From Ignavibacteriota bacterium (lineage in GTDB: Bacteria; Bacteroidota; Ignavibacteria; UBA10030; UBA6906): a DNA stretch of 64,000 bases. A model generated the notes under the pieces. That model saw only the letters and a program-made list of their open reading frames with translations, did not search any database and was not told the origin of the DNA. Of the stretch, positions 1 to 64,000 are shown piece after piece. Within the stretch, counting starts at the first letter, position 1, and each line of letters begins with the position of its first letter. The position numbers were made by a program, and so were the translations under genes. Location: the NCBI GenBank assembly GCA_963811705.1, contig CAWESL010000007.1, positions 218,100 to 282,099 on the forward strand. The letters are read 5' to 3'.

Positions 1-238
1 GCGCAGAGAGCATATTCGACCCGATCCCCATGAACAACATGATGGCAACAACATGGCGTGCGGTTCTCATTTTGTCCACAATGGTAGTCTTATGGTGGCA
101 AAAGTGCCCTTCGAAGATACGCTGCGACGAATGCAGAATCAACGTGAATCGAGGATTGCCTTTAAACCCGACGGCCGAAACAAGAGTCTGAGTTAATGGA
201 CCGACGACCGACTAAATGTCCTACCTCAGGGATGGAAT

Positions 239-781
239 GTGATGATTCAATTGGCCCCGTTTCAGCTCCAGGACTTTGAGACGCTTATTTCCTGGATTGA
301 CACGCCCGAGGGATTGGTTCGCTGGGCGGGACCCCGCCGTTTTGTACACCCCATCGACGTCAAACAGTTGACCGTTCAGTTCTATGAAACACTCGGCCCT
401 GAACCCCGGAGCAGGATGTACAAAGCCCTTGCCGATGACGGGCGTGTGGTCGGGCACATCGAATTCGGCGGGATCGATTTAAGAGACGGGATCGCGACCA
501 TCTGCTGCGTCATCGTCGCTCCCGAAGAGCGCGGCAAGCATCTTTGTCTCCCGATGGTGCGGAGCGCCCTGCGCGTCGGTTTCGAAGAGCTCAATTTCCG
601 TCGTATCGAATTAAACGTCTACGACATCAATGATCGCGCAATCGCATGCTATGAGCGGGCGGGCTTTGTCCGAGAAGGGGTTCAACGCGAATCCGTGCAG
701 GTTGGCGGAAGGGTCTGGAATACGATTGTGATGGCGATTCTCCAGAAGGATTGGCACCCGGGACCCGCCGATGTCCTCTAA
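239..781 (+). CDS. GNAT family N-acetyltransferase (RimL/RimJ-like)
   Basis: 180-aa ORF with an acetyl-CoA binding core resembling GNAT motif A (IVAPEERGKHL...) and an ACYERAGF motif near the C-terminus. Confidence 0.7.
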   Translation: MMIQLAPFQLQDFETLISWIDTPEGLVRWAGPRRFVHPIDVKQLTVQFYETLGPEPRSRMYKALADDGRVVGHIEFGGIDLRDGIATICCVIVAPEERGKHLCLPMVRSALRVGFEELNFRRIELNVYDINDRAIACYERAGFVREGVQRESVQVGGRVWNTIVMAILQKDWHPGPADVL

Positions 782-915
782 CAGCGATGAGTAATCGTAT
801 GCGCGCTTACTCGTAGCGCAAGCTTGTGATCGGGTTAGCTGTCGCCGCCCTGAGCGACTGAAAGCTGACGGTAACAACGACAATCACAACATCGACAAGA
901 GCGGCAAGACTATAA

Positions 916-1476
916 TCAAGCACCCCTATTCCGACACGATACGCGAATTGCTTCAACCATTGGTTGATCAGGTAGGTCGCCAGTGGGAAACGAGGTGTTG
1001 GCCCCTTCAGACTCGGTCGACCAGTCTGGTCGACCTACTAAAGTTCGTCGCTTCTGTCGGTCGGCGATATAACTTCCTGATACAAGCCCGATGAACAGAG
1101 CCACCAAGAAAAAGGCCCCGACAAAGCCCACGTTGTGGAAGTATGAATCTGCAATGGTCGTACCCAAAAGCGCGGAGAGATCGCGAAGGAAGAGTTCGAC
1201 CAGAATTACCGCGATCGGTAATGAAATCACTGTCACCACTATTGCCTCCACAAGCGTTTGCGCCAGGAGATCGAAACGGCGGGCTCCAAACACTTTCCGT
1301 ACTCCCACTTCTCTTATCCGCAAACTCGCTCTCCCCAGACTTACGAGAAGGTAATTGACGCACGAAATGAACAGTATCAAAACCGCTACCGCTGTATAAA
1401 TGTAGACATTCGCGATATTCCCCTGTCGAAAGGTATTGTTAATCATGAAGGAGGAATGGAAATAAACATCCCTCAA
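916..1476 (-). pseudogene. FtsX-like ABC transporter permease, C-terminal fragment only (truncated remnant)
   Basis: A 186-aa ORF covers only the last FtsX transmembrane helices (LILFISCVNYLLVSLGRASLRIREVGVRKVFGARRFDL...). The N-terminal 250 aa or more expected for MacB/FtsX permeases are absent. The 3' tail runs into the ~75-bp repeat copy at 988-1064. Confidence 0.5.
988..1064. repeat. ~75-bp repeat, copy A (aaacgaggtgttggccccttcagactcggtcgaccagtctggtcgacctactaaagttcgtcgcttctgtcggtcggc)
   Basis: About 95% identical to copy B at 1657-1731 in direct orientation. It contains two copies of the self-complementary octamer GGTCGACC separated by agtct. Confidence 0.8.
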
Positions 1477-1570
1477 AGGAAAGAGATGAAACGATTCCGT
1501 TCGTGCCGGATCGAGGTGACGCTTTGAAAACTCGATGATATTGGTTTCCAGTTCTTTGACGTTCGCTGAT

Positions 1571-1615
1571 CAGACGGTCGACCAGTGTGGTGGACCTACA
1601 AAAGTCGTGTTCCTG
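1571..1615. repeat. degenerate partial third copy of the same repeat
   Basis: cagacggtcgaccagtgtggtggacctacaaaagtcgtgttcctg aligns to the core of copies A and B at roughly 70% identity. Confidence 0.45.
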
Positions 1616-1656
1616 GCGGATGGCCCAGGCTACCCTCAACAGAGGCGATTGAGAGA

Positions 1657-1731
1657 AACAAGGTGTTGGCCCTTTCAGACTCGGTCGACCAGTCTGGTCG
1701 ACCTACTAAATCGTCGCTTCTGTCGGTCGGC
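1657..1731. repeat. ~75-bp repeat, copy B
   Basis: Direct repeat of copy A. It lies upstream of the truncated FtsX fragment, so the fragment is bracketed by copies A and B. Confidence 0.8.
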
Positions 1732-1793
1732 CCGCCTGCCGCCACACAGATGGCGATCGAGAACAAGCAGCGGGCAAGCTTGCCAGAGCCGAT

Positions 1794-2231
1794 TTAGAGA
1801 AGGTACGGGATGATCCGTTTTGTTTGACGCGCATACTCAGCGTAGTGCGGATACATGTCGAGCAGGAGCTTCTCCTCAGGAAACATTCTCAGTACGGCGC
1901 CGGCGATCACCAGCATACCCAGGAGAACGTTGACAGTTCCGGGGTGCGAAAAGATCCCTGCCCAGGCAAAATAGAGCACGGCGGCATAGATAGGATGGCG
2001 AATATATCGGTAAGGGCCCGACCTCACAATGCCGCCTTCCGTGGGATTCGCAGCGGCATGGAAACTCCTCCACTTGAACGTTGCCCGGGCCCAGAGCATC
2101 AAGAGCACTGCGAGAGTCTGAACCACGATCGGGAGGGGGCTCGAGCCAAACAGTGATTCGCGGAAAATCAAGGCGACCATCGCGGCGACCATCAGGAGAA
2201 GTCCGGCCACTGATATTGTCTTGAAGGACAC
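1794..2231 (-). CDS. isoprenylcysteine carboxyl methyltransferase (ICMT)/phospholipid methyltransferase family membrane protein
   Basis: Hydrophobic 145-aa ORF with the family signature GPYRYIRHPIY and a C-terminal EE..L motif. Confidence 0.7.
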   Translation of the reverse strand: MSFKTISVAGLLLMVAAMVALIFRESLFGSSPLPIVVQTLAVLLMLWARATFKWRSFHAAANPTEGGIVRSGPYRYIRHPIYAAVLYFAWAGIFSHPGTVNVLLGMLVIAGAVLRMFPEEKLLLDMYPHYAEYARQTKRIIPYLL

Positions 2232-2429
2232 GAGGAGACCTCCAGATCCTTTTCCGAACCAGGGGGACTACAAAGCGGCAAATGCCTCAGGCGTAGAACG
2301 CTCTTTCGTGAACGGAGCCCGGACGATTTACAGGATCAACAGCGATCCCCCGCCCACCTCTGGTTTCTTCTACGACCAGACATCTGGGCCGACCAGGAAA
2401 CGTGTGGGAAGTATCGTGTTGGATCGCCT

Positions 2430-5114
2430 TCAAAGAGGGATCGTTAACGTAAACGTTGTCCCGTTCTTTTTCTCGATCCGAACCGTACCGGAAATCTGCT
2501 CCGCAAGGGCATCAATCAGCATCATCCCCATCGTCGCCTTCTGGTTTAACGCCTCCTCGAATGGGAATCCGATGCCGTCATCCTGCACGCGAAGCTCTGC
2601 GCTCGCGTCGCCGACCCGCCTGAGCGAGACCGTGACCGTCCCCTGGCGTCCATCCGGGAATGCGTGTTTCAGCGCGTTGGTGACCAGCTCATTCACGATC
2701 AACCCACAGGGAATCGCCAGATCGATTTGCAGCAGAATCGGTTCCATCGCCATGGCGATCGTCACCCCTGTTTTCCCGTGCGATCGGTAGAGGTCGTCGG
2801 TCATCGTGTTCAGATAATCCCCGAAGTTGATCTTCGACAGATTCTCAGACCGATAGAGCTTCTCGTGTACGAGGGCCATCGCCCGCACGCGCCCCTGGCT
2901 CTCCGCAAGGATGGGTTTCAATTGATCGTCTTTCAGGCGATCGGCCTGGAGGCTCAGCAGGCTGCTGATCACCTGGAGATTGTTCTTGACACGATGGTGA
3001 ACCTCCTTCAGAAGAATCTCCTTCTCGCGGAGCGATGCGACAATCAGTTCTTCCGCGCGTTTCCGCTCCGTGATATCCTCAACGATGGAGACCGTGGACA
3101 GGAGCGCGCCCTGCGAATCACGGATGGCCGATACCGTCAAGCTCGCCCAGAGGATCGAGCCGTCCTTCCGAACATAGCGCTTTTCCATGCGGGCGCTTTC
3201 CGAGACGCCGGCGATCATATTCTTTAACGCGTCCATGCCGATCTCCCGGTCATCCGGGTAGGTGAATTCGTTGAAGGTCATGCGGACCAATTCATCTTCG
3301 CGGTAACCGATAATCCTCTCGAACGCCCGGTTCGATCGGATCACCTTTCCCCGATTGTCCACGCTGAGAATGCCGACCGGAGATGATTCATAGATGACGC
3401 GGAAGCGCTCCTCGCTCTCGCGCAATGCCTCGACTGCTTGGAGCCGATTCTCTTCCACCGCGATCGCAGAGGCAATGATCCCGACTATACGCTGTTGACC
3501 CTTGTTGGGCAGGAAGTCCTTCTGGTACACAAGGCACAACGACCCGACGAATCGGTTTTCGAACCTGACCGCCTGTCCGACGTACGTCTTCAACTGATAG
3601 GGAGCGACGTTGGGGTCACTCTGGAAGTACGGAGTATCCGGAAGGTTCCGAACAATGAACGGATCTTCTTTCCCGAGTGAGATGACATCGTAGCAGATGT
3701 GACCTTCCGGACTGTCTTTGGGATTGTAGCCCGGCGGGGTATGCCATTGTCCCCAGGAGCACAGCATGCCTTCGTCCAGACGATTGTAGAGCGCACAGTC
3801 CGCCTCCAGCAGCTCTCCCGCAAGCGCTGTGAGACGGTTGATGTTCTCCTTCGGATTTGCGCCAAACCCCAGCAGGCACTCATTTAGTTTGGCAAGTTGT
3901 TCCGCGGATTCCTTCCGCTCGGTGATGTCCTGCGCCGTCCCGATCATGAACCGGTCACCAGCCATCTGGATCGATTCCACCGAAATCCGAAGGTCGCGAA
4001 TCTCCCCCGATCTCATGCGGGATCTGATATCCATTTCCCCGATGATCCCCTTCTCGGAAAGTTGCCGGACCATCTCGTCCCGTTGAGTGAAATCCGCCCA
4101 CAGATGAAGTTCCGCCGCAGTGCGGCCTACGATCTCATCCGGCAAGTAGCCGTGCAGTCGGGCGAACGCCTCGTTGACGTCGACAATCGTTCCTTCAGGG
4201 AAATGGGTCAGCACGATGCCCACCGGGCTGTGCCGGAAGATCGCCGAGAGTCGCGCCTCGCTTTCACGCAGCGCGGATTCGGTGGCCAATCGTCCCGTGG
4301 TAATCTCGGAAAAGATGATGATCCCGCCGACGTCGCCGGTGTGGCCGTACCATGGATGAACCTCCCACCGGAGACGGTCGACGCGCCCCCCGGGGTGTTC
4401 AAGGAGATCATCGTCCGAACTCTCCACCGAGCCCGCAAGGCACCTCCGATGGATCTCTTTCCATCGCTCGGGTATTTCCGGAAAGACATCGTAGTGGGAA
4501 CGTCCGATGATGTTTTGGGCGGTGAGTCCGTTCTCCGAGTAGAAACGACGGCTCACGGCAACATAGCGCATGGTCCGATCCAACATCGCAATGGAAGCGG
4601 GAGCATTGTCGACCAGGAGCTTCAGCGTCTGCTCGCTGGCGTGCAGTTCATTCCTGGCGCGCCGGAATCCCGTGACATCCTGGGCAGTGACCAGCAGAGC
4701 GCTCCCACCGTCGGAAGTGATTGCTTGCGCGCTAAGCTCGACGTCAGCGATCGACCCATCCTTCGATCGAAGGCAGGCGTCTTGCAAGGAGAGCGATGCC
4801 AACCCGCCGACTCCGACCTTCCCGGTAACGTGCGCAACGAGCGCCTCCGGATGAAACTCCTTCAGGGGGATGGCAAGAAATTCTTCGCGCGAATAGGCAT
4901 AGCGGTCCGTGGCTGCCCTGTTGACATCGAGACAGGCAAACGTCTGAAGATCGTATACCCACATCGGGATAGGGTGGTGAGAGAAGATCTGTCGAAACAT
5001 TGCGGCATTGGTCACAGGCGACACGCGAAGACCTTCCAGGAAAACCGCTCTTTGTGGGATGCGCTTGGGAAACGATAATCGGGTGCCCGAACGGTAATTC
5101 GTGATAGCCGTCAC
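2430..5114 (-). CDS. cytoplasmic multi-PAS/GAF sensor histidine kinase, HisKA_2 (HWE-like) type
   Basis: 894-aa ORF with several PAS repeats (multiple SxxITERKxAE-type PAS C-ends), a GAF-like segment, the H-box EVHHRVKNNLQVISSLLSLQ and an HATPase_c G-box (DDGIGFP). No TM helices seen. The start could instead be the internal Met near 5000. Confidence 0.85.
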   Translation of the reverse strand: MTAITNYRSGTRLSFPKRIPQRAVFLEGLRVSPVTNAAMFRQIFSHHPIPMWVYDLQTFACLDVNRAATDRYAYSREEFLAIPLKEFHPEALVAHVTGKVGVGGLASLSLQDACLRSKDGSIADVELSAQAITSDGGSALLVTAQDVTGFRRARNELHASEQTLKLLVDNAPASIAMLDRTMRYVAVSRRFYSENGLTAQNIIGRSHYDVFPEIPERWKEIHRRCLAGSVESSDDDLLEHPGGRVDRLRWEVHPWYGHTGDVGGIIIFSEITTGRLATESALRESEARLSAIFRHSPVGIVLTHFPEGTIVDVNEAFARLHGYLPDEIVGRTAAELHLWADFTQRDEMVRQLSEKGIIGEMDIRSRMRSGEIRDLRISVESIQMAGDRFMIGTAQDITERKESAEQLAKLNECLLGFGANPKENINRLTALAGELLEADCALYNRLDEGMLCSWGQWHTPPGYNPKDSPEGHICYDVISLGKEDPFIVRNLPDTPYFQSDPNVAPYQLKTYVGQAVRFENRFVGSLCLVYQKDFLPNKGQQRIVGIIASAIAVEENRLQAVEALRESEERFRVIYESSPVGILSVDNRGKVIRSNRAFERIIGYREDELVRMTFNEFTYPDDREIGMDALKNMIAGVSESARMEKRYVRKDGSILWASLTVSAIRDSQGALLSTVSIVEDITERKRAEELIVASLREKEILLKEVHHRVKNNLQVISSLLSLQADRLKDDQLKPILAESQGRVRAMALVHEKLYRSENLSKINFGDYLNTMTDDLYRSHGKTGVTIAMAMEPILLQIDLAIPCGLIVNELVTNALKHAFPDGRQGTVTVSLRRVGDASAELRVQDDGIGFPFEEALNQKATMGMMLIDALAEQISGTVRIEKKNGTTFTLTIPL

Positions 5115-5353
5115 TCATGACCGAGAGGAAACACCCGATAAGGATCTCAGGAAACGTAAGCAAAGTGACCGCGAAATGAAAGACCGCTTCGGACATCCGC
5201 GCCGGACCACCTCGCCTTCTTCGCTTGTATTTTTCGAATCTCTTTTGCTCCATACAAAGAGAGGATGTCCAGGATTCAATGGTGAAAGTCCAACCGCATC
5301 CTTGCACCCTGCGAGATTTCGTTGACCCTGCTTGAGTTTCCCGCTGCGTTCCC

Positions 5354-8002
5354 ATGGAAGGTTATTTCTTCATGATATCTCGGAACTTCATTGTATTCTT
5401 GTGTACCGTGCTTCCCCTTTGCAGCTTCTCGCTGGCAGAAGAGGATCCGGAGGAGATCGATTCGACACGTTCAGCGACGGTGAAGGCGCCGCGGGCATAT
5501 ACGGCCGCACGCCTTCAGGCTGGAGCTCCGGCGATTGACGGCGTTCTCGACGACTCTTGCTGGACGATGGGCCAATGGTCGGGAGGATTCATCCAATGGA
5601 TCCCGAAGGAAGGGGCACAACCATCCCAGCCAACCGAACTCAAAGTCCTCTACGACGACAAAAACATCTACGTCGCGATTCGGGCCTTCGACAATGAACC
5701 TGAGAAGATCATCCGGAAGGGCGGGAAACGCGATGGTTTTTACGGCGATGTCGTGGGGGTCACCTTCGACAGTTACCACGATCACCGGACGGGGTTTGAG
5801 TTTGATGTGACCGCCGCGGGTCAAAAGATCGACCTGGTCCTGACCAACCCCTCCACCCCGGATTTCAACTGGAACGCTGTCTGGGATGGCGCTGCTGGAA
5901 GCGAGGACTCCGCCTGGACGGCCGAGTTCCGGATTCCCTTGAGCCAGCTTCGCTACAGCGGCGATTCCGAACAGGTCTGGGGCATGCATTGTTGGCGCTG
6001 GATCGATCGGCTGCAGGAGGAAAGCGATTGGGAACCCCAATCCTCGACCGGGCCCGGCATCCTGTATCTGTTCGGTGAGCTTCACGGCATCCGGGATATT
6101 CCTCGCTCCCGCCGCATCGAAATTTTGCCGTACACCCTCGGCAAACTCAAAACATCGCGGGCGGAGCCCGACAATCCGTTCTCCCGGACCGGGACATCGT
6201 GGCTTGGCAACGGGGGCCTGGACGCGAAGATCGGCCTCACGAGCAATTTCACCGCAGACCTCACCATCAACCCCGACTTCGGTCAGGTCGAAGCGGACCC
6301 GTCAGTGATGAACCTGACGGCGTTCGAAACATTCTTCGAAGAGAAACGGCCGTTCTTTGTGGAAGGGAGAAACATTTTCGCGTTCGACTTCGACGACGCA
6401 AACATGTTTTACAGCCGGCGTATCGGCCACACCCCGACGTTTGTGCCCGCACTCTCTGCCGGAGAATACATGTCGTTCCCCGACTACACGACGATCCTCA
6501 GCGCACTCAAGGTGAGCGGGAAGACGTCGGATGGCCTCGCGATCGGCGTCCTCCAGAGTCTTACGAGCAAAGAGAATGCGACAATCAGCGGTCCGGGCTT
6601 CCGACAGAGTGTTGCCGTCGAACCGCTGACGAGTTACACGATTGCCCGGGTGGACCAGGACTTCGAGGAGGGAAATACCGTCGTCGGGGGTATCATGACG
6701 GCAACGGACCGGATGATCCGCGATCCGCAGCTCAGTTTCATGAACCGCGATGCGTTTACCGGGGGGATTGACCTGCTGCACCAATGGAATGACAAAGAGT
6801 ACTTCGTGACTGCCAAAGTCGTCGGGAGCACGATCGCCGGAAGCACCAATGCGATCACCAGCCTGCAAACGGCCCCGGCACGATACTACCAGCGACCCGA
6901 TGCCGGGGATGTTCGGTTCGACAGCACCCGGACGCGGCTCTCCGGCTATGGGGGTCAGCTACGCGTGGGGAAAGGAAGCAAGGGGCTCTGGCGGTATTCA
7001 AGCGAACTCGACTGGCGATCGCCCGGCCTCGATCTCAATGACGTCGGATTCATGCAGATTTCGGATATCATCAAATTCAGGAATTCGGTTTCGTACTTTG
7101 TCAATCAGCCGGAGGGGATCTTCAGGACCTACTCGCTCGGCGCTACGCAGACCAGCAATTGGGATTTCGGCTTGCACTACCTCTCCACCACGTTCGGGAG
7201 CACGGTGTACGGGGAATTTTTGAACAACTGGGCTCTGTCCGTCGGTTTTGCGTATTCCCCGGTAGCGCTTGACCCCCGTCTCTTGCGCGGAGGTCCCGCA
7301 ACACTCGTGCCGTCCACGTGGACGATCAACCTCTACGCGCGCACGGACCCCTCGCGACAAATCATCGTGGAGTGCAGCTACAACGCCGGCGCCTCTGGTG
7401 ACAACATCGGCCGCCTGTCTTCTGTCCAGCCCGCCGTCACCTTCACGCCATTCACGTCATTACGATTGACCGCGAGCGTCAATTATTTTTCGTCGCAGGA
7501 CAACCTGCAGTACGTCGAGGTGCAACCTTCCGGTCCCGACAGGCATGACCTTCTTGCACGGATAACACAGCGCTCTCTCGGCGTCACATTTCGCATCGAC
7601 TACAACATTACACCGGAGCTCTCGGTGCAATATTATGGAAGCCCTTTTGCTTCGGTCGGCCGATATGCCCATTTCAAATCCGTCGTGTCGCCCCGTGCGG
7701 AAGCATACGGCCAGAGGTTCATGGAAGTCGATGCCCTGCTCCGCGGACAAACCTACGATGTCGTCTCAGCGTCACCTTTCTCGTTTGCCAACCCCGATTT
7801 TGCATTCAGCCAGTTCCGGTCGAACCTTGTCCTCCGTTGGGAGTATCTTCCAGGGTCGCAGGTCTATCTTGTCTGGTCGCACGAACGGACGACATACGAA
7901 CAACCGGGGGCGGGAACAGTTGGCGCGGCGTTGGATGGACTTCTCTCCGCCGCACCGGGGAACATATTTCTGGCGAAACTGAGTTACTGGTTCAGTCTTT
8001 GA
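5354..8002 (+). CDS. DUF5916 / CBM9-like domain outer-membrane protein (carbohydrate-binding family 9-like)
   Basis: 882 aa with a signal peptide. The N-terminal region (LKVLYDDKNIYVAIRAFD...GFEFDVTAAGQK) resembles the CBM9-like/DUF5916 family. The long C-terminal part is beta-strand-rich and ends in an aromatic-rich tail (LSYWFSL), as in OM beta-barrels. Confidence 0.5.
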   Translation: MEGYFFMISRNFIVFLCTVLPLCSFSLAEEDPEEIDSTRSATVKAPRAYTAARLQAGAPAIDGVLDDSCWTMGQWSGGFIQWIPKEGAQPSQPTELKVLYDDKNIYVAIRAFDNEPEKIIRKGGKRDGFYGDVVGVTFDSYHDHRTGFEFDVTAAGQKIDLVLTNPSTPDFNWNAVWDGAAGSEDSAWTAEFRIPLSQLRYSGDSEQVWGMHCWRWIDRLQEESDWEPQSSTGPGILYLFGELHGIRDIPRSRRIEILPYTLGKLKTSRAEPDNPFSRTGTSWLGNGGLDAKIGLTSNFTADLTINPDFGQVEADPSVMNLTAFETFFEEKRPFFVEGRNIFAFDFDDANMFYSRRIGHTPTFVPALSAGEYMSFPDYTTILSALKVSGKTSDGLAIGVLQSLTSKENATISGPGFRQSVAVEPLTSYTIARVDQDFEEGNTVVGGIMTATDRMIRDPQLSFMNRDAFTGGIDLLHQWNDKEYFVTAKVVGSTIAGSTNAITSLQTAPARYYQRPDAGDVRFDSTRTRLSGYGGQLRVGKGSKGLWRYSSELDWRSPGLDLNDVGFMQISDIIKFRNSVSYFVNQPEGIFRTYSLGATQTSNWDFGLHYLSTTFGSTVYGEFLNNWALSVGFAYSPVALDPRLLRGGPATLVPSTWTINLYARTDPSRQIIVECSYNAGASGDNIGRLSSVQPAVTFTPFTSLRLTASVNYFSSQDNLQYVEVQPSGPDRHDLLARITQRSLGVTFRIDYNITPELSVQYYGSPFASVGRYAHFKSVVSPRAEAYGQRFMEVDALLRGQTYDVVSASPFSFANPDFAFSQFRSNLVLRWEYLPGSQVYLVWSHERTTYEQPGAGTVGAALDGLLSAAPGNIFLAKLSYWFSL

Positions 8003-8023
8003 CGTGACTGGATGTACGAGGAT

Positions 8024-8383
8024 TCAAGCTGCTACTACAGAGAATGTCTCGCCCCCAGCACCTCGACCGTCGCTTTCGAGGCGGAGTTTCCGAATCTCCA
8101 CTCCCGCGATGGTGAGCGTCATCGCGATGAACGGGCGCACAGCCCCGCGGTGGCATGAAATCACCCGGTGAAATCTCGCCGCGCCGTCGTGCAGCACGAC
8201 GGATTCGAACGGTGTCACGATACGCCCCTCCTCCCTGCCCCCAATCACCCATGGAGAGTGTTCAGCAACCTGGTCCAGCGTTAATCCTTGCCCTTTGAGT
8301 GATGCCTTCGGCACGGATGTCGAGCCGCTGGCAGAGTTGGAATCGATCGCCACGGACATTCTCATTCCTCGGAAAATGGGCAT
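8024..8383 (-). CDS. hypothetical small protein (119 aa), divergent from the MerR regulator
   Basis: ORF only, no confident family match. Transcribed divergently from the MerR-type gene, which is the usual MerR target geometry. Confidence 0.3.
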   Translation of the reverse strand: MPIFRGMRMSVAIDSNSASGSTSVPKASLKGQGLTLDQVAEHSPWVIGGREEGRIVTPFESVVLHDGAARFHRVISCHRGAVRPFIAMTLTIAGVEIRKLRLESDGRGAGGETFSVVAA

Positions 8384-8548
8384 TCTGGTCGAATTAATTA
8401 TTGGATATTTCGGCCGCTACTGCTGGCATGCGATGCGATGTGATTTGTATAAATATCAAGGATGCTGATATGTTGATATCCTGGAATCATGACCGCAGAA
8501 GCGCTTCCATAAACACCTGTTTACACCATCGGAGTCGTCGCACGCATA

Positions 8549-8935
8549 TTGGGCGTCTCCGTTCATACTATTCGTATGTATGAACAGTCAGGACTGCTGA
8601 TTCCATTCAAGGCCAAGAGTGGACAACGGCTCTACTCGACGCGAGACATCGATCGACTTCGGTGCATGCGCAATGCCATCACCCGAGACAAAATCAGCAT
8701 CCAGGGGATCCGCCGGATCCTCTCTCTCTCGCCATGCTGGAAAATCATCCATTGTACTGCTGAGGACCGTGCACAGTGTCCGTACTTCAACAGTCATTCG
8801 GCGCCCTGTTGGACCATGAGAAAACACGCCGACTACTGCGGAGTCCGGGAGTGCCGGTCGTGCATCGTCTATCGTGAGTTCGGCGATTGTCGAAGCATCA
8901 AAGATGTCCTGCTGCAACTCTTGCCTCCGGAATAA
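8549..8935 (+). CDS. MerR-family transcriptional regulator with Cys-rich C-terminal domain
   Basis: The HTH region YTIGVVARILGVSVHTIRMYEQSGLL matches MerR and extends upstream of the tracked TTG start. The open frame begins at 8513 with no ATG/GTG, so the start is unresolved or non-canonical. The C-terminus has 9 Cys (CWKIIHC...CPYF...CW...YCGVRECRSC). Confidence 0.6.
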   Translation: MGVSVHTIRMYEQSGLLIPFKAKSGQRLYSTRDIDRLRCMRNAITRDKISIQGIRRILSLSPCWKIIHCTAEDRAQCPYFNSHSAPCWTMRKHADYCGVRECRSCIVYREFGDCRSIKDVLLQLLPPE

Positions 8936-9008
8936 CCTGACCGCGTGATCGATTGGCCGACTCTGGAGGTCGATCTTCCCCGTTCTTCCTCATTATGGAG
9001 CGAATCCC

Positions 9009-10508
9009 ATGAAGCGCATTGTTCTATTGTTCTGTCTCGCGTTTGTCGCCGCCTCAGCCGCCCTGGCGACAAACGGTGTGAAAATGATTGGGTTCAGCGC
9101 GAAGACCGTTGGCATCGGCGGCGCATCCATCGGTACTTTTGATGGTACGGTTCTTATGATGACGAACCCGGCCGGCCTCGGCTTCATCGATGGCTCTGCC
9201 CTCGATGCGAATTTTTCGTTGATGATCCCTTCGCTGAAGTTCACCAATGTTTCGAACGGCGAGACAAACGGGAAGACGAACTATTTCCCGCTTCCCGGGC
9301 TCGCCTATGCCCACGCGAGTGCGGACAACCCGTTTGCCTGGGGAGTCGGCGCGTTCACGCAGGGAGGGATGGGAGCGGATTTCTCGCTCATCAACCCCCT
9401 CTTCCGGGACCAGACCGGCACCCTCACGCCGCAGGAGTATCATTCTCAACTTGCCGTCATGGAAGGTGGACTGAGCGCGGCCTATCGGTTGACCGACAAC
9501 TTTTCCATCGGCGTGTCGGCCCACCTTGTCTACAGTACCCTCGAATTCACCATGCCCTACAGTCTCTCTCCGTCGATCATGAAGGGGATTGCCCAGCCGG
9601 GGATGACGTTCGGACAGATGTTTGCCGCACCGCCGGCCCAGGGCGGCTTTGGCTACACGGAAGTCACCGCACTTGCGGCGATGACGGATCTGACCGCAAT
9701 CGGCTTTTGCGGCAAGATCGGCGTCGCGTACAAGGTCAGCGACCGGTTTACCATCGGGGCCAGCTACACGTCCGCATCCCCGCTGACCTACAAGAACGGC
9801 AAGGCGACGATGGATATGACCGCCCAGTTGACCGACGCGTTCGGGAAGGCCGTTCAAGGCTACATGGCTTCGAACCCTTCCGCAACTGCGGTCCAGGCGC
9901 AACAAGCCGTTGCCGGGCAGTTCGGTCAAATGGGAATCGATCTGACCAAGGGTGCAGTCGCCAACTACAACCTGCAGACCACACTGACACTCCCCCAGTC
10001 AATCGGGATCGGTGCATCATATTCCGCGACCGATCAACTCCGGTTTGCACTCGATGTCGAATGGGTCAACTGGAGTGCGGCATTCGACAAGATGGGGATC
10101 TCGCTTTCCAACGGCTCGAATGCCAATATCAACACGATGCTGGGAAACAGCGGCGCGTTCTCTCTTGATTTTCCGATGAACTGGAAGGACGCCGTCAATG
10201 TCCGGTTGGGTGCGGAGTATGCGCTCGTACCGGCCGTGCTCGTCCGCGCAGGGTACGCCTACGGAAAGAACCCCGTTCCTCCGTCAACCATTTTCCCTGT
10301 GTTCCCCGCCATCGTCGAAAACCATGCAATGGTCGGCGCTTCATGGAATATCACCAGCATCATCGGTCTCCATGTGGCGTACGAAATCGCGCTCAACAAC
10401 AAGGAGACGGCAAGTACGCCGAGCACAGTCGCCCAGGAGTACAACGGATCCGTGAGCCAACTCCTCGAAAATATCTTCCACGCCTCCATTTCCTGGAGCC
10501 TCAAGTAG
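9009..10508 (+). CDS. FadL/OmpP1/TodX-family outer-membrane hydrophobic-compound transporter
   Basis: Signal peptide, then NGVKMIGFSAKTVGIGGASIG...NPAGLGF resembling the FadL/Toluene_X N-terminal hatch region. 499 aa, alternating beta-strand pattern. Confidence 0.6.
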   Translation: MKRIVLLFCLAFVAASAALATNGVKMIGFSAKTVGIGGASIGTFDGTVLMMTNPAGLGFIDGSALDANFSLMIPSLKFTNVSNGETNGKTNYFPLPGLAYAHASADNPFAWGVGAFTQGGMGADFSLINPLFRDQTGTLTPQEYHSQLAVMEGGLSAAYRLTDNFSIGVSAHLVYSTLEFTMPYSLSPSIMKGIAQPGMTFGQMFAAPPAQGGFGYTEVTALAAMTDLTAIGFCGKIGVAYKVSDRFTIGASYTSASPLTYKNGKATMDMTAQLTDAFGKAVQGYMASNPSATAVQAQQAVAGQFGQMGIDLTKGAVANYNLQTTLTLPQSIGIGASYSATDQLRFALDVEWVNWSAAFDKMGISLSNGSNANINTMLGNSGAFSLDFPMNWKDAVNVRLGAEYALVPAVLVRAGYAYGKNPVPPSTIFPVFPAIVENHAMVGASWNITSIIGLHVAYEIALNNKETASTPSTVAQEYNGSVSQLLENIFHASISWSLK

Positions 10509-10537
10509 GAAGTCGGCAAAAGGGTTTTCACAAAAGG

Positions 10538-10580
10538 CAACGGCGATCCCGAACGAGGTCGCCGTTGTTGTTTTCGTTTA
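10538..10580. terminator. bidirectional rho-independent terminator between convergent FadL-like and lplA genes
   Basis: Hairpin caacggcga-tcccgaacgagg-tcgccgttg followed by ttgttttcgttt. Confidence 0.5.
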
Positions 10581-10604
10581 ATGAGGGCAGCGCCGGAGCG
10601 GGAG

Positions 10605-11690
10605 TTACAGCGCAGGAGGGACGGGGTTCACCGCAGCCAGGAATGCCCGGCCGAAATCCTCTTCCGCCAGGCCAGGCGACGTGATCGGCAAATCGCGATA
10701 GACTTCACGCACGCGGGCGACGACAGAACGATCGTCTGCATGCACACCGCGCAATGCCGTCTCAACACTGCCGAGGCCGAGTGCAGGGAGCATCGTGAAA
10801 TCGCCCGACAGGGAAATATCTTCGATGCGGTCCCCCGTGAGCCGCGCCGTCAGACGGAGAAGTCCCCCGGGAGCCTTCCATGCCCCTTCGACAATTCGTA
10901 CATCTTCATGGATCTTCACTCCCACGGGGCGCAGCCCTCCCCGCTGCAGCATCCATTCCTCCGATTGGAATCGACGATCCACTTCTACCGCCGCCGCCTC
11001 TTCCCGCTCCGTCCACACCCCCGGGAGGATTTCCGCATCAAGCACTTTCTCGCAGTTCCGAACGTAGAGACCCTTGACATCATCACGAGGAGGCGACGAG
11101 CCGAGCTGCTCGGTGATGGTGGTCATGTACTGCTCGAGACCCTCGACGATTTTGTCTCGCATTTTTTCCGACGACACCCTGAGAACCTTCGCCATCGTCT
11201 TCTTGTCGAACGTGAACATGAGACTCCCGACCACGACATCGGCGACGCCGATCTGCGCCGCCCCCGTCCCGCCGATTTTCTTTCCCCCGACATGGATATC
11301 GTTGACCGGTCGATGATAGGCATTGATCCCGAGTGCCTGGTAGGTCTCCACAAGCGGTCGGATATACACGGCGAAGCGCTCGACCAGATCCGCCGGAAGA
11401 TGTCCCGGCTGGAAGATCCATTGCGCGAAGACCTGTCCGCTATCGAGATAGACGGCGCCGCCTCCCACTTCGCGACGGTAGATGGGAAGTCCGCGCGACC
11501 GGCAGTGGTCGACATCGACTTCCTTCCGGAGATCCTGATGGTAGCCGATGCAGACGTAGGGACTGGAGGGACTGGCGAGGATGATGGTGTCCGGAGTTTC
11601 GGGGAGCATCGCATGACCGACCGCGTGGTAGACGGTCTGCGACCGGAGGGGGGAGACGTTCGTAAGATCAAGCAGCCTCACACGCTTCAC
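10605..11690 (-). CDS. lplA: lipoate-protein ligase A family protein
   Basis: 361 aa. N-terminus KRVRLLDL..., the conserved GGKKIGGTGAAQ (LplA GxKIxGsAQ-type motif) and an LplA C-terminal domain. The GTG start overlaps the hypC stop (GTGA). Confidence 0.8.
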   Translation of the reverse strand: MKRVRLLDLTNVSPLRSQTVYHAVGHAMLPETPDTIILASPSSPYVCIGYHQDLRKEVDVDHCRSRGLPIYRREVGGGAVYLDSGQVFAQWIFQPGHLPADLVERFAVYIRPLVETYQALGINAYHRPVNDIHVGGKKIGGTGAAQIGVADVVVGSLMFTFDKKTMAKVLRVSSEKMRDKIVEGLEQYMTTITEQLGSSPPRDDVKGLYVRNCEKVLDAEILPGVWTEREEAAAVEVDRRFQSEEWMLQRGGLRPVGVKIHEDVRIVEGAWKAPGGLLRLTARLTGDRIEDISLSGDFTMLPALGLGSVETALRGVHADDRSVVARVREVYRDLPITSPGLAEEDFGRAFLAAVNPVPPAL

Positions 11691-11959
11691 GGCAATGGCT
11701 CCGAGCCCGGCGGGAGGGTTTCCAGGTCGCGCAACTCATCGTTCATCTTCAGGAAGCCGAAAATCTCCGCCGCCGCTTCTTCGTCGATCTTGCTGAGCGC
11801 GAATCCGACATGGACGACCACATAGTCCCCGACCTGGACATCAGGAACGTAGGCGAGGCTCACGTCTTTGGAGATTCCGCCGAATTCCACCTTGCCGATG
11901 GTCATGCCGAGCGGATTGGTCTCGATGCGCACAACTTTGCCGGGAACACCTAGACACAT
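11687..11959 (-). CDS. hypC: [NiFe] hydrogenase maturation chaperone HypC/HupF
   Basis: N-terminal MCLGVPGKVV signature and a length of 90 aa. Confidence 0.85.
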   Translation of the reverse strand: MCLGVPGKVVRIETNPLGMTIGKVEFGGISKDVSLAYVPDVQVGDYVVVHVGFALSKIDEEAAAEIFGFLKMNDELRDLETLPPGSEPLP

Positions 11960-12002
11960 TTTCGAATTTGGCGTTTGAATTTTGGAAATGGGAATGGCTT
12001 GC

Positions 12003-12491
12003 TTACGATGTTCCTGACTCCCAGTCTTGGAGGATCCGCTTCACCCTGGCCGTCATCTCGTTCGACACGGCTTCCACCGCCGACGTCATGCCGAATCCAA
12101 CCGAGATATCCATCGGCTGTACCCCGATGAGGTGCAGATGTTCCGGCAGTTTTCCCCTGATCTGCGCAAGACCCAGAACCTCCTGAAACGTCACCTGGTG
12201 CTGGGACATTTTCACTCCTGAGAAGAGCGGGATCGCATCTCGGGAAAGCTCGACCACCGTTGCCGGCGGCTTCCCGGCATTGACCGCATCGAGGAGGAGC
12301 AGATGGCTGCACTCCTCCACGAGCGGCAGCAGATTCAGGCCGAGCGTACCGCCATCGACAAACTCGAACGACGTCCGGGATTCCATCTGCTCCCGCAGCC
12401 TGGCGAGCAGATGGACCCCGACACCTTCATCCCGGTTCAGCGTGTTGCCGAGACCGAGCACGATTTTCCTCCCTGCCGCCGGTTCGTTCAT
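12003..12491 (-). CDS. hupD: hydrogenase maturation endopeptidase (HyaD/HybD/HupD family)
   Basis: LGLGNTLNRDEGVGVHLLARL matches the GxGNxxxxDDGxG protease motif. Its ATG overlaps the hynL stop (ATGA). Confidence 0.85.
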   Translation of the reverse strand: MNEPAAGRKIVLGLGNTLNRDEGVGVHLLARLREQMESRTSFEFVDGGTLGLNLLPLVEECSHLLLLDAVNAGKPPATVVELSRDAIPLFSGVKMSQHQVTFQEVLGLAQIRGKLPEHLHLIGVQPMDISVGFGMTSAVEAVSNEMTARVKRILQDWESGTS

Positions 12492-14220
12492 TGCAGAACA
12501 ACGTTCAGCTCGGTGGAGACGTTCCCAACGTCCTTGCCTTCAGCGTCGATCATGTGGATGGCACACGCCATGCACGGATCGAAGGAATGGATGGTGCGCA
12601 AGATTTCGAGTGGCCACTCGGGTTTTTCCATTTTCGTCCCGACAAGAGAGGATTCGTAGGCGCCTTCCTGCCCCTTGTGGTCTCGCGGAGACGCGTTCAG
12701 GTCGTCGGCACGACGAGTTGGTAGTTCGCGATCTTGCCATCGTCGATGACGATCCAGTGTCCGAGCGCGCCGCGGGGTGCCTCCATGAAACCGAACCCCT
12801 CCGCGTGTGACGGCCAGGTGCCGGGATCCCACTTGTCGTTGTGAAGGTCCGAGTGTTCCCGGCCTTGATCTCGGCGATAAGCTCGCCGTAAAACTCGCGC
12901 AGCCAGTCTGCGATGACTTTGGTCTCGATCGCCCGCGCCGCCGTCCGTCCAAGCGTCGAAAACACCGCGCTGATCGGCGCATCGAGTTTCTTGAGCGTCA
13001 GCCGACAAGCTCTCGCGTTTGCTCATGGCCTTTCGCGTACAGCGCAAGGACGCGCGCGAGGGGGCCGACTTCCATCGGCGCTTCATTCCATCGCGGGGAC
13101 TTCAGCCAGGAATACTTCTGTTCGACCTCGAGGTTTTTATACGGCGATTTCGGCCCCGTGAAATTGAGTTCTGTTTCGCCGCGCCAGGGATGAAGACCGA
13201 CCTGGTCGCCACCGCTGTACTTGTACCAGCTATGGGCAATGAATTCCTTCATTTTGTCGAAATCCCGCGGATCTGGCTCGATGATGTTCGCGAGATCCTT
13301 GTTCATGATCGCGACACGGGGGAACAGGTACTTTGACGTGTCTTTCGGATCAACGCCGGGGAATTCTCCCACGTCAGGAAATTGCCGAGCTCACCGCCGA
13401 TGCCCGCGTAGTCTTTATAGTACGGGGCTATGGCGAGGATATCGGGGATGTAGACCTGATCGACGAACTCGACGATCTTGTCGATCGAATCGGCGATGAT
13501 CGCGAGGCGTTCCGCGTTCAATGCGGTGTCGCTGTTGAGATCGATCGGCATCGGGATGCCGCCCACCACGAAATTCGGGTGCGGTTCTTTCCCCCGAAGA
13601 TCGTGTGCATCTTGTCACATGCCGCTGCCAATCAAGGGCTTCGAGGTAGTGCGCGACGGCGAGCAGGTTGATCTCCGCCGGGAGCTTGTACGCCGGGTGC
13701 CCCCAGTAGGCATTCGAGAAGATCGACAGTTGCCCGCTCGTTGCGATGCCTTGCACCTTCTTCTGCACATCGGCGAAGTAGGCGGGAGAAGAATTGCCCC
13801 ACGCGGAAATCGCCTGTTGGATTTCCGAGGTCTTCTTTGGATCCGCCTTGAGCGCGGCGACGACGTCCACCCAATCGAGCGCATGGAGGTGATAGAAATG
13901 CATGACGTGATCGTGGATGTACTGTTGCGCGATCATCATGTTACGGACGATATTCGCCGCCTGGGGAATCCGGATGTCGAGGGCATCTTCGACCGACTGG
14001 ATGGACGCAAACGCGTGCACGGTGGTGCAGACCCCGCAGGCACGCTGGGTGAACGCCACGCTTCCCGCGGGTCCCGCCCTTTCAGGATGATTTCCATTCC
14101 CCGGACTATGGTGCCGGATGAATATGCCTTCGTGATGGTGTTGCTTTCATCCAGTTCGGCTTCGATCCTGAGGTGTCCCTCGATGCGGGAAATCGGATCA
14201 ACGACGATACGATGTGCCAT
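12488..14220 (-). pseudogene. hynL: [NiFe] hydrogenase large subunit (HynL/HyaB-like), interrupted by ~7-8 single-base frameshifts
   Basis: Homologous segments appear in successive frames. First [20 protein letters not shown]..., then [14 protein letters not shown] (the RxCGxC Ni-binding motif), then ...VGGIPMPIDLN..., then ...[10 protein letters not shown]..., then [13 protein letters not shown]..., then [10 protein letters not shown]...VVPTT, then NASPRD...HSFDPCMACAIHMI (the C-terminal DPCxxCxxH motif). Together they are collinear with E. coli HyaB. AGGAG lies upstream of the ATG at 14220. Confidence 0.85.
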
Positions 14221-14230
14221 ACACGTTCTC

Positions 14231-14584
14231 CTATTGGTTGCGGAGCCAGTCGAGGCCCTCGGCTTCATTCTCGAAATTGCGCACCGCGTGGGCGTAGTAA
14301 CTCTCGTCAATATCCAGTGTCCCCGGCGGCAGGATTCCCCCGATGATCGCCGCCACCGGCATCATGGGCCGGAGCTGACGAATGTGCCGCGCGCATTCCA
14401 CGACAGGAGTGCCGGTGAGATCGATGAGGAGTTTTCCCCGATAGTCCCTGAAAAACGTCGCGAGCGATTGGATGTCTTCGGGCGAAAACGTTCCACTATG
14501 CCTGCAGCGCATGATCCCTTTTTCCACTGGTGTCAGATTGAACGATGCCATGCTATCATCTCCGGGAAAAGTTCGGGCAGCCAA
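14231..14584 (-). CDS. hypothetical 117-aa protein inserted between isp2 and hynL
   Basis: ORF whose stop lies 10 nt upstream of hynL. No confident family match. It has weak receiver/STAS-like character ([21 protein letters not shown]). Confidence 0.35.
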
Positions 14585-14587
14585 AGA

Positions 14588-15846
14588 CTATTCCATTGCT
14601 TCCGCCACCATCTGCGACAGTCCCCTGACCTTGATGTCAAGATGGAAGTGTTCAACGCTGTCGGTGTACTGCAGTCTGCAATTGGAACAGGTCATCGTGA
14701 CGGTCTTCGCGCCGACGGCCTGCAGTTGCCGCATCTTCAGCTCGAACACGCCGTAGCGGTTCGCATCGGCTTCTTTGATGGCGATCACCCCTCCGCCACC
14801 GCCGCAGCAGACCGACTGCTCCTTGTTTGGCGTCATCTCCTTGAAGGCATTCGGGGCAAGGATTTGCAGGATCTCGCGGGGCTCCTGGATGTGTGATCGC
14901 GCCGCTGGATCTTGCACGCGTCGTGAAACGTGAGAACGCCGTCCCCGTCGAACGCCCCCTTCTTCAGGGTGAGTCTCCCCGCCTTGATGTAGTCCATGGT
15001 AACACCGACGATGTGAACAATCTCCAGGCCTTCGGGGACTTTCATCATGTTCGCCGCGGTCCACCGGAGGGCGTCGTAGGCATGTCCACATTCCGTGACC
15101 AGCAGCCGCTTCACGCCGAGATCCTTTGCCGCGTCAAAGAGCCGCTGCATGAACAATATGGTCCGCTCGTTGCTTCCTTCAAAGAACCCGAAATTCACCA
15201 CCTCGCGACCGGCGCTGCTGACAGTCCATTTCTCCCCGGCCTTGGTGAGGATCTTCGCAATCGCGGCGATGGTCTCGGGGAACTTCATGATCTCGATGGA
15301 GGTGAACACCACGAGCGTGTCGGAACTCTTGACGTCCGTCGGAATTTCGACCTCCCACTCGTCGGCGATCCACTCCATGCGCTGTTCCCACACCGACTGG
15401 GTGGCGCCGAGCGGACTGCCCTCCTCGACCTGCTTCTTGACCGCTGCCATCAGGTCGGCCGGGACAACCCCGGCATTGGACATCGCTGTCCGCACATCGT
15501 GGATCATTGGACTGAGCTGGATCCCCATCGGACAGACCATCGCGCATTTATTGCAGAGCGTGCACGCTTCATACACGATGGTGCTCCAGTGCGCGATGTC
15601 CTCATCGGTTATTTTCTTATCCATCCCGAGTGCGAGCTTCGCCCGTCCGCCAAGGGTACAACGCTGCTCGTACGCCCGGCGGAGAAGCTCCACTTTCCAC
15701 ACCGGTGCAAACTCCGGGTTATTCATCGCTTCGTAAAAGTGACACGCCTCGGCGCAGATGCCGCACCGAGTGCACGCTTCGAGCTGCGAGGCCAACCATC
15801 CGCCGGTCTCCTCGATGAACGTCGTGAGGGCTTGTTCGGTTGCCAT
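14588..15846 (-). pseudogene. isp2: Isp2: HdrD/GlpC-like Fe-S protein with two CCG domains, one frameshift near 14900
   Basis: MATEQ... contains two CxxCxxCxxxC(P) ferredoxin motifs (CTRCGICAEAC, CTLCNKCAMVCP), a first CCG-type domain (ECGHAYD...TFHDACKIQRR), then a frame switch into the second CCG domain (PREILQ...CCGGGGGVIAIKEADA...CSNCRLQ). A GAGGAGG SD precedes the ATG at 15846. Confidence 0.75.
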
Positions 15847-15860
15847 GACGGGCCTCCTCG

Positions 15861-16538
15861 TTACGGTGTGACGGCGCGTTTGCCGAACTGCGCGCCGTGA
15901 ATGGTCCGGGAAAAGAAATAGAACATGAAATGCGAAATTCTGCTGAACGGAATCCAGAGCAACATGATGTCGACCGAAAGCACATGAAGCGCAAACAGCA
16001 TTTGATACGGCGAGAACAAATGATGCGCCATCAGGTACCCCGTGATCATCGGGAGAAACACCACGAGCCAATTCACGACCTCCGCGACACCGGTCAGGAG
16101 CTTCAATACCGGATCGATGAAGCGGTTGATCAGGAGGGCCGCCATGGCGATGATCGTCACTGCGGCAAGCCAGTCGATGATCGGTACCGGGATCGTCGTC
16201 CAACTGAGCCCCAGGAGACTCTTCCACACGAGCATGTGCGGCGTTCCGAGGAAGACAATCACAAATAGCCCGAGATGGAACAGGCCGCCCGCAAGGTACA
16301 TGACCGGTTTTTTCGAAAACGTGTTCTTCACCCAGGGGATAAACGGCCAGATGACAATCCCCTTGAGGTACGTGATGGCGACCCCTTTCGCCTTGCTCTC
16401 TTTGGACGGGACCCTGTCGCGACTCCATCCCAGCAGAAGGACGCGCATCAGCCGGTACGCCATTCCGCCGACGAACACGATGAGCGCCACGTTAAAGAAG
16501 GGCCCCCGTGCGAATTCAAGTGTTTCATTCCAGTTCAT
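15861..16538 (-). CDS. isp1: Isp1: NarI/DsrM-like dihaem cytochrome b membrane anchor
   Basis: 225 aa, about 5 predicted TM helices with conserved His residues (FHLGL, TPHML, AHHLF, ALHVL). It sits between hynS and isp2, as in Isp-type hydrogenase loci. Confidence 0.65.
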   Translation of the reverse strand: MNWNETLEFARGPFFNVALIVFVGGMAYRLMRVLLLGWSRDRVPSKESKAKGVAITYLKGIVIWPFIPWVKNTFSKKPVMYLAGGLFHLGLFVIVFLGTPHMLVWKSLLGLSWTTIPVPIIDWLAAVTIIAMAALLINRFIDPVLKLLTGVAEVVNWLVVFLPMITGYLMAHHLFSPYQMLFALHVLSVDIMLLWIPFSRISHFMFYFFSRTIHGAQFGKRAVTP

Positions 16539-16547
16539 GGCAGTCTC

Positions 16548-17657
16548 CTATTCAGCAGTGACATGCTTCTTGGAGGCGCGATTGCCTGCGGCCACTCCCG
16601 CGCCAACCACCGCGCCAGCGCCTGCGGCGATCCCGAGGGCGGTGAGTGTCGGCTTGCTGAGCGGCGCCGATTGACCCTGATAAAACCCTCCGCCGTCCCA
16701 GAAATTCGGCTCCGAGCAACCTAGACACGGGTGCCCCGATTGGATCGGGAACGAAAGACCGCGGTCCCATTTGATTGTCGCGCACGCATTGTACGTTGTC
16801 GGACCTTTGCAGCCGAGTTTGTAGAGACACCAGCCTTTTCGCGCTCCTTCGTCGTCGAAGGAAAGTGCGAATTTCCCGGCCTCATAGAATGGCCTGCGCA
16901 GGCAGCGGTCATGGATCGTGTTGCCGTAAAACGTCTTCGGCCGGTTAAGCTCGTCGAGCTCGGGAAGCGTCCCGAACACCAGGAACTGGGCGAGCGTGCC
17001 GGTAAAGACTTCAGGAATCGCGGGACAGCCCGGAATATTCACCACGGGTTTGTCGGTGATGATCTCCGCGATCCCTTTCGCTTCGGTGGGATTGGGCTTC
17101 GCCTTCGGAATCCCGCCAAAGGTCGCGCAATTTCCCGTCGCAACGATCGCCAACGCACCGGCCGCCGCTTCTTTGAGCAGGTCGTTGGCCGACCGGCCGC
17201 CGATCGTGCAATAATCACCGTTGATGCCGAGAGGCACGGAACCTTCTACCACGAGGACATACTTCCCTGCGTACTTCTTCATTGTCTCCATCTTGTTCTC
17301 TTCGAGCTGAAATCCCGAAGCAGCCGAAAGCGTCTCGTGGTACTCAATGGAGATCTTGTTCAGGACGAGATCAATCAGTGTGGGCGATTGTGAGCGCGTG
17401 AGCGCTTCGCTGCATCCTGCACAGTCCTGAAATTCAAGCCAGATGACGGGCACCCGTGGCCGCGACGCAAGCGCTTTTCCCACCACGTCCGCGCCGGTGC
17501 CGTTGGACGCGAGAACAGACTCCGGGAAACCGCTCGCCTTCCACGGGGGAAAAGAATTCAACCCCATCGCTCCTGCCAGGAGACCGCACAGCTTCACAAA
17601 ATCCCGGCGCGTCACGCCTTCACGCCGGAGATGCTGATAGATTGTCTCTTCAGACAT
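16548..17657 (-). CDS. hynS: [NiFe] hydrogenase small subunit with Tat signal and C-terminal membrane anchor
   Basis: RRDFVK Tat motif, PVIWLEFQDCAGCSE and the proximal, medial and distal Fe-S cluster Cys ligands. C-terminal hydrophobic anchor. GGAGG SD upstream. Confidence 0.9.
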   Translation of the reverse strand: MSEETIYQHLRREGVTRRDFVKLCGLLAGAMGLNSFPPWKASGFPESVLASNGTGADVVGKALASRPRVPVIWLEFQDCAGCSEALTRSQSPTLIDLVLNKISIEYHETLSAASGFQLEENKMETMKKYAGKYVLVVEGSVPLGINGDYCTIGGRSANDLLKEAAAGALAIVATGNCATFGGIPKAKPNPTEAKGIAEIITDKPVVNIPGCPAIPEVFTGTLAQFLVFGTLPELDELNRPKTFYGNTIHDRCLRRPFYEAGKFALSFDDEGARKGWCLYKLGCKGPTTYNACATIKWDRGLSFPIQSGHPCLGCSEPNFWDGGGFYQGQSAPLSKPTLTALGIAAGAGAVVGAGVAAGNRASKKHVTAE

Positions 17658-17675
17658 GTGTTCCTCCGCAAGGAT

Positions 17676-18122
17676 TCACTGACATGAGATGCCGTCGGCT
17701 TCGAGCTTGGCCTGATACTTTGCAATGCCTTCGGGTCCGGTGACAAGGGTGCCTTTTTCACCATCCCAATCATTGGCCTTCATCTCCGCGATCCACCCTT
17801 CACCGTAAGGATCGGCGATCGCGATATTCGGATCCTGCGCCAGCTTCTCGTTTGCGCGCTGCAGAATGCCGGTGACCGGCGCCGGCACAGGCCCGACGAA
17901 CTTGCTGCTCTCCACGGTCGCGACACTCTTCCCTTGTTTGACCTCCTGGCCGATGTTTTTCGCCTTTACGGTGATCGCCGCGAGCTTCCCGCCGGACAGC
18001 TTCGCCGCGACTGAGGTCATGCCGATGCGAATGATCCCTCCGTCCATCGGTTTCGCCCAAACGTGCTTCTCGATATTATAGAAGAGATCGTCGGGCAGAT
18101 GACAGCCACGAATCGTCGCCAT
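17676..18122 (-). CDS. GcvH-like lipoyl-carrier protein (stand-alone, LbpA-like)
   Basis: 148 aa collinear with E. coli GcvH: EKHVWAKP..., a lipoyl-lysine motif VESSKFVGPVPAPVTG and DPYGEGWIAEMK near the C-terminus. No gcvT or gcvP nearby. Confidence 0.8.
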   Translation of the reverse strand: MATIRGCHLPDDLFYNIEKHVWAKPMDGGIIRIGMTSVAAKLSGGKLAAITVKAKNIGQEVKQGKSVATVESSKFVGPVPAPVTGILQRANEKLAQDPNIAIADPYGEGWIAEMKANDWDGEKGTLVTGPEGIAKYQAKLEADGISCQ

Positions 18123-18137
18123 GGTTCGTTTTTCTCC

Positions 18138-18527
18138 TTAGAAGGTCAGTGTCGTTTTGGCTTCTTCGGACATTTGCCACATCGCTGCACCGCCCACCAT
18201 CTTTATTCCATCAAGCAAATCGGATGGTTGGAGGTCGTGCAGTTCCGTCGAGGCGGTGCAAGCGGTAAACTTCACCCCTGCGTCCATGGCGTCCTTGAGA
18301 AAGTCCGACACCGGCTTGCCGCCGGCCTTCGGATAGACGGTTTCCGCCATTCCCTTCTTCAGGAGCAGCGTTCCGTCGATGGTAAAGAACATGGTGACGT
18401 CATATTCCATGGCCGCTGCAAGCGTGGCGAAAAAGAACGGCGTCGCACACCGCCGGGGTGTGTCGGGACCGCTGGTCATAATAATGAGAATCTTGTCATC
18501 CATGATAACAGTCCTCGAAGAGCACAT
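18138..18527 (-). CDS. DsrE/DsrF-like sulfur-relay family protein
   Basis: About 120-129 aa (a likely start at MDDKILIIM near 18503), YchN/DsrE fold pattern and a conserved Cys in GVKFTACTAS. Confidence 0.6.
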   Translation of the reverse strand: MCSSRTVIMDDKILIIMTSGPDTPRRCATPFFFATLAAAMEYDVTMFFTIDGTLLLKKGMAETVYPKAGGKPVSDFLKDAMDAGVKFTACTASTELHDLQPSDLLDGIKMVGGAAMWQMSEEAKTTLTF

Positions 18528-18608
18528 CAGGAATTTGAGTGGAATGGAAAGAACGGAACCGCGGGAGAAGAGTCAAAGAGCGTTCAGCGAAATCGAACAG
18601 CGTTGCGT

Positions 18609-19085
18609 TCAGAACGTCAGCGTGATGGCATTCCTGCTGGCAAACTCCAGGAATGTCGCGGCTCCGCCGATCTGGAGACCGTCCATGAGTTCTTCCTTCT
18701 TGATGCCCATGACGTCCATGGTCATCTGACAGGCAATCAGTTTGACGCCGGATTCCACGGCGATGTCCAGCAGCTCGCTCAGCTTGGCCACCTTGGCTTT
18801 CGACATCCAGCTGTTCATCATCATGGTGGCCGCCGCGGTCATGCCGGGGAGCATTCCGATGATGTTCGGCATCGGGACCGGCATCGCGGGGTTTCCGATC
18901 GGGGCGACTTTCAGATGGTCGGCTTTTCCCTTCTTGATGATTTCGAGTCCGTAAAACGTGAAGAAGATCGCCGCCTCCATCTCCATCGCCGCGGCAGCCG
19001 TGGCGAGAATAAGCGGCGGGTACGCCGCGTCAAGAGAGCCGTGCGAGGCAATGATTGCAATGCGTTTGCTTGATTCTTCAGGCAT
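18609..19085 (-). CDS. DsrE/DsrF-like sulfur-relay family protein (longer, DsrE3-like)
   Basis: 158 aa: RIAIIASHGSLD...FFTFYGLEIIKKG...GVKLIACQMTMDVMG. Conserved active-site-type Cys. Confidence 0.65.
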   Translation of the reverse strand: MPEESSKRIAIIASHGSLDAAYPPLILATAAAAMEMEAAIFFTFYGLEIIKKGKADHLKVAPIGNPAMPVPMPNIIGMLPGMTAAATMMMNSWMSKAKVAKLSELLDIAVESGVKLIACQMTMDVMGIKKEELMDGLQIGGAATFLEFASRNAITLTF

Positions 19086-19108
19086 GGGGTTGTTCTCCGG
19101 CAGAAATC

Positions 19109-19345
19109 TTATTTGGTCTTCTTGATGTAGAACGTAAACGTCCCACTGTTTTCTTCATGACTCAGCAACTGGTGTCCGGTCTTTTGCGTCCACGCCGTGA
19201 CATCCGGCACCGAGCCGGCATCGGTGGCGATCATCTTGAGGACCTGACCGACCTGAAGGCTGTCGACCGCCTTCTTCGTCTTCAAAATCGGCATCGGACA
19301 TGCCAGGCCGGTGCAATCGAGCGTCTGATCTGCATTCGTGGCCAT
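19109..19345 (-). CDS. tusA: TusA-like sulfurtransferase
   Basis: 78 aa with LDCTGLACPMPILKTKKA (CPxP motif). Confidence 0.8.
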   Translation of the reverse strand: MATNADQTLDCTGLACPMPILKTKKAVDSLQVGQVLKMIATDAGSVPDVTAWTQKTGHQLLSHEENSGTFTFYIKKTK

Positions 19346-19370
19346 GATCTGCTCCTGAGGAGTGATTGAT

Positions 19371-20117
19371 TCATTCGTTGGGTAAGGTACTCATGTGCGC
19401 GATGGAGCGGAGACGATTGATTAACTCGGCCCGCTCGTGCGCAACCTGTTCAAACGTCATCGCGACCTTTTCGAGCCAGAGGCCGAGCTGGTCCTCGTAA
19501 CGGCGATCGATACGGCGGATGTGTTTGGCGGCCGTGTGGAGATCGTCCGCAGGGATGTCGTGCATTGCGGCCAGCTTCTCAATCCGGGCGCTCTCTTCCT
19601 CGGGATCGGGGGCGTCATCATAGAATTGGCCTGCGATAACCATCGCAACAGGAGCTCCGTTGAGTTCAATCCGGGAGCGCGCGTATTGCAGGCCGGCATG
19701 ACAGGTCACAAATTTCGGGACCTTCTCCGATTGTTGCGCAAGCTTCTCCCACGACCCGAGACATGCCTTTTTGCCGGATGGGCTTTTGAGGATCAGCGAG
19801 CAAAAATCACACGAGTTACTGATCTCGGTAAGCGGTTCCCCCGTCGGCGATGTGGTCAGGGAGCCCACCTGGGCAATCTCGGCAAACACTTGTTGAATCG
19901 GAAGAACACAATGGATGGGAAGTGGGTCACTTGGCAAGGTTTCAAGGTCAGGGCGAACCGCGCCTCCGACGAGCGCGTCTACTTCGTCCTTCGAAAACCT
20001 CCATTGCCCTCCCACCCTGACACCGGTAATGCGGCCGTCCTTCAACATCCTGTAGATCGTCGTTCGATCAATCTTCAGAAGTCCCTGCAGTTCCTTCGTC
20101 GTAAGAAGGTTGGCCAC
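19371..20117 (-). CDS. HTH (excisionase/MerR-like) DNA-binding regulator with C-terminal Cys-containing sensory domain (PocR-like)
   Basis: The N-terminal LTTKELQGLLKIDRTTIYRMLKDGRITGVRVGGQWRF is an excisionase-family HTH. The C-terminal ~170 aa contain conserved Cys and His (CDFCSLIL...CLGSW...CHAGL). First gene of the sulfur-carrier/hydrogenase array. Confidence 0.5.
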   Translation of the reverse strand: MANLLTTKELQGLLKIDRTTIYRMLKDGRITGVRVGGQWRFSKDEVDALVGGAVRPDLETLPSDPLPIHCVLPIQQVFAEIAQVGSLTTSPTGEPLTEISNSCDFCSLILKSPSGKKACLGSWEKLAQQSEKVPKFVTCHAGLQYARSRIELNGAPVAMVIAGQFYDDAPDPEEESARIEKLAAMHDIPADDLHTAAKHIRRIDRRYEDQLGLWLEKVAMTFEQVAHERAELINRLRSIAHMSTLPNE

Positions 20118-20129
20118 AATCCGTCCAGA

Positions 20130-20185
20130 TCTGTTACGTTGCTATAGTTTGCTACAACTTGCCATAGCATATTATTGAAATTGAT
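20130..20185. promoter_or_regulatory. imperfect triple direct repeat TTGCTATAG / TTGCTACAAC / TTGCCATAGC immediately upstream of the HTH regulator
   Basis: gttacgttgctatagtttgctacaacttgccatagcatatt lies in the 235-bp intergenic region upstream of the regulator start at 20117. Confidence 0.3.
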
Positions 20186-20352
20186 CGGAATTGTCAAGAA
20201 AAATCTTTTCCATGGTTTGCTTGTTCGGGCAATTTTTGGGAGCCAGGACTATCAGGGAGGGGGGCGCCGAGCTTCAAGAAAAGAGCGATTAGGGAAGCAG
20301 GATTCGCGCTTGGCGCGACTTGGAGGGGTGGGAATCTGTAAAGACGGAGATG

Positions 20353-20973
20353 CTACGTTCGATTCGTCGAAGTTTCAGCAAGGACAAAGTGGCTGTAGAC
20401 TCCGACGAAACCCGAGTCCAGGATCTTCCAGCCGTTCGATTCGAGCGTCTGTATCACCGATGCCAGGGCCACGCGATGCGCGGCTGGTGGACCAGGAGGA
20501 GAAGCCATGTCTGCACGCCAGTCGACAATTGCAAGTCTGCCATCCTGGCGGAGGACCCTCGCCGCCTCGGAAAGCACCGACGGGAGTTCATCCAGTTCAT
20601 GCCAGAGATTTGCCATGAAAACCATGTCGACACTTTTCGCCTGCAGCGTTGTCGACGTTGCTGAACCCGAGACAAGCTCGACATTTGTCAGTCGCTGATA
20701 TGCATCGAGTTTTGCTTTGATCTTTCCGAGCATCGCAGATTGGAAATCGACCGCCACGACCTTCCCTCGTGAGCCGACCATCTCCGCAAACGGGATGGCG
20801 AAATACCCTGTCCCCGCTCCGATGTCCGCGACAACGGAATTTTCTTTGAGTCTGATTTTTGCAATCACATGATCCGCCGACAGCCAGGTTGGCCTGTTGG
20901 GGTCATCAAGGACATGGGCCCTGTCCGCGTGAAATGTGCGTTCGTTCATTGCTCCTTTGTGTTCCGGCTCCAT
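20353..20973 (-). CDS. class I SAM-dependent methyltransferase
   Basis: Motif I VADIGAGTGYFAIPFA and post-I VVAVDFQSAML. 206 aa. Confidence 0.7.
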   Translation of the reverse strand: MEPEHKGAMNERTFHADRAHVLDDPNRPTWLSADHVIAKIRLKENSVVADIGAGTGYFAIPFAEMVGSRGKVVAVDFQSAMLGKIKAKLDAYQRLTNVELVSGSATSTTLQAKSVDMVFMANLWHELDELPSVLSEAARVLRQDGRLAIVDWRADMASPPGPPAAHRVALASVIQTLESNGWKILDSGFVGVYSHFVLAETSTNRT

Positions 20974-21057
20974 CGACGCCTCTCGGTGATGATTCAGGTA
21001 TTTATGAGATGCACTGCATGAACTGAACGGGTCTCTCGATCGATGCCAACGGCCCGC

Positions 21058-22320
21058 TTAATCGAATCGATGAGGATTCAGCAGCGACACATCGTGCGAT
21101 GGTTTCTCCCCACGGATCATCTCCGTCACAAGCTTCCCGGTCACCGTCGCGAGCGAAATCCCGAGCATCGCATGACCTGTGGCCGCCAGCAGGTTCGCAT
21201 ATTGCCGGAACCGACCGATGTATGGCATGCCATCCGGGCTGACAGGCCGAAGACCTGCCCACAACGTTGGCTCGCCGGATCCCGTGAGGGCAACGTTCCG
21301 GAAATACCGTGGCACTGCGTCGAGGATCGCCTGGACCCGAAGGTGATTGATCGACGTACTCATTCCGGAGAGTTCCATCGTTCCCGCCAACCGAAGGCTC
21401 TCCTGAAACGGCGTGACCGCAACGCGGCGTTCCACAAGAATGTAGGGGTGGACGGGCTTCACCGGCGGGTTGCGGTAGGTGATGCTGTACCCTTTTCCGG
21501 GCTGCATGAGGATCCGGAGCCCCAGGTGTCGCGCGATCGCCGGAGACCAGGCGCCTCCTGCGAGAACAAACTCCCCGGCACGAATCTCCCCTTGCGACGT
21601 CACAACGGACGTCACGCGATTTCCGTTCACGGCAAACGTTTGGACTTCGCACTGACGCAGGATCGTTGCGCCCGAACGCTCCAGGAAGAGAGCCATGTCA
21701 CGTACCAGCGTCGCGGGGACAAGGTGTGCGTCGCCCGGGTAGAAAACACCACCCCTTGCGCAAAAGTCGACTCCGGGATCCAGGACCTGGAGGTCTTCCC
21801 GGTTTAGAACCCGCGCCTCCATCTTCAATTCGTCAGCAAGCGCCGCTTCGTGCAAGGCCGAACGTCTCCCCGCCTCCGACTGGAAGAGCATGCAGAGTCC
21901 CTGACGGGTAAAGTGAAAATCCATTCCCGGCTCGTGCGACAGCGATTCCATAAGTCGCGATCCATCGAGAAGCAGGTCACGGAGGACGGGCATCGCCCGC
22001 CGCATCGTCTGCTCATCCGAGGACCGCCTGAACTCCCACGCCCATGCGATCAATTCCCTGCTCACCCGGGGTTTGACATAAAAAGGACTGCGGGGATTGA
22101 ACATCCATTTTACCGCCTGCCCGAACACGCCCGGTGCGGCAAGCGGAACGAAGTGACTGGGGCAAATGTATCCCGCGTTATGGAGCGAGCTCCCATGCCC
22201 CATCTCGCCTTTGTCCACCACCGTGACGGAAGCGCCGGCCTTCAACAGATAATATGCGGCGCACAGACCGATGGCGCCGCCGCCGACAATCAAGACATCC
22301 GTTTGGCTATCCACAGACAT
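21058..22320 (-). CDS. FAD-dependent oxidoreductase (DadA/D-hydroxyproline dehydrogenase-like)
   Basis: DVLIVGGGAIGLCAAYYL Rossmann dinucleotide motif. The start was chosen at the internal Met MSVDSQTD; the tracked ORF extends upstream to 22473. Confidence 0.7.
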   Translation of the reverse strand: MSVDSQTDVLIVGGGAIGLCAAYYLLKAGASVTVVDKGEMGHGSSLHNAGYICPSHFVPLAAPGVFGQAVKWMFNPRSPFYVKPRVSRELIAWAWEFRRSSDEQTMRRAMPVLRDLLLDGSRLMESLSHEPGMDFHFTRQGLCMLFQSEAGRRSALHEAALADELKMEARVLNREDLQVLDPGVDFCARGGVFYPGDAHLVPATLVRDMALFLERSGATILRQCEVQTFAVNGNRVTSVVTSQGEIRAGEFVLAGGAWSPAIARHLGLRILMQPGKGYSITYRNPPVKPVHPYILVERRVAVTPFQESLRLAGTMELSGMSTSINHLRVQAILDAVPRYFRNVALTGSGEPTLWAGLRPVSPDGMPYIGRFRQYANLLAATGHAMLGISLATVTGKLVTEMIRGEKPSHDVSLLNPHRFD

Positions 22321-22348
22321 TCCCCGACCCGATTTTGCCGAAGGCATA

Positions 22349-23349
22349 TCACTGCACCTGAAATCCGTGGGCATACGGGTCGCGGTCGTCGATAAAGATC
22401 GTATTGAATCCTGTGACGCGCGCCCATCCTTCGATGCTCGGGATGATTCCGTCTTTTTCTCCGACCCTGACAAGATCCTCGACGCGTCCGGTGAACAGGC
22501 TTCCGATGATGCTCTCGTGGATGAACTGATCCCCCTTCTTCAGGCGTCCTTTCGCCGTCAACTGCGCAAGCCGGGCTGACGTCCCCGTGCCGCAGGGGGA
22601 TCGGTCGATGGCGTTGTCGCCATAGAATACGGCGTTCCGCCCATCGGCCTGAGGATGCCGCGGCTTCCCCGTCCACTGGACATGACTGCACCCTCGGATG
22701 GTTGGATTGTGAGGATGCACAAAAGAATATTTCGCGTTAATCTCCCGGCGGACGACGGGACTGAGCCGAAGCACATCCGAGGCAGTCAGCTGGTCCAGGC
22801 TGTTGAACCCGTCGCGCGGATCGACAATCGCGTAGAAATTCCCTCCGTACGCGACATCGAAGTGCAGTGGACCGAGGCCGGGAACATCGACGGTCAGATC
22901 GGAGGAATCAAGATAGGATGGAACGTTGCGCAATCGAACGGATTCGACGAAGCCATGCTCCTCCCGGTATTCGGCCTCGACGACCCCGGCGGGCACTTCG
23001 AGTCGGAGACGGCCGGGCGTTCGCGGCTTCACCAGTCCGTGTTCGATCATCACGACCACCGTCCCGATGGTCCCATGTCCGCACATCGGCAGACACCCGC
23101 TCGTCTCGATGAAAAGGAGAGCGGCGTCAGTATCGTCGCGGATCGGGTCGTAGAGAATGCTCCCGGACATCATGGCATGGCCGCGGGGCTCGAACATGAG
23201 GCCCGTTCGAATCCAATCATACTCGGCAAGGAAATGCTGACGCCGCTCGCTCATTGTCGCGCCGTGAAGCGTCGGCGCGCCGCCGGCGACGACGCGCACC
23301 GGGTTTCCGCAGGTGTGGGCATCGATGCAGAGAAACGTGTTCCGCGCCA
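22349..23349 (-). CDS. proline racemase / 4-hydroxyproline epimerase family protein
   Basis: MARNTFLCIDAHTCGNPVRVV...FEPRGH... are proline racemase family signatures. Start set at the internal Met (about 333 aa); the tracked ORF has an N-terminal extension overlapping the upstream gene. Confidence 0.8.
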
Positions 23350-23403
23350 TGGTCGTGTTTCCGCCTCCGTGACACCGTTGGATGGTTTGCGATTGCACAC
23401 CCG

Positions 23404-24837
23404 TCAGCCGGGAGCCGTGTAGCAGGTCTTGACCGACGTGTAGAATTCGATCGCATACCTTCCCTGCTCCCGAGTGCCGTAACTCGATCCTTTGCGCCCC
23501 CCGAACGGAACATGGTAATCGACCCCGGCGGTCGGGAGGTTCACCATCACCATCCCCGCTCCCGCATGGTCCCGGAAATGACTCGCATGCTTCAACGACG
23601 TCGTGCAAATCCCCGCCGAAAGGCCGAACCGCGTATCGTTGGCGGCGGCGAGCGCCTCCTCGTAGTCCTTTACCGCAACGATCGCCGCAACCGGGCCAAA
23701 GACCTCCTCGCGGTTGATCCGCATGGCATTCGTTGTCTCGGTGATCAAGGCAGGTGACATGTAGAATCCTTTCTTCCGCCGCACGAGGCGCTCACCGCCA
23801 AACGCCAGCCGCCCTCCCTCCTTCTGCGCAACGGCTACATATTCCAGGTCTTTCTCCAGTTGTGCCGCGTCGACAACAGGGCCCATCTCGGTCCCTTCCG
23901 CGAGCGCATCGTCCACCTTCAGGGCGCGAAGTCGGTCGACGACGGCCTTTTCAAACCGCGAACGAATCCCGGAGGTGACGATGATCCGGCTCGACGCGGT
24001 GCAGCGTTGACCGGTCGAAAAGTACGAGCCGTTGACGGCGGCATTGACGGCGACATCGAGATCAGTGTCATCCAGAACCACGAGGGGGTTTTTCCCTCCC
24101 ATCTCCAGCTGCACCCGTTTCATCCCTGCTCCGCATTGTGCGGCGATCTGTCGGCCGATTTCCACCGAGCCCGTGAAACTGATCCCATCAACCGCGGGGT
24201 GAGAAACGAGGGCTTTCCCGACCGTCCCGCCGGAACCCATCACAAGGTTGAAGACGCCGTGAGGGAGTCCCGATCGCAAAATGATCTCGGCAAGCGCCCA
24301 GGAGCAACCCGGAGCGAGTTCGGCCGGTTTGAACACGACGGCATTTCCAAAAGCAAGCGCCGGTGCGATTTTCCATGACGGAATCGCAATGGGATAATTC
24401 CAGGGCGCAATCAGGCCGACGATCCCCAGCGGATGCCGCAAGACATCGATGTCGATTCCGGGACGAACGGATTTCAGATGATCGCCCGGTTGCCGGAGCG
24501 CCTCTCCCGCAAAGAATTTGAAAATGTATCCTGCACGAACAACCTCGCCGATCGCTTCCGGCAGAATCTTCCCCTCCTCTCTCGCCAGCAATGTGCCCAA
24601 CTCGGCCTTGCGCGTGAGGATCTCGGTGCCAATCGTGTCCAGGACATCGAACCGCTGCTGTGGTGTACTCGACGCCCACCCCCGTGCGGCGCGTTCTGCG
24701 GCCTCGACCGCGAGGTGAACCTGTTCCGCGTCGCCCTGTGCGTACGTCCCGATGATGTCGTCGGTGTCCGACGGGTTGACATTCGGGCGTTCACTTCCCG
24801 ATTCCACCCATGCCCCGCCGATGAGATTCTTGAACAT
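23404..24837 (-). CDS. NAD(P)-dependent aldehyde dehydrogenase (alpha-ketoglutarate semialdehyde dehydrogenase-like)
   Basis: 477 aa with ALDH family motifs (ELGGKNP, FxxxGQxCTA-like GQRCTASS). Confidence 0.8.
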   Translation of the reverse strand: MFKNLIGGAWVESGSERPNVNPSDTDDIIGTYAQGDAEQVHLAVEAAERAARGWASSTPQQRFDVLDTIGTEILTRKAELGTLLAREEGKILPEAIGEVVRAGYIFKFFAGEALRQPGDHLKSVRPGIDIDVLRHPLGIVGLIAPWNYPIAIPSWKIAPALAFGNAVVFKPAELAPGCSWALAEIILRSGLPHGVFNLVMGSGGTVGKALVSHPAVDGISFTGSVEIGRQIAAQCGAGMKRVQLEMGGKNPLVVLDDTDLDVAVNAAVNGSYFSTGQRCTASSRIIVTSGIRSRFEKAVVDRLRALKVDDALAEGTEMGPVVDAAQLEKDLEYVAVAQKEGGRLAFGGERLVRRKKGFYMSPALITETTNAMRINREEVFGPVAAIVAVKDYEEALAAANDTRFGLSAGICTTSLKHASHFRDHAGAGMVMVNLPTAGVDYHVPFGGRKGSSYGTREQGRYAIEFYTSVKTCYTAPG

Positions 24838-24840
24838 GGG

Positions 24841-25776
24841 CTACCTCCTTGGAAGTTCGATTTCCGGCAACGCCGGGCGGGATGCTAGCGCATTCTGCAC
24901 CAGCCCCTCGATATGGCGACGTTCTTCGCCGGTCAGAACGAGGCGCGGCGCCCGCACAAATTCAGTCCCGACACCGATAAGGGATTCGACCAGCTTGATG
25001 TAGTGAACAAATTTGATTGACGCATCGAGATGGAGCAACGGCATGAACCAACGGTACAGAGGGAGCGCCTCATCGATCCGCCCGGCCTGCACAAGACGGA
25101 ATAACGCGACCGCTTCCCGGGGAAACGCGCAGACCAGACCGGCAACCCACCCGACAGCACCAAGGATGATGCTTTCGAGGGCAAGATCGTCCACGCCGAT
25201 GAACAGCTCATAGCGATCGCCGACCAGATTTCGGATGTCAGTCAGCCGGCGGACGTTCTCGGAGGACTCCTTTATCGCGACAAACCGGGGTTCGTCAGCA
25301 AGCTCTGCAAACATCTCAGGAGTAACATCGACGCGGTAGGCAACGGGGTTATTATAGAGCATGATCGGCAATCCGGAGGCGGCGGCTATTGCCCTGAGAT
25401 GGGCGATGGTTTCTTGCCGGTCGGACACGTATTGCATCGGGGGAAGAGCCATAAAGCCACTGAGTCCCAGCGTGGATGCCTGATCGACAAACCGGCACGC
25501 GCGTGCTGTGCTGCTCTCGGCGACTCCCGAAAGGACCGGGATTTTCCCGCCAGCAACTTCAACTGCGATTTTCACCAGTTCAAGTTTCTCTTCGGGTTCC
25601 AGTGCCCCATTTTCACCGAGGGAACCGTTCACGACGAGTCCATCGACGCCGCTGTTTACTTGCCAGGCGTAGTGCTTTTTGAGCGCCTCCACGTCCAGAG
25701 ATCCGTCGCGTCGGAACTTCGTTGTCAGCGCGGGGAATACCCCGGTCCAACGGGGCTGCGGAATTGTTGGAGACAT
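24841..25776 (-). CDS. DapA/NAL-family lyase (likely 1-pyrroline-4-hydroxy-2-carboxylate deaminase)
   Basis: 311 aa dihydrodipicolinate-synthase-family fold (GVDGLVVNGSLGE...). Context with a proline-racemase-like gene, an FAD oxidase and an ALDH. Confidence 0.75.
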   Translation of the reverse strand: MSPTIPQPRWTGVFPALTTKFRRDGSLDVEALKKHYAWQVNSGVDGLVVNGSLGENGALEPEEKLELVKIAVEVAGGKIPVLSGVAESSTARACRFVDQASTLGLSGFMALPPMQYVSDRQETIAHLRAIAAASGLPIMLYNNPVAYRVDVTPEMFAELADEPRFVAIKESSENVRRLTDIRNLVGDRYELFIGVDDLALESIILGAVGWVAGLVCAFPREAVALFRLVQAGRIDEALPLYRWFMPLLHLDASIKFVHYIKLVESLIGVGTEFVRAPRLVLTGEERRHIEGLVQNALASRPALPEIELPRR

Positions 25777-25805
25777 GCATGTGTTCCTTTGGCTGAGGAC
25801 GTCTC

Positions 25806-26584
25806 ATGAAAGATACGTACCGGGGGATTTTGATGGTTGTCCTGACAGCCCTCATAGCTGCAGGGACGGCGCCCGCCCAATGGGTGAACACCAACGCGCC
25901 GAACGGAGTTCAGAATAAGACGTCATTCTTCGCGACAAGCTCTGCACTATACGTGACGTGTAATGCCGGGATCTTTCGGACCACGGATTTCGGCGCGACT
26001 TGGGCTCCATGCGATTCCGGGCTCATGTCGCTCTTCGAGAATTGCAGGGACCTTTACGCTCGGAACATTCCGCGCGAACGACCCGGCAGGGTTCTGGACC
26101 ATGGCCGGAACCGGATTCTTCTGAAATGACGGCGTATGGCATCAACAACCTGCAACTGGACAAGAACGATTTCTATGCCGGGACCGGTGGCGGAGTTTAT
26201 CGATCAACGGCAACAATCTCTTCGCTGCTGTGTACGGATCAGTTGTTACCTCCATCCCCGCTGCAAACGATCACGTTCCATCCGGATTCGTCCTGTCGCA
26301 ACACTATCCGAATCCCCGCCCGCCTGACTAAGCATGGGCCCAGGGCAGGCGGTCGGGCGGGCGTTCAATCCAAAAACAGTCATCGGCGGACAGGGGACAG
26401 TGAGGTTCGGCTCGAGGTATTCGACATCCTCGGACGCAAAGTGGCGACCATTGCTAATGGCAGGTACTCGGCGGGGAAATATACGTTTGCCTTTGACGGG
26501 ACGAACCTTGCGAGTGGGGTGTACCTTTGCAGACTCACAGCAGGTTCATACTCTGCTCTTCGGACGATGTTGTTGATCCGTTGA
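25806..26584 (+). pseudogene. BNR/Ycf48-like repeat protein with T9SS C-terminal sorting domain, fragmented across 3 frames
   Basis: Signal peptide followed by BNR-like [12 protein letters not shown] and [10 protein letters not shown] in different frames. The terminal [63 protein letters not shown] is intact. No single continuous ORF. Confidence 0.5.
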
Positions 26585-26725
26585 TGGGAGCATGCTTCTT
26601 TCCCATTGCCTCAGAGTCACAAAGTCCCCGAGTCCCGTCATCTTCGGGCTCACGTTCCTTGACGCTGACAGAACTAAGAATTCCGAATTCTTCATTCTTC
26701 ATTCCTCCGGCCCCGTCTATTCCCC

Positions 26726-27142
26726 TCACGGGTTCACTACGGTCTTGTCGTGATAGCCGCCCTGGGCGTCATACCACCAGAGGTAGTACACTGCCTGGTC
26801 ATATTCATTGTGATTTTGAATCTCCGTAAAGAGGATGGTAACGCGGCGCGCCTCATTCGACTCCAGCATTCCGATTCCCACCCCGGATTCATCGACAATG
26901 AGATTCCCGCTCTTCAACTTCACGCTGCAATTCACATCGATGGCAGTGCCGCCGGACCCGGAATTTGCCACCGTCATGTCGACTTCGGCGAATGCTCCGG
27001 GGGCTGCATTGTAACGATGGACGTCCGAGATCGAACAATCCGGAGGATCAAACAGAACACCGAGGGCTGAGTCGGGGCTGCATCCCACGAGCGCTGTGGC
27101 TGAAAGAACGCCGACGATGAGTGGTACCTTCAGGGAGTTCAT
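26726..27142 (-). CDS. hypothetical lipoprotein
   Basis: Signal peptide with lipobox LVGCSP. 138 aa, no family recognised. Confidence 0.45.
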   Translation of the reverse strand: MNSLKVPLIVGVLSATALVGCSPDSALGVLFDPPDCSISDVHRYNAAPGAFAEVDMTVANSGSGGTAIDVNCSVKLKSGNLIVDESGVGIGMLESNEARRVTILFTEIQNHNEYDQAVYYLWWYDAQGGYHDKTVVNP

Positions 27143-27393
27143 GGTGCCTCCTGATATTCTATTGACTAACGGGCAAAACCGATGCCAGATATTTCGCCGG
27201 ACAATTCTAACATTATGCAGTCCAGGAACGATTCAACGTCTTTGTGACTAGACGGAATCCGAAGGGTTGATCAGATTACTCGACACCATCGATGCGACAA
27301 AGCGATGTCAACGCAATCCAGATTTGATTACCTTTATCGTGCAGGGTCATGAGTGAAGCATTGAGACAAGCACAATCGAAATAGGAAGACATT

Positions 27394-28431
27394 ATGAAAG
27401 CGATGGTTTTGCGTGCCATTGCGGATATTGAAAAAGAACATCAGCCACTTGCACTGGAGGATGTCCCCGCGCCAACTCCGGCCGGCGACGAAATCCTCGT
27501 CAAAGTTGCCGTCTGTGCAGTGTGCCACACCGAACTGGACGAAATTGAAGGGAGGATGCCGCCCACCCGATTGCCGATTATCCCCGGGCATCAGGCAGTG
27601 GGAAAGATCGTTGAGATGGGAAAGAGCGTGAGCGGGTTTTCGGAAGGAGACCGTGTGGGTGTCGCATGGATTTTCTCTGCATGCGGAACCTGCAGCTTTT
27701 GCCTGGAGGGGCGCGAGAACTTGTGCGAGAATTTCAGGGCGACGGGCCGGGATGCGAATGGCGGGTACGCCGAGTACATGGTGGTTCCGGGGTTGTTCGC
27801 CCACCGGATTCCCGATGCCTTTTCTGATGTCGAGGCGGCTCCCCTCCTCTGCGCGGGAGCGATAGGTTATCGCTCCCTCTCGCTGACAGGCCTCTCCGAC
27901 GGAGAAAACCTCGGCCTCACGGGGTTCGGTGCATCGGGACACCTCGTGATGAAGCTGGTCCGGAATCGGTATCCGAACAGCAACGTCTTCGTCTTTGCAC
28001 GCGGAGAAACTGAACAGGCGTTCGCACGCAGCCTCGGTGCCGCGTGGGCCGGCGACATCACGGATTCCTCCCCGGAGAAACTCCACAGCATCATCGACAC
28101 AACGCCCGCATGGAAAACGGTCGTTGCATCACTCAGGAACCTTCGGCCGGGGGGACGTCTGGTAATCAATGCGATCCGAAAAGAAGAAAAGGACAAGGAA
28201 GAACTCATCAGTCTCGACTACCCTGTCCATCTATGGATGGAAAAGGAAGTAAAGAGTGTCGCCAACGTAACTCGGAACGATGTGAGAGAATTTCTGCAGA
28301 TCGCTTCCGCGATTCGACTGAAACCTGAAATCGAGGAGTTTCCGCTGCCTGATGCAAACCGGGCACTCCTCGAGCTCAGGCAACGGAGAATCCGTGGAGC
28401 AAAGGTCCTGCGCATTGCAGACGGGCATTGA
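27394..28431 (+). CDS. zinc-dependent alcohol dehydrogenase family oxidoreductase
   Basis: The GHQAVGKIVEMG and CAVCHTELD zinc-ligand region and the GxGxxG-like GFGASGH NAD site. 345 aa. Confidence 0.8.
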   Translation: MKAMVLRAIADIEKEHQPLALEDVPAPTPAGDEILVKVAVCAVCHTELDEIEGRMPPTRLPIIPGHQAVGKIVEMGKSVSGFSEGDRVGVAWIFSACGTCSFCLEGRENLCENFRATGRDANGGYAEYMVVPGLFAHRIPDAFSDVEAAPLLCAGAIGYRSLSLTGLSDGENLGLTGFGASGHLVMKLVRNRYPNSNVFVFARGETEQAFARSLGAAWAGDITDSSPEKLHSIIDTTPAWKTVVASLRNLRPGGRLVINAIRKEEKDKEELISLDYPVHLWMEKEVKSVANVTRNDVREFLQIASAIRLKPEIEEFPLPDANRALLELRQRRIRGAKVLRIADGH

Positions 28432-28875
28432 TGCGGCACAAACACCTGTAACGAATCCCGGTCGGACCGGGCTGTTATGGACCCCCAGTTGTAGAATATC
28501 GCGCACTCTCGTTCACGCGTCGATGCCTCTCCGGCCCTCCTGCCTTCTCCCCTTCGATCACCACCGTGAAGAATCGCCCGTTTTTCACGGGGGTCCCAAC
28601 GCCTCTCGGCTGGGCAGTTCCTGGATTGACACCAATCGCTGGTGCCCGGCTATCTGGCACCCGTCTTGCAACTACGGTCTTGCTACGGATTCCTCTGGCG
28701 AGTCGCCGAACCGTGAGGCCGAAAATACGGTCTCACGCCGGGTACGTGCTGATGCAGGTCTTCTTCCTTCGGACTCTCTGTCCCGCAACGTTGCCGGGTA
28801 CACCATTCGCGAATAGGTTCCATGCACTGGAATTCGATGCGCAACGAATCATCCACGAGTCGGAAAGTCCATACC

Positions 28876-30237
28876 ATGAATGAACGGCACGGTTTTGTCG
28901 GCGCTTCGGTGCGCCTCCCCTTGCTTTGCGCTTTCGTTCTCATTGCGGTCCTCCCCTTGTCGCTGCATGCGCAAGGCGGTTGGGCGCTTGGGTTCAACGG
29001 TTCCAGTGATCTCGTGACGATCACGGACAATTCGATCGATCTCTCCGGGGATTTTACTGTCGAGTTCTGGGTGAAGTTCAATGACGTCTCCAGCGGTCAA
29101 ATGATTATGTCAAAAAACCGAGGGGGGCAGTCTCACTCCTATGAATGGGAACTCGGCGTCAGTATGGACGGGGACGGGCTTATACGGTTCGAGGTCGGCT
29201 CTTCAACTCCCTGGGCGTTCCAGCAGCTGGCGAGCACGACGGTGTTGACCGCAGGAACCTGGTATCATGTCGCTGCCACGTTCGAGGGGACCGCGATGTC
29301 GTTGTACATCAACGGGACCTTGGATAACGGCTTGTCCAATGGTCTCACCCGCTGGACCGACAATGTCAACCCTCCCCTGGTTCTTGGGGCTCCGACGCTT
29401 GGTTCAAGCGACGGGTATTTCAATGGCGTTCTTGATGAGGTACGGATATGGAATGTTGCCCGATCGGCGTCCGATATTCAGTCCACGATGAATGCGGAGT
29501 TGACAGGGAATGAGACAGGCCTCATGGCATATTACAGCATGAATGCCGGAAGCGGCTCTGCTCTTTCGGACGATCAGTCGAATGGAACGGGAAATTCCGG
29601 GATCATCAGCGGGGCGACCTGGCTTTCATCGACGGCACCGCTTCCCATTCAGCTCGCAACCTTTGCGGCAACGGCATCCCCCGCAGAGAGGAGCGTCAGC
29701 CTTGCCTGGACGACAAAAAGTGAGGTGGACAATTACGGGTTCGAAGTGCAGCGCTCAACCGACGCGAAGAGCGGATTCACAAGCGTCTCTCCTTTGATCC
29801 CCGGGCATGGAACGAGTGCGAGCGGATTCAGCTATTCATACTCCGATGACAACGTGCCTGCAGGGCTTCATTTTTACCGGTTGAAACAGATCGACCTGGA
29901 CGGATCCGCCCATTTTACCGAACCGGTGATTGTGCAATCGTTGACCGGCGTCGACGCGAGCAACCCGGTACCGACCGTGTTTTCTTTGAACCAAAATTAT
30001 CCAAATCCTTTTAACCCAACGACGACGATATCGTACGGGCTTCCGAAGGCAACAACGATGACCCTCTCGGTCTACAACGCCATCGGACAACACGTGGCAA
30101 CGCTCGTCGAGGGGCAACAGTCCGCGGGATACCATCAGGCAACATTTGACGGCTCACAGCTTTCTTCGGGGGTCTATCTGTATCGTCTCGAGGCGGGAAC
30201 GTTCGTCGCAACACGAACGCTCGTCATGGTGAAATGA
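28876..30237 (+). CDS. LamG/concanavalin-A-like lectin domain protein with T9SS C-terminal sorting domain
   Basis: Signal peptide, then a LamG-type domain (LSGDFTVEFWVKFNDV...WYHVAATFEGTAMSLYINGT). CTD FSLNQNYPNPFNPTTTISY...VYLYRLEAGTFVATRTLVMVK. Confidence 0.7.
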   Translation: MNERHGFVGASVRLPLLCAFVLIAVLPLSLHAQGGWALGFNGSSDLVTITDNSIDLSGDFTVEFWVKFNDVSSGQMIMSKNRGGQSHSYEWELGVSMDGDGLIRFEVGSSTPWAFQQLASTTVLTAGTWYHVAATFEGTAMSLYINGTLDNGLSNGLTRWTDNVNPPLVLGAPTLGSSDGYFNGVLDEVRIWNVARSASDIQSTMNAELTGNETGLMAYYSMNAGSGSALSDDQSNGTGNSGIISGATWLSSTAPLPIQLATFAATASPAERSVSLAWTTKSEVDNYGFEVQRSTDAKSGFTSVSPLIPGHGTSASGFSYSYSDDNVPAGLHFYRLKQIDLDGSAHFTEPVIVQSLTGVDASNPVPTVFSLNQNYPNPFNPTTTISYGLPKATTMTLSVYNAIGQHVATLVEGQQSAGYHQATFDGSQLSSGVYLYRLEAGTFVATRTLVMVK

Positions 30238-30313
30238 ATCTTGTCAATCAGCAGCCGACAGACGACAACGCGTCGTCTGTCGACTGCGTTGTCCTTTGTT
30301 CCCTGTCCCCTGA

Positions 30314-31666
30314 CTATTCCCCGCCCCGGAGCGACTCCGCTGCGAGAACGAGCTCCACATAGCTCACCCCCAGGTTCACGACGTACTCATTCTCTCCCCA
30401 GAGGAACGGCCAGTCCTCCTTGTTTTCGGGGAAGTCCGGCTTGACGATCAGTACCCCCGGGACGACCCCGCCCGGAATGGAGGTAAAATCCGCACGGTTG
30501 TTTCCGTACACGACGCGTTTGGAGCGCGATCCCACACCGGAGACGAAGGAGATGTCGGAACCGGGGTGGCAACCAAAGAGATAGTCCAGTCCGCGGAAGA
30601 CAGACTCTCTGTCAATAATGTCCGGGAAGGCCCTGGGCAACGAAAAGTTGTTCAGGGAGAAATCGAACAGCGAATAGTCGTAGCGGAGATACCTCCCCCA
30701 CCGATGCAGCGTTGCATGATAGACATCGACGAGCCGGCCATCCTCTTCGACTTGCAGGAGTCTCGCAGCTTCTTGGGTCCGATCGTTCGGGTCGAGCTCA
30801 ATGACTGCGACCTTTTCGGCTTCGGGCAAATATCCGACCTGCGAATGGGCTATGACCGGCAGTCTGGTCCAACCGGGCACCGTCCCTGCCTCCAGGTACC
30901 ACTCGACGACGGTACCGGTTTTGTTGGAGGGCAGAAGGGTCCGGACTACGTACCACCCGTTCTGGGCAATGTCGCGGCCGTCATAAAGAAGGAGATCGCC
31001 CTTCAACGATTGAATGTGAATTCTTCGTTCAGGTTCCTCGGGCGCAAGGACGAGGTTCTTCCCCTTCCCCAATGGTGCGGGTTCGATGTCCTGTCCAGGC
31101 GTTGTGACCATCGGTCCTCCCGCGGAAAGCGGAAACACTCCGCCCCTCCCGTCGATGAGATACCCCTTTCCCCAGTACGCCGGGGGGAGGAACTCCAAAT
31201 TGAATCCCGCACGTCCTGCCAAATCATGGGGAAGAGGACGTTCAAGGGCGACCCGGACGAGTATCCCCCGCCCCTGCGCTTCGGCGTGCACGGTGTACGA
31301 AAAGTCGTGACCGGGGTACTCGAGTTCGACATCAACCCGTTGGGAATCCCGGACGACAGTCCGTCGGACCAGCCGGGGGATCGGGTCCCACTGCGCCGGG
31401 GTCGGACTCAGGCGCACATCGCCGTTGGTCGCGGTTCGGACTCCATGATGGATGATCTCCACTCCGCTCATCTTGGCGTCGCTGAAGTTGCCGTCGTACC
31501 AGTTGTTGAAGACGAGGACGTCACAACCGCGTTCTTCAAAGTAGCCGGCGCTGTTCAGGGAGAACCCGGACTTTGCCTGCCGGGCTTCGACCGAAACGCC
31601 GTACACAAGAACAACGATCAGCGACACGATGGATGACCACCGGGATAGTCGGCGCTTATGCTGCAT
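30314..31666 (-). CDS. secreted hypothetical protein (possible Ig-like domain, carbohydrate-active context)
   Basis: 450-aa ORF with signal peptide. No confident family call. Its 5' end overlaps the 3' end of the next gene by 11 nt. Confidence 0.35.
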   Translation of the reverse strand: MQHKRRLSRWSSIVSLIVVLVYGVSVEARQAKSGFSLNSAGYFEERGCDVLVFNNWYDGNFSDAKMSGVEIIHHGVRTATNGDVRLSPTPAQWDPIPRLVRRTVVRDSQRVDVELEYPGHDFSYTVHAEAQGRGILVRVALERPLPHDLAGRAGFNLEFLPPAYWGKGYLIDGRGGVFPLSAGGPMVTTPGQDIEPAPLGKGKNLVLAPEEPERRIHIQSLKGDLLLYDGRDIAQNGWYVVRTLLPSNKTGTVVEWYLEAGTVPGWTRLPVIAHSQVGYLPEAEKVAVIELDPNDRTQEAARLLQVEEDGRLVDVYHATLHRWGRYLRYDYSLFDFSLNNFSLPRAFPDIIDRESVFRGLDYLFGCHPGSDISFVSGVGSRSKRVVYGNNRADFTSIPGGVVPGVLIVKPDFPENKEDWPFLWGENEYVVNLGVSYVELVLAAESLRGGE

Positions 31667-32699
31667 GGACGGGAAACTCCTTCACTGTTTGAAGAAATGC
31701 CCGGATATTCTCGGAGCTGACTCCGGGCGGCATGCCGCCGCCGCAGGAAAGAATGACGCGTGACCGATCGTCCAACGATGTCAGGAGTCGCATGGTTGCT
31801 TCCACAACCTGAGCGGGATTCCCGGCGGCGAGCACATCGCGGGGAGGGATGTTCCCCAAGAGCGTCACCGTGTTTCCCGTGAGACGCTTGATCTCGTTGA
31901 GGGTCACATCGAACCCCATGTTGAACAGGTTGACGCCGATCTCCGGGAGGAACGGCGCAGAGACTTTGCACGGGGCGTCATTATGAAGAAATCGCACCGA
32001 GACGTCCGTCCCAAACAGTTCCTTGAAGTACGGCAGGCCGAATGTCCGAAATTGTGCTGCACCGATAAACCCGATGATGTCGTCAAGGAGGAAGATCCCG
32101 TCAATGGTCGGAAACGCTTCCCGCTGGACCTCGATCCACTCTTTCAGGTACGTCGTGATCTTTGTCAGGAGAAGCTCGGTCTTCTCCGGCTCGAGCATCA
32201 TGGCTGTCAGGAACTCCGTCGTTCCCATAAGGTAGCTCGCGATATTCAGGGGCCCGCGGGCAACCGCGAAACGGATCCGGTGCCCTGCAGCCTCGATGTG
32301 CGGCCGGGCAAGTTTGAGCCGGTTGATCACGAATGGCAACAGTCCGTCTTTCCTGGGGTTCGGCGTTGGAAGCGAGGCGATGTCGTCCACGGAATCGATG
32401 ATCTTGTGGGCATAAGGAAATTCGTCGGGGGGAAACGTGCACCGGACGCCGAAGGCCGAGGGCTCCGTACACATGCCGAATTCCGACCAGAACCCGGGAA
32501 GGAACATCGCGTCCGGAAATTCCCGGATCGTCCTAAGGTTCGCTTCCAACCAAATCGCGTCGTTTGAAAAATAGTCGAGGATCTTCGCCCCGTGCCAATT
32601 CGGGAGCCAGGGAGAATCGATGATAAAGCCGGAGGGAAGTGTATCGGCAGGTTCGCCGCGGATGGTCGAGAGGAGAACATTCCATTGTGCATCGGTCAT
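31656..32699 (-). CDS. uroporphyrinogen decarboxylase (URO-D) family protein, MtaA/CmuA-like methyltransferase type
   Basis: 347-aa URO-D fold, collinear with MtaA-type corrinoid methyltransferases and HemE. Confidence 0.65.
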   Translation of the reverse strand: MTDAQWNVLLSTIRGEPADTLPSGFIIDSPWLPNWHGAKILDYFSNDAIWLEANLRTIREFPDAMFLPGFWSEFGMCTEPSAFGVRCTFPPDEFPYAHKIIDSVDDIASLPTPNPRKDGLLPFVINRLKLARPHIEAAGHRIRFAVARGPLNIASYLMGTTEFLTAMMLEPEKTELLLTKITTYLKEWIEVQREAFPTIDGIFLLDDIIGFIGAAQFRTFGLPYFKELFGTDVSVRFLHNDAPCKVSAPFLPEIGVNLFNMGFDVTLNEIKRLTGNTVTLLGNIPPRDVLAAGNPAQVVEATMRLLTSLDDRSRVILSCGGGMPPGVSSENIRAFLQTVKEFPVHAA

Positions 32700-32744
32700 G
32701 GGCTGGGTCTTTCGGATGGTGTACAGTCGTCGATGCCGGAGAAA

Positions 32745-33605
32745 TCAGTGATCCCCGGTGTGTCGGGTGGAGGCATTCCTGGCGACGGGGCGCTTCCTGA
32801 CGGAACGATACGTACAGTCCTTCATCCCGCATGCATCACAATGATATCGTGCCCAGGATACGGCAGGACCGATCCCGATCACCCCGCTGATGGATTTCAA
32901 CGGAACCATCAAGGCGGATTCCAGAAGCGTGATGCCGCAGAAGTCTTCCGGGAAGAGGCCAAACACAAGGTGTTGATCTCCCACCGACCAATCGCAGTAC
33001 CCCGGGCTGTAGCGGTTCGTGATCTTCATTCCCCGGTGGCCCATTGATCGGCCGACATGGTCATGCAGCATGTTCGCCGCATTCTCGACGGCGAGGGACG
33101 CCACGGTGTCAATCAGGAACGCTCCCACAAGATCGCCGTGCTTCTTTGTCTCTTCCGCCCAGCTTTCCATTCCCGGACCGATCGTGCAGACAAAGAACGC
33201 CAGTTTTTCCGCCTTCCGCAAAAGGCGGGTCACAATCTTCTGCATCCGGAAGAACGATCCCCCGGCAGAGAGTCCGTCGGACCGAAGAGGGTCATACCGG
33301 ACATCGAGAATCCGGAAGCCGGCCCTGATCATGCAATGCTGTGGAACGTCGGCGAGAATCCTTTCGATCTCGGGTCGAAGGTGTGCGGGGACCGCACGTG
33401 CGGGATACCCGAGCGTCCGTTCGACCTCCTCGGCGTCAATGCGTAGATGCGACGCCGGAATGTCGACTTCAAAAACATCGCGCGGGAAACCCCGTTCAAC
33501 AAGAAGCGAGCGCGCGCTTTCGCCCCGGGGGTTTTCAGAGAAGTCGATCATGGGAAACCACGGATTGATCCGGCACAACGGCCGTATGAAATACTCCCCC
33601 GTCAA
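32745..33605 (-). CDS. vitamin-B12-dependent methionine synthase activation-domain-like protein
   Basis: 286 aa resembling the Met_synt_B12 (AdoMet-binding reactivation) domain. Adjacent and co-directional to the URO-D-like gene. Confidence 0.5.
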   Translation of the reverse strand: MTGEYFIRPLCRINPWFPMIDFSENPRGESARSLLVERGFPRDVFEVDIPASHLRIDAEEVERTLGYPARAVPAHLRPEIERILADVPQHCMIRAGFRILDVRYDPLRSDGLSAGGSFFRMQKIVTRLLRKAEKLAFFVCTIGPGMESWAEETKKHGDLVGAFLIDTVASLAVENAANMLHDHVGRSMGHRGMKITNRYSPGYCDWSVGDQHLVFGLFPEDFCGITLLESALMVPLKSISGVIGIGPAVSWARYHCDACGMKDCTYRSVRKRPVARNASTRHTGDH

Positions 33606-34363
33606 AACCCGATGGAATTCCCGCCGTCGACAGGGAGGACAATTCCCGTGATAAATTTCGCCTGGGATGAGGCAAGGAACAACGCAGCACTGGCGACATC
33701 GCCGGGTTCGCCCAGGGTGCCCATCGGCGTGCGCGAGAGCACCCTCTTTTTCCGTTCAGGATCATCATCCAGGGCACGGGACGACATTGCCGTCGCGATA
33801 AATCCGGGTGCGATGCAATTGACGCGCACTCCGTGCGCGGACCACTCAACGGCGAGCGCCCGGGTCATCCCTTCCACCGCGGACTTCGTGGCCGTATATC
33901 CGACAACGTTCGGAATGCCGTAGTGTGAGGCCATCGAACTGATCATGATGATGTTTCCGGACTTTCGGGCGACCATTCCTTTCGCGACTTCCCGGGTCAA
34001 AGCGAACACCGCAGTCTGGTTTGTCAGAACGACGTCCTGAAAATCCTGATCCGACACCGACAGCGCCTCGCGCTTCAGGTTGATTCCGGCGTTGTTCACC
34101 AGCACATCGGGATCGCCAACCTGCTGGTGGATCTGTTGAACCAGATCACGCAACGCTCCGATTTCATTCAAATCGAAATTCAGTGGATGGACAGTAGTGC
34201 CGAGATCCCTCGCGGCCCGGTCGAGCTTCGCTTTGTCCCGGCCGACGATCACGACGTTTGCCCGCTCACGCGCAAATGCCTCAGCGATGGCGAAGCCAAT
34301 GCCGCTCGACCCTCCTGTCACGATGACGTTCTTCCCTGTGAGGTCGGAGTACATGTTGGTCAT
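33602..34363 (-). CDS. SDR family oxidoreductase
   Basis: TGGSSGIG and YxxxK SDR motifs. 253 aa. Confidence 0.8.
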   Translation of the reverse strand: MTNMYSDLTGKNVIVTGGSSGIGFAIAEAFARERANVVIVGRDKAKLDRAARDLGTTVHPLNFDLNEIGALRDLVQQIHQQVGDPDVLVNNAGINLKREALSVSDQDFQDVVLTNQTAVFALTREVAKGMVARKSGNIIMISSMASHYGIPNVVGYTATKSAVEGMTRALAVEWSAHGVRVNCIAPGFIATAMSSRALDDDPERKKRVLSRTPMGTLGEPGDVASAALFLASSQAKFITGIVLPVDGGNSIGF

Positions 34364-34777
34364 TTCGGATTCACCGTCAAACGCAATCTGGTCATAGAAG
34401 ATCGGAAGTTGTCTCCATACTTACAGCGATTTCAGGCTCCGCTGAAACCATTGCTCGCCCATCATTTCTTGTTTCATGACCGGAACGGTTACCAATCCGG
34501 TCTTTGCATTAACAAAGGTAGACGTCGATGGCAAAGAAATGTCAAGAAGAACTTCGATCATGGTATGCACCGCTCCACTCAGTCGAAATCTCCCTTGACT
34601 TTTGAGGAAAAATTGAACTGATTTGAATGTCATTGAATCGCTTTAATAAATATAGGCCGAGTCGCAGGACATAAGCAAGAGCGTTCCGGATTCCTTCTAT
34701 TCGCTGAACATTCGACTTTTTCTCTGCGATGAACCCTCCAACTTCGACGATCAGCCTCCACCATTCGCCTATCAATC

Positions 34778-36277
34778 ATGCTCAGCATTGGATTTGACCT
34801 TGGAAGTTCCTCCATCAAGTGTTCCATCTGGGATGTTGCCAACGGTGTTGTTGTCGCTTCAGGCCAGCATCCCGCGACGGAAATGGAGATGCGGGCACCG
34901 AAGCCCGGCTGGGCGGAACAAGACCCCGACGTATGGTGGGACTATGTTGTCCTTCTGACCCGGAAGCTCCTGCGGGAATCCAACGCCGCCGCGGACCAGA
35001 TCCGAGCGATTGGTATCGCCTATCAGATGCACGGCCTGGTGATCGTCGACGCATCGGGGAAAGTTCTCCGGCCGTCCATCATCTGGTGTGACAGCCGGGC
35101 GGTGGAAACCGGTGAGGCGGCTGCACGCGCACTCGGCGCAGAATATTGCAGGACTCACCTGCTGAATGCTCCCGGGAATTTTACCGCTTCAAAATTGCGA
35201 TGGGTGAAGGACCACGAGCCGGAAACGTACAGGAAAATTCACAAGATCATGTTACCGGGTGACTATATCGCAATGAAAATGACCGGCGATGTCACCACGA
35301 CAGTCAGTGGCCTGACAGAGGGGATCTTTTGGGACTTTGCTCGCGGAGAGATCAGCAAGGAGCTGCTGGAATATTACGGTATCAATTCCGGACTGCTTGC
35401 CGAGGTGAAACCGACGTTTGGCACCCAGGGTGTTCTTTCTCGTGCCGCGGCGACGGAACTGGGCCTGGGAGCAGGGATCCCGGTTGCGTATCGTGCGGGC
35501 GACCAGCCCAATAACGCTTTGTCTCTGAACGTTCTCGAACCCGGGGAAGTGGCAGCCACAGCCGGCACCTCGGGCGTCGTGTTCGCCGTTACGGAGTCCG
35601 TGGTCACCGACCCCGAATCCCGCGTCAACGTTTTTGCCCACGTGAACCACTGCAAGGATCGGACCCGGCTGGGGATGCTCCTGTGCATCAACGGGACCGG
35701 CATCCTGAACTCGTGGCTCAGGAAGAACGTCGCTGCAGACCTTACGTATGACGCGATGAACGCCCTCGCCGCGACCTCCCCTGTAGGGGCAGGCGGCCTC
35801 AAATGTCTGCCTTTCGGAAACGGGGCTGAGCGCATGCTCGGGAATGCGTCGATTGGTTGTCATTTTGCCGACGTCGACTTCCAGCGCCACACTCGCGCCG
35901 ACGTCCTGCGTGCTTCGCAGGAAGGCCTCGCGTTCTCGTTCCGGTACGGCACCGATATCATTCGATCGCTTGGAATTCCGATTTCCGTTGTCCGCGCAGG
36001 AACGGCGAATCTGTTCCTGAGCCCGCTGTTCAGCCAAACCGTGGCGACGGTTCTCGGTGCGTCTGTTGAACTTTTTAAGACGGACGGCGCTCAGGGAGCA
36101 GCGCGCGGCGCGGCAATCGGCGCCGGCCTCTACCCATCGACGTCCGATGCGTTTACATCACTCACCCGTACTGCGACCATTGACCCCGTACCGCAGGCGG
36201 CGGAGCGGACCGCCGAGGCGTACGCCGAATGGTTGCGTCATCTCGAGCTCCTGCTTGAACGCAGGGGCGCAGTCTGA
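34778..36277 (+). CDS. xylB: xylulokinase (FGGY carbohydrate kinase)
   Basis: N-terminal FGGY signature IGFDLGSSSIKCSIWD, 499 aa, immediately upstream of xylA. Confidence 0.8.
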   Translation: MLSIGFDLGSSSIKCSIWDVANGVVVASGQHPATEMEMRAPKPGWAEQDPDVWWDYVVLLTRKLLRESNAAADQIRAIGIAYQMHGLVIVDASGKVLRPSIIWCDSRAVETGEAAARALGAEYCRTHLLNAPGNFTASKLRWVKDHEPETYRKIHKIMLPGDYIAMKMTGDVTTTVSGLTEGIFWDFARGEISKELLEYYGINSGLLAEVKPTFGTQGVLSRAAATELGLGAGIPVAYRAGDQPNNALSLNVLEPGEVAATAGTSGVVFAVTESVVTDPESRVNVFAHVNHCKDRTRLGMLLCINGTGILNSWLRKNVAADLTYDAMNALAATSPVGAGGLKCLPFGNGAERMLGNASIGCHFADVDFQRHTRADVLRASQEGLAFSFRYGTDIIRSLGIPISVVRAGTANLFLSPLFSQTVATVLGASVELFKTDGAQGAARGAAIGAGLYPSTSDAFTSLTRTATIDPVPQAAERTAEAYAEWLRHLELLLERRGAV

Positions 36278-36304
36278 TCACTAGAGCATTGCAAGGAGCA
36301 CTCT

Positions 36305-37636
36305 ATGACCGTGCGTACGTCTGGAACGAAGGAATACTTTCCTGGCATCGGAAAAATCCCATTTGAGGGGAACGATTCAAAGAACCCGCTGGCCTACCGC
36401 TGGTACGACGGAAATCGGATGATCGGCGGCAAGACCATGAAAGACTACTTCCGCTTTGCGGTGGCGTACTGGCATAGCTTTGGCGCCACAGGGAAGGATC
36501 CTTTCGGCGATGAAACGCGGGACCTGCCATGGAACCATGCCGCGGACGCGGAGTCGAAAGCGAAAGCCAAGATGGACGGCGCGTTCGAGTTCATCACGAA
36601 GCTCGGCCTCCCCTTCTATTGCTTTCATGATTTCGATGTGGTCGAGGAGGGCGAGTCTATTCCCGAGTCCGACAAACGCCTTCAGATGATGGTCGATCAT
36701 GCCAAACAACTGCAGCAGAGCACCGGCGTGCGGTTGCTCTGGGGGACGGCGAACCTTTTTTCGCATAAGCGGTACATGAACGGCGCAGCGACAAATCCCG
36801 ATTTTGCAGTGCTGACCTATGCCGGGACCCAGGTGAAGCGCGCGCTCGACACGACCATTGCCCTTGGCGGGACCAACTACGTCTTCTGGGGCGGAAGAGA
36901 GGGTTACAACACCCTCCTAAACACGAACATGAAGAGAGAGAAGGACCACATGGCCCGGTTTCTCTCAATGGCGAGGGACTATGCCCGGCAGCATGGGTTC
37001 AAGGGGACGTTTCTGATTGAGCCGAAACCGATGGAGCCGACGAAACACCAATACGACTACGACGCCGAAACGGCAATCGGATTCCTCCGCCACTACGGAC
37101 TCGACAAGGATTTCAAGCTCAATATCGAAGTGAACCACGCAACGCTGGCAGGCCACACGTTCCAGCACGAAATTCAATGTGCGATCGACGCGGGGCTGTT
37201 CGGCAGCATTGATGCCAACCGGGGCGACCCGCAAAATGGATGGGACACCGATCAATTCAGCGTCAACCTGTACGAAATGGTCGAGGCGCTGCTGGTAGTT
37301 CACGAGGCGGGGGGGTTCGGCAACGGCGGCGTCAACTTCGATGCAAAGATCCGGAGACCCTCGACCGATCCGGAAGACCTGTTTATCGCACATATCACTG
37401 CAGTCGATCTCTTCGCACGCGCTTTGCTCGTGGCAGACGCCATCCTCCGGGACTCGGCGTATCTCAAGTTCCGAAAGGAACGCTATTCTTCCTTTGATGC
37501 GGGGGAAGGGAAGCGTTTCGAGCGCGGCGAACTGACGCTGGATGACTTGCGGAAGATTGCTCTCGCCCAGGGAGAACCCCGTCAGATCAGCGGCAAGCAG
37601 GAACTCTACGAGCAGATCCTTACGATGTTTACCTGA
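36305..37636 (+). CDS. xylA: xylose isomerase
   Basis: 443 aa with clear XylA conservation ([16 protein letters not shown]...WGGREGY...FLIEPKP). Confidence 0.9.
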
Positions 37637-37657
37637 CAGAACGCAATCGGCAAAAGC

Positions 37658-37694
37658 GCAAAGGCCTGGAGGACATCCGGGCCTTTGTTGTTTC
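37658..37694 (+). terminator. rho-independent terminator after xylA
   Basis: Hairpin caaaggcctgg-aggacat-ccgggcctttg followed by ttgtttcc. Confidence 0.5.
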
Positions 37695-37794
37695 CTCCCC
37701 ACCTGGCGGACCAGAAGCATCCCCTCGTCGCCCTTCATTCCGCCATCGGGTGTTCATCGAATCAGGACCATCGACCGTGTTGCCGTGAATCCAT

Positions 37795-37965
37795 TGACAT
37801 TTAAGCGGTACATGTAGACACCGCTGGACAATCCTGCACCATCAAATGTGAAATCGACCGTACCCGCTGGATATCTTCCATCAGCCAGAACCGCCACCTA
37901 TCGTCCGAGCACATCGTACACCACCAACCTCACCCGACTGTTCCCTGTCCACTGTACCACGCTCT
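37795..37965 (-). repeat. decayed T9SS CTD-coding remnant (contains in-frame stop) directly adjacent to the intact CTD of the GH10 gene
   Basis: The reverse-complement encodes a VRLVVYDVLGR*VAVLADGRYPAG...GVYMYRLN-like sequence. It is roughly 70% identical in nucleotides to the neighbouring intact CTD (38060-38225). Confidence 0.5.
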
Positions 37966-38017
37966 CCCCACCGCGCGATAGGGAGATGGGGAGAACGGGA
38001 GACGTGGAGATTAATCG

Positions 38018-39571
38018 TCAACGGATCAACAACATCTTCCGTATTGCAGTGTACGAGCCTGCGGTGAGTCTATAAAAGTACACGCCACTTGCAAGGTCCG
38101 TCCCGTCAAAGGCAAACGTATATTTCCCCGCGGGGTACCTGCCATTGGCCAGCGATGCCACCTGACGACCGAGAACGTCGTAGACCACCAGGCGAACATC
38201 ACTGCCCCCTGTCCACTGTCCACTGATGACTGTTTTCGGATTGAACGGGTTCGGGTAGTTTTGGAACAGGTCAAAGGCGAGTGGCGTTTCATCCGACGCA
38301 TCCACAGAAAGGATCTGATCTCCTGTCGTGAAGCTTCCGGTCAGCGAGTACGAACTTGTGCCGCTGTCGTTCACTGCAGAAACGTGCCAGAAGAATTGCG
38401 TATTCGACGCCAGGGGGCTGAGCCTGGCAACGGTATCAGGAACGGTTGTGTCTGCCACGAGCGATGCAAACTGCCCGTCGGTTGCTACCTGGATGCGATA
38501 CGTAAGCGCAATCTTCGAGGGATGCCACTGGAGAACCGCATTTCTCTGGATCCCGCTGGTGCCGAGTGGCGACGCCAGGACCGGTTTTATGGGAGAAGCC
38601 AGATATCGGCGCAGCCATTGGAGTGCCGGTCGTTCCGTTCCATTTGACCGGAGAAGATATCCGTTTGTCTGCCAAATATACCCCTGTTCATATCCCCACA
38701 ACGTGATCCCGGCGACGCCTGGATTCTCCCAAAATATCGGGAAGTATGTCTGATAGTTCTGCAATTGAATCGAGTCCACCGGTTCATTGATATCGAATTC
38801 GGAGATATACACCGGCAAGCCAAGTGCCGTCAGTCTGTTGAGATTGCTTTGGATTGTGCTGATCGGGTAGATATATCCGCCCGATGTGGCCGCAGGGCTC
38901 CTGAATTCGAAATAGTGCCCTTGAATTCCGATGCCGTCGATAAGGTGCCTGACCTTCAGCGTATCAATGATCCGAATGTAGGTATCGGTAGTCGAATTGC
39001 TCTGGAGGATGTTATAGTCGTTGATCAGCAGCTTCACGCTGGGAAAGAACGCATGCCGGGCCATCGCAAACGAGGCGACGACCCAATCCCAGCCGGTCGC
39101 GCCGGCTCCGCCGAGGGCTGCGGAATACGCCGGCACAGCGTGGAGAGGTTCGTTGACGACGTCAACCAACGAGGTCGATCCGTATCGCGCCCCAATCGTG
39201 TCGATCCATTTCTTGACCTCGGCCCGCTGACTCGCTGTATCCAGCGACGCGATCCATGACGGCTGTTGGTTTCCCCAGACGAGGTTGTGGTGTTTGTACG
39301 GAAACGAGTTGTTCACAGAGAATTGGTAGATGTTGTCAAGCGCGGAGAATGAAAAATTCCCCTGGACTCCTTCGACGCTCCCCCATTTCCCGTCGTTCTC
39401 GGGAGTGACCTGATTGAAGTAGTTCAAGAACGTGGGCCGCATGGTCCCGAGGCTGGAGCCAAGGAATTTCGGTTGCCCCTTCGCAAGCTGCGCAATCGAC
39501 GGGGTGGATACTCCAACCATGAACCACCCGAACAGGATTGCTTTCACAATTGTACTGGATGCCTTCACCAT
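38018..39571 (-). CDS. GH10 endo-1,4-beta-xylanase with T9SS C-terminal sorting domain
   Basis: GH10 motifs HHNLVWGNQQPSW, VDVVNEP and ISEFDI, Fn3-like region, [63 protein letters not shown]. Start set at the internal Met MVKASST (signal peptide); the tracked ORF extends to 39853. Confidence 0.8.
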   Translation of the reverse strand: MVKASSTIVKAILFGWFMVGVSTPSIAQLAKGQPKFLGSSLGTMRPTFLNYFNQVTPENDGKWGSVEGVQGNFSFSALDNIYQFSVNNSFPYKHHNLVWGNQQPSWIASLDTASQRAEVKKWIDTIGARYGSTSLVDVVNEPLHAVPAYSAALGGAGATGWDWVVASFAMARHAFFPSVKLLINDYNILQSNSTTDTYIRIIDTLKVRHLIDGIGIQGHYFEFRSPAATSGGYIYPISTIQSNLNRLTALGLPVYISEFDINEPVDSIQLQNYQTYFPIFWENPGVAGITLWGYEQGYIWQTNGYLLRSNGTERPALQWLRRYLASPIKPVLASPLGTSGIQRNAVLQWHPSKIALTYRIQVATDGQFASLVADTTVPDTVARLSPLASNTQFFWHVSAVNDSGTSSYSLTGSFTTGDQILSVDASDETPLAFDLFQNYPNPFNPKTVISGQWTGGSDVRLVVYDVLGRQVASLANGRYPAGKYTFAFDGTDLASGVYFYRLTAGSYTAIRKMLLIR

Positions 39572-39579
39572 GAGCCACC

Positions 39580-41532
39580 TTATTGATTCTTTGTTGATTG
39601 CTCCGACGATATTGCCGGAGGGTACGCGCCGACGTAGCCGTTGATGGACGCGGGGGAACGCAACAGCCCCTTGATCTCCGCGGGGATCGCCGCGCCTGCA
39701 GTCGAAGCGGAGAACGTCCCGACCGTTCCGAAGTTGCCGAGCTGACGGCTTCTGAACAATGGGCCGTCGTAGTCCAGCATCGTACGATTCTCGTGTGCGA
39801 AGTCCGGTACGGCCTTTTGTAACTCGGCGAAAGTCCCAAAGCCCGATTGGCATCGGCCGTTCGGCGCAGGGCTCCAGAACATCAGGGGGTACGCACAGTG
39901 CGCAGCCTCGCGCACGGCGATGTTGTTGTCTATCGCCCGAACCTGAGGCCGCGGCAGCCGATCACAAAGCATCGCCAGTTGCCATACAAAGAGGAGCGGG
40001 CGCTGATACGAAGCGTCCCCTGTCAGAAGGTTGTTGACGAATTCGTGCCCATCCCTCTGCTCGACGTCCGGCCCAGTGCTTGCATGCCAGCCGAACCGAT
40101 CCCCGGCGGCAACCCGGGCATTCCTCCCAATGCACGCCGTGCTATTGACGAACGTGTTCTGATAGATGCGGACATTTGAACTGTTCAATACCAACATGCC
40201 GTGATCGCAATTCACAAACACGTTGCCGGCACAAATGGCCCCTTTGGAGATTTCGAAAAAGAACCCGTTGTCGCTCGGCCACAGTTGGTCAGTGGCGATG
40301 ACGGGTGTCTTCCTGCCGACATCCTGTACCCAATTGTTCGTGAAGACGCCGTCTACCTCCCCGACGTCGTACCAGATCCCGTTCGAGTGCGGCAGATCGA
40401 TGATCAGATTATCGTTGCAGGTGGCCCGATGACATTGATCGAAAATCTTCACTGCGGCAGGAAAGTATCCGGTGATGTTTTCAATGTTGTTCCGGGTGAA
40501 AATATTCCCTTCCAGCAACACGTCGGCTGAGCCAATGATATAAACCCCCTCGGTACTCGTGTCGCTTACTTTGCAATGACGCATGGTAAAATGATCGCCG
40601 CGAAAGTACCCGGCGACACGCGAGCAGTAGGATATCGTGCAGTTATCCAGCGTTGCTCCAACGACATCCTTTCCAAAGGTGGATGGGTCGGACAATCCGA
40701 CGGGCTCTTTCCCCTCGATTTCAAGGGCCCGATAGGCATACTGCGTGAAAGTGATACCCCGGATGGTGTACCCCTTGCGATCGGACTGTACGCCGTGACA
40801 ATCCTTCGTCGTCCTGAGTATTGCGCAGTCGTGCGCCGTGAGTTCCACGAGATGCGTTGTCGGGTCAACTCCGATGTACACGTTCCCCGAATCATAATCG
40901 ATGCAGTACGTGTTCGAATCGACTTCTCCTTCCCATCCCACGGCCTGCAGAAACCGTCCGTCGGCGAACACCATGTCGTTGTTGAACCGATAGAGCGGTG
41001 TTGTCTTCCCTTCCCGTTTCCGTGGCCACCAGTCCGCCGGCGACGAAGGGAAAAGGTGCTTCCATTTTGTAACCCATAACCCGTTTCCCAGATTTTCCCA
41101 GTTGGTCGCAACCTCCGTCCCTTTCAGAATCGGTTCTTCATCCGCGTACGGCTGAATCGTGACTCCCTGGTTGAGCTCGAGATTCCCGGTCCGATAGATC
41201 CCTCCCCGCATGACAATGACGTCGCCTGTGCGTACCCTTGCGATCGCGGATGCAATGGAGGTCGGCTTCTCGAGCGATTCACCCGATTGATCTGCCAGCC
41301 CGTCGACGGCGACGTAATAGACCGTCCCTGCCCCCGCGGGAAGCGAGTACGTCTGCCGGACCGGCCCGTACGGTCCTCCCGAGGGTTGAGCGGAAGAGGA
41401 GTCTGCGATCAGGCATGCAACCAGGAACGACACTCGAACCGTTGAGGCGAATCTGGTTTTTAACCAATTCGGAGTTGGAGCGATCATAGCGTGGCCTAGA
41501 GATGTTGCGTTAGTCCCGGCAGGGAACTTCAC
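39580..41532 (-). CDS. right-handed parallel beta-helix repeat protein (pectate/polysaccharide-lyase-like fold), secreted
   Basis: 650 aa with signal peptide and repeated NxxI/VxxC beta-helix-type segments (NNWVQD, NVFVNC, NTFVNS). Confidence 0.5.
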   Translation of the reverse strand: MKFPAGTNATSLGHAMIAPTPNWLKTRFASTVRVSFLVACLIADSSSAQPSGGPYGPVRQTYSLPAGAGTVYYVAVDGLADQSGESLEKPTSIASAIARVRTGDVIVMRGGIYRTGNLELNQGVTIQPYADEEPILKGTEVATNWENLGNGLWVTKWKHLFPSSPADWWPRKREGKTTPLYRFNNDMVFADGRFLQAVGWEGEVDSNTYCIDYDSGNVYIGVDPTTHLVELTAHDCAILRTTKDCHGVQSDRKGYTIRGITFTQYAYRALEIEGKEPVGLSDPSTFGKDVVGATLDNCTISYCSRVAGYFRGDHFTMRHCKVSDTSTEGVYIIGSADVLLEGNIFTRNNIENITGYFPAAVKIFDQCHRATCNDNLIIDLPHSNGIWYDVGEVDGVFTNNWVQDVGRKTPVIATDQLWPSDNGFFFEISKGAICAGNVFVNCDHGMLVLNSSNVRIYQNTFVNSTACIGRNARVAAGDRFGWHASTGPDVEQRDGHEFVNNLLTGDASYQRPLLFVWQLAMLCDRLPRPQVRAIDNNIAVREAAHCAYPLMFWSPAPNGRCQSGFGTFAELQKAVPDFAHENRTMLDYDGPLFRSRQLGNFGTVGTFSASTAGAAIPAEIKGLLRSPASINGYVGAYPPAISSEQSTKNQ

Positions 41533-43229
41533 TTGGTCTCGATCGCAGTTCCCTTGTATGAAAACCGGTCAAACGATGCCCTGTTTGTGCTCGGCGTTCC
41601 GGCGGACGTGGCATACAACGCGTACATGCACCCTACAAATCCGCCCGCGGTCTTTGTGCTGAGAAACGTAGCGTCGACGTCGGCTTTCAATGTCTCCCAC
41701 GTCGTTCCATCGAGGGACCAGAGGAAGGAATAGGTAGCGTCGTGAGACTCAATCCGAAGGTGAAGTGGGTGATCAGCTTTCGTGTCGCTCAGATCATGCG
41801 ATGCAAGAAGCGCAAGATTTGCAGGAGGCTCGGCCGCCTTGAAGAGCTGCACAACCTGCCTGCCGTTCACTTCCGACTTGCAGAGGTAGTAGAAATGCGT
41901 TTCATTCTGGAACACCAGCAAGCCCGCCTTCTCTTTTTCGCCGCGCGGCATGAAGTCCAGCACCGTCTGTGCGGAACTCCGCGCATGCGCCTGCCGCCGT
42001 CCAACGAAGCTCGGATTCTCTTTTCCATTGCACGTTTCAGGACGCAACTTCAGCGTAAGGAACCCGGGTCTTTCCTGAAGGCTGTACCATCGCGTGCGAG
42101 GAGCTCTCAGGAATTCCCAGTTCAGATCGAGCCGGGTTTCGTTGAAGTTGTCCGTGTACGCAAAACTCCCGCCATACGGCTGTGACCCGCGTTCGCGACT
42201 GGCAGGGAGAGGATACGGTGACGTCCGGGGAACGACTTCGCCCTTGGGAATGATGAACGGCCACCCGTCTTTCCATGTCACGGGCGCGAGAAACGTTTCC
42301 CTTCCCGTGTTGAAGAAGTCGTGCGCGTAAGGCTGACACCCGAGAAAGACCGCCCACCACGTCCCGTGTTGCGTCTCAACAAAATCCGCGTGTCCGGTGC
42401 AGGTAATCGGATCAGCTCTTTCCGGGCTCAGGTCCCTCTGCGTCAGGATCGGGTTCTGAGCGTACGGCGTGTAAGGGCCTTCGACGCGCTCGCTCCGGAA
42501 CACCACTTCCGAGTGATCCTCCGCCGTTCCCCCTTCCGCCGCGATCAGGTAGTACCGACCATCGACCTTGAAGATATGGGGGCCTTCAATCCAGACGGGC
42601 TTCATCGCGATGTTCGTCCCCCCGTTGACCAGGATTCGCTCGTCATCCCGTACCGTCGCCTTCGCCATGTCGAACCCCCTCATCCGGATCGTTCGATGTC
42701 CGGGATACAACGGGGTATTCTCGGGCGCCTCACTGTTGTAGACAATGTATGCCTTCCCGTCGTCGTCAAAGAAGAGCGACGGATCGATTCCTGATACCTG
42801 GGGAAGCCACACAGGTTTTGACCAGGGGCCGGCAGGATTGGCGCTGGTCACGACGAAATTGCCACCCCCGTCGACAAAGGTGCACGTAACATAGAAGAGT
42901 CCGTTGTGGTATCGTATTGCTGGCGCGAAGATTCCGCGCGACACGCCAAGACTGTCATACTTCAGCTCGTCCGGTTTGTCGATGCAATATCCGATGAGCC
43001 GCCAGTGAACAAGATCTCTACTGTGGAATACCGGAATGCCCGGATAGTATGCGAACGTGGAATTCACCAGATAATAGTCGTCGTTCACCCTGCAAATGCT
43101 CGGGTCCGGATAAAATCCTGCAAGGATGGGGTTCGTGTATTCCTCCTGTGGCTCCATCGACTTCGCCTGCATGGGAAGCATAAGCGAAAGGACAGACGAG
43201 AGCATTGCAACCACTATCAGCATGATCAA
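41529..43229 (-). CDS. GH43 beta-xylosidase/alpha-L-arabinofuranosidase with C-terminal beta-sandwich
   Basis: YTNPILAGFYPDPSICRV.DDYYLVNSTF...HW is the classic GH43 N-terminus. 566 aa. Confidence 0.8.
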   Translation of the reverse strand: MIMLIVVAMLSSVLSLMLPMQAKSMEPQEEYTNPILAGFYPDPSICRVNDDYYLVNSTFAYYPGIPVFHSRDLVHWRLIGYCIDKPDELKYDSLGVSRGIFAPAIRYHNGLFYVTCTFVDGGGNFVVTSANPAGPWSKPVWLPQVSGIDPSLFFDDDGKAYIVYNSEAPENTPLYPGHRTIRMRGFDMAKATVRDDERILVNGGTNIAMKPVWIEGPHIFKVDGRYYLIAAEGGTAEDHSEVVFRSERVEGPYTPYAQNPILTQRDLSPERADPITCTGHADFVETQHGTWWAVFLGCQPYAHDFFNTGRETFLAPVTWKDGWPFIIPKGEVVPRTSPYPLPASRERGSQPYGGSFAYTDNFNETRLDLNWEFLRAPRTRWYSLQERPGFLTLKLRPETCNGKENPSFVGRRQAHARSSAQTVLDFMPRGEKEKAGLLVFQNETHFYYLCKSEVNGRQVVQLFKAAEPPANLALLASHDLSDTKADHPLHLRIESHDATYSFLWSLDGTTWETLKADVDATFLSTKTAGGFVGCMYALYATSAGTPSTNRASFDRFSYKGTAIETK

Positions 43230-43283
43230 TTCCTTTCGTGTGACTATCGTTCCGATTCGAAGGGTGATGCGGACAGCACCTCT

Positions 43284-44741
43284 CTATTTGAATTGGCTTG
43301 CGGCAAAATCCAAAAAATACGGCCAGTTCGGCCCCACCGTGTGTCCGTCAGAATGCTGGCGAAAGGCGAGAGTTCCGCTGACGAGAGACGTCTCGATCGG
43401 CGGCATCGTTCCGGTCCCCAGGTCGCGCCGGCCCAATAAGGAATAGACCGGCCCGGCCGCCACCGCTGCCATGAATTGCCCACGATCATCTACCCATCGA
43501 CCTTCGACTTCGGGCGAACCACAGCTGATGAACACCGGCCGCGGAGCACACAGGGCGATGAGTTCATGCGAATCCACATGGAGCGCCTCCGGAGACGAAG
43601 CATACTTCATGAAGTTGCCCGCGAACCAGTGGTATTCACCCGAGGAGCAGATATTCCCCATCGATTCACCGAAGTCTCTTCGATAGAGAGCCGCTCCGCC
43701 TTTGCCTGAGGACGCGACAAGAACAATGGCGAACCGGAGCTCGCTGGCCATGGTCAGCAGAACCGCCTTCCCGTACCGGGAAACGCCTTCGATTGCCACT
43801 CTCCGGGCGTCAATGGAATGGTCGGTCTCGAAATAGTCCAGTACCCGACTTGCCCCCCAAGCCCACGCCCGCAACGCGCCCCAATCATCCGGCTTCGGAA
43901 CTCGGCCCTTGTTGACAAGGCCGATAATTCCTTCCGTAAGCCCTGCCGCATTATCGGGTTGTACCGAAGTCGGGACATAGACAGCGTACCCCCATCCTTT
44001 TTGAAGGACCTGTTCCTGCCAGGTCGGGCCCTGGGATTTGGGCATTCCCGGGAAAGTGAATCCGGGCGGAAAGACGAAGCCGAATTCCATGATGATCGGG
44101 ACGGGATGCGCGGCGACAGCCGGAACCGTGACGGTCAATTGAATGTCCACCGTAATGTTCGGATCGGAGGAGTTGTCAACGTGACCGTTGACATCCTTCA
44201 CGACAACGCGCGTAGTGCCGACAGTGGTGTCTTTGGAACTCACGACGGTCCAATGGACCGGAGGAACCCTTTCCGGCACCTTCCCAAAGATCTCGTCGTC
44301 AAATTGACGTTGGAGCTCCGGTCGTCGCGCGCCCCACCACATCGCCGAGTCGGCAACCCTCCGCCCATCTTCCATTCGGAGCGGATCGGGCAAATTGGAA
44401 TGCGGATTCGCGCGCGCTTCATCGTAGTTGTTCCAGGTCCCCCAGGGCGATCTGACGTACGTGTTCCCCGCACTGTCGTTCCAATTGGAAGATCCTTTCT
44501 TCTGAAACGTGTCCCGCGGACGATTGGGATCATCAGCAGTGGGAGGCAATGCGGACGGGAGTTTGATCCCGAGAAGCTCAATCATCTGTTTCCAGTGCTC
44601 ATCCGATTCCCGTCCAATTCGCGTGAAGTATGCGGTACGCTCTTCCGCAGTCATCTGAAAAGGATTTTTCGACTGACCATACCCCTCCCGACCCATCAGG
44701 ATCAAGAGTATGAACAGCAGGGGTGGGCTCTTTTTCATCAT
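43284..44741 (-). CDS. CE15 family glucuronoyl esterase-like protein
   Basis: Signal peptide (MMKKSPPLLFILLIL), a conserved GVSRYGK segment matching the CE15 GCSRxGK nucleophile motif, and xylan-cluster context. Confidence 0.6.
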   Translation of the reverse strand: MMKKSPPLLFILLILMGREGYGQSKNPFQMTAEERTAYFTRIGRESDEHWKQMIELLGIKLPSALPPTADDPNRPRDTFQKKGSSNWNDSAGNTYVRSPWGTWNNYDEARANPHSNLPDPLRMEDGRRVADSAMWWGARRPELQRQFDDEIFGKVPERVPPVHWTVVSSKDTTVGTTRVVVKDVNGHVDNSSDPNITVDIQLTVTVPAVAAHPVPIIMEFGFVFPPGFTFPGMPKSQGPTWQEQVLQKGWGYAVYVPTSVQPDNAAGLTEGIIGLVNKGRVPKPDDWGALRAWAWGASRVLDYFETDHSIDARRVAIEGVSRYGKAVLLTMASELRFAIVLVASSGKGGAALYRRDFGESMGNICSSGEYHWFAGNFMKYASSPEALHVDSHELIALCAPRPVFISCGSPEVEGRWVDDRGQFMAAVAAGPVYSLLGRRDLGTGTMPPIETSLVSGTLAFRQHSDGHTVGPNWPYFLDFAASQFK

Positions 44742-44742
44742 T

Positions 44743-47739
44743 TCATTTACTCCTTTCCAACCGATGATAGCTTTCCGGCGGGCCGAGATAGCTCGGGCGG
44801 ACATTCCCGACGCTCACGACCACCTTTTCGAGCACGACCTCAGGATCCACCATCCAGATCTTCAAGGTGTGATAGCCGGGCGTTGTGATCCGATGTGTTG
44901 AACGGCTGATCTGGCCATTGTTCTCCACAAGTCGCTCCCAGATGCTGTTTCCGTTCTGGGCGCTGAACGACTTCGGAAGAAGAGAGACAACCTGAGGGTG
45001 TTCCGCGTCAAAGGAGACTCCGTATCGGACACCTCTGTCGGGGTCGAAGTTCAGCGAGGGACCGAAATACCCCTGCACGTCGACGTTCCCTGTGTCGAGC
45101 AGATACATGCGATATTCGAGGCACGAACAGTTTCTTCCGGGCTCTAAGGGTGGAGAATTGATGGGAAGTGTGGCTCGCATCCCGGAGAGTGTGTGTCCAT
45201 AGCCCTCGACTTTGATCCATCTGCCTGGGCCGATTTCCGATCTTTTGGTGAAGTGTTCCGCCGCCATTGACACGTAACCTTCACCCTCGAGGAATCCGCG
45301 CAATGTGGCCGTCACAGCAGATGGCGGAAGAGAGGTCTTCACAAGAACCGCGACTTCTTTGTCAGCTCCCTTGATAACGACCGTCCCGATCTCACCACTG
45401 CTTCGCACTTTAGCCCAATCGATGCTCACCCAGATTCGGTTCTGGAGATTGACGGTCCCCGCCGGCTGGTCGATCCTCATCCAGGGTCGATCACCAACGG
45501 CGATGTAGGAAAACGGTTTCTTTCCCCTGTTGAATATTTCGATCGAATGACGGCGACCATTGAACGGATCGAACAACGGAAGCGCGGGGACCTGTTCAGA
45601 GCCCGGCCAGGAATCCTGCGACCCTTCCACGGCCACGCCCATCGCCGCCGAATCGGGCACGGTCAAATCCACGAGGGGGATTGCCTGAAGGCTGTTTGTC
45701 GGTGGATCGGCCCACGTAGTATAGCCGAGATGTGTTTGGTCCATGAAATGATCCCACTTCCCCCCGGCCAACGTGCGATTGAAATAACCCATAAGTGCCG
45801 TATCGCTCGAGAAGAGCGCCCGTGTCCGGTCTGCCATCGATGTGGTGATCGCCCTCCCCTGCTTCGCATACAATGCATTCAATCCTGCAGAATAATAGAG
45901 CTCGTTCACGATGGACGAGGCCTGCGTTGGAAACAGGACAAGCTCGAAGAATGCGTCTTGTTGATTCTTCGGCAGGTCCGCTGAGATCGTCTCCGCTTTG
46001 CTGGTCAGGGCTGCGAAATCCTTCACCACCCTTTCCGCTTCCTGATAGTTGACGAGACTATAGGTGTTTGGACTCAGGAGTTCAGGTTTCCGTCTGCCAT
46101 TGTATTTGGTATACGACTCAAGGATTTGTGCGATCCCGTCGGCGTGTTTGCCTCCAAATTCTCTTGCCGCCCACTGCCGCGTGTAATCGTCGATGTTCGA
46201 ATTCGTCCATCGACCTGTATTCCAGGCCAGGTCCATGAAATATTCCATCGGCAGCTCATATCCCTTGAAATGGCCGACGTTGACAATCCAGATGCGGTCC
46301 GCGCCGTATTTCTTGGCGAGCGACATTTGTTCCCAGATCTTGGGCAGCGGATTGGTATTGACCCATTGATAGCTCCTGGGTCCCCCGTGGTAGTCAAAAT
46401 GATAGTAGATGCCGGCACCGCCGCTCCGCTTGCGTTCATCAGCCGTCGGCAGCCGCCGGATGTTACCCCAATTGTCGTCGGGCCACAGGATGGTAACATC
46501 ATCGGGGACGCGCATACCGGCATTGTAGAAGTCAAGCACCTCCTTATACGGGCACCAGAGCTGGGGAATCTTCGTCGCATCCGGATTCATTTCTTCCGAC
46601 AGGATCTTTCGTTGCACCGTAACGATATCCTTCAGGAGCGCCATGTTTTCTTCCGGCCCACCGGGGGCCATCGGCGTATCGTTTGCCCCTCGGAGCCCTA
46701 TCGTGATGATGCTTTCATAGCGTTTGTTCCGCCGGATCCCTTCGCGCCAGAAATTCTGCAGGGTGTCCGGGTATTTGGCGTAGTTCCAGGTGCCGAGCGA
46801 GCTCAGGTATCTCCTGTCCCACTCCTTTTGCGCGCGCAACATCGGCTCCTGGTGCGAGGTCCCCATGACAATCCCCAGTTCGTCCGCGAGGCGTGCGTTG
46901 AGCGAATCGTCCTCGTTGAACGCATTGTTCCACATGGCCGGCCAGAGATAGTTCGCCTTGAGCCGGAGGAGGAGCTCGAAGATCCGCCCATAGAAGACAT
47001 GGCCATAGTTGGCGACGTCGGGAGGAACAGGCGGGTCTGTACGCACCGTGGCGGACCCGTATTTTGCCGCGACCCATTTTGTCAGGGCCGGGTATTCGTC
47101 GTTCAGAAAAATCCCGCGGTATTTCACGGAGGGAGGGCCATCACGGTGAGAGCCCGGCGTTATGCAAAGGTCGGAATGATGTTTGACCGGCACGTCGGCC
47201 CACCAATACCACGGCGATACACCGATGCGTTCTGAAATGCGAAAAAGCGCATACATGGTCCCGCGCTTGTCGCTCCCGACAACAACAAGAGCGCGATCAA
47301 CCCCGGGAACCGGGTTCGCAACCTGCACGATGAGAGACGATTCCCATTTCCCCGCGATCCCTGAGACGTCGATCTTCTTCCTTCGGACCAGAGCGTCAAT
47401 GACCGGGTTCCTCCCGAGCGTGCCAACCAGAACCACCGCTTTCGCGTCGGGCACAACGTCGATGCAGATTTCCGGACGGCTGCCGCAGACGGAATCAAGG
47501 TCGTTTTGAAACAGCGAAAGCACCCGGAGGACGCCCGGGTAATCCCCGGCGCTCGCGCACAGGGGGACAGGCTTTCCCGAGGCCGCGAGAGGGAATCCTC
47601 CATGGGAAATCTCGAAGCGCACAAATGGTTCACCACCGATGGCGAAGGCCTTCCCGGCATATGCCGAGAAAAGGAGAACCAGCGAAACGACGAATGGCAA
47701 ATACGGTGCCGGGGGTCGGGAGGGGCTTGGACGATTCAT
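44743..47739 (-). CDS. GH115 family xylan alpha-1,2-glucuronidase
   Basis: 998 aa, signal peptide, Trp-rich GH115-like core (SPWYWWADVPV, HFDYHGGPRSYQW). Confidence 0.65.
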   Translation of the reverse strand: MNRPSPSRPPAPYLPFVVSLVLLFSAYAGKAFAIGGEPFVRFEISHGGFPLAASGKPVPLCASAGDYPGVLRVLSLFQNDLDSVCGSRPEICIDVVPDAKAVVLVGTLGRNPVIDALVRRKKIDVSGIAGKWESSLIVQVANPVPGVDRALVVVGSDKRGTMYALFRISERIGVSPWYWWADVPVKHHSDLCITPGSHRDGPPSVKYRGIFLNDEYPALTKWVAAKYGSATVRTDPPVPPDVANYGHVFYGRIFELLLRLKANYLWPAMWNNAFNEDDSLNARLADELGIVMGTSHQEPMLRAQKEWDRRYLSSLGTWNYAKYPDTLQNFWREGIRRNKRYESIITIGLRGANDTPMAPGGPEENMALLKDIVTVQRKILSEEMNPDATKIPQLWCPYKEVLDFYNAGMRVPDDVTILWPDDNWGNIRRLPTADERKRSGGAGIYYHFDYHGGPRSYQWVNTNPLPKIWEQMSLAKKYGADRIWIVNVGHFKGYELPMEYFMDLAWNTGRWTNSNIDDYTRQWAAREFGGKHADGIAQILESYTKYNGRRKPELLSPNTYSLVNYQEAERVVKDFAALTSKAETISADLPKNQQDAFFELVLFPTQASSIVNELYYSAGLNALYAKQGRAITTSMADRTRALFSSDTALMGYFNRTLAGGKWDHFMDQTHLGYTTWADPPTNSLQAIPLVDLTVPDSAAMGVAVEGSQDSWPGSEQVPALPLFDPFNGRRHSIEIFNRGKKPFSYIAVGDRPWMRIDQPAGTVNLQNRIWVSIDWAKVRSSGEIGTVVIKGADKEVAVLVKTSLPPSAVTATLRGFLEGEGYVSMAAEHFTKRSEIGPGRWIKVEGYGHTLSGMRATLPINSPPLEPGRNCSCLEYRMYLLDTGNVDVQGYFGPSLNFDPDRGVRYGVSFDAEHPQVVSLLPKSFSAQNGNSIWERLVENNGQISRSTHRITTPGYHTLKIWMVDPEVVLEKVVVSVGNVRPSYLGPPESYHRLERSK

Positions 47740-47751
47740 CGTGGACCTCGT

Positions 47752-49038
47752 TCATTCAGGACATGCTTCAACCACATGGCCTGTGGGATCATAGATTCTG
47801 AAATTGCCGCTCACCTGGAGCATTCCGAGCAGATACAGCATCCCGTCGTAGTACCGATACAATCCGGACGGGGTATTCGCATCCCAAAGTTGACGCACGA
47901 ATGTTCTCCTGATATCGAGAGTCGACGCGAGACAGGCCGAGGCATTCATCGCCACAAGCCCGGTGCTATGGTCGTTGCTGAGTTTCGTGCCGCCTAACGA
48001 GTACTGGTTGCCATAACTCTCCTCTCCCTGAGAGTGAAAGAAGGAGAGCAGCCGGTTCGACCGATTCACCTCTCCCCGGTCTTTCGCAAACCAGACCCAG
48101 TCGATGGCCTGATTCATTCCCACGCGCCACGCGTCGAAGCGGAAATCGTTGTGCTGCCCCGGCCAGGACACCACTGGAGTCCCGTCAAAGTTGCAATAGT
48201 CCGGCGAGAGCCCGGTTGCGGTATCGGCGGTCCTGTTCAGGAGGGTCCGGCTCGCAGATGCTGCGTCGCACCAGAACCCGTTGTCCAGGGCGGCCCAACG
48301 GGCCCACAACTCATAGAAGTGGGGAGTCTGATAGGACGGGTCGGAGAAATGATCGGCGTTTTTCGATGGAACAAAGGCGACGAGATGATGTCGGGCATTG
48401 AACATGTTGGAGACCGATCCATGACCGGGCTCGGATTCTTTGTGGAGCATCGTCTGCAGGATGGACTCCGCTTCGTGCCGGTAGTCGTAAATTCCCTGCC
48501 CGTCCCCCCACCGCGCAGAGGCGAAGAACAACGACATCACAAACCACTCTTCCCCGTCGGATGCAGCCGTCGAATCCAGAATTGCCCCTTCGTTGGTGCA
48601 GTGCCATGCAAAATACCCTCTGTGCGGGCCTTCCTTCATCTGCATGTACGTTGTCGCCCACTTCCACAACCGGTCAAAAACATCCCGCCTGCCCAGCTGA
48701 ACGGCGATCATCATTCCATACGACATGCCCTCGGTGCGGACATCTTTGTTGGCGACATCGAGAACGTAGGCCATATCCTGCCCGGCCGGATAGTACACCC
48801 GCTGGGTACGGTCGTCGCCGAAGAACAACTGCTCGAATGCCGAATCAATCTTTTCGTTCACTTGGGCGGAACGCATTCCCAGCAGTTCGACGAACAAATT
48901 GGGATAGCTTCGGGTATAGTACGCGCCCTGCGCCTTCGCCTGCGGGAACGTTCGGAGCGAATCCTGTCCGAGAGCCGTCCCGGTATGTCCGGCGGCAAGG
49001 AGGAGGACACCAATGCAAAAGATCGCTGAGATCTTCAT
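47752..49038 (-). CDS. GH8 family glycoside hydrolase (reducing-end xylose-releasing exo-oligoxylanase-like)
   Basis: GH8 signature TEGMSYGMM and an (alpha/alpha)6 pattern. Signal peptide. Confidence 0.7.
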   Translation of the reverse strand: MKISAIFCIGVLLLAAGHTGTALGQDSLRTFPQAKAQGAYYTRSYPNLFVELLGMRSAQVNEKIDSAFEQLFFGDDRTQRVYYPAGQDMAYVLDVANKDVRTEGMSYGMMIAVQLGRRDVFDRLWKWATTYMQMKEGPHRGYFAWHCTNEGAILDSTAASDGEEWFVMSLFFASARWGDGQGIYDYRHEAESILQTMLHKESEPGHGSVSNMFNARHHLVAFVPSKNADHFSDPSYQTPHFYELWARWAALDNGFWCDAASASRTLLNRTADTATGLSPDYCNFDGTPVVSWPGQHNDFRFDAWRVGMNQAIDWVWFAKDRGEVNRSNRLLSFFHSQGEESYGNQYSLGGTKLSNDHSTGLVAMNASACLASTLDIRRTFVRQLWDANTPSGLYRYYDGMLYLLGMLQVSGNFRIYDPTGHVVEACPE

Positions 49039-49113
49039 GAGAGTATGCCTGTGCGTTGTTCCTGAAGGAGGACTTCTGCAGGAAGAAGAAACTCGTCGGT
49101 GTGACGTTTGTCC

Positions 49114-50871
49114 TTATTTCATTAAAATCATGGAGCGCGTTGCAGCAATGCCACCGGAGGTCAATTGATACACATAGATGCCACTCGCGAGTCTCGTTCC
49201 GTCGAAACGGATTTGATACGTGCCGGCGGCCTGCGTTTCGTTGACCAGCGTTGCTACTTCCCGGCCGAGAACATCATAAACAACAAGCCGCACGCTCCTG
49301 GCGCCTGTCGCCCGAAGGCTCATCGCCGGAACGGTATATCGAATGACTGTCGTCGGATTGAACGGGTTTGGATAATTCTGGTCGAGCACGAACGTCAACG
49401 GGGCGTCGTCTCCTGCGCCCGGTATGCCATTCACCGTTTTCGTCAACCCGTTGATCGCCGCCTGGAGGCTGTCCACGGCTTTCCCCAGGGCGGTATCCGC
49501 CGAAACAGAGACGGAATATGCGCTGTCGCGCGCAGCCGTGGATGCGGTGAGCATGGTTGCGAAGTGTGACCAGGAATCTGTCGTATAGTCGCTCTGCTTC
49601 AACGTATCGGCGAAGGTGATCAGGGAGTCGAGCGTATTGTAATGCATCCCCACGTCGACCACCGCGAAGAATGCCGGTTTGCATTTGTTCTGCGCGTCCC
49701 ACAGCGACGTAGCCTGATTCGCAACAAAGGTGTAGGCATCGTTCAAGCCGTCTTTTGAGACGCTGATGATCTTTCCCCGCCCCGAGAGCGCGCTGCGTTC
49801 GACGAAACACTTGAAGAGCATCCCGTATTGATTCGCCTGCCGGGCGAGCACGGCGCTCGATGGATTGGCAACGCCGGTCGCGACATCCAGCTCCGTGACA
49901 GACATTTCGCTGCAGATCGGAGCAAATTTGTTATAGGTGGCGATGAATGCCTGGGCGGTCGGATAGGAGAGACTGTTATGCTCCTGCATGCCGATTCCGT
50001 CAAGCAACCCGGCTTGAAAGATCGGAGTGCAAAGCCGGACGATCCCATCGGCCTTCTTCGGCGTGTCCGTATTGTAGTCGTTGTAATATAGTTTGATCTG
50101 GTTCTCGCCATACTGGAGAGTGTACTTGCGGGCGATTTCAAATGCCTTCATAACATATGTTGTGTCGCCAAATGTCGTGTACCAGTCGTTCCCCGACCTT
50201 CTCACCATGCCCGTGTTATCGTCGATCGCTTCATTCACGACATCCATCGCCACGAGCAGGCCTGGCCAGCCTTCATGAATGAGCCGGAACACTTCATGCA
50301 TGTAGTTGTCCATTCGCAGGATCATCGTGTCTTTCGACACCCGGCCTCCGGAAGCGGAGTATCCTGTCAGGAAGAATGCCGCCGGTGTCTGATTATGCCA
50401 GACGAGCGTATGCCCCCGAAAGGTAAATCCCTGACGTGCCGCCCAGTTGAGCTGGGCGATCATGTCGCCGTTGAACGCCACGATGGGGTGAATATTGATG
50501 GAGTCCTTCGCTGGCTGTGTTGTTGCGGCGGCATAGGCTGCGGCGGAACTCGTGATATTCACCGTGTACATCGGCTTCATATTGTTGCCCGGGGACATAT
50601 TATTCATGTGGAACTTGATCAGGTACCCGCCGTTCGGCGTAGCGACGGCCGACTGGCCGGGGACGGGCGGATCGGTCGGGAACCCGATATTCCTGTAGGA
50701 AAGAAGGCAGCCGATTCTGAAATCCTTTGCAAAGACATTCTTGAGTTGCGGCACAGTGGTCTGAATGGTGTCCGATTGGGCGAACCCCTGGACAACTGCT
50801 CCTCCCACGAAGGCGAGTGCAAGAAGGAAGGCGAGGGAAACTCGAACGGAGCGAACGAAAGTGTTTTTCAT
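49114..50871 (-). CDS. GH10 endo-1,4-beta-xylanase with T9SS C-terminal sorting domain
   Basis: HTLVWHNQTP, MDVVNEA and VTELDV GH10 motifs. CTD FVLDQNYPNPFNPTTVIRY...VYVYQLTSGGIAATRSMILMK. Start set at the internal Met MKNTFVRS (signal peptide). Confidence 0.8.
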   Translation of the reverse strand: MKNTFVRSVRVSLAFLLALAFVGGAVVQGFAQSDTIQTTVPQLKNVFAKDFRIGCLLSYRNIGFPTDPPVPGQSAVATPNGGYLIKFHMNNMSPGNNMKPMYTVNITSSAAAYAAATTQPAKDSINIHPIVAFNGDMIAQLNWAARQGFTFRGHTLVWHNQTPAAFFLTGYSASGGRVSKDTMILRMDNYMHEVFRLIHEGWPGLLVAMDVVNEAIDDNTGMVRRSGNDWYTTFGDTTYVMKAFEIARKYTLQYGENQIKLYYNDYNTDTPKKADGIVRLCTPIFQAGLLDGIGMQEHNSLSYPTAQAFIATYNKFAPICSEMSVTELDVATGVANPSSAVLARQANQYGMLFKCFVERSALSGRGKIISVSKDGLNDAYTFVANQATSLWDAQNKCKPAFFAVVDVGMHYNTLDSLITFADTLKQSDYTTDSWSHFATMLTASTAARDSAYSVSVSADTALGKAVDSLQAAINGLTKTVNGIPGAGDDAPLTFVLDQNYPNPFNPTTVIRYTVPAMSLRATGARSVRLVVYDVLGREVATLVNETQAAGTYQIRFDGTRLASGIYVYQLTSGGIAATRSMILMK

Positions 50872-50888
50872 GGGCGATAGGACTCTTT

Positions 50889-52778
50889 TTAGTTTGAGAC
50901 GAATGTCGTAATGCTCGACGGGTCGAGCGTAGCCTGGAAGCTTCCGTGGACAGTCGGGATGTCGGTTCCCCGGGTGCAGTTTTTCGCGATCGACGTTGTA
51001 TAAGACGAAAACGACGCCGCGGGCCCGTTTGCCATGACAAAGCCTTGTTGGATCGGCGACGACCCGGTGTTTATCGCGACGATGACAATCTTCGAAGTGG
51101 TGCCGTCTCGGTATGCCGAGATCCAGACATTCCGCTGGGGAGTGGCGAAGCAGCCGATCCTCGTATATCCCGGGCGTACGAACTTCGCGAATTGCGACAT
51201 AACATAACCGCGCTTGGTCACGGTCCCGTCCTCGGCGATCGGTCCATAGTACCTCACGATGTACCACCAGACGTACGCATTCATGCCGGCGTTCAGGCAA
51301 TCATGGATTTCCTTCCCGGTTGCGAGGACCGCCGACCAGCTCGTGTCAAGCACCAGATGTTCCGTCATCCAGAAGTCTTTTCCTTTGCTGACGGCAAGAG
51401 GATACGGACCGAGCCCTCCGCCGTAGATATGTCCGGCGATGATGGATAAATTCGCTGCTGCCGCAGAATCATTCAGCGTCGGGTCAGACAATGCGTGGAC
51501 GAAATTCTGGGATTCCGGCATCATCACCCTGGTCCCGATGGACCCGGCATTATTCTTGGTGAACTTCAGGAACTGCGCGCCATTCCAACTGCACGACTCG
51601 TACGTGACGTTGGCGTCCGGTTCATTCTGCAGCGATACGGCATACAAGGGCACGCCATTCCCTGCCATGTAGTCGGCGAAGTTCCTGAGGTGCGCGGCAT
51701 AGGATGCGTAGGACGAATCGTTGAGCACCCCCGCAACGATACTGTCACTGCTTTTCATCGCCGGCGGAGGGGTCCACGGCGTCGCGAAAACAATGGCGCC
51801 GAGCGATTGCGCAAGCGTCGCCGTCGGCAGGTTTGCACTGAACTCGCTCACGTTATCCGTGAAGGGGATCCGCAGGCGAAGGATCGTCAGCCCGATCTGA
51901 CCGGGCCCTGTCCCGAATGCCGTTTGAACCTGGGCGGAGGTCATGTCGGGCCGCCAGGGCAGAATATTCGCTCCTCCAAATCCCCGGATCGTCTGGAGCA
52001 CGCTGTCCAGCACCACTCGCGAAGTCGGTATCGCGACCTGTGCATTCACAACGAAGTCCAATGTGGTATCGCTTTCGACGACAACATTGTCAAATTCGGC
52101 GGGAAGCACATTTGGCGAAGTTCCGACCGCCGTGTCTATGCGCACGGAGAATGCCGTCGCTGACACTGTCCGCAGGATTCCTGGGGCCGTGTTTGGTGCC
52201 GGCAACCCAAGGGGGATTTGCAGCGAGGGGACACCGCCGTTTCCTTCGCCGAAGACCATCTTCCTTGTCTGCATTTCGTTCCCTGCCTGCAGACTATAGA
52301 AATAGACACCGGCAGCCACCCGGTGCCCGCTGCCATTGTTGCCGTCCCAAAGAACGCTATGCGTGCCCGGTGACTGGGTCCCGGAACGCATTGAACGTAT
52401 CACCCTCCCGAGAATGTCATAGATCGTGACTTTGATATCCTCTTGCGTCTTGAGCTTGTATGGGATGGCCGTCGACGTCATAAACGGGTTCGGATAGTTC
52501 TGCTCGAGTTCAAATTTGGCCGGCAGAGTATTGGCAGGCATAACGGAAGTGAGGGAGAGTTGCATCTGGTATTTTCCCGTCGAGTCCGTACGCACAGAAG
52601 TAGCGTTCGTCGGATTCGCGGTCTGCGCAAAGGTGATAGAGGCATTTCGCACTGGTGCAGTCGACGTCGTCACGCTGCCTTCCACGACGACAGTCTGGGC
52701 GGAGACGATGGCGGGAGGCAGTGCCAGGCCAAGGCAAAGGGCCATGAGGATCAGGCGGCCGAAGGAAAGCTTTGTCAT
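50889..52778 (-). CDS. GH30 (subfamily-8-like glucuronoxylanase) fused downstream of an N-terminal Ig-like domain and an internal T9SS-CTD-like domain
   Basis: Signal peptide, then a CarbopepD_reg-like beta-sandwich, then a CTD-like block (KFELEQNYPNPFMTSTAIPYKL...VTIYDILGRVIRSM...GVYFYSLQAGNEMQTRKMVF), then GH30 motifs GFGGANI, SLQNEPD and WMTEH. Single continuous ORF. Confidence 0.6.
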   Translation of the reverse strand: MTKLSFGRLILMALCLGLALPPAIVSAQTVVVEGSVTTSTAPVRNASITFAQTANPTNATSVRTDSTGKYQMQLSLTSVMPANTLPAKFELEQNYPNPFMTSTAIPYKLKTQEDIKVTIYDILGRVIRSMRSGTQSPGTHSVLWDGNNGSGHRVAAGVYFYSLQAGNEMQTRKMVFGEGNGGVPSLQIPLGLPAPNTAPGILRTVSATAFSVRIDTAVGTSPNVLPAEFDNVVVESDTTLDFVVNAQVAIPTSRVVLDSVLQTIRGFGGANILPWRPDMTSAQVQTAFGTGPGQIGLTILRLRIPFTDNVSEFSANLPTATLAQSLGAIVFATPWTPPPAMKSSDSIVAGVLNDSSYASYAAHLRNFADYMAGNGVPLYAVSLQNEPDANVTYESCSWNGAQFLKFTKNNAGSIGTRVMMPESQNFVHALSDPTLNDSAAAANLSIIAGHIYGGGLGPYPLAVSKGKDFWMTEHLVLDTSWSAVLATGKEIHDCLNAGMNAYVWWYIVRYYGPIAEDGTVTKRGYVMSQFAKFVRPGYTRIGCFATPQRNVWISAYRDGTTSKIVIVAINTGSSPIQQGFVMANGPAASFSSYTTSIAKNCTRGTDIPTVHGSFQATLDPSSITTFVSN

Positions 52779-52959
52779 CTGGTTGCAGTCGCCGCTGAAC
52801 AGGCAGGATTCATGGCGGGGAGTCATGTTCACAATGTCCTTTGCGCATCTCCAATGGTTTTTCAATTCCCCTGTTTCAATGATGCCATGGGGCAGAACTT
52901 TTCGATTTGGTTTCTGAGATGACGAGGGTGGGATGGGGAATGCCTCCTCCGCACTCGCC

Positions 52960-54648
52960 TTATTTGTATGTATAGAGTCGCACCTTTTGAATGCCGAACG
53001 TGCTCCCGGGAAGATTGAGATGTCTTCCCTGATGGTCTTCATCGCCGTTCAAGCGACGTCCCGCACTCCATCTTCCGTTTATGATGTTCCCTTCCTCGAT
53101 GCTCTCGATCCCTGCGGTTGAGCCGTCAGCGGAAGAGGGCCTGAACGTGACCACCACGCCGCTTCCCGCAACATAGTACTCGTTGCTTCCCGTCATGATA
53201 ATCAGCCCGCCGTATCGGGGGACGCTCCCTTCGACCCTCGCCGCATAAGGCCAGGAGTATTCGTGTTTCACCGTAAAGGTGAACTTCCCGAGAGTGATTT
53301 CCTCCGTCTGGGCAGCGCTGTCGAGGAGAAACCCGGCCATTGTCCCCGTGCCCTGGTGCTCGAGGATCAGCGGCGTGAGGGAGCGCAGAATACCGTATGC
53401 GCGGCCGATATGTCGGACCAGGACGCTGTCCGCTGATTCGATGGAGAATGGATCGTACCCCATGGCATTGTGCGCGCCAAAAGCGAAGAAGGCATTGGTA
53501 AGACTCTGATGGCGGTCCACCTCGGGGACAAAGACGGCGTTCCCGTCACGATCATATTTCCCCAGCCATTCGGCAAAGCTCGGGAAATAGATGTCGGGAG
53601 CAAGAAAGTCGATACGCGGTGCAGCCGCTCGCCACACGTCCATCAGGTGAGGAAGCGGACCGGCACTGGGATATTGCCCGGGTCTGTAATTGGGACGAAT
53701 CAGGGCGGCGTTGACATACATCGGGAGCGGGTATTCTGCTTTTCCCGCTGCCGCGACAGAATCTGTATAGACGGCAAAGCTCCACGCCATGAAAATTTCG
53801 TCAGTCGCCAGCCCGGTACCGAAGACCTGTTCCCACGTCCCCGTCGTCTTCATCCCCTGACTGGCCCAGGCCTTTCCTACTGCTTCATTCATCGCACTCT
53901 TGTTGTTTTGAAGATCGGCCAGGAGCTGTTGCGGAACCGGTTGCCCGAACGCGTGTTCGGCCTCCACACAATAGTCACGTGCCTGGGGAATCATCCCGAT
54001 TTCGTTCTCCACCTGGACCATGATGACGGTATTTTGCACCGCATCGACGGCGCGGAGATGCTTCATCAAAGCGGAGAACGCCCTTGCATCGGCATTCCTG
54101 TTTGCGGCGCTGAAGGGGGTGAGAATCTCCAGTGCGCGCCCTTCCTTCGTCCGCGCACGCGGAAACCGCTCCTGGTTGGTTTTCACCCAGGATGGAGCGT
54201 AGCAGGACATGCTGTTTTTCCACGAACCAAACCAGAGGACGACGATCTTCAAGTCGTAGTGCCGGGCGGACGCGATCAGCTTGTCCAGGAGCGCGAAGTC
54301 AAATCTGCCCTCCCGCGGCTCGATGAGCTCCCAGTACACGGGCATCAGGATGGTGTTGAGGTTCATCGCCCTGAGCTTCGGCCACATCGGTTCGATGTAC
54401 TTCGTATCCGACGCGCTCGAATTTCCAAGCTCGCCGCCGATGATGAGATAAGGCTTGTTATGGACGATCAGCTGGGTCGCCGTTCCTTGCTTCTGCAAAT
54501 GAGGGAGTGCGAGCGAAGATTGTGCCAGAGCGGACGAAACCGAGAGCGCAACCGCCAGGAACGCCGCAATGCCGATCCGGCCTGCGTGCAAACCCGGGGG
54601 CACCCTTCCCCATCCGAGGACTCTCCGGAAGATTCTCATCGCGGGCAT
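52960..54648 (-). CDS. GH-A clan glycoside hydrolase, GH35/GH42-like with DUF5597-type C-terminal domain
   Basis: N-terminal TIM-barrel region NTILMPVYWELIEPREGRFDF...VQVENEIG resembling GH35/42. Start chosen at an internal Met with signal peptide. Confidence 0.45.
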   Translation of the reverse strand: MPAMRIFRRVLGWGRVPPGLHAGRIGIAAFLAVALSVSSALAQSSLALPHLQKQGTATQLIVHNKPYLIIGGELGNSSASDTKYIEPMWPKLRAMNLNTILMPVYWELIEPREGRFDFALLDKLIASARHYDLKIVVLWFGSWKNSMSCYAPSWVKTNQERFPRARTKEGRALEILTPFSAANRNADARAFSALMKHLRAVDAVQNTVIMVQVENEIGMIPQARDYCVEAEHAFGQPVPQQLLADLQNNKSAMNEAVGKAWASQGMKTTGTWEQVFGTGLATDEIFMAWSFAVYTDSVAAAGKAEYPLPMYVNAALIRPNYRPGQYPSAGPLPHLMDVWRAAAPRIDFLAPDIYFPSFAEWLGKYDRDGNAVFVPEVDRHQSLTNAFFAFGAHNAMGYDPFSIESADSVLVRHIGRAYGILRSLTPLILEHQGTGTMAGFLLDSAAQTEEITLGKFTFTVKHEYSWPYAARVEGSVPRYGGLIIMTGSNEYYVAGSGVVVTFRPSSADGSTAGIESIEEGNIINGRWSAGRRLNGDEDHQGRHLNLPGSTFGIQKVRLYTYK

Positions 54649-54777
54649 TGTCCCTCCGGGGAGACCGATTTCTTGAGAGTTGTGATCCGGTTGTGCCACA
54701 CCGTTCTTTCGGGAGACAGGAATAAAAATGCGGCCCGCCCAGAGTGGCAGACGGGCCGCATTTCTCGGGTTACGAGA

Positions 54778-57700
54778 TTACTTCATCAACAGCAGCTTCT
54801 TCACGGAGGTGTAGTTGGCCGAGCCATCCGCACTCTTCGCGGTCAACCGGTAGAAGTAGACACCGGTACTGACATTTGTCGCATTCCATACGACACGGTA
54901 TCTGCTTGCCGACTGCACGCCGTCGACCAATGTCGCCACCACGCGACCAAGAACGTCATAGATGACGAGTTTCACCTTGGCGGCCTTGGGAACGTCATAG
55001 CTGATTGTCGTCGTCGGGTTGAACGGGTTCGGATAGTTCTGCGCGAGATTGAACACGCTCGGGAGCACTTCCGTCGGTTCAACGGCAAGCAACGTTCCGG
55101 TCGTGAACAGCCTCGCGGTCGAATACGCGCTCGCACCGCCGATATTCTGGGCATTCATGCGCCAGTAGTAATCCGTATTCTCCAACAGGGGAGCACTGAG
55201 GGTTACCACTGTATCGAGGGCGACCGTGGTATCGGCCACCACCGTGGCGAAGGCATTGTCTGTCGCGACCTGAACACGATATTTCGTCGCATTCAGGACA
55301 GGACCCCAGACAAATCGCGTCAGACGGTTGACGCTGACCGCAGCACTTGCGGGCAACACCGCCGAAGGCACCGCAGGAGCAGCCACGACGGTCGTGAACG
55401 TATTGGCGCCGGTGAAGTAGCTCGTCCCACCAGCGTTGATGGCCTCGACCTTCCAGGTGTAGTTGGTGAGTCGCGCGAGGTTCCTGACGAGGTACGTCGT
55501 GTCCGAGATTCCGGAATAGGTGACTGTGGAGTTGACGGTTGAGAGCTGCAGATTATAGGTTGCCGCAGTGTTCACCATTCTCCAGGCAAAGAGAACGCTA
55601 TCCGTAATCACGTTCTGCGCACTGTTCGCCGGCGCAACGAGCGTCGTTCTCGCGGGCGGAGTCATGATCGTGAACGTATCGATGGCAGAGAACGCAGACT
55701 GTCCGAGATCGTTCATTCCGCGCACGCGCAAATAGAACGTCTGACCACCCGTGAACTGCCCCGGGTAAGTCGTGTCTGCCGTTGAATCGTTCGTGAAGAA
55801 CGTCGCGAAGGATGGAAACGTCGAAACCTGCCACTGGTAACGGGATGCATCAGCCGTCTTATTCACCACCAGGGTAAGATTCGACGGCCAACCTGTGGCG
55901 CCGCCCGAAAGCGGGTCTTTGACAACCACAGATTGAATGTCGGAGGCAGCCCAGCCAATGTGACTTATTGCCGCTCCGACCCCATAACCTTCGAAGTTCT
56001 CCGACGGACCCATACCACCCGTTGTGTCGACAAGTGTTACGTTGTCGGCATACCAGATCGTCGGGACTCCGGTACCACCGACGTTCCCCGTCCCCGCACA
56101 ATTGAAGCCAAAGTCAACATAGATGGTATCATGCAGTGTGGTGGCGTTCTTGATATCGACCGTAATATTCTCCCACCCTGTGGAACCCATGAGGGAACGG
56201 GTATACGCGCCAAGACGATTGCTCGTGTTATCATAGGCGTGACCTGTCGGCATTGTCTGGAACGCTTCCACAACAATGTCCTTATAGCCAACGTCTCCCT
56301 GCGCAAAGTAACCCCTGAACGTCAGGGAGCCGTAATACGACAGCGGTTTTCCAGCCGGGAGGATAAATCGTAGAACCGGCGCGGCATTATAGTTGCCGAC
56401 TGTATTTTTCAGGACCTTGGAAACAGAAGAAGGCGTAACAATGGTGGGAACTTCCGCTGCCGCGGCACCTGCCGTCGTGAAATTGTCGGCAGTGGTGTAG
56501 TCGCTGGTGAAACCACCGTTGACCGCTGCGACACGCCAGTAGTACTTTGTGGCGGCGCCAAGGGAATAGGCATAGCTGGTGCCGGACACCATGGCATCGA
56601 CTGCCATAAGCTTCTTGTTCGCAAATGTCGGATCCATGGATACCTGGACATTATATCCCAGGGCATCCGTGGCCGCATCCCACTTCAACGTATCCATCGC
56701 TGCGACAGAGGTCGCGCCATTGGCCGGGGATTGGAGGGTCGGCATGTTCGGAATGGCCGAACCTTCCTTGACCGTCCAGTAGCGGTCGACAGCGAGTCCT
56801 GTGTAGCTTGCGGTCGTGCCATCAGGCCACTTCACATCAACCCGGTCGATGGACGTATTGATTCCGGTGCCGAAGAGGGCCCGCATTTCGCCGTGCCCCG
56901 CAGCGTTCCCTTCGCCCTTGATGTAGCGGGTCTGTTTGAAGGTACCACCCTGGGTATACAGGGTGAAGACGGCCCCGATGGCGTTCATATTATGACCCGT
57001 ACCGACTGGCGTGAAACCAATCCAGTGATTCGAGTTGCCACTGTTTTTCTGCAGCACCGAATTGAGCCCGGTGTAATTGTAAATATCCAGGAAGCCGTCG
57101 TTGTTATAGTCCACAAAGCCTCCCGCGCGCCCGCCCCCGGCGGTCGCAACGTAATCCTGTGTTGTAACCTCCGTGTACGTGCCATTGCCGTTCCCCCGGA
57201 ACAACCGTGTGGTCCCGAAGGTCGTGCTTGCGTAGACATCCGGGATTCCGTCGTTGTTGTAGTCGCCGATGTCCCATGCCCGGATGCTGCCTGAGGTCGG
57301 CAGTCCCGAGTCAACGACGTTTGTCCCGTTCCACTTGTACGTGAATGTGCCGTCTCCCTTTCCGTACACAACTACGATACCGACGGCACGGCCCAGGCCA
57401 TCAATGTTTCTGGCCTCTGTGCCGGTCAGAATCAGATCCACGTTGCCGTCGTTGTTGAGATCTCCCCAAGTGCTGCCGATGGCATTGAAGTGACGCACGG
57501 TATCATCAACGATGATACCCGTATCGGCCACTGCTCTGCTGTACATGACTCCGGCCGCTGAGATAGAATCGATGTTGTAGAGGGTTCGGCCGACGGTTGC
57601 TGCGTTCGGAACGTAGAATTTACCGGTCCCGTCGTTCAAATACAGAATGCATCCCTTGCGGGCGCCGATGGTGTCAACCTGAATGTCAAACGCGTTATAC

Positions 57701-58434
57701 CCATGGCGGAAACTCGGCATGAACAGATCCTGATAGCCATCATTATTCGCATCGAGGAAGTGAACATCCCAGGTCTCAAAGGCACGGGTGGTATCGATGG
57801 CAAGATTGCCCGCCGTTGCGCCCTTTCCTGCTCGCGTGAAGCCGGAGGGACCGCCCTTCAGCAACTCGATACCGGTGTTCTTCGGGAGAATGGCGCCATC
57901 AGCCCAGGTTCCCGATCCAAAATAGGCCCATGCAGCGCTCAGGTAGTTGCTGTGATCGATGTCTGCAACTGCCATGCCCTGGAAGACGCTCCCCGTCGCT
58001 CCTGCGCTCGCAAGGTCGCCTGTCCCGGTCGGGACAACAAAGACTCCGGCGCTGTCATAAAAGAGACCCGTTTGCGGTGCGCCGTTATTCGTCGACCACA
58101 GATCAGGCACGCCATCGCCATTGATATCCGCGAAGAGGCCGCCGACTGAGTTCACACTCCCTGTCAGAGGTGCCACCGCTGTGGACGCTATCGGAGTAAA
58201 AAACGTGAGGTGATTCAGCAACACATTGTTCGGCGGAATGAAAACATCCTGCGTGCCGTCGCCGTTGATATCCAGCCATGCGAACCCGCCGTTTGAAGCG
58301 CCGTTCGGCGGAGTAACGGCAGGTCCAGCAGAGAACACGACTTCCTGGGCAACCAGAGAGGTTACCCCCAGGAAGAGGAGAAGTGCCCCTGCTAAACCAA
58401 GAGAGAAGAACTTGCTCATAAGACCTCCGCTCAT
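54778..58434 (-). CDS. FG-GAP/VCBS repeat plus ASPIC/UnbV domain protein with Fn3 repeats and T9SS CTD
   Basis: 1218 aa. Repeated DxNGDGxxD FG-GAP-like calcium-binding motifs, an UnbV_ASPIC-like segment (VDVKWPDGTTASYTG), several Fn3-like repeats and the CTD VFNLAQNYPNPFNPTTTISY...VYFYRLTAKSADG. Confidence 0.6.
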   Translation of the reverse strand: MSGGLMSKFFSLGLAGALLLFLGVTSLVAQEVVFSAGPAVTPPNGASNGGFAWLDINGDGTQDVFIPPNNVLLNHLTFFTPIASTAVAPLTGSVNSVGGLFADINGDGVPDLWSTNNGAPQTGLFYDSAGVFVVPTGTGDLASAGATGSVFQGMAVADIDHSNYLSAAWAYFGSGTWADGAILPKNTGIELLKGGPSGFTRAGKGATAGNLAIDTTRAFETWDVHFLDANNDGYQDLFMPSFRHGYNAFDIQVDTIGARKGCILYLNDGTGKFYVPNAATVGRTLYNIDSISAAGVMYSRAVADTGIIVDDTVRHFNAIGSTWGDLNNDGNVDLILTGTEARNIDGLGRAVGIVVVYGKGDGTFTYKWNGTNVVDSGLPTSGSIRAWDIGDYNNDGIPDVYASTTFGTTRLFRGNGNGTYTEVTTQDYVATAGGGRAGGFVDYNNDGFLDIYNYTGLNSVLQKNSGNSNHWIGFTPVGTGHNMNAIGAVFTLYTQGGTFKQTRYIKGEGNAAGHGEMRALFGTGINTSIDRVDVKWPDGTTASYTGLAVDRYWTVKEGSAIPNMPTLQSPANGATSVAAMDTLKWDAATDALGYNVQVSMDPTFANKKLMAVDAMVSGTSYAYSLGAATKYYWRVAAVNGGFTSDYTTADNFTTAGAAAAEVPTIVTPSSVSKVLKNTVGNYNAAPVLRFILPAGKPLSYYGSLTFRGYFAQGDVGYKDIVVEAFQTMPTGHAYDNTSNRLGAYTRSLMGSTGWENITVDIKNATTLHDTIYVDFGFNCAGTGNVGGTGVPTIWYADNVTLVDTTGGMGPSENFEGYGVGAAISHIGWAASDIQSVVVKDPLSGGATGWPSNLTLVVNKTADASRYQWQVSTFPSFATFFTNDSTADTTYPGQFTGGQTFYLRVRGMNDLGQSAFSAIDTFTIMTPPARTTLVAPANSAQNVITDSVLFAWRMVNTAATYNLQLSTVNSTVTYSGISDTTYLVRNLARLTNYTWKVEAINAGGTSYFTGANTFTTVVAAPAVPSAVLPASAAVSVNRLTRFVWGPVLNATKYRVQVATDNAFATVVADTTVALDTVVTLSAPLLENTDYYWRMNAQNIGGASAYSTARLFTTGTLLAVEPTEVLPSVFNLAQNYPNPFNPTTTISYDVPKAAKVKLVIYDVLGRVVATLVDGVQSASRYRVVWNATNVSTGVYFYRLTAKSADGSANYTSVKKLLLMK

Positions 58435-58620
58435 AGATGTTGATGGAGTTCTGGAAGTTGAAGGTGCTGCGTCGTGCTTTACGGAAAGTCAGACGTCGGA
58501 CAGAATCACCTCCTTCCGGGTCGATCGTCAATGGAATTAACCGTCACGGAACTGAGACTCTTCGCCCAGGAACACTGGGCGCCGTGCCGATCCCTTTTCC
58601 GGGATCGGCACGGCGGTTGA

Positions 58621-60411
58621 CTACTTCATCAGAACCAGCTTTTTCGTGAGAGAATTGGCACCCGCCTGCAGCGTGTAGAAATAGACGCCGCTGGCGAGGC
58701 TCGCGCCATTGAACGTCACCGAATGCTGTCCGGCGCTCTGCGTGCCTTCGAACAACGTCGCCACTTCCTGGCCGAGAATATCGTACACCTTGAGTGAAAC
58801 GGTTCCCGCTTTTCCGAGAGAGTATTCGATATTGGTAACAGGATTGAACGGATTCGGATAATTCTGACTCAGGGCATAGCTGGCCGGGGCAGACGACTGG
58901 TTCGGCACGCCCGTAAGCCCGTGTTCAAGATAGTCCTGAATCTTTGCGTCCTCTGATGCGCGCTGGGCCTTCCACCCCGAGTAGTAGGTGGGAATATTGT
59001 TCCACCATCGAGACAGATCTCCGAGAGGGAATCCGCCCATGGCGGCGGTCTTCAGCGTTGCGTTGGTGTACCGCATCTGTTCATTCGTCGGCCAGACCTG
59101 GTTGACGTCCGAATGGGGGTCAAACGCCCAGGTCGTATCCGAGTTGTCCGTCCATTTCCGCAGGAGGAAGCTCTTGATGCCATCCTGGTTTGTCGGCGGA
59201 ATGAGGAACCCCGGGTTCGTCGAGTCATAGATATTTCCCATCGAGATGTAGGGCCAGGTGTTCTTGTCCTGGAAGAACACCATCGTCTTCGCACTCATGA
59301 TGGGCTGAGGTCGCGGTACGCTGTCGGGATACGCAGAAAAAACCCGATTGCTGTAGGGGTTGCCTCCTGTGGGGTTGGTCGTTGCGTCGTAGGGCGCCAT
59401 ATAGTTGATCAGCCACTGATCGTACGAGTAGCTGTTGTTGGAAAAGAGTATGTGTCTATCGGCCTCGGTAAAGGGGACGGAAAAACTAAAGTTTGCCGAC
59501 CCGATGGTGTCGATATTCACTGCTCCGCCGACAGGAGTTGTACCGTCGGTCGCCGGAATATACCCGAACATGAAGGGGTTCACAAAAACCGAATTGGTCA
59601 CGGAAAGCCAGTGCCACCAACCGGATTCCAGAGCGTACATGACGACGTTCAGGAAGGTGCAATGGTTGAACTTCACGTAGTCGGCGTACTCGGCGCCTTC
59701 CTGCATATACACATATCCCATATTCGCGAACGTCGTATTGACGAAGGAGAGACTGTCAATATGCCACCCCGAAGTGTTGAACGTAAAAGACACGGCTCTT
59801 CCATAATACCGGAAGTGCGTGTCTGTGCAGTTACGGAAGTAGCAATTCTCAAACGACAGCCGGGCATGGCTTGCCGAGACGGTCACCGCTCCACCCCCGC
59901 CCCCTATCGGCGCATAATCGAAGATTACATTCTGGAACACGCCGTTGTTCACATTATCGGTCGTGTCCTGGTCGATGTTCAATGCTGTGCCGACCTGTGT
60001 CCCAACGCCATCCGTATTGGTGGTGGCATACAGAAGCCAGATGTTCTTCATGTAGATATCACCATAACAATCGAAGTTCCACGTCGTGGTGACCCCACTT
60101 GCCGGAGTCCAGCAGATCATCGGCGGTGCAGTTTCCTGCGTTGTTCCCGGGTCCGGAGCGACGATCGTCAGCTTCGATCCGGCGGGGACGGTGATCGTGG
60201 CGCTCAGGACATAAATACCCCACGGCTTCAACCGAAAGACCGTGTTGGAGAGAGTTCCGGCCGTGATCTTGGCAGAAACTGCTGCGTTGAGGCTCCCTTC
60301 ACCGCCGGTCGGGTCAAGAAAATCCGGGACATCCACCGTATCGGTCTGTGCAAAAAGTAGAGCGGGCCAAAGGACCGCGAACAAAGCAAAAGCGTATGCA
60401 CATTTCTTCAT
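58621..60411 (-). CDS. secreted parallel beta-helix-like protein with T9SS CTD
   Basis: Signal peptide, repeated N/C-x-x-F beta-helix-like segments, CTD YALSQNYPNPFNPVTNIEY...VYFYTLQAGANSLTKKLVLMK. Confidence 0.5.
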   Translation of the reverse strand: MKKCAYAFALFAVLWPALLFAQTDTVDVPDFLDPTGGEGSLNAAVSAKITAGTLSNTVFRLKPWGIYVLSATITVPAGSKLTIVAPDPGTTQETAPPMICWTPASGVTTTWNFDCYGDIYMKNIWLLYATTNTDGVGTQVGTALNIDQDTTDNVNNGVFQNVIFDYAPIGGGGGAVTVSASHARLSFENCYFRNCTDTHFRYYGRAVSFTFNTSGWHIDSLSFVNTTFANMGYVYMQEGAEYADYVKFNHCTFLNVVMYALESGWWHWLSVTNSVFVNPFMFGYIPATDGTTPVGGAVNIDTIGSANFSFSVPFTEADRHILFSNNSYSYDQWLINYMAPYDATTNPTGGNPYSNRVFSAYPDSVPRPQPIMSAKTMVFFQDKNTWPYISMGNIYDSTNPGFLIPPTNQDGIKSFLLRKWTDNSDTTWAFDPHSDVNQVWPTNEQMRYTNATLKTAAMGGFPLGDLSRWWNNIPTYYSGWKAQRASEDAKIQDYLEHGLTGVPNQSSAPASYALSQNYPNPFNPVTNIEYSLGKAGTVSLKVYDILGQEVATLFEGTQSAGQHSVTFNGASLASGVYFYTLQAGANSLTKKLVLMK

Positions 60412-60461
60412 ATGACACCTCCTGGTGTTCTGATGATTTGATATGCGAAGAGGACTATTGT

Positions 60462-63400
60462 CTACATGGTATACCTCACCCCGAAATTCGCTGTGAGGCC
60501 ATAATATTGCTGGGATGTGAAACCACCGATCGAAGCCTGCGCCGCGTCATTTCTTCGATTGTTGAGATTGCTGATATCCAGGAACAGCTGGAGGCCGGTC
60601 CAGGGAAGCCTCTGCCGCACTGACGCATCGATGCGGAAATAGTCTTTGGTAAAGCCGTCTTGCTCTGCAAAGGCTCCGATTGTGCTCACGGAATTCCCCT
60701 GGAACAGGAAGGAGAGTCGACCTGAAAACCCCTCGTAGTCGTAGCCGATGTATGCGTTCAGAACATCGTCAGGCTGGTTGAGTAATCGTCCGGAACGCGT
60801 GCTGTCAACCGTGACGACTTTCAGCGTGCGGGGAGGGATGATAATGGTTTTGTCATTCCTCCAGGGATAAGTCGCACTCGACGAGATATGAGTGTAATTG
60901 ATTCCGAACACGATTCCGTCCAACGGTGCGGGCAAATACCAGAACCTCGTTTGGAGGTCAATCTCAAATCCTCGTATGTACGCTTTGTAGGGACTGTTCA
61001 TGTACGTGTAGAGTTGCGCACCATCCTTGGGATGGACTATTCCGCTGCCAGTGCTTACCGCGAATGAATTGATGGAATCAAGTCCTGGCGGAGCAGTAGG
61101 GTGTAACGCATACTGGGTGTAGAACGCAAAATTCCTGACTTCCTTATAGAAACCCCCGATCGACAGGAGTCCCAGCTCATTACTGTGGAAAGTAAGGAAG
61201 ATATCGTGATTGATTGCCTCAGCCGGCACCAACTTCGGGTTCCCCGCCCAGACATTGAACTGGGTATAATCCATATTGAAGTGCGGTGAAAGCTGCGAAT
61301 AATCAGGTCGTGCAAGGGTCTTCGTGTAGGAGTAACGCAGATCGGCCCAATCCACCATGCTCCATCTTGCCTGGACCATGGGGAGCAAATAGCGATTGCC
61401 GGGATGAGCAAAAACCGTATCAACGGTCTGATGCGTTGCATCACGCCCATCAGCCAGGTTGAAGGCATCAAAGTATCCCTTGACTTCCTCCCACCGGACG
61501 CCTCCCACGACCATTACATTTTCCAAGAAGTGGAGCTCGGACATCAAATACCCGGCATAGTACCTCTCGATATATTTGTACTGGTTCGGCAAGCGCTGGT
61601 ACGGCGAGTCAAACCACCCGCCGGCGTTGGTCCCGGTGCTGTTAATTGCGCTTACCGACGGGTCGGTCCGCAAGAGATCCACGATTCCGTTCAAATTGGT
61701 CGGATCACTGGCCCAAAGAACACTTCCGAATCCGTTGTTGAGGAAGGAGCTTGTAAGTTTCGAATCTGTTGAGGTAAAATCCTCCCCTGTAAAATTCGCT
61801 CCGGTTTGATTATCAACGACGAACCATGGGTAATGCTGCAATATCAACGCCTGCATTTGATTCGTGATCGGAGAGCCTGCGCGAAGGCCCGCATAGGGAG
61901 TACCCTGAGTATTCGTGTGGTAATTGTAGCGAAACTCGCCGCCGAACTTGAGGAACCCCGAGGTGAGGTTTTCCAGGTTGAAGGGGACTTTGAAGTCGCC
62001 TTTGTAGACCTGGTCGTTTTCCTTATAGTCGGCGCTGAACAAGCTGACATTCGTGAGATATGTCCACGACGGATCCTTGTACTTGACGGAAGGAATGAGA
62101 GCCTCTGGCACCGTGTTCACCTCTGTCTGCCCTGGGATTCCCCCGGTTTGGGTGAAATCAAACTGCGGGGATGCGGGAGCAAAATTCCGGGAATACGTAT
62201 TGGCGGCTTCAAGCTCTATAGAAAGAAATCCCAGATCGTTCTCATAGCTAAGGGAGTTGAGTGCCGCGTCTGTCTTGGTGTTCCCCCCCCGGTACCTGAA
62301 GTTGATATTGTGAAATTGATAATCGTAGATGGTCCGGTAATCCTGCGCGTCGGAACTCAACCGGCTGAGAACATTGACCGATTTGAGGGAACCCGAACCC
62401 AGTTTGTAGTCAAGAATCAGATTCCCTCCATATCGGCTCCTGGTTTCCAGATGGCGATCGAGCGTCACATTCGTCACAATGACGGGTCTGAATCCGTCCG
62501 GTTGAGGAATACTCCCCTGGGGTGAATAGGAGGCATTCATGTTGTCCGCATCCCGGTCATATTTCTCAGCGTTACCCAGGACGTAGACGCCCAGGGCACC
62601 GTCAAGGAACCGATCGCTGGCGGAAGCAATGAACCTGTAGTTTCCATATTTGCCGCTCTTCTGTGTGTAGCCGGACTGCCCCAAAATGTCAGAATGGAAA
62701 CCCTCGGGGGCCTCTCTGAGTTGCATATTCACATACCCGCCAATCGCGTTTGCATCCATGTCCGGCGTGAGCGACTTATAGACCTCCACTGTTTTGATCA
62801 TGTACGGGGTGATCATCGAAAGGTCGACGCTTCGGTCGGTATTGATAGACCCAGAGGTGCCGCCCTGGGAGGCGGCCCCGATCTGCGTGCTCCCCGTTGA
62901 TGCGAGCGTGATCCCGCCTACGGCAACCGCGTTAAATTGAGGAGCCAATCCTCTGATGACGACCTTGTTCGCTTCTCCGGAACTCTGAAGCGTTGATACC
63001 CCCGGCAATCGGCCGATCGCCGCTGCCGCATTGAAGTCCGGCAGTTCCTGAATCCTCGCCTCCGAAACGATGCTCGCGATTTTATCCGAAGAAAGCTGCT
63101 GGTTGATCGCCTGCATCTGCCCTTTCGCCTGCCCGGTCACCACGATCGTCTGGCCTTCGATGACCTGCGCGACAAGCGATCCGTCGGCGATCACATCCTG
63201 GTTATCCTTGACCGTGACCTGTTTCTTGATCGTGACATACCCGACGAACGAAATCTGCAGTGACTGCGCTCCGACCGGGACGTTGTAGATGATATAATTG
63301 CCGTTGAGATCGGTCGCAGCACCCAGGCCGGTTCCCACCACGATCACATTCGCCCCCGGCAACGCGTCCTTGCTGTCCCGATCCGTGATTTTTCCCTTGA

Positions 63401-63524
63401 GGGTTCCTGTCCCGGCCGCAAGCAGCGTCTGCGCGGCGAACAGGACGAGGACCGCCATCCGAGCTCCCACCCTGATCCCCTGCCTCCCGAATGTACTGTT
63501 CAGGAATCGTAACGAGTTGCCCAT
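60462..63524 (-). CDS. TonB-dependent outer-membrane receptor with N-terminal carboxypeptidase-regulatory-like domain
   Basis: CarbopepD_reg-like GKITDRDSKDALPGANVIVVGT...DLNGNYII, a plug region, a long beta-barrel and a terminal aromatic-containing strand GVRYTM. Start chosen at the internal Met with signal peptide. Confidence 0.7.
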   Translation of the reverse strand: MGNSLRFLNSTFGRQGIRVGARMAVLVLFAAQTLLAAGTGTLKGKITDRDSKDALPGANVIVVGTGLGAATDLNGNYIIYNVPVGAQSLQISFVGYVTIKKQVTVKDNQDVIADGSLVAQVIEGQTIVVTGQAKGQMQAINQQLSSDKIASIVSEARIQELPDFNAAAAIGRLPGVSTLQSSGEANKVVIRGLAPQFNAVAVGGITLASTGSTQIGAASQGGTSGSINTDRSVDLSMITPYMIKTVEVYKSLTPDMDANAIGGYVNMQLREAPEGFHSDILGQSGYTQKSGKYGNYRFIASASDRFLDGALGVYVLGNAEKYDRDADNMNASYSPQGSIPQPDGFRPVIVTNVTLDRHLETRSRYGGNLILDYKLGSGSLKSVNVLSRLSSDAQDYRTIYDYQFHNINFRYRGGNTKTDAALNSLSYENDLGFLSIELEAANTYSRNFAPASPQFDFTQTGGIPGQTEVNTVPEALIPSVKYKDPSWTYLTNVSLFSADYKENDQVYKGDFKVPFNLENLTSGFLKFGGEFRYNYHTNTQGTPYAGLRAGSPITNQMQALILQHYPWFVVDNQTGANFTGEDFTSTDSKLTSSFLNNGFGSVLWASDPTNLNGIVDLLRTDPSVSAINSTGTNAGGWFDSPYQRLPNQYKYIERYYAGYLMSELHFLENVMVVGGVRWEEVKGYFDAFNLADGRDATHQTVDTVFAHPGNRYLLPMVQARWSMVDWADLRYSYTKTLARPDYSQLSPHFNMDYTQFNVWAGNPKLVPAEAINHDIFLTFHSNELGLLSIGGFYKEVRNFAFYTQYALHPTAPPGLDSINSFAVSTGSGIVHPKDGAQLYTYMNSPYKAYIRGFEIDLQTRFWYLPAPLDGIVFGINYTHISSSATYPWRNDKTIIIPPRTLKVVTVDSTRSGRLLNQPDDVLNAYIGYDYEGFSGRLSFLFQGNSVSTIGAFAEQDGFTKDYFRIDASVRQRLPWTGLQLFLDISNLNNRRNDAAQASIGGFTSQQYYGLTANFGVRYTM

Positions 63525-63638
63525 AGGAGTATCTCCTTGATTGATCATGCGGTCAGACTCCGTGATCCGATGGCGTCCGGTCGTCCGTGCTATCCGGATT
63601 GTCCTTCGACCTGAGACCACGGGCGACCTCAGAGTGCG

Positions 63639-64000
63639 TTAAGCGAAACTCTTCCGGCGTTCTGCCAGTTCATCCTGGATCTGCAGATTCATTTTCTTGT
63701 CGATGCTGTAAAACGTCAATGCGATAACGCCGATAAAGAACGTTATCGCCGGATAAATACTCGCCGTCATGCGGATGCCGAAGAGCGCCTGCTCTGACTG
63801 GGCCGCGTTGGGAACATAACTGTACGCAGAGAGCAGCCAACCGCCGATCGCTCCTCCGAGTCCCAGGCCCGCCTTGAGCGCGAAGACGATCCCCGCAAAC
63901 ACCACTCCCGTGGCCCGCCGCCGCGTTTGCCATTCGGCGAAATCCGCAACATCGGCCATCATGGCCCAGAGCAGGGGGATCGTCGGCCCGTACGCAAGGG
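63639..64000 (-). CDS. GPH-family (MelB/XylP-like) glycoside:cation symporter, C-terminal part (gene continues beyond the window)
   Basis: C-terminal TM helices and a cytoplasmic tail typical of sugar-cation symporters. The ORF is open at the window edge. Confidence 0.5.
   Translation of the reverse strand, partial: LAYGPTIPLLWAMMADVADFAEWQTRRRATGVVFAGIVFALKAGLGLGGAIGGWLLSAYSYVPNAAQSEQALFGIRMTASIYPAITFFIGVIALTFYSIDKKMNLQIQDELAERRKSFA

Follow-up and report, generated by a model that had tools for sequence, protein, structure and literature searches.

What is the short, interrupted piece of DNA coding for a type IX secretion (T9SS) C-terminal domain (CTD) that stands behind a complete GH10 xylanase gene, on the same strand and in the same reading frame, and how did it come to be there? 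The locus lies in a 64-kb stretch of DNA from an Ignavibacteriota bacterium (the window), next to xylA. Its adjacent CTDs invite the idea of a tandem duplication, and the preliminary description went further, proposing that CTD-coding paralogs are recombination hotspots here.

A truncated CTD downstream of GH10a

The features at issue, by position in the window, are as follows:

36305–37636, plus strand: xylA, convergent with the GH10 gene and the remnant
37658–37688, plus strand: intrinsic terminator hairpin of xylA
37754–37756, minus strand: stop codon (TGA) of the remnant
37757–37954, minus strand: the remnant, a 5′-truncated T9SS type A CTD downstream of, and in frame with, the GH10 gene
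37898–37900, minus strand: internal, in-frame nonsense codon (TAG) of the remnant
38018–38020, minus strand: stop codon (TGA) of the GH10 gene
38018–39571, minus strand: GH10 xylanase gene (GH10a; ORF and Pfam), 517 aa, with signal peptide, GH10, fn3-like and type A CTD regions
38021–38299, minus strand: intact CTD of GH10a (CTD HMM and PF18962), with its QNYPNPFNP motif at 38237–38263

GH10a is identical (100%) to a 517-aa database protein (P0001), and its CTD reaches the PF18962 cut-off with 33.6 bits. Read on in the GH10a frame on the minus strand, the sequence runs ...LLIR, the TGA at 38018–38020, RLISTSPVLPISLSRGGESVVQWTGNSRVRLVVYDVLGR, the TAG at 37898–37900, VAVLADGRYPAGTVDFTFDGAGLSSGVYMYRLNVNGFTATRSMVLIR, and finally the TGA at 37754–37756. 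Both halves of the remnant match the GH10 CTD in a phmmer search of the six-frame translation of the window (E = 4.4e-15 and 4.9e-06). Once the nonsense codon is repaired, TIGR04183 gives the peptide 31.1 bits (cut-off 23) over model positions 12–70 of 72, and PF18962 gives it 20.1 bits, below the cut-off of 27.

In a complete type A CTD, seven strands form an Ig-like domain, which has motifs A and B on its N-terminal side (the NPFNP region) as well as motifs D and E (PMC10202324). The remnant retains motif D (SGVYMYRL) and motif E (RSMVLIR) and is not a complete domain of this kind: its match to the 72-position model begins only at position 12, without the QNYPNPFNP strand, whose place is taken by a spacer. 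Nor does it form the C-terminal end of a protein with signal peptide and cargo, as only the GH10 stop codon and a 63-nt spacer lie upstream.

The preliminary description had recognised a homologous segment of some 170 bp, about 70% identical in nucleotides to the adjacent CTD, with a stop derived from CAG. The homology stands; the segment is longer (about 200 bp, 37757–37954), the nucleotide identity lower (126/202, or 62%, with 69% in amino acids), and the codon from which the stop arose was GAG (Glu). Between the remnant and the GH10a CTD, identity is 0.29 at third positions, which are saturated, and 0.74 at first and second positions (dN 0.29); hence the two diverged under protein-level selection in two functional genes. 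The expectation of elevated nucleotide identity among CTDs thus fails for this pair, in which there is no excess over what amino-acid conservation requires, while the hotspot idea itself holds up on other evidence given below. A diversity-generating pair of variable and template repeats (DGR) was also considered and rejected on the same figures, identity being only 62% and the differences following codon position.

That the GH10 gene duplicated its own CTD and the distal copy then decayed would suit two CTDs that are adjacent and share orientation and frame, and can nonetheless be set aside almost completely. Saturated synonymous sites refute a recent duplication, as does the remnant itself, which is 98% identical to the CTD of another gene, one that is intact in a sister genome (L095), and an outgroup locus (L081) has neither copy. 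The remnant and the GH10a CTD are old paralogs belonging to two different genes.

The intact gene in two sister genomes

Two sister genomes (L094 and L095), whose backbone diverges from the window by 0–5%, share its gene order and carry in addition a 597-aa CTD gene (gene B) between the GH10 gene and xylA; their order is GH10, gene B, and then xylA on the opposite strand. Gene B encodes a signal peptide and a type A CTD and also matches a right-handed beta-helix weakly; its L094 ortholog has both signal peptide and cargo region. In the L095 copy, the frame shifts behind the signal peptide, which may be an error of assembly. Orthology to gene B assigns the parts of the remnant and its surroundings:

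37689–37753, minus strand: former 3′ flank of gene B; the orthologous sequence follows gene B in L094 and L095
37757–37933, minus strand: CTD core of the lost gene B, strands 2–7
37934–37954, minus strand: heptamer tract of the remnant, three units (CAGTGGA CAGGGAA CAGTCGG), where the right-hand recombination junction lies; from 37941–37954 on, the sequence is again orthologous to gene B of L095

BLAST pairs window 41289–38072 with L095 4280–7500 (92.2%) and window 37954–34778 with L095 9384–12561 (91.7%), the second block starting exactly at the heptamer tract of the remnant; window 37777–34778 pairs with L094 9560–12559 (90.9%). The remnant and its 3′ flank align to the sister genomes at 91%–98%. 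Compared with the gene B CTD core of L095 (9397–9584), the remnant core is identical at 182 of 185 bases, and the three differences are the GAG-to-TAG change at 37900 and two synonymous ones at 37880 and 37868. An identity of 98.4% is unexceptional, given that 33% of the 185-nt intervals in the block are equally similar, and the notion that the remnant is specially conserved was dropped for that reason.

An intact syntenic ortholog, orthologous flanks on both sides, and disabling lesions are therefore all present, and the segment is almost certainly a relic of gene B: the decayed CTD with an internal stop that had been described is real and is the 3′ end of a gene intact at exactly the same position in sister genomes. 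It comprises the last 66 codons, that is, the heptamer linker and CTD strands 2–7. The promoter, the body, and the first CTD strand with its NPFNP motif (about 531 codons) are lost from the window genome, at a net cost of 1767 bp. As the relic has neither an ORF upstream nor a signal peptide, and its CTD is incomplete, it is non-functional DNA in the 3′ region of the GH10 gene, and the verdict on the segment is that of an ordinary gene relic. The more distant GH10 loci L092 and L093 have other downstream genes, and a scan of genome contigs with xylA returned no match above 70% identity. Exact look-ups with xylA and with P0001 gave no contig either.

Could gene B instead have vanished in assembly, through the collapse of two similar CTD repeats? 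Repeats of about 200 bp with 60%–80% identity do lie close together, and the sister contigs resemble long-read assemblies with indel errors. A collapse, however, predicts one hybrid CTD and not an intact CTD, a unique spacer, and a truncated CTD in succession; moreover, the longest run of identical bases common to the adjacent CTDs is 13. With the spacer unique in the window and absent from the sister genomes, this explanation was rejected and is highly improbable.

A replaced tract that very probably ends in CTD-coding DNA

The deletion of gene B coincides with a change in the sequence beside it, in which the following features take part:

26381–26581, plus strand: CTD of a BNR-like pseudogene; of the paralogs, it comes closest to the 3′ part of the GH10a CTD
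37955–38017, minus strand: 'type W' spacer, a CT-rich tract with a hairpin (arms 37985–37996 and 37961–37972), not orthologous to the L094/L095 spacer
38021–38139, minus strand: 3′ part of the GH10a CTD core, resembling the BNR copy and without orthology to the sister genomes
38198–38232, minus strand: heptanucleotide tract of GH10a, five units (CAGTCAT CAGTGGA CAGTGGA CAGGGGG CAGTGAT), encoding the linker between strands 1 and 2 (VISGQWTGGSD)

Counted per 100 nt, divergence from the sister genomes rises from 0%–8% to 17% inside the GH10 CTD and falls back to 2%–4% after 37954; window 38071–37955 has no orthologous match in L094 or L095. A non-orthologous patch of about 38190–37955 thus replaces about 2 kb of L095 and consists of the 3′ part of the GH10 CTD, similar to the BNR paralog, followed by the CT-rich hairpin spacer. 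Its two ends very probably both fall within CTD-coding DNA, the right one in the repeated CAGNGNN tract that encodes the strand 1–2 linker.

The GH10a CTD is accordingly a mosaic of an ortholog-like 5′ part and a paralog-like 3′ part. Its first 58 nt match the L095 ortholog at 54 of 58 positions (93%) and the BNR paralog at 41 (71%), whereas its last 122 nt match the ortholog at 87 of 122 (71%) and the BNR paralog at 106 (87%); the relative switch is significant for both ortholog identity (Fisher p = 0.0008) and BNR identity (p = 0.013). The resemblance of the CTDs at 26.4 kb and 38.0–38.2 kb, put at about 80% in amino acids by the preliminary description, was confirmed at 78% (80%–81% in nucleotides), as was the same alternative-frame peptide (12 residues) in both. 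Third-position identity between the BNR and GH10a CTDs is 0.66, and they share an exact match of 33 nt. The BNR copy has one heptamer unit (7 nt) fewer in its tract and is thereby shifted in frame; the BNR gene has other frameshifts as well. Because the outgroup L081 (GH10 76% identical, third-position identity in the CTD 0.27–0.30) is too distant and is without the remnant, gene B, and the spacer, the change at the 3′ end of the GH10 CTD cannot be polarised.

The type W module reads ATGTTGTTGATCCGTTGACGATTAATCTCCACGTCTCCCGTTCTCCCCATCTCCC...ACAGTGGACAG. The first 40 nt or so of its spacer are about 90% identical to the spacer at L085, a locus of an uncultured member of the Bacteroidota, and the junction letters of the window (ACAGTGGACAG) are those found at the end of the L085 spacer, whereas gene B of L095 has GCATTGGACAG. 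Taking CTD end and spacer together, the window resembles L085, and L094 and L095 resemble L082, another such locus. It follows from the match to L085 and the non-orthology to L094/L095 that the spacer itself was replaced. It occurs once in the 64-kb window, and no donor locus was found there. As a structure, the spacer is unremarkable: the hairpin has a single-sequence z-score of only −1.75, the consensus fold that RNAalifold computed from six spacers is weak (−5.9 kcal/mol) and shows little covariation, and an Rfam search returned no family.

Routes to the deletion

A simple crossover between the two adjacent CTDs was rejected as the route of deletion, since a single hybrid CTD would remain, and the L094/L095 spacer has no heptamer tract able to mediate a simple direct-repeat deletion. 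A single recombination event templated by a paralog is the preferred reading, at a probability just short of an even chance. In such an event, a foreign module of about 117–236 nt would have taken the place of about 2 kb of ancestral sequence, which ran from the 3′ part of the GH10 CTD across the intergenic region and into gene B as far as its CTD linker. The module would have brought in the 3′ end of a CTD with a stop codon, followed by the type W spacer with its CT-rich tract and hairpin, and then the beginning of a heptamer tract. Exchange would have taken place in the GH10 CTD core on the left (about 38139–38190) and in the CAGNGNN tract of the gene B CTD on the right (37941–37954), the shared CTD core and heptamer tract presumably providing the homology. 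The most likely donor would be a paralogous locus with CTD, spacer, and heptamer (ghost CTD) in succession, as in L085, L082, and L086.

The same outcome might have been reached in two steps: an illegitimate (microhomology) deletion that began just behind the GH10 terminator hairpin and reached into the heptamer linker of gene B, and a separate conversion of the GH10 CTD 3′ end together with the spacer. Conversion of a CTD core without deletion does occur, as the comparison of L094 with L095 shows; the 3′ part of the GH10a CTD is BNR-like, yet the BNR copy lacks the type W spacer; and fragments at other loci are cut elsewhere, at the SGVYFY motif (L082 5060–5134; L093 1890–2027 and 3859–3978). 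Two independent tracts would nevertheless have to abut exactly, and the replaced tract is continuous up to the junction, spacer included, so that this course of events is rather unlikely.

Divergence between the window and L094/L095 is patchy throughout, with patches of 15%–30% also in xylA, xylB, and the beta-helix gene; therefore, the patch could be an allelic import, brought in when orthologous loci recombined with those of a more divergent lineage in which the deletion was already present. A 0%–5% backbone with many 15%–30% patches of a few hundred bases each is typical of imports, and the 17% patch inside the GH10 CTD resembles them. Against this, the right end of the import would need to lie within about 15 nt of the deletion junction, L095 identity being 98% from 37941 onwards; the origin of the deletion would merely be shifted to another lineage, with the junction still in the heptamer tract. 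Allelic import is thus doubtful. Whichever of these two rivals is considered, the segment remains a relic of gene B.

Repeated exchange among CTD-coding sequences

Evidence for exchange independent of the deletion comes from the sister genomes. L094 and L095 are 98.2% identical, and 81 of their 257 differences fall in 500 nt of the gene B CTD (binomial p = 2e-51). Of the informative sites in the L094 gene B CTD, 50 side with GH10 and 35 with gene B, the former including an unbroken stretch of about 100 nt: in L094, the core of the gene B CTD was overwritten by one like that of GH10, in an independent conversion. A supported switch of closest relative between ortholog and paralog is thus seen in both the GH10a and the L094 gene B CTDs. 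The window also holds, as had been described, an internal CTD in a GH30 fusion: in the ORF at 50889–53042 (minus strand), a CTD-like domain is internal and GH30 comes after it.

The proposal that CTD-coding paralogs act as recombination hotspots is therefore well supported: conversion and rearrangement endpoints lie within CTD-coding DNA of related genomes at the gene B deletion patch, in L094 versus L095, and in the GH10a mosaic, where their absence would have counted against it. At this one locus, a cargo gene has been lost, a CTD core overwritten, and a CTD made mosaic. In the lineage at large, CTD cores may be exchangeable units bounded by the heptamer linker and the stop codon. As a whole, the explanation that combines the leftover CTD end of a 597-codon gene with CTD-coding segments that have repeatedly recombined is very likely correct. 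It makes a three-genome case, at a xylan-degradation locus, in which secreted-enzyme genes turn over by way of homology within a secretion-signal coding sequence and not through a mobile element.

The same layout at other loci

A metagenome pattern scan returned only five loci, too few for more than a rough idea of prevalence. An intact CTD, a stop codon, a CT-rich spacer, and a 5′-truncated CTD beginning at a heptamer tract follow one another in L082 (the same sequence as L091), L084, L085, and L086, all from uncultured Bacteroidota; L088 and L089 have the spacer of L086 without the truncated CTD. Among the 80 other Bacteroidota loci used as a control for the frequency of truncated CTDs, there are almost no CTDs of this subfamily, so that the control says little.

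Such recurrence raises the question of function. The truncated copy could be a silent donor cassette or a small expressed protein, with the heptamer tract as a site of recombination or of slippage acting as an on/off switch. The layout, with conserved spacer and junction, is found at several unrelated loci; the truncated copies of L082, L084, and L085 are intact ORFs whose CTD-like protein is kept despite saturated dS; heptamer periodicity is conserved at the DNA level even though the encoded peptide changes (CAGGGNN ×5 in L082 versus CAGTGNN ×5); and the BNR copy is exactly one heptamer short. These points are offset by the nonsense codon of the window copy, which is simply the end of a gene in the sister genomes, by the reading frame from spacer to core, which varies between loci, and by the weak spacer consensus structure with its little covariation; low dN/dS is equally explained if each ghost copy derives recently from a functional CTD. 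Since the CTD is cleaved off after secretion, varying it has no apparent benefit. A functional element is thus very unlikely. Regarding the small-protein version, other MAGs contain ORFs of 63–66 aa that start MRTVDSRVRL.... Read-through of the GH10 stop to give a double CTD was also rejected, since L082 and L085 do not share the in-frame arrangement.

A further proposal is that the heptanucleotide tract (CAGNGNN ×3–6) between CTD strand 1 and the CTD core is a dedicated DNA-level site, not one retained solely for the linker it encodes, which would make the CTD core a portable cassette. This is improbable. Were it true, modules of CTD end, spacer, and heptamer, together with ghost CTDs, would serve as donors, overwriting CTD cores and removing the cargo genes downstream, and the gain or loss of one 7-nt unit would toggle T9SS targeting of the cargo protein. 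In GH10, the window, L094, and L095 all have a tract of five units, with no length polymorphism among the three. The linker itself, a heptamer repeat that keeps its period in the DNA sequence, offers a testable lead. Many of the 60–100-aa 'T9SS type A sorting domain-containing protein' calls in Bacteroidota MAGs are probably the ghost ends of lost genes and not small proteins in their own right.

Comparison with known systems

The remnant resembles other bacterial gene relics in having an intact ortholog at the same position in sister genomes, a truncated 5′ end, no promoter, and a nonsense codon. It differs from them in that both ends of the replaced tract lie in paralogous domain-coding DNA, and in that the same kind of relic, with a related spacer, occurs at unrelated loci of other genomes. 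The spacer recalls REP/BIME-like repeats and hairpin terminators, being a short conserved intergenic family with hairpin potential directly after stop codons; its consensus fold, however, is weak and without an Rfam match, and, unlike REP/BIME-like repeats, it is tied to one CTD subfamily and ends in the heptamer motif of the CTD linker.

The hmw genes of Haemophilus influenzae have 7-bp repeats upstream, through which slipped-strand mispairing brings about phase variation. Here, too, there is a tandem heptanucleotide tract, lying within the gene, in which a change of one unit shifts the frame, as in the BNR copy that is one unit short; in contrast to the hmw repeats, it has 3–6 imperfect units and serves as a recombination endpoint and not as a demonstrated switch. 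Neisseria pilE/pilS is a silent-cassette gene conversion system. Promoterless, 5′-truncated copies beside an expressed copy, conserved boundaries, and the exchange of segments by conversion are common to both cases, whereas in the present one, there is one ghost copy at the locus, the window copy is disabled, and there is no sign of a programmed system or of benefit from varying a domain that is cleaved off.

In Porphyromonas gingivalis, the adhesin modules of kgp, rgpA, and hagA undergo domain rearrangement and allelic exchange in T9SS cargo genes (PMC5266723). As here, paralogous repeated domain segments of T9SS cargo genes are shuffled by recombination or conversion to give mosaics, but it is the adhesin domains that are shuffled there, the CTD being treated as a conserved, constant end (PMC5266723). 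At the GH10 locus, by contrast, the CTD core is itself the exchanged unit, and the outcome includes the loss of a whole cargo gene.

Identity of the truncated CTD

From the end of the GH10 xylanase gene (GH10a, 38018-39571) towards xylA, the minus strand carries, in one frame, three reading blocks: the GH10 end, 39 codons, and 47 codons.

38018-38020 (-), stop codon TGA of the GH10 xylanase gene, which ends ...AIRKMLLIR
37898-37900 (-), TAG ending block 2, the 39 codons after the GH10 stop (RLISTSPVLPISLSRGGESVVQWTGNSRVRLVVYDVLGR)
37754-37756 (-), TGA ending block 3, the 47 codons after the TAG (VAVLADGRYPAGTVDFTFDGAGLSSGVYMYRLNVNGFTATRSMVLIR)
37658-37688, xylA terminator hairpin

Both halves of the remnant (37757-37954) match the GH10 C-terminal domain (E = 4.4e-15 and 4.9e-06), and the stop-repaired peptide scores 31.1 bits against TIGR04183 (cut-off 23) over model positions 12-70 of 72; these matches argue for a real type A T9SS CTD without its first strand (the QNYPNPFNP motif). 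Against Pfam PF18962, the score is 20.1 bits, below the threshold of 27. The type A T9SS CTD family is characterised by five motifs and a seven-strand Ig-like fold (PMC10202324). The remnant is neither complete nor placed at the C-terminus of a cargo protein, two features that membership requires. The xylan-utilisation locus of the window (GH10 x2, GH43, GH30, GH115, xylA, xylB) contains eight type A CTDs.

No Rfam family matches the CT-rich hairpin spacer after the GH10 stop (37955-38017), and its consensus fold is weak; by inference only, it could act as a terminator or a C-rich Rho-loading site.

Comparison with the GH10 and BNR CTDs

The preliminary description put nucleotide identity between the remnant and the adjacent CTD at about 70%; the measured value is lower, at 126/202 (62%), with 69% amino-acid identity over 58 aligned codons. 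Third codon positions are 0.29 identical (dS saturated) and first and second positions 0.74, a pattern that shows two functional genes diverging over a long time under protein-level selection. A decayed tandem duplicate of the neighbouring CTD would not show this combination of third-position saturation and first/second-position identity, and is therefore ruled out.

The closeness proposed for the CTDs of GH10a and the BNR-like pseudogene holds: the BNR CTD (26381-26581) shares 78% amino-acid and 81% nucleotide identity with that of GH10a, and the same alternative-frame peptide indeed occurs in both, together with a common 33-nt exact match. Excess nucleotide identity is seen in the window for this pair alone (third position 0.66, dS 0.63, dN 0.11). 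The BNR-like T9SS cargo gene itself (~25800-26581, plus strand) is broken by several frameshifts into pieces in three reading frames, and resembles an intact 192-aa gene on contig L082. Despite the broken gene, its CTD is the closest paralog of the 3′ part of the GH10a CTD (dN/dS about 0.18).

A relic of gene B

Two further members of the 90% cluster of the GH10 protein led to sister genomes L094 and L095, in which gene order equals that of the window (GH115, esterase, GH43, beta-helix, GH10, then xylA, xylB, SDR). Both carry between GH10 and xylA an extra gene that is absent from the window; this gene B encodes, in L094, a 597-aa protein that combines a signal peptide with a weak Beta_helix match and a type A CTD. 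Two blocks of the window, 41289-38072 and 37954-34778, align with L095; the latter opens at the first base of the remnant heptamer tract. Remnant positions 37941-37757 are identical to the gene B CTD core of L095 at 182/185 bases, the differences being GAG to TAG at 37900 and synonymous changes at 37880 and 37868, and the 3′ flank is also orthologous. The two-block alignment, the near-identity, and the flank together identify the remnant as the 3′ relic of gene B, and an ordinary gene relic. Since 3/185 differences is ordinary similarity for the window/L095 pair, it indicates a fairly recent loss of gene B rather than special conservation of the remnant. The GH10 and xylA stops lie 2148 nt apart in L095 and 381 nt apart in the window, so that 1767 nt net have been lost.

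The backbone shared with L094/L095 is 0-5% divergent, broken by patches of 15-30%, and this mosaic divergence suggests that homologous segments are often imported from lineages further away. Window 34778-41289 is strongly mosaic, with long 0-3% stretches between divergent patches; the 15-30% patches, a few hundred bases each, lie inside xylA, xylB, and the beta-helix gene. In L095, gene B (7790-8115) and the beta-helix gene (4121-5992) are split by frameshifts absent from the 98% identical L094, which are probably long-read assembly indel errors and not biology.

How gene B was lost

Positions 38071-37955, comprising the last 17 GH10 CTD codons, the stop codon, and the 63-nt spacer, have no ortholog in L094/L095. 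Divergence from the sister genomes reaches 17% per 100 nt within the GH10 CTD (38189-38090) and drops to 2-4% directly after 37954. The GH10a CTD core is itself a mosaic of ortholog-like and BNR-like parts (Fisher test: p = 0.0008 against the ortholog and 0.013 against BNR).

Identity of the two parts of the GH10a CTD core
First 58 nt: L095 ortholog 54/58, BNR paralog 41/58
Last 122 nt (38139-38018, stop codon included): L095 ortholog 87/122, BNR paralog 106/122

The CTD end plus spacer of the window (ATGTTGTTGATCCGTTGACGATTAATCTCCACGTCTCCCGTTCTCCCCATCTCCC) is close to that of L085, an unrelated 906-bp contig (ATGTTGTTGATTCGTTGACAATTAATCTCACAGTCTCCCGTTCTCCCCATCTCCC), whereas that of L094/L095 resembles the L082 version instead. 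The window sequence at the right junction is ACAGTGGACAG, the same as the L085 spacer end, where gene B of L095 has GCATTGGACAG.

An L095-like ancestor is unlikely to have lost gene B by simple direct-repeat deletion, because no heptamer tract occurs in the L094/L095 spacer. The simplest account of the loss is one recombination event, in which about 2 kb would have been swapped for a short module consisting of CTD 3′ part, stop, spacer, and heptamer start. The exchange points would lie in the GH10 CTD core on the left and in the gene B heptamer linker on the right. A paralogous locus in the same genome is the tentatively preferred donor, over an allele from a divergent lineage or loss by two events; the analysis covered only the 64-kb window of this genome, and the outgroup L081 is too distant to decide between these readings.

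The heptamer tract

In the GRYPAG-type CTD subfamily, the linker between strands 1 and 2 is encoded by five tandem heptamers.

GH10a: CAGTCAT CAGTGGA CAGTGGA CAGGGGG CAGTGAT
L081: CAGTGAT CAGTGGT CAGTGGT CAGTGAC CAGTGTC
L082: CAGGGAT CAGGGTC CAGGGGT CAGGGAA CAGGGAC

All five L082 units have G as their fourth base, and the linker peptide differs (TGIRVQGSGNRD versus TVISGQWTGGSD); the periodicity is thus retained at the DNA level. GH10a and the remnant are the only places in the window with such tracts (shuffled-sequence mean 0.69). The BNR tract is exactly one unit shorter than that of GH10a, which shifts the frame. The tract might also have a programmed or phase-variable role, at low probability.

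Truncated CTDs elsewhere

Of the nine proteins found by searching with the remnant peptide, five are short orphans. Their contigs share a layout of intact CTD, stop, CT-rich spacer, and a 5′-truncated CTD beginning in a heptamer tract.

L082 (sequence identical to L091): layout present, plus a second spacer copy, then a shorter fragment cut at SSGVYFY
L084: layout present; spacer different, with inverted heptamers
L085: layout present; spacer close to that of the window
L086: layout present; contig end cuts off the intact CTD
L088, L089: spacer shared with L086, as are the final bases of the upstream CTD (the few present in L086); no truncated CTD
L093, 62% GH10 ortholog: CTD fragments after two consecutive genes

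L088 and L089 are a version of the element without the ghost (truncated) CTD, in which an expanded heptamer tract is paired to an inverted copy. There (L088 206-331, L089 3232-3357), six heptamers in forward and four in inverted orientation come after the CT-rich spacer, forming a long imperfect hairpin before a same-strand downstream ORF (MVKLDLDGAWEF...). On L087 (217-270) and L090 (406-459), a spacer-like hairpin (CCCCCATCTCCCTA...TAGGGAGAGGGGGAG) followed by ACAGTGGACAGG has no CTD nearby, so the spacer/heptamer motif also occurs outside CTD genes. In L086 (~250-560), three ~84-nt tandem repeats rich in GGGACAGG replace the last strand of the truncated CTD.

Short 3′ CTD fragments that start at SGVYFY and not at the heptamer linker lie downstream of the GH10 gene and a GH42-like gene in L093 (1890-2027 and 3859-3978) and of the ghost CTD in L082 (5060-5134); SGVYFY is thus another point at which truncation recurs. 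Among the 150 best representatives from an exhaustive profile search, about 9 were orphans of 100 aa or fewer, and two proteins, P0150 (554 aa) and P0269 (234 aa), held two CTD cores in one ORF, the first CTD being followed directly by a 5′-truncated second core. These two show that partial tandem arrangements also occur in frame.

All truncated copies are saturated at dS against every relative, with dN of 0.17-0.39. We read each as recently derived from a functional CTD, demonstrably so in the window.

Other CTD-linked insertions and fusions

A 47-nt GC-rich palindromic insertion (CGCCCGCCTGAC...GTCGGGCGGGCG) interrupts the BNR-like pseudogene at 26317-26363 (plus strand), splitting CCC from TTC in the CTD motif YPNP|FNP. 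An unrelated orphan CTD in L082 (~2965-3011), its core only ~40% identical to the BNR core, carries an insertion of equal length and about 80% identity at the identical site, and both hosts are also frameshifted in the linker. The insertion may be a miniature insertion element targeting the NPFNP-coding motif.

The GH30 ORF (50889-53042, minus strand) encodes, in order, a signal peptide, a CarboxypepD_reg-like domain, a CTD-like/FlgD_ig domain with QNYPNPF (~52254-52526), an Ig-like region, and GH30. No stop follows the CTD-like domain, and the C-terminus carries no CTD; a fusion at the end of a CTD, or recruitment of a CTD as an internal Ig domain, could account for this ORF.

Exchange of CTD cores

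L094 and L095 are 98.2% identical, and 81/257 of their differences fall within 500 nt of the gene B CTD (binomial p = 2e-51). The L094 gene B CTD core has 50 informative sites that are GH10-like and 35 that are gene-B-like, with a solid GH10-like run of ~100 nt ending just before the stop codon. Independently of the gene B relic, these two nearly identical genomes therefore capture a gene conversion between neighbouring CTD paralogs.

The earlier suggestion that CTD-coding paralogs are recombination hotspots that reshuffle secreted-protein genes is supported by three-genome evidence, and can be made more precise: what is exchanged is the CTD core, with the heptamer-repeat linker and the stop codon as its boundaries. 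A literature search of limited scope found no description of CTD-core exchange, ghost CTDs, or the heptamer linker. Shuffling of repeated adhesin-domain modules is described for the T9SS cargo genes of P. gingivalis (PMC5266723).

Follow-up and report, generated by a model that had tools for sequence, protein, structure and literature searches.

The signal for T9SS export resides in the fold of a C-terminal domain (CTD), a seven-strand Ig-like β-sandwich (PMC5445135), and T9SS signals have been defined, and in practice validated, as C-terminal (PMC11969387); export of RgpB is blocked by the loss of only two C-terminal residues (PMC5445135). Type A CTDs are recognised by PorV (PMC12618676), and uncleaved substrates accumulate in a PorV-bound form (PMC5562754). 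PorU and PorZ keep their CTDs and remain surface-associated (PMC5445135), through the PorV and PorQ barrels (PMC5445135, PMC5562754). An Ig-like/Fn-III domain (PF13860) is also present in the hook-cap protein FlgD, where it is structural and forms a hybrid with a second, small Tudor-like β-domain in a nested arrangement (PMC8595650). Domains of the CarboxypepD_reg family (PF13620) are found, e.g., as the N-terminal extension of TonB-dependent receptors. With regard to the GH30_8 glucuronoxylanases, the characterised enzymes begin directly behind the signal peptide, and in modular ones the additional module is C-terminal.

The stretch of DNA analysed here (64 kb, referred to as the window) contains a glucuronoxylan-utilisation locus, whose synteny is kept in two relatives and which includes a TonB-dependent receptor with an N-terminal CarboxypepD_reg extension (60462-63620). 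Five canonical C-terminal CTD proteins are encoded in the window, which suggests that the host possesses this system; among the genes annotated in the window, none was identified as encoding a T9SS component. The GH30_8 enzyme of the locus, otherwise ordinary, carries an N-terminal cassette and has the following layout:

50889..52778, minus strand: whole gene of the secreted GH30_8 xylanase with its N-terminal cassette, 629 aa (ORF and translation)
52698..52778, minus strand: Sec signal peptide, residues 1-27 (MTKLSFGRLILMALCLGLALPPAIVSA), read by eye from the sequence
52545..52697, minus strand: first half of a putative split CarboxypepD_reg-like β-sandwich, residues 28-78, four predicted strands (PF13620 positions 2-43 of 82)
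52518..52544, minus strand: linker 1, residues 79-87, leading into the inserted domain (pLDDT <50; column conservation 0.47)
52251..52517, minus strand: inserted T9SS type A CTD / FlgD_ig-like seven-strand β-sandwich, residues 88-176 (HMM matches, CTD identity, AF2 strands, Foldseek)
52164..52250, minus strand: linker 2, residues 177-205, Gly/Pro-rich and predicted to be disordered, returning the chain to the host domain (pLDDT 30-50; column conservation 0.32)
52038..52163, minus strand: second half of the putative split CarboxypepD_reg-like domain, residues 206-247 (AFSVRIDT...DTTLDFVV; spliced PF13620 alignment, pLDDT 94-97 in the cassette-only model)
50892..52037, minus strand: GH30 subfamily 8 glucuronoxylanase module, TIM barrel plus side β-domain, residues 248-629 (NF052681 and PDB matches)
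51621-51623, minus strand: E386, invariant Glu of the NEP motif
51360-51362, minus strand: E473, invariant Glu of the TEH motif
50889-50891, minus strand: stop codon of the xylanase gene

The protein starts with MTKLSFGRL, a start site shared by the full-length homologues; in the public annotation (P0001), the start lies 16 codons further upstream. The preliminary description of this sequence had recognised a signal peptide ahead of the CTD-like module, and residues 1-27 indeed display n, h and c regions, read by eye, with a predicted signal peptidase I site before Q28 (VSA|Q). This position is invariant in the alignment (78 of 78 homologues), and cleavage before Q28 agrees with the Q-rule of Bacteroidetes (PMC5837995). 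A lipoprotein signal was considered and rejected, as the Cys, preceded by Leu at -1, falls within the hydrophobic core and has no lipobox context, is absent from other cassette families, and the conserved site reads A-x-A|Q.

The complete GH30 catalytic domain that had been described after the module was found as such. In particular, residues 251-629 matched the GH30_8 glucuronoxylanase XynC model NF052681 at positions 7-394 of 395 with 375 bits, a score below the equivalog cut-off of 650, and matches were obtained to PDB 1NOF (E 1e-97, chain residues 11-382 of 383) and 3GTN (E 7e-92). Both E386 (QNEPD) and E473 (MTEH), which we take from general knowledge of GH30 to be the catalytic acid/base and the nucleophile, respectively, were invariant in 78 sequences. 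A complete barrel, the side β-domain and the two conserved Glu residues are shared with the GH30_8 glucuronoxylanases Dickeya XynA (1NOF), Bacillus XynC (3GTN/3KL0) and Xyn30D (4QAW); in contrast, the PDB matches all leave the N-terminal cassette region uncovered. Similarly, distant GH30 homologues are complete without the cassette, homology beginning at approximately residue 250, and they carry instead ordinary C-terminal CTDs (Bacteroidales and FCPU426), dockerins (Ruminococcus) or C-terminal anchors (Myxococcota), so that the cassette occupies the place of a localisation module.

The presence of an internal CTD-type module in the xylanase is confirmed. The preliminary description had located a sequence with the CTD hallmarks near the N-terminus (residues 88-175, 52253..52517), and this segment scored above the cut-offs of the relevant models: residues 95-175 matched TIGR04183, the T9SS type A sorting domain of NCBIfam, with 44.0 bits (E 1.7e-11; cut-off 23), and the module matched Por_Secre_tail (PF18962) with 30.3 bits and FlgD_ig (PF13860) with 46.5 bits (cut-off 27 for both Pfam models), i.e., the FlgD_ig score was the higher of the two. 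All CTD hallmark blocks (LxQNYPNPF, IYDxLGR, WDG, GVYFY and the RKM strand) are present, and the module aligned end to end with the five genuine C-terminal CTDs of the window at 38-48% identity, these five being 45-57% identical among themselves. In line with the seven-strand CTD fold, the AF2 model contained seven strands between residues 89 and 176, and Foldseek matched the module to FlgD (3osv and 7eh9), PorU (6za2) and PorZ (5m11). Furthermore, when the inserts of cassette proteins were compared with 101 canonical CTDs, the mean identity was 40.3%, within the range of the canonical domains (44.0% among themselves), while the nearest neighbour of an insert was another insert in 29 of 31 cases. 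Like true CTDs, the insert has kept the N-terminal boundary and, in its last strand, the K-K-M motif. These comparisons give good support to the CTD-like segment being a genuine evolutionary derivative of this lineage's own type A T9SS sorting domains; judged by its sequence, the domain is both conserved and clearly related to CTDs. The spacing of the long WDG..GVY loop was considered as the mark of a separate FlgD-like subtype and discarded, since 55 of the 101 canonical C-terminal CTDs have the same spacing.

The module resembles type A CTDs (TIGR04183/PF18962) in sequence family, motifs, length and seven-strand Ig-like sandwich, and it resides on a Sec-exported protein in a genome that encodes many canonical CTD proteins. 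It differs, however, in its position: it ends at residue 176 of 629, with 453 residues downstream, and its last strand leads into a Gly-rich linker rather than the ..LMK-stop of CTDs. As had been noted previously, the GH30 portion ends (...SSITTFVSN) without a C-terminal CTD. The claim that this position is unusual also stood, given that 106 of 112 CTD-type matches ended no more than 12 residues from the stop codon in the background loci sampled, a sample of canonical CTD loci and distant GH30s that a genome scan swamped by the common LxQNYPNPF pattern had returned instead of cassette genes. The internal position is therefore truly atypical for the CTD family.

Two origins had been offered for this arrangement, the in-frame fusion of a CTD-bearing gene located upstream through recombination between CTD repeats, or a CTD-like β-sandwich recruited for another role, and an assembly join had been named as a further possibility. 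The six CTD-type sequences within 64 kb would indeed offer repeats for recombination; however, the same full-length architecture was shared, at 54-83% identity, by over 110 cluster representatives that derive from independent assemblies, none of them with a C-terminal CTD, and the module was internal in all listed homologues that keep the motif. The nucleotide identity between the module and the other CTDs of the window was only 50-57%, and the sequence that follows the module probably completes a domain begun before it (see below). Two of the checks that had been proposed gave results in the same direction: full-length homologues did not start after the module but at the same place as the xylanase, module included, and no small CTD gene was found immediately upstream in the two syntenic relatives. 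The homologue set thus refuted both an assembly chimera and a recent fusion, to which we assign almost no likelihood, and left recruitment as the better of the two origins. Within the module, 15 of 89 residues were invariant in the 78-sequence alignment. A comparison of the constraint on the nested module with that on disposable CTDs was uninformative: the module was 61% identical between the window and the relative L081, and the true CTDs of three neighbouring genes 52%, 62% and 79%.

The segment between the signal peptide and the module, previously described as an Ig-like domain, matches only the first half of a domain (PF13620 positions 2-43 of 82); its AF2 strands span residues 27-37, 47-52, 59-63 and 69-77. 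Evidence for the remainder came from profile alignments, together with pLDDT. When the flanks corresponding to residues 28-78 and 206-247 were spliced in cassette relatives, PF13620 positions 1-81 of 82 were covered in two of them, with 44.5 and 47.5 bits, compared with 39.8 and 35.7 bits for the N-terminal half alone (gains of +4.7 and +11.8), and a third relative reached 33.2 bits over positions 2-79 (gain of +8.5), all three scores being above the cut-off of 32.3 bits. The spliced flanks of the window protein itself gave 23.1 bits over positions 2-78 of 82, below this cut-off, versus 26.3 bits for its N-terminal half alone; overall, addition of the C-terminal half raised the PF13620 score in five of six paired tests. 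The spliced profile also aligned across the junction to PDB 4wi0, a solved scaffoldin module. In a cassette-only AF2 model, both halves had pLDDT values of 91-97, and the linkers fell below 50. Furthermore, unrelated proteins that carry the cassette conserve this second half along with its other parts.

Since the spliced flanks cover nearly the whole profile, the CTD-like domain is most likely nested in the host β-sandwich, probably in a loop after profile position ~45. Compared with CarboxypepD_reg domains, whose PF13620 profile the combined flanks span in cassette relatives, the domain would be interrupted in the xylanase after approximately position 45 by a 127-residue insertion that consists of linker, CTD-like domain and linker. 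The resulting cassette of ~220 residues, which begins at the first mature residue (Q28) and is most likely a nested pair of domains, is well supported as a unit; it runs from one putative half domain through the seven-strand CTD-like sandwich and a linker of ~30 residues, predicted to be disordered, back to the other half. Linker 2 is variable in sequence, and its length differs between homologues.

A nested arrangement of an Ig-like domain within a second small β-domain is also what FlgD displays, and FlgD (PF13860; 3OSV, 7EH9, 7EHA) was the best Pfam and structural match of the module (Foldseek E 6e-5, rmsd of 1.8 Å over 70 columns, 30% identity; 3osv by sequence, E 9e-5). However, the host domain of the cassette matches CarboxypepD_reg and not a Tudor-like domain, the NYPNPF-type sequence of the insert is that of CTDs, and the protein is a xylanase of a polysaccharide locus and not a flagellar component. 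A search of Pfam at E up to 0.01 gave no match to PF03963 or PF13861, the N-terminal helix and Tudor-like domain of FlgD, and the full-length FlgD model NF005176 reached only 38 bits against a cut-off of 230, in the Ig part only.

The cassette is not confined to xylanases. Residues 29-245 matched the own N-termini of ~75 representatives (50% clustering) at 33-47% identity, whose C-terminal parts belong to at least 16 unrelated groups, including PD40 and BNR propellers, LRR, FGE-sulfatase, β-helix and FG-GAP proteins. What these proteins share is the signal peptide, the half domain, the CTD-like insert, the disordered linker and the other half, and the cassette always follows the signal peptide directly. 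Being common to many unrelated secreted proteins, the 220-residue module is therefore real, and it is well supported that it arose essentially once and was then shuffled as a unit onto their N-termini. A single NYPNPF motif was found in each of the 79 cassette proteins examined, in none of them near the C-terminus, and no second CTD was detected in this set. Canonical CTD proteins are encoded beside cassette proteins; no conserved partner gene adjoined the cassette genes across the three contexts compared. Our literature search returned nothing on an internal or N-terminal T9SS CTD or on the cassette, which is, as far as we could find, undescribed.

This distribution bears on two further readings. 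The cassette might be a removable N-terminal pro-region, i.e., an intramolecular chaperone, an inhibitor or a transient sorting element cleaved in the disordered linker or after residue 247, in line with its constant position directly at the N-terminus, the disordered linkers on both sides of the insert and the completeness of distant GH30s that lack it. However, the same cassette also heads propeller, LRR and FG-GAP proteins, which are not enzymes and do not require a pro-peptide, and the sequences show no conserved cleavage motif where cassette and cargo meet, which makes this reading improbable. Even less probable is a xylan- or carbohydrate-binding module that would target GH30 to its substrate. 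β-Sandwich folds are typical of CBMs, and GH30s of other phyla carry extra C-terminal extensions or modules, but no CBM family was matched in Pfam, and cassettes of 33-47% identity are found on FGE-sulfatase, PD40, BNR, LRR and β-helix proteins without any link to xylan.

We infer that the likeliest role of the cassette is that of a non-removable CTD, for T9SS recognition or for PorV-type surface tethering, a structural or binding role independent of the T9SS being nearly as likely. In the first case, the CTD fold would still be recognised as a folded CTD by the T9SS carrier system (PorV-type shuttle) and, because it is nested, could not be removed without breaking the protein, as any single cut would nick the chain; it would then stay on the protein as a permanent export and surface-tethering module. 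PorU and PorZ (6ZA2, 5M11) serve as the model, as in both the CTD fold is kept in the mature protein and both are among the Foldseek matches of the module; unlike the cassette, however, their CTDs are still C-terminal, and binding of the cassette to a PorV-type protein is our proposal. The xylanase would thereby be kept on the surface of the cell, close to the TonB-dependent receptor encoded in the locus, a location that we likewise propose by analogy. Taken as a whole, a nested cassette acting as a T9SS-recognised and retained export and tethering module is the best explanation, although we rate its chances as slightly short of even. The last strand of the module, which runs on into the linker, speaks against the export model.

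The alternative is a T9SS-independent module, a stable Ig-like block used as spacer, stalk, oligomerisation surface or envelope-binding domain, with the enzyme being periplasmic or routed otherwise, which we consider a realistic possibility. Giant proteins that begin with residues resembling S8 peptidases contain FlgD_ig-type domains internally, in 8-15 tandem copies, which means that the fold is also used in internal repeats with a presumably structural role. In structure comparisons, the module matched FlgD best, and there the domain is structural (PMC8595650); in addition, the FlgD_ig score exceeds that of Por_Secre_tail, the fold lacks a free C-terminal end, and the GH8, GH115, GH43 and CE15 enzymes of the same locus have no CTD. 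However, in sequence the insert falls within the spread of genuine C-terminal CTDs from the same phyla, and it retains the boundary and last-strand motif of true CTDs, and a plain spacer would not need its invariant residues. Moreover, none of the 79 cassette proteins ends in a CTD, which proteins with such domains often do. The attached domains are typical of T9SS cargo.

If the retained-module explanation is extended to the whole class of xylanase, propeller, LRR, sulfatase-maturase-like and β-helix proteins, the cassette would represent a second, N-terminal way of using the T9SS, in which the nested CTD fold, despite not being C-terminal, is recognised by the translocon and a PorV-type carrier and serves as a permanent surface tether, a generalisation that we consider doubtful. 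In a more speculative variant, PorU would cut linker 1 and couple the 50-residue N-terminal half to lipopolysaccharide, and the remaining protein would be held by β-sheet complementation within the split domain. With regard to cleavage in general, a PorU-type cut before the module would split the host domain in two, which counts against the export model.

T9SS cargo is recognised, predicted and annotated by an extreme-C-terminus rule, and the cassette is a conserved CTD homologue nested near the N-terminus. If it is T9SS-dependent, the signal would be positional only by habit, cargo predictors would miss a class of substrates, and the cassette would provide a natural non-cleavable surface-display tag for Bacteroidota; if not, it would clearly exemplify how a secretion signal domain can be put to structural use through domain insertion, and would call for caution in annotation. 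For the locus itself, T9SS dependence determines where the glucuronoxylanase works, either on the surface of the cell or in its periplasm. In public databases, the cassette proteins are named 'T9SS type A sorting domain-containing protein', 'FlgD immunoglobulin-like domain containing protein' or 'flagellar hook assembly protein FlgD'.

The GH30 gene lies on the minus strand, and residues 251-629 of its product covered positions 7-394 of 395 of the XynC glucuronoxylanase model and matched the solved GH30_8 enzymes 1NOF (E 1e-97) and 3GTN (E 7e-92).

50889..52778, minus strand, GH30 gene, 629 aa, start MTKLSFGRL

Since E386 and E473 are invariant, the protein is probably active as a glucuronoxylan endoxylanase. 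The public protein for this gene, P0001, has 645 aa, its start (MTPRHESC...; window 52779-52826, minus strand) being 16 codons upstream; the ATG at 52778 is the start favoured by homologues and by the signal-peptide pattern. Translation placed nucleotides 52253..52517 at residues 88-175, where the preliminary description had located an internal module resembling the C-terminal sorting domain (CTD) of type IX secretion system (T9SS) cargo. This proposal was borne out far beyond chance, with residues 95-175 matching the T9SS type A sorting domain of NCBIfam (TIGR04183; 44.0 bits, cut-off 23), as well as the Pfam families Por_Secre_tail (30.3 bits, cut-off 27) and FlgD_ig (46.5 bits, cut-off 27). 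A motif scan of the 64-kb window revealed six NYPNPF-type modules, five of which sit 81-88 residues ahead of a stop codon, in a Laminin_G_3 (concanavalin A-like lectin) domain protein, two GH10 xylanases, an FG-GAP protein and a 596-aa protein, the sixth being the one inside GH30. Aligned end to end, the internal module was 38-48% identical to the five genuine CTDs, which share 45-57% identity among themselves, and it continues as ..RKMVF-GEGNGG where these terminate in ..LMK-stop.

With regard to the flanks of the module, the 50 residues that separate it from the signal peptide matched only the first half of CarboxypepD_reg (positions 2-43 of 82), while residues 206-247, beyond the module and a variable Gly/Pro-rich stretch, carry the second-half pattern (Y-x-V-x-I ... 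DTTLDF-x-V). Both flanks and the insert form a unit of about 220 residues adjacent to the signal peptide, hereafter the cassette. The two flanks were spliced together and scanned against Pfam, with the N-half alone as comparison.

CarboxypepD_reg scores of spliced flanks and of the N-half alone (model positions in brackets)
Cassette relative 1: spliced 44.5 bits (1-81 of 82); N-half alone 39.8
Cassette relative 2: spliced 47.5 bits (1-81 of 82); N-half alone 35.7
GH30 family member P0087: spliced 33.2 bits (2-79); N-half alone 24.7
Cassette relative 3: spliced 34.4 bits; N-half alone 33.4
Cassette relative 4: spliced 32.7 bits; N-half alone 30.5
Window protein: spliced 23.1 bits (2-78); N-half alone 26.3

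Splicing raised the score in five of the six proteins, the window protein being the only one without a gain. A profile built from 31 spliced sequences aligned continuously through the junction with the solved scaffoldin module 4wi0, albeit weakly (E 0.03). The AlphaFold2 model of the full protein (pLDDT 82.8) showed four strands at residues 27-77, seven at 89-176 and more at 208-234 ahead of the GH30 fold, with residues 179-205 disordered; in a cassette-only model, both halves reached a pLDDT of 91-97 and both linkers remained below 50. These observations are most simply explained by a domain insertion, in the order CarboxypepD_reg(1-45), CTD-like domain, return linker and CarboxypepD_reg(46-82). 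We infer this nested topology with good support, and the two halves presumably pack together in three dimensions. Two strongly conserved D-(S/T)-T triplets occur in the split host domain, at TDST (residues 64-67; window 52578-52589) and SDTT (residues 236-239; window 52062-52073). Both fit the general O-glycosylation motif of Bacteroidota, D(S/T)X (PMC11969387), but are also ordinary consensus positions of CarboxypepD_reg and may mean nothing.

A HMMER search with residues 29-250 against 1.84 billion cluster representatives (E up to 1e-3) retrieved 280,504 proteins with CTD/FlgD_ig-type domains. Approximately 75 of the best 150 matched the whole query (residues 29-245) in one stretch, at their own residues ~30-250 and with 33-47% identity. 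Beyond the cassette, these proteins fell into at least 16 groups without detectable mutual similarity, including PD40 propeller proteins (27 representatives), BNR/YCF48-like proteins (14), GH30, LRR plus PKD, FGE-sulfatase-type, right-handed beta-helix, FG-GAP and a GH79C-containing protein, together with a group of nine lacking any Pfam match outside the cassette, one member of which is a YncE-type beta-propeller according to JGI. Each of the 79 cassette proteins with 420 aa or more harbors exactly one NYPNPF motif, always more than 100 residues away from the C-terminus. Among inspected members, the cassette begins at a Gln right behind the signal peptide, which fits the Bacteroidetes Q-rule (PMC5837995).

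Inserts from different families were on average 50.5% identical to each other and 40.3% to canonical CTDs, and the nearest neighbour of an insert was another insert in 29 of 31 cases. Because the inserts are thus closer to each other, yet still lie inside the range spanned by canonical CTDs (44.0% mutual identity), an ordinary CTD gave rise to the cassette essentially a single time, and the cassette was subsequently transferred as a whole. Its architecture is rare: it was absent from all 80 genome loci retrieved with LxQNYPNPF and A[VI]S[LIV]QNEPD as patterns, and 106 of 112 CTD-type hits in the sampled loci, these 80 included, terminate no more than 12 residues from the stop. Four proteins of 714-1038 aa (P0254, P0261, P0263 and P0272) contain the first half domain and the CTD-like insert (query ~3-187) without the second half, and may be variant or degenerate cassettes. 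Full-text searches found no description of the cassette in the literature, and public labels are inconsistent (P0172, P0003, P0072, P0106). JGI calls an LRR/PKD cassette protein 'flagellar hook assembly protein FlgD' and GH30 family members 'glucuronoarabinoxylan endo-1,4-beta-xylanase', the NCBI names for the latter being 'FlgD immunoglobulin-like domain containing protein' or 'T9SS type A sorting domain-containing protein'.

A search of 5.8 billion proteins yielded 1521 relatives of the GH30 protein. The best 120 were 54-100% identical (54-83% without the window's own product), near full length except for a few fragments, and nearly all contained the same Pfam domain pair; none had a C-terminal CTD, their ends being the GH30 C-terminus, ..SSITTFVS(N/K). 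NYPNPF lay near residue 93 in full-length relatives and closer to the start in those truncated at the N-terminus. Across 78 aligned relatives, the module had 15 invariant residues and a mean column conservation of 0.71, compared with 0.77 for the GH30 part. The gene also lies in a comparable xylan locus in two relatives (contigs of 735 kb and 1.8 Mb), neither of which has a separate small CTD gene, the suggested fusion source, immediately upstream. Nucleotide identity between the module and the other window CTDs was only 50-57%, and therefore recombination between CTD repeats is not recent here. Conserved architecture, this divergence and the missing upstream gene together ruled out a recent fusion and made an artefact unlikely. 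Hence, of the two origins initially considered, recruitment of a CTD-like fold stood, while fusion or chimerism did not, the architecture being conserved in relatives at 54-83% identity. The outcome, a conserved, shuffled N-terminal cassette of nested domains around a CTD homologue, is more specific than that proposal.

As to whether GH30 orthologues start after the module, similarity to the window protein indeed begins, in distant homologues, at residue 232-262 of the latter, and for the majority of the homologues examined this point lies shortly after their own signal peptide. The GH30 catalytic module is complete without the cassette. The C-termini of these homologues carry ordinary T9SS CTDs in Bacteroidales and FCPU426 members, dockerins in Ruminococcus and a Cys-rich, hydrophobic, Arg-rich anchor in Myxococcota; in the window family, the N-terminal cassette is the only extra module. 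In a more distant relative (locus L083, 9924-11048), the GH10 adjoining GH30 has only 374 aa and no CTD and the GH30 retains its cassette, so the two kinds of module are gained and lost independently.

In a Foldseek comparison of the cassette model with the PDB, FlgD hook-cap proteins ranked first (3osv, E 6e-5; 7eh9, rmsd 1.8 A over 70 columns, 30% identity), followed by the CTD-bearing T9SS components PorU (6za2) and PorZ (5m11). FlgD, whose Ig-like domain forms a hybrid with a Tudor-like one (PMC8595650), provides a precedent for the nested arrangement of the fold, although its host domain differs from that of the cassette, and no FlgD N-terminal or Tudor model of Pfam matched the window protein. 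Giant proteins of 1250-2460 aa (P0125-P0133, P0141, P0144 and others) contain 8-15 tandem internal FlgD_ig/CTD-like copies with repeated SPNPF motifs, and several open with S8-peptidase-like residues.

CTD homology, conserved architecture and modular reuse are demonstrated, as is the fact that cassette proteins do not end in a CTD. Because its carriers have only export in common, we infer with moderate support a general role of the cassette in localisation, not in substrate binding or catalysis, and a xylan-binding module is unlikely. Tentatively, we prefer a model in which the nested CTD would still be read by the T9SS carrier system and, since it would not be removable, would keep the protein bound to the surface; a removable pro-region is unlikely. 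This surface tether draws on reports that the CTD fold itself holds the T9SS signal and that PorU and PorZ retain their CTDs and remain on the surface (PMC5445135), that substrates which are not cleaved build up in a PorV-bound form (PMC5562754) and that PorV recognises type A CTDs (PMC12618676). Against it, the T9SS signal is C-terminal as a rule, RgpB export suffers when its last two residues are missing (PMC5445135), and the same fold occurs internally in other proteins, in up to 15 tandem copies. The main rival, a structural or binding module independent of T9SS, is almost as probable. Whether GH30 acts extracellularly or in the periplasm hinges on the function of the cassette.

The GH30 gene resides in a glucuronoxylan-utilisation locus, composed as follows.

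60462-63620, minus strand, TonB-dependent receptor with CarboxypepD_reg extension
58621-60411, minus strand, 596-aa CTD protein
FG-GAP/ASPIC CTD protein; GH35/42-like protein with DUF5597; GH30
Two GH10 xylanases with CTDs
47752-49038, minus strand, GH8
44743-47739, minus strand, GH115
CE15 glucuronoyl esterase; GH43
Xylose-isomerase-like protein; FGGY-family kinase

The 596-aa protein, whose C-terminal T9SS CTD is its only recognisable domain, comes after the receptor, and the pair is kept in a relative (locus L081, 1-2975; 77% identity in the body). Because it occupies the place that a SusD-like lipoprotein holds in a Bacteroides polysaccharide locus, it may be a glycan-binding partner delivered by T9SS. 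GH8 and GH115 are neighbouring but distinct genes in the window (44743-49038, minus strand), and a single 1385-aa product with both domains is called in L081 (13672-17829).
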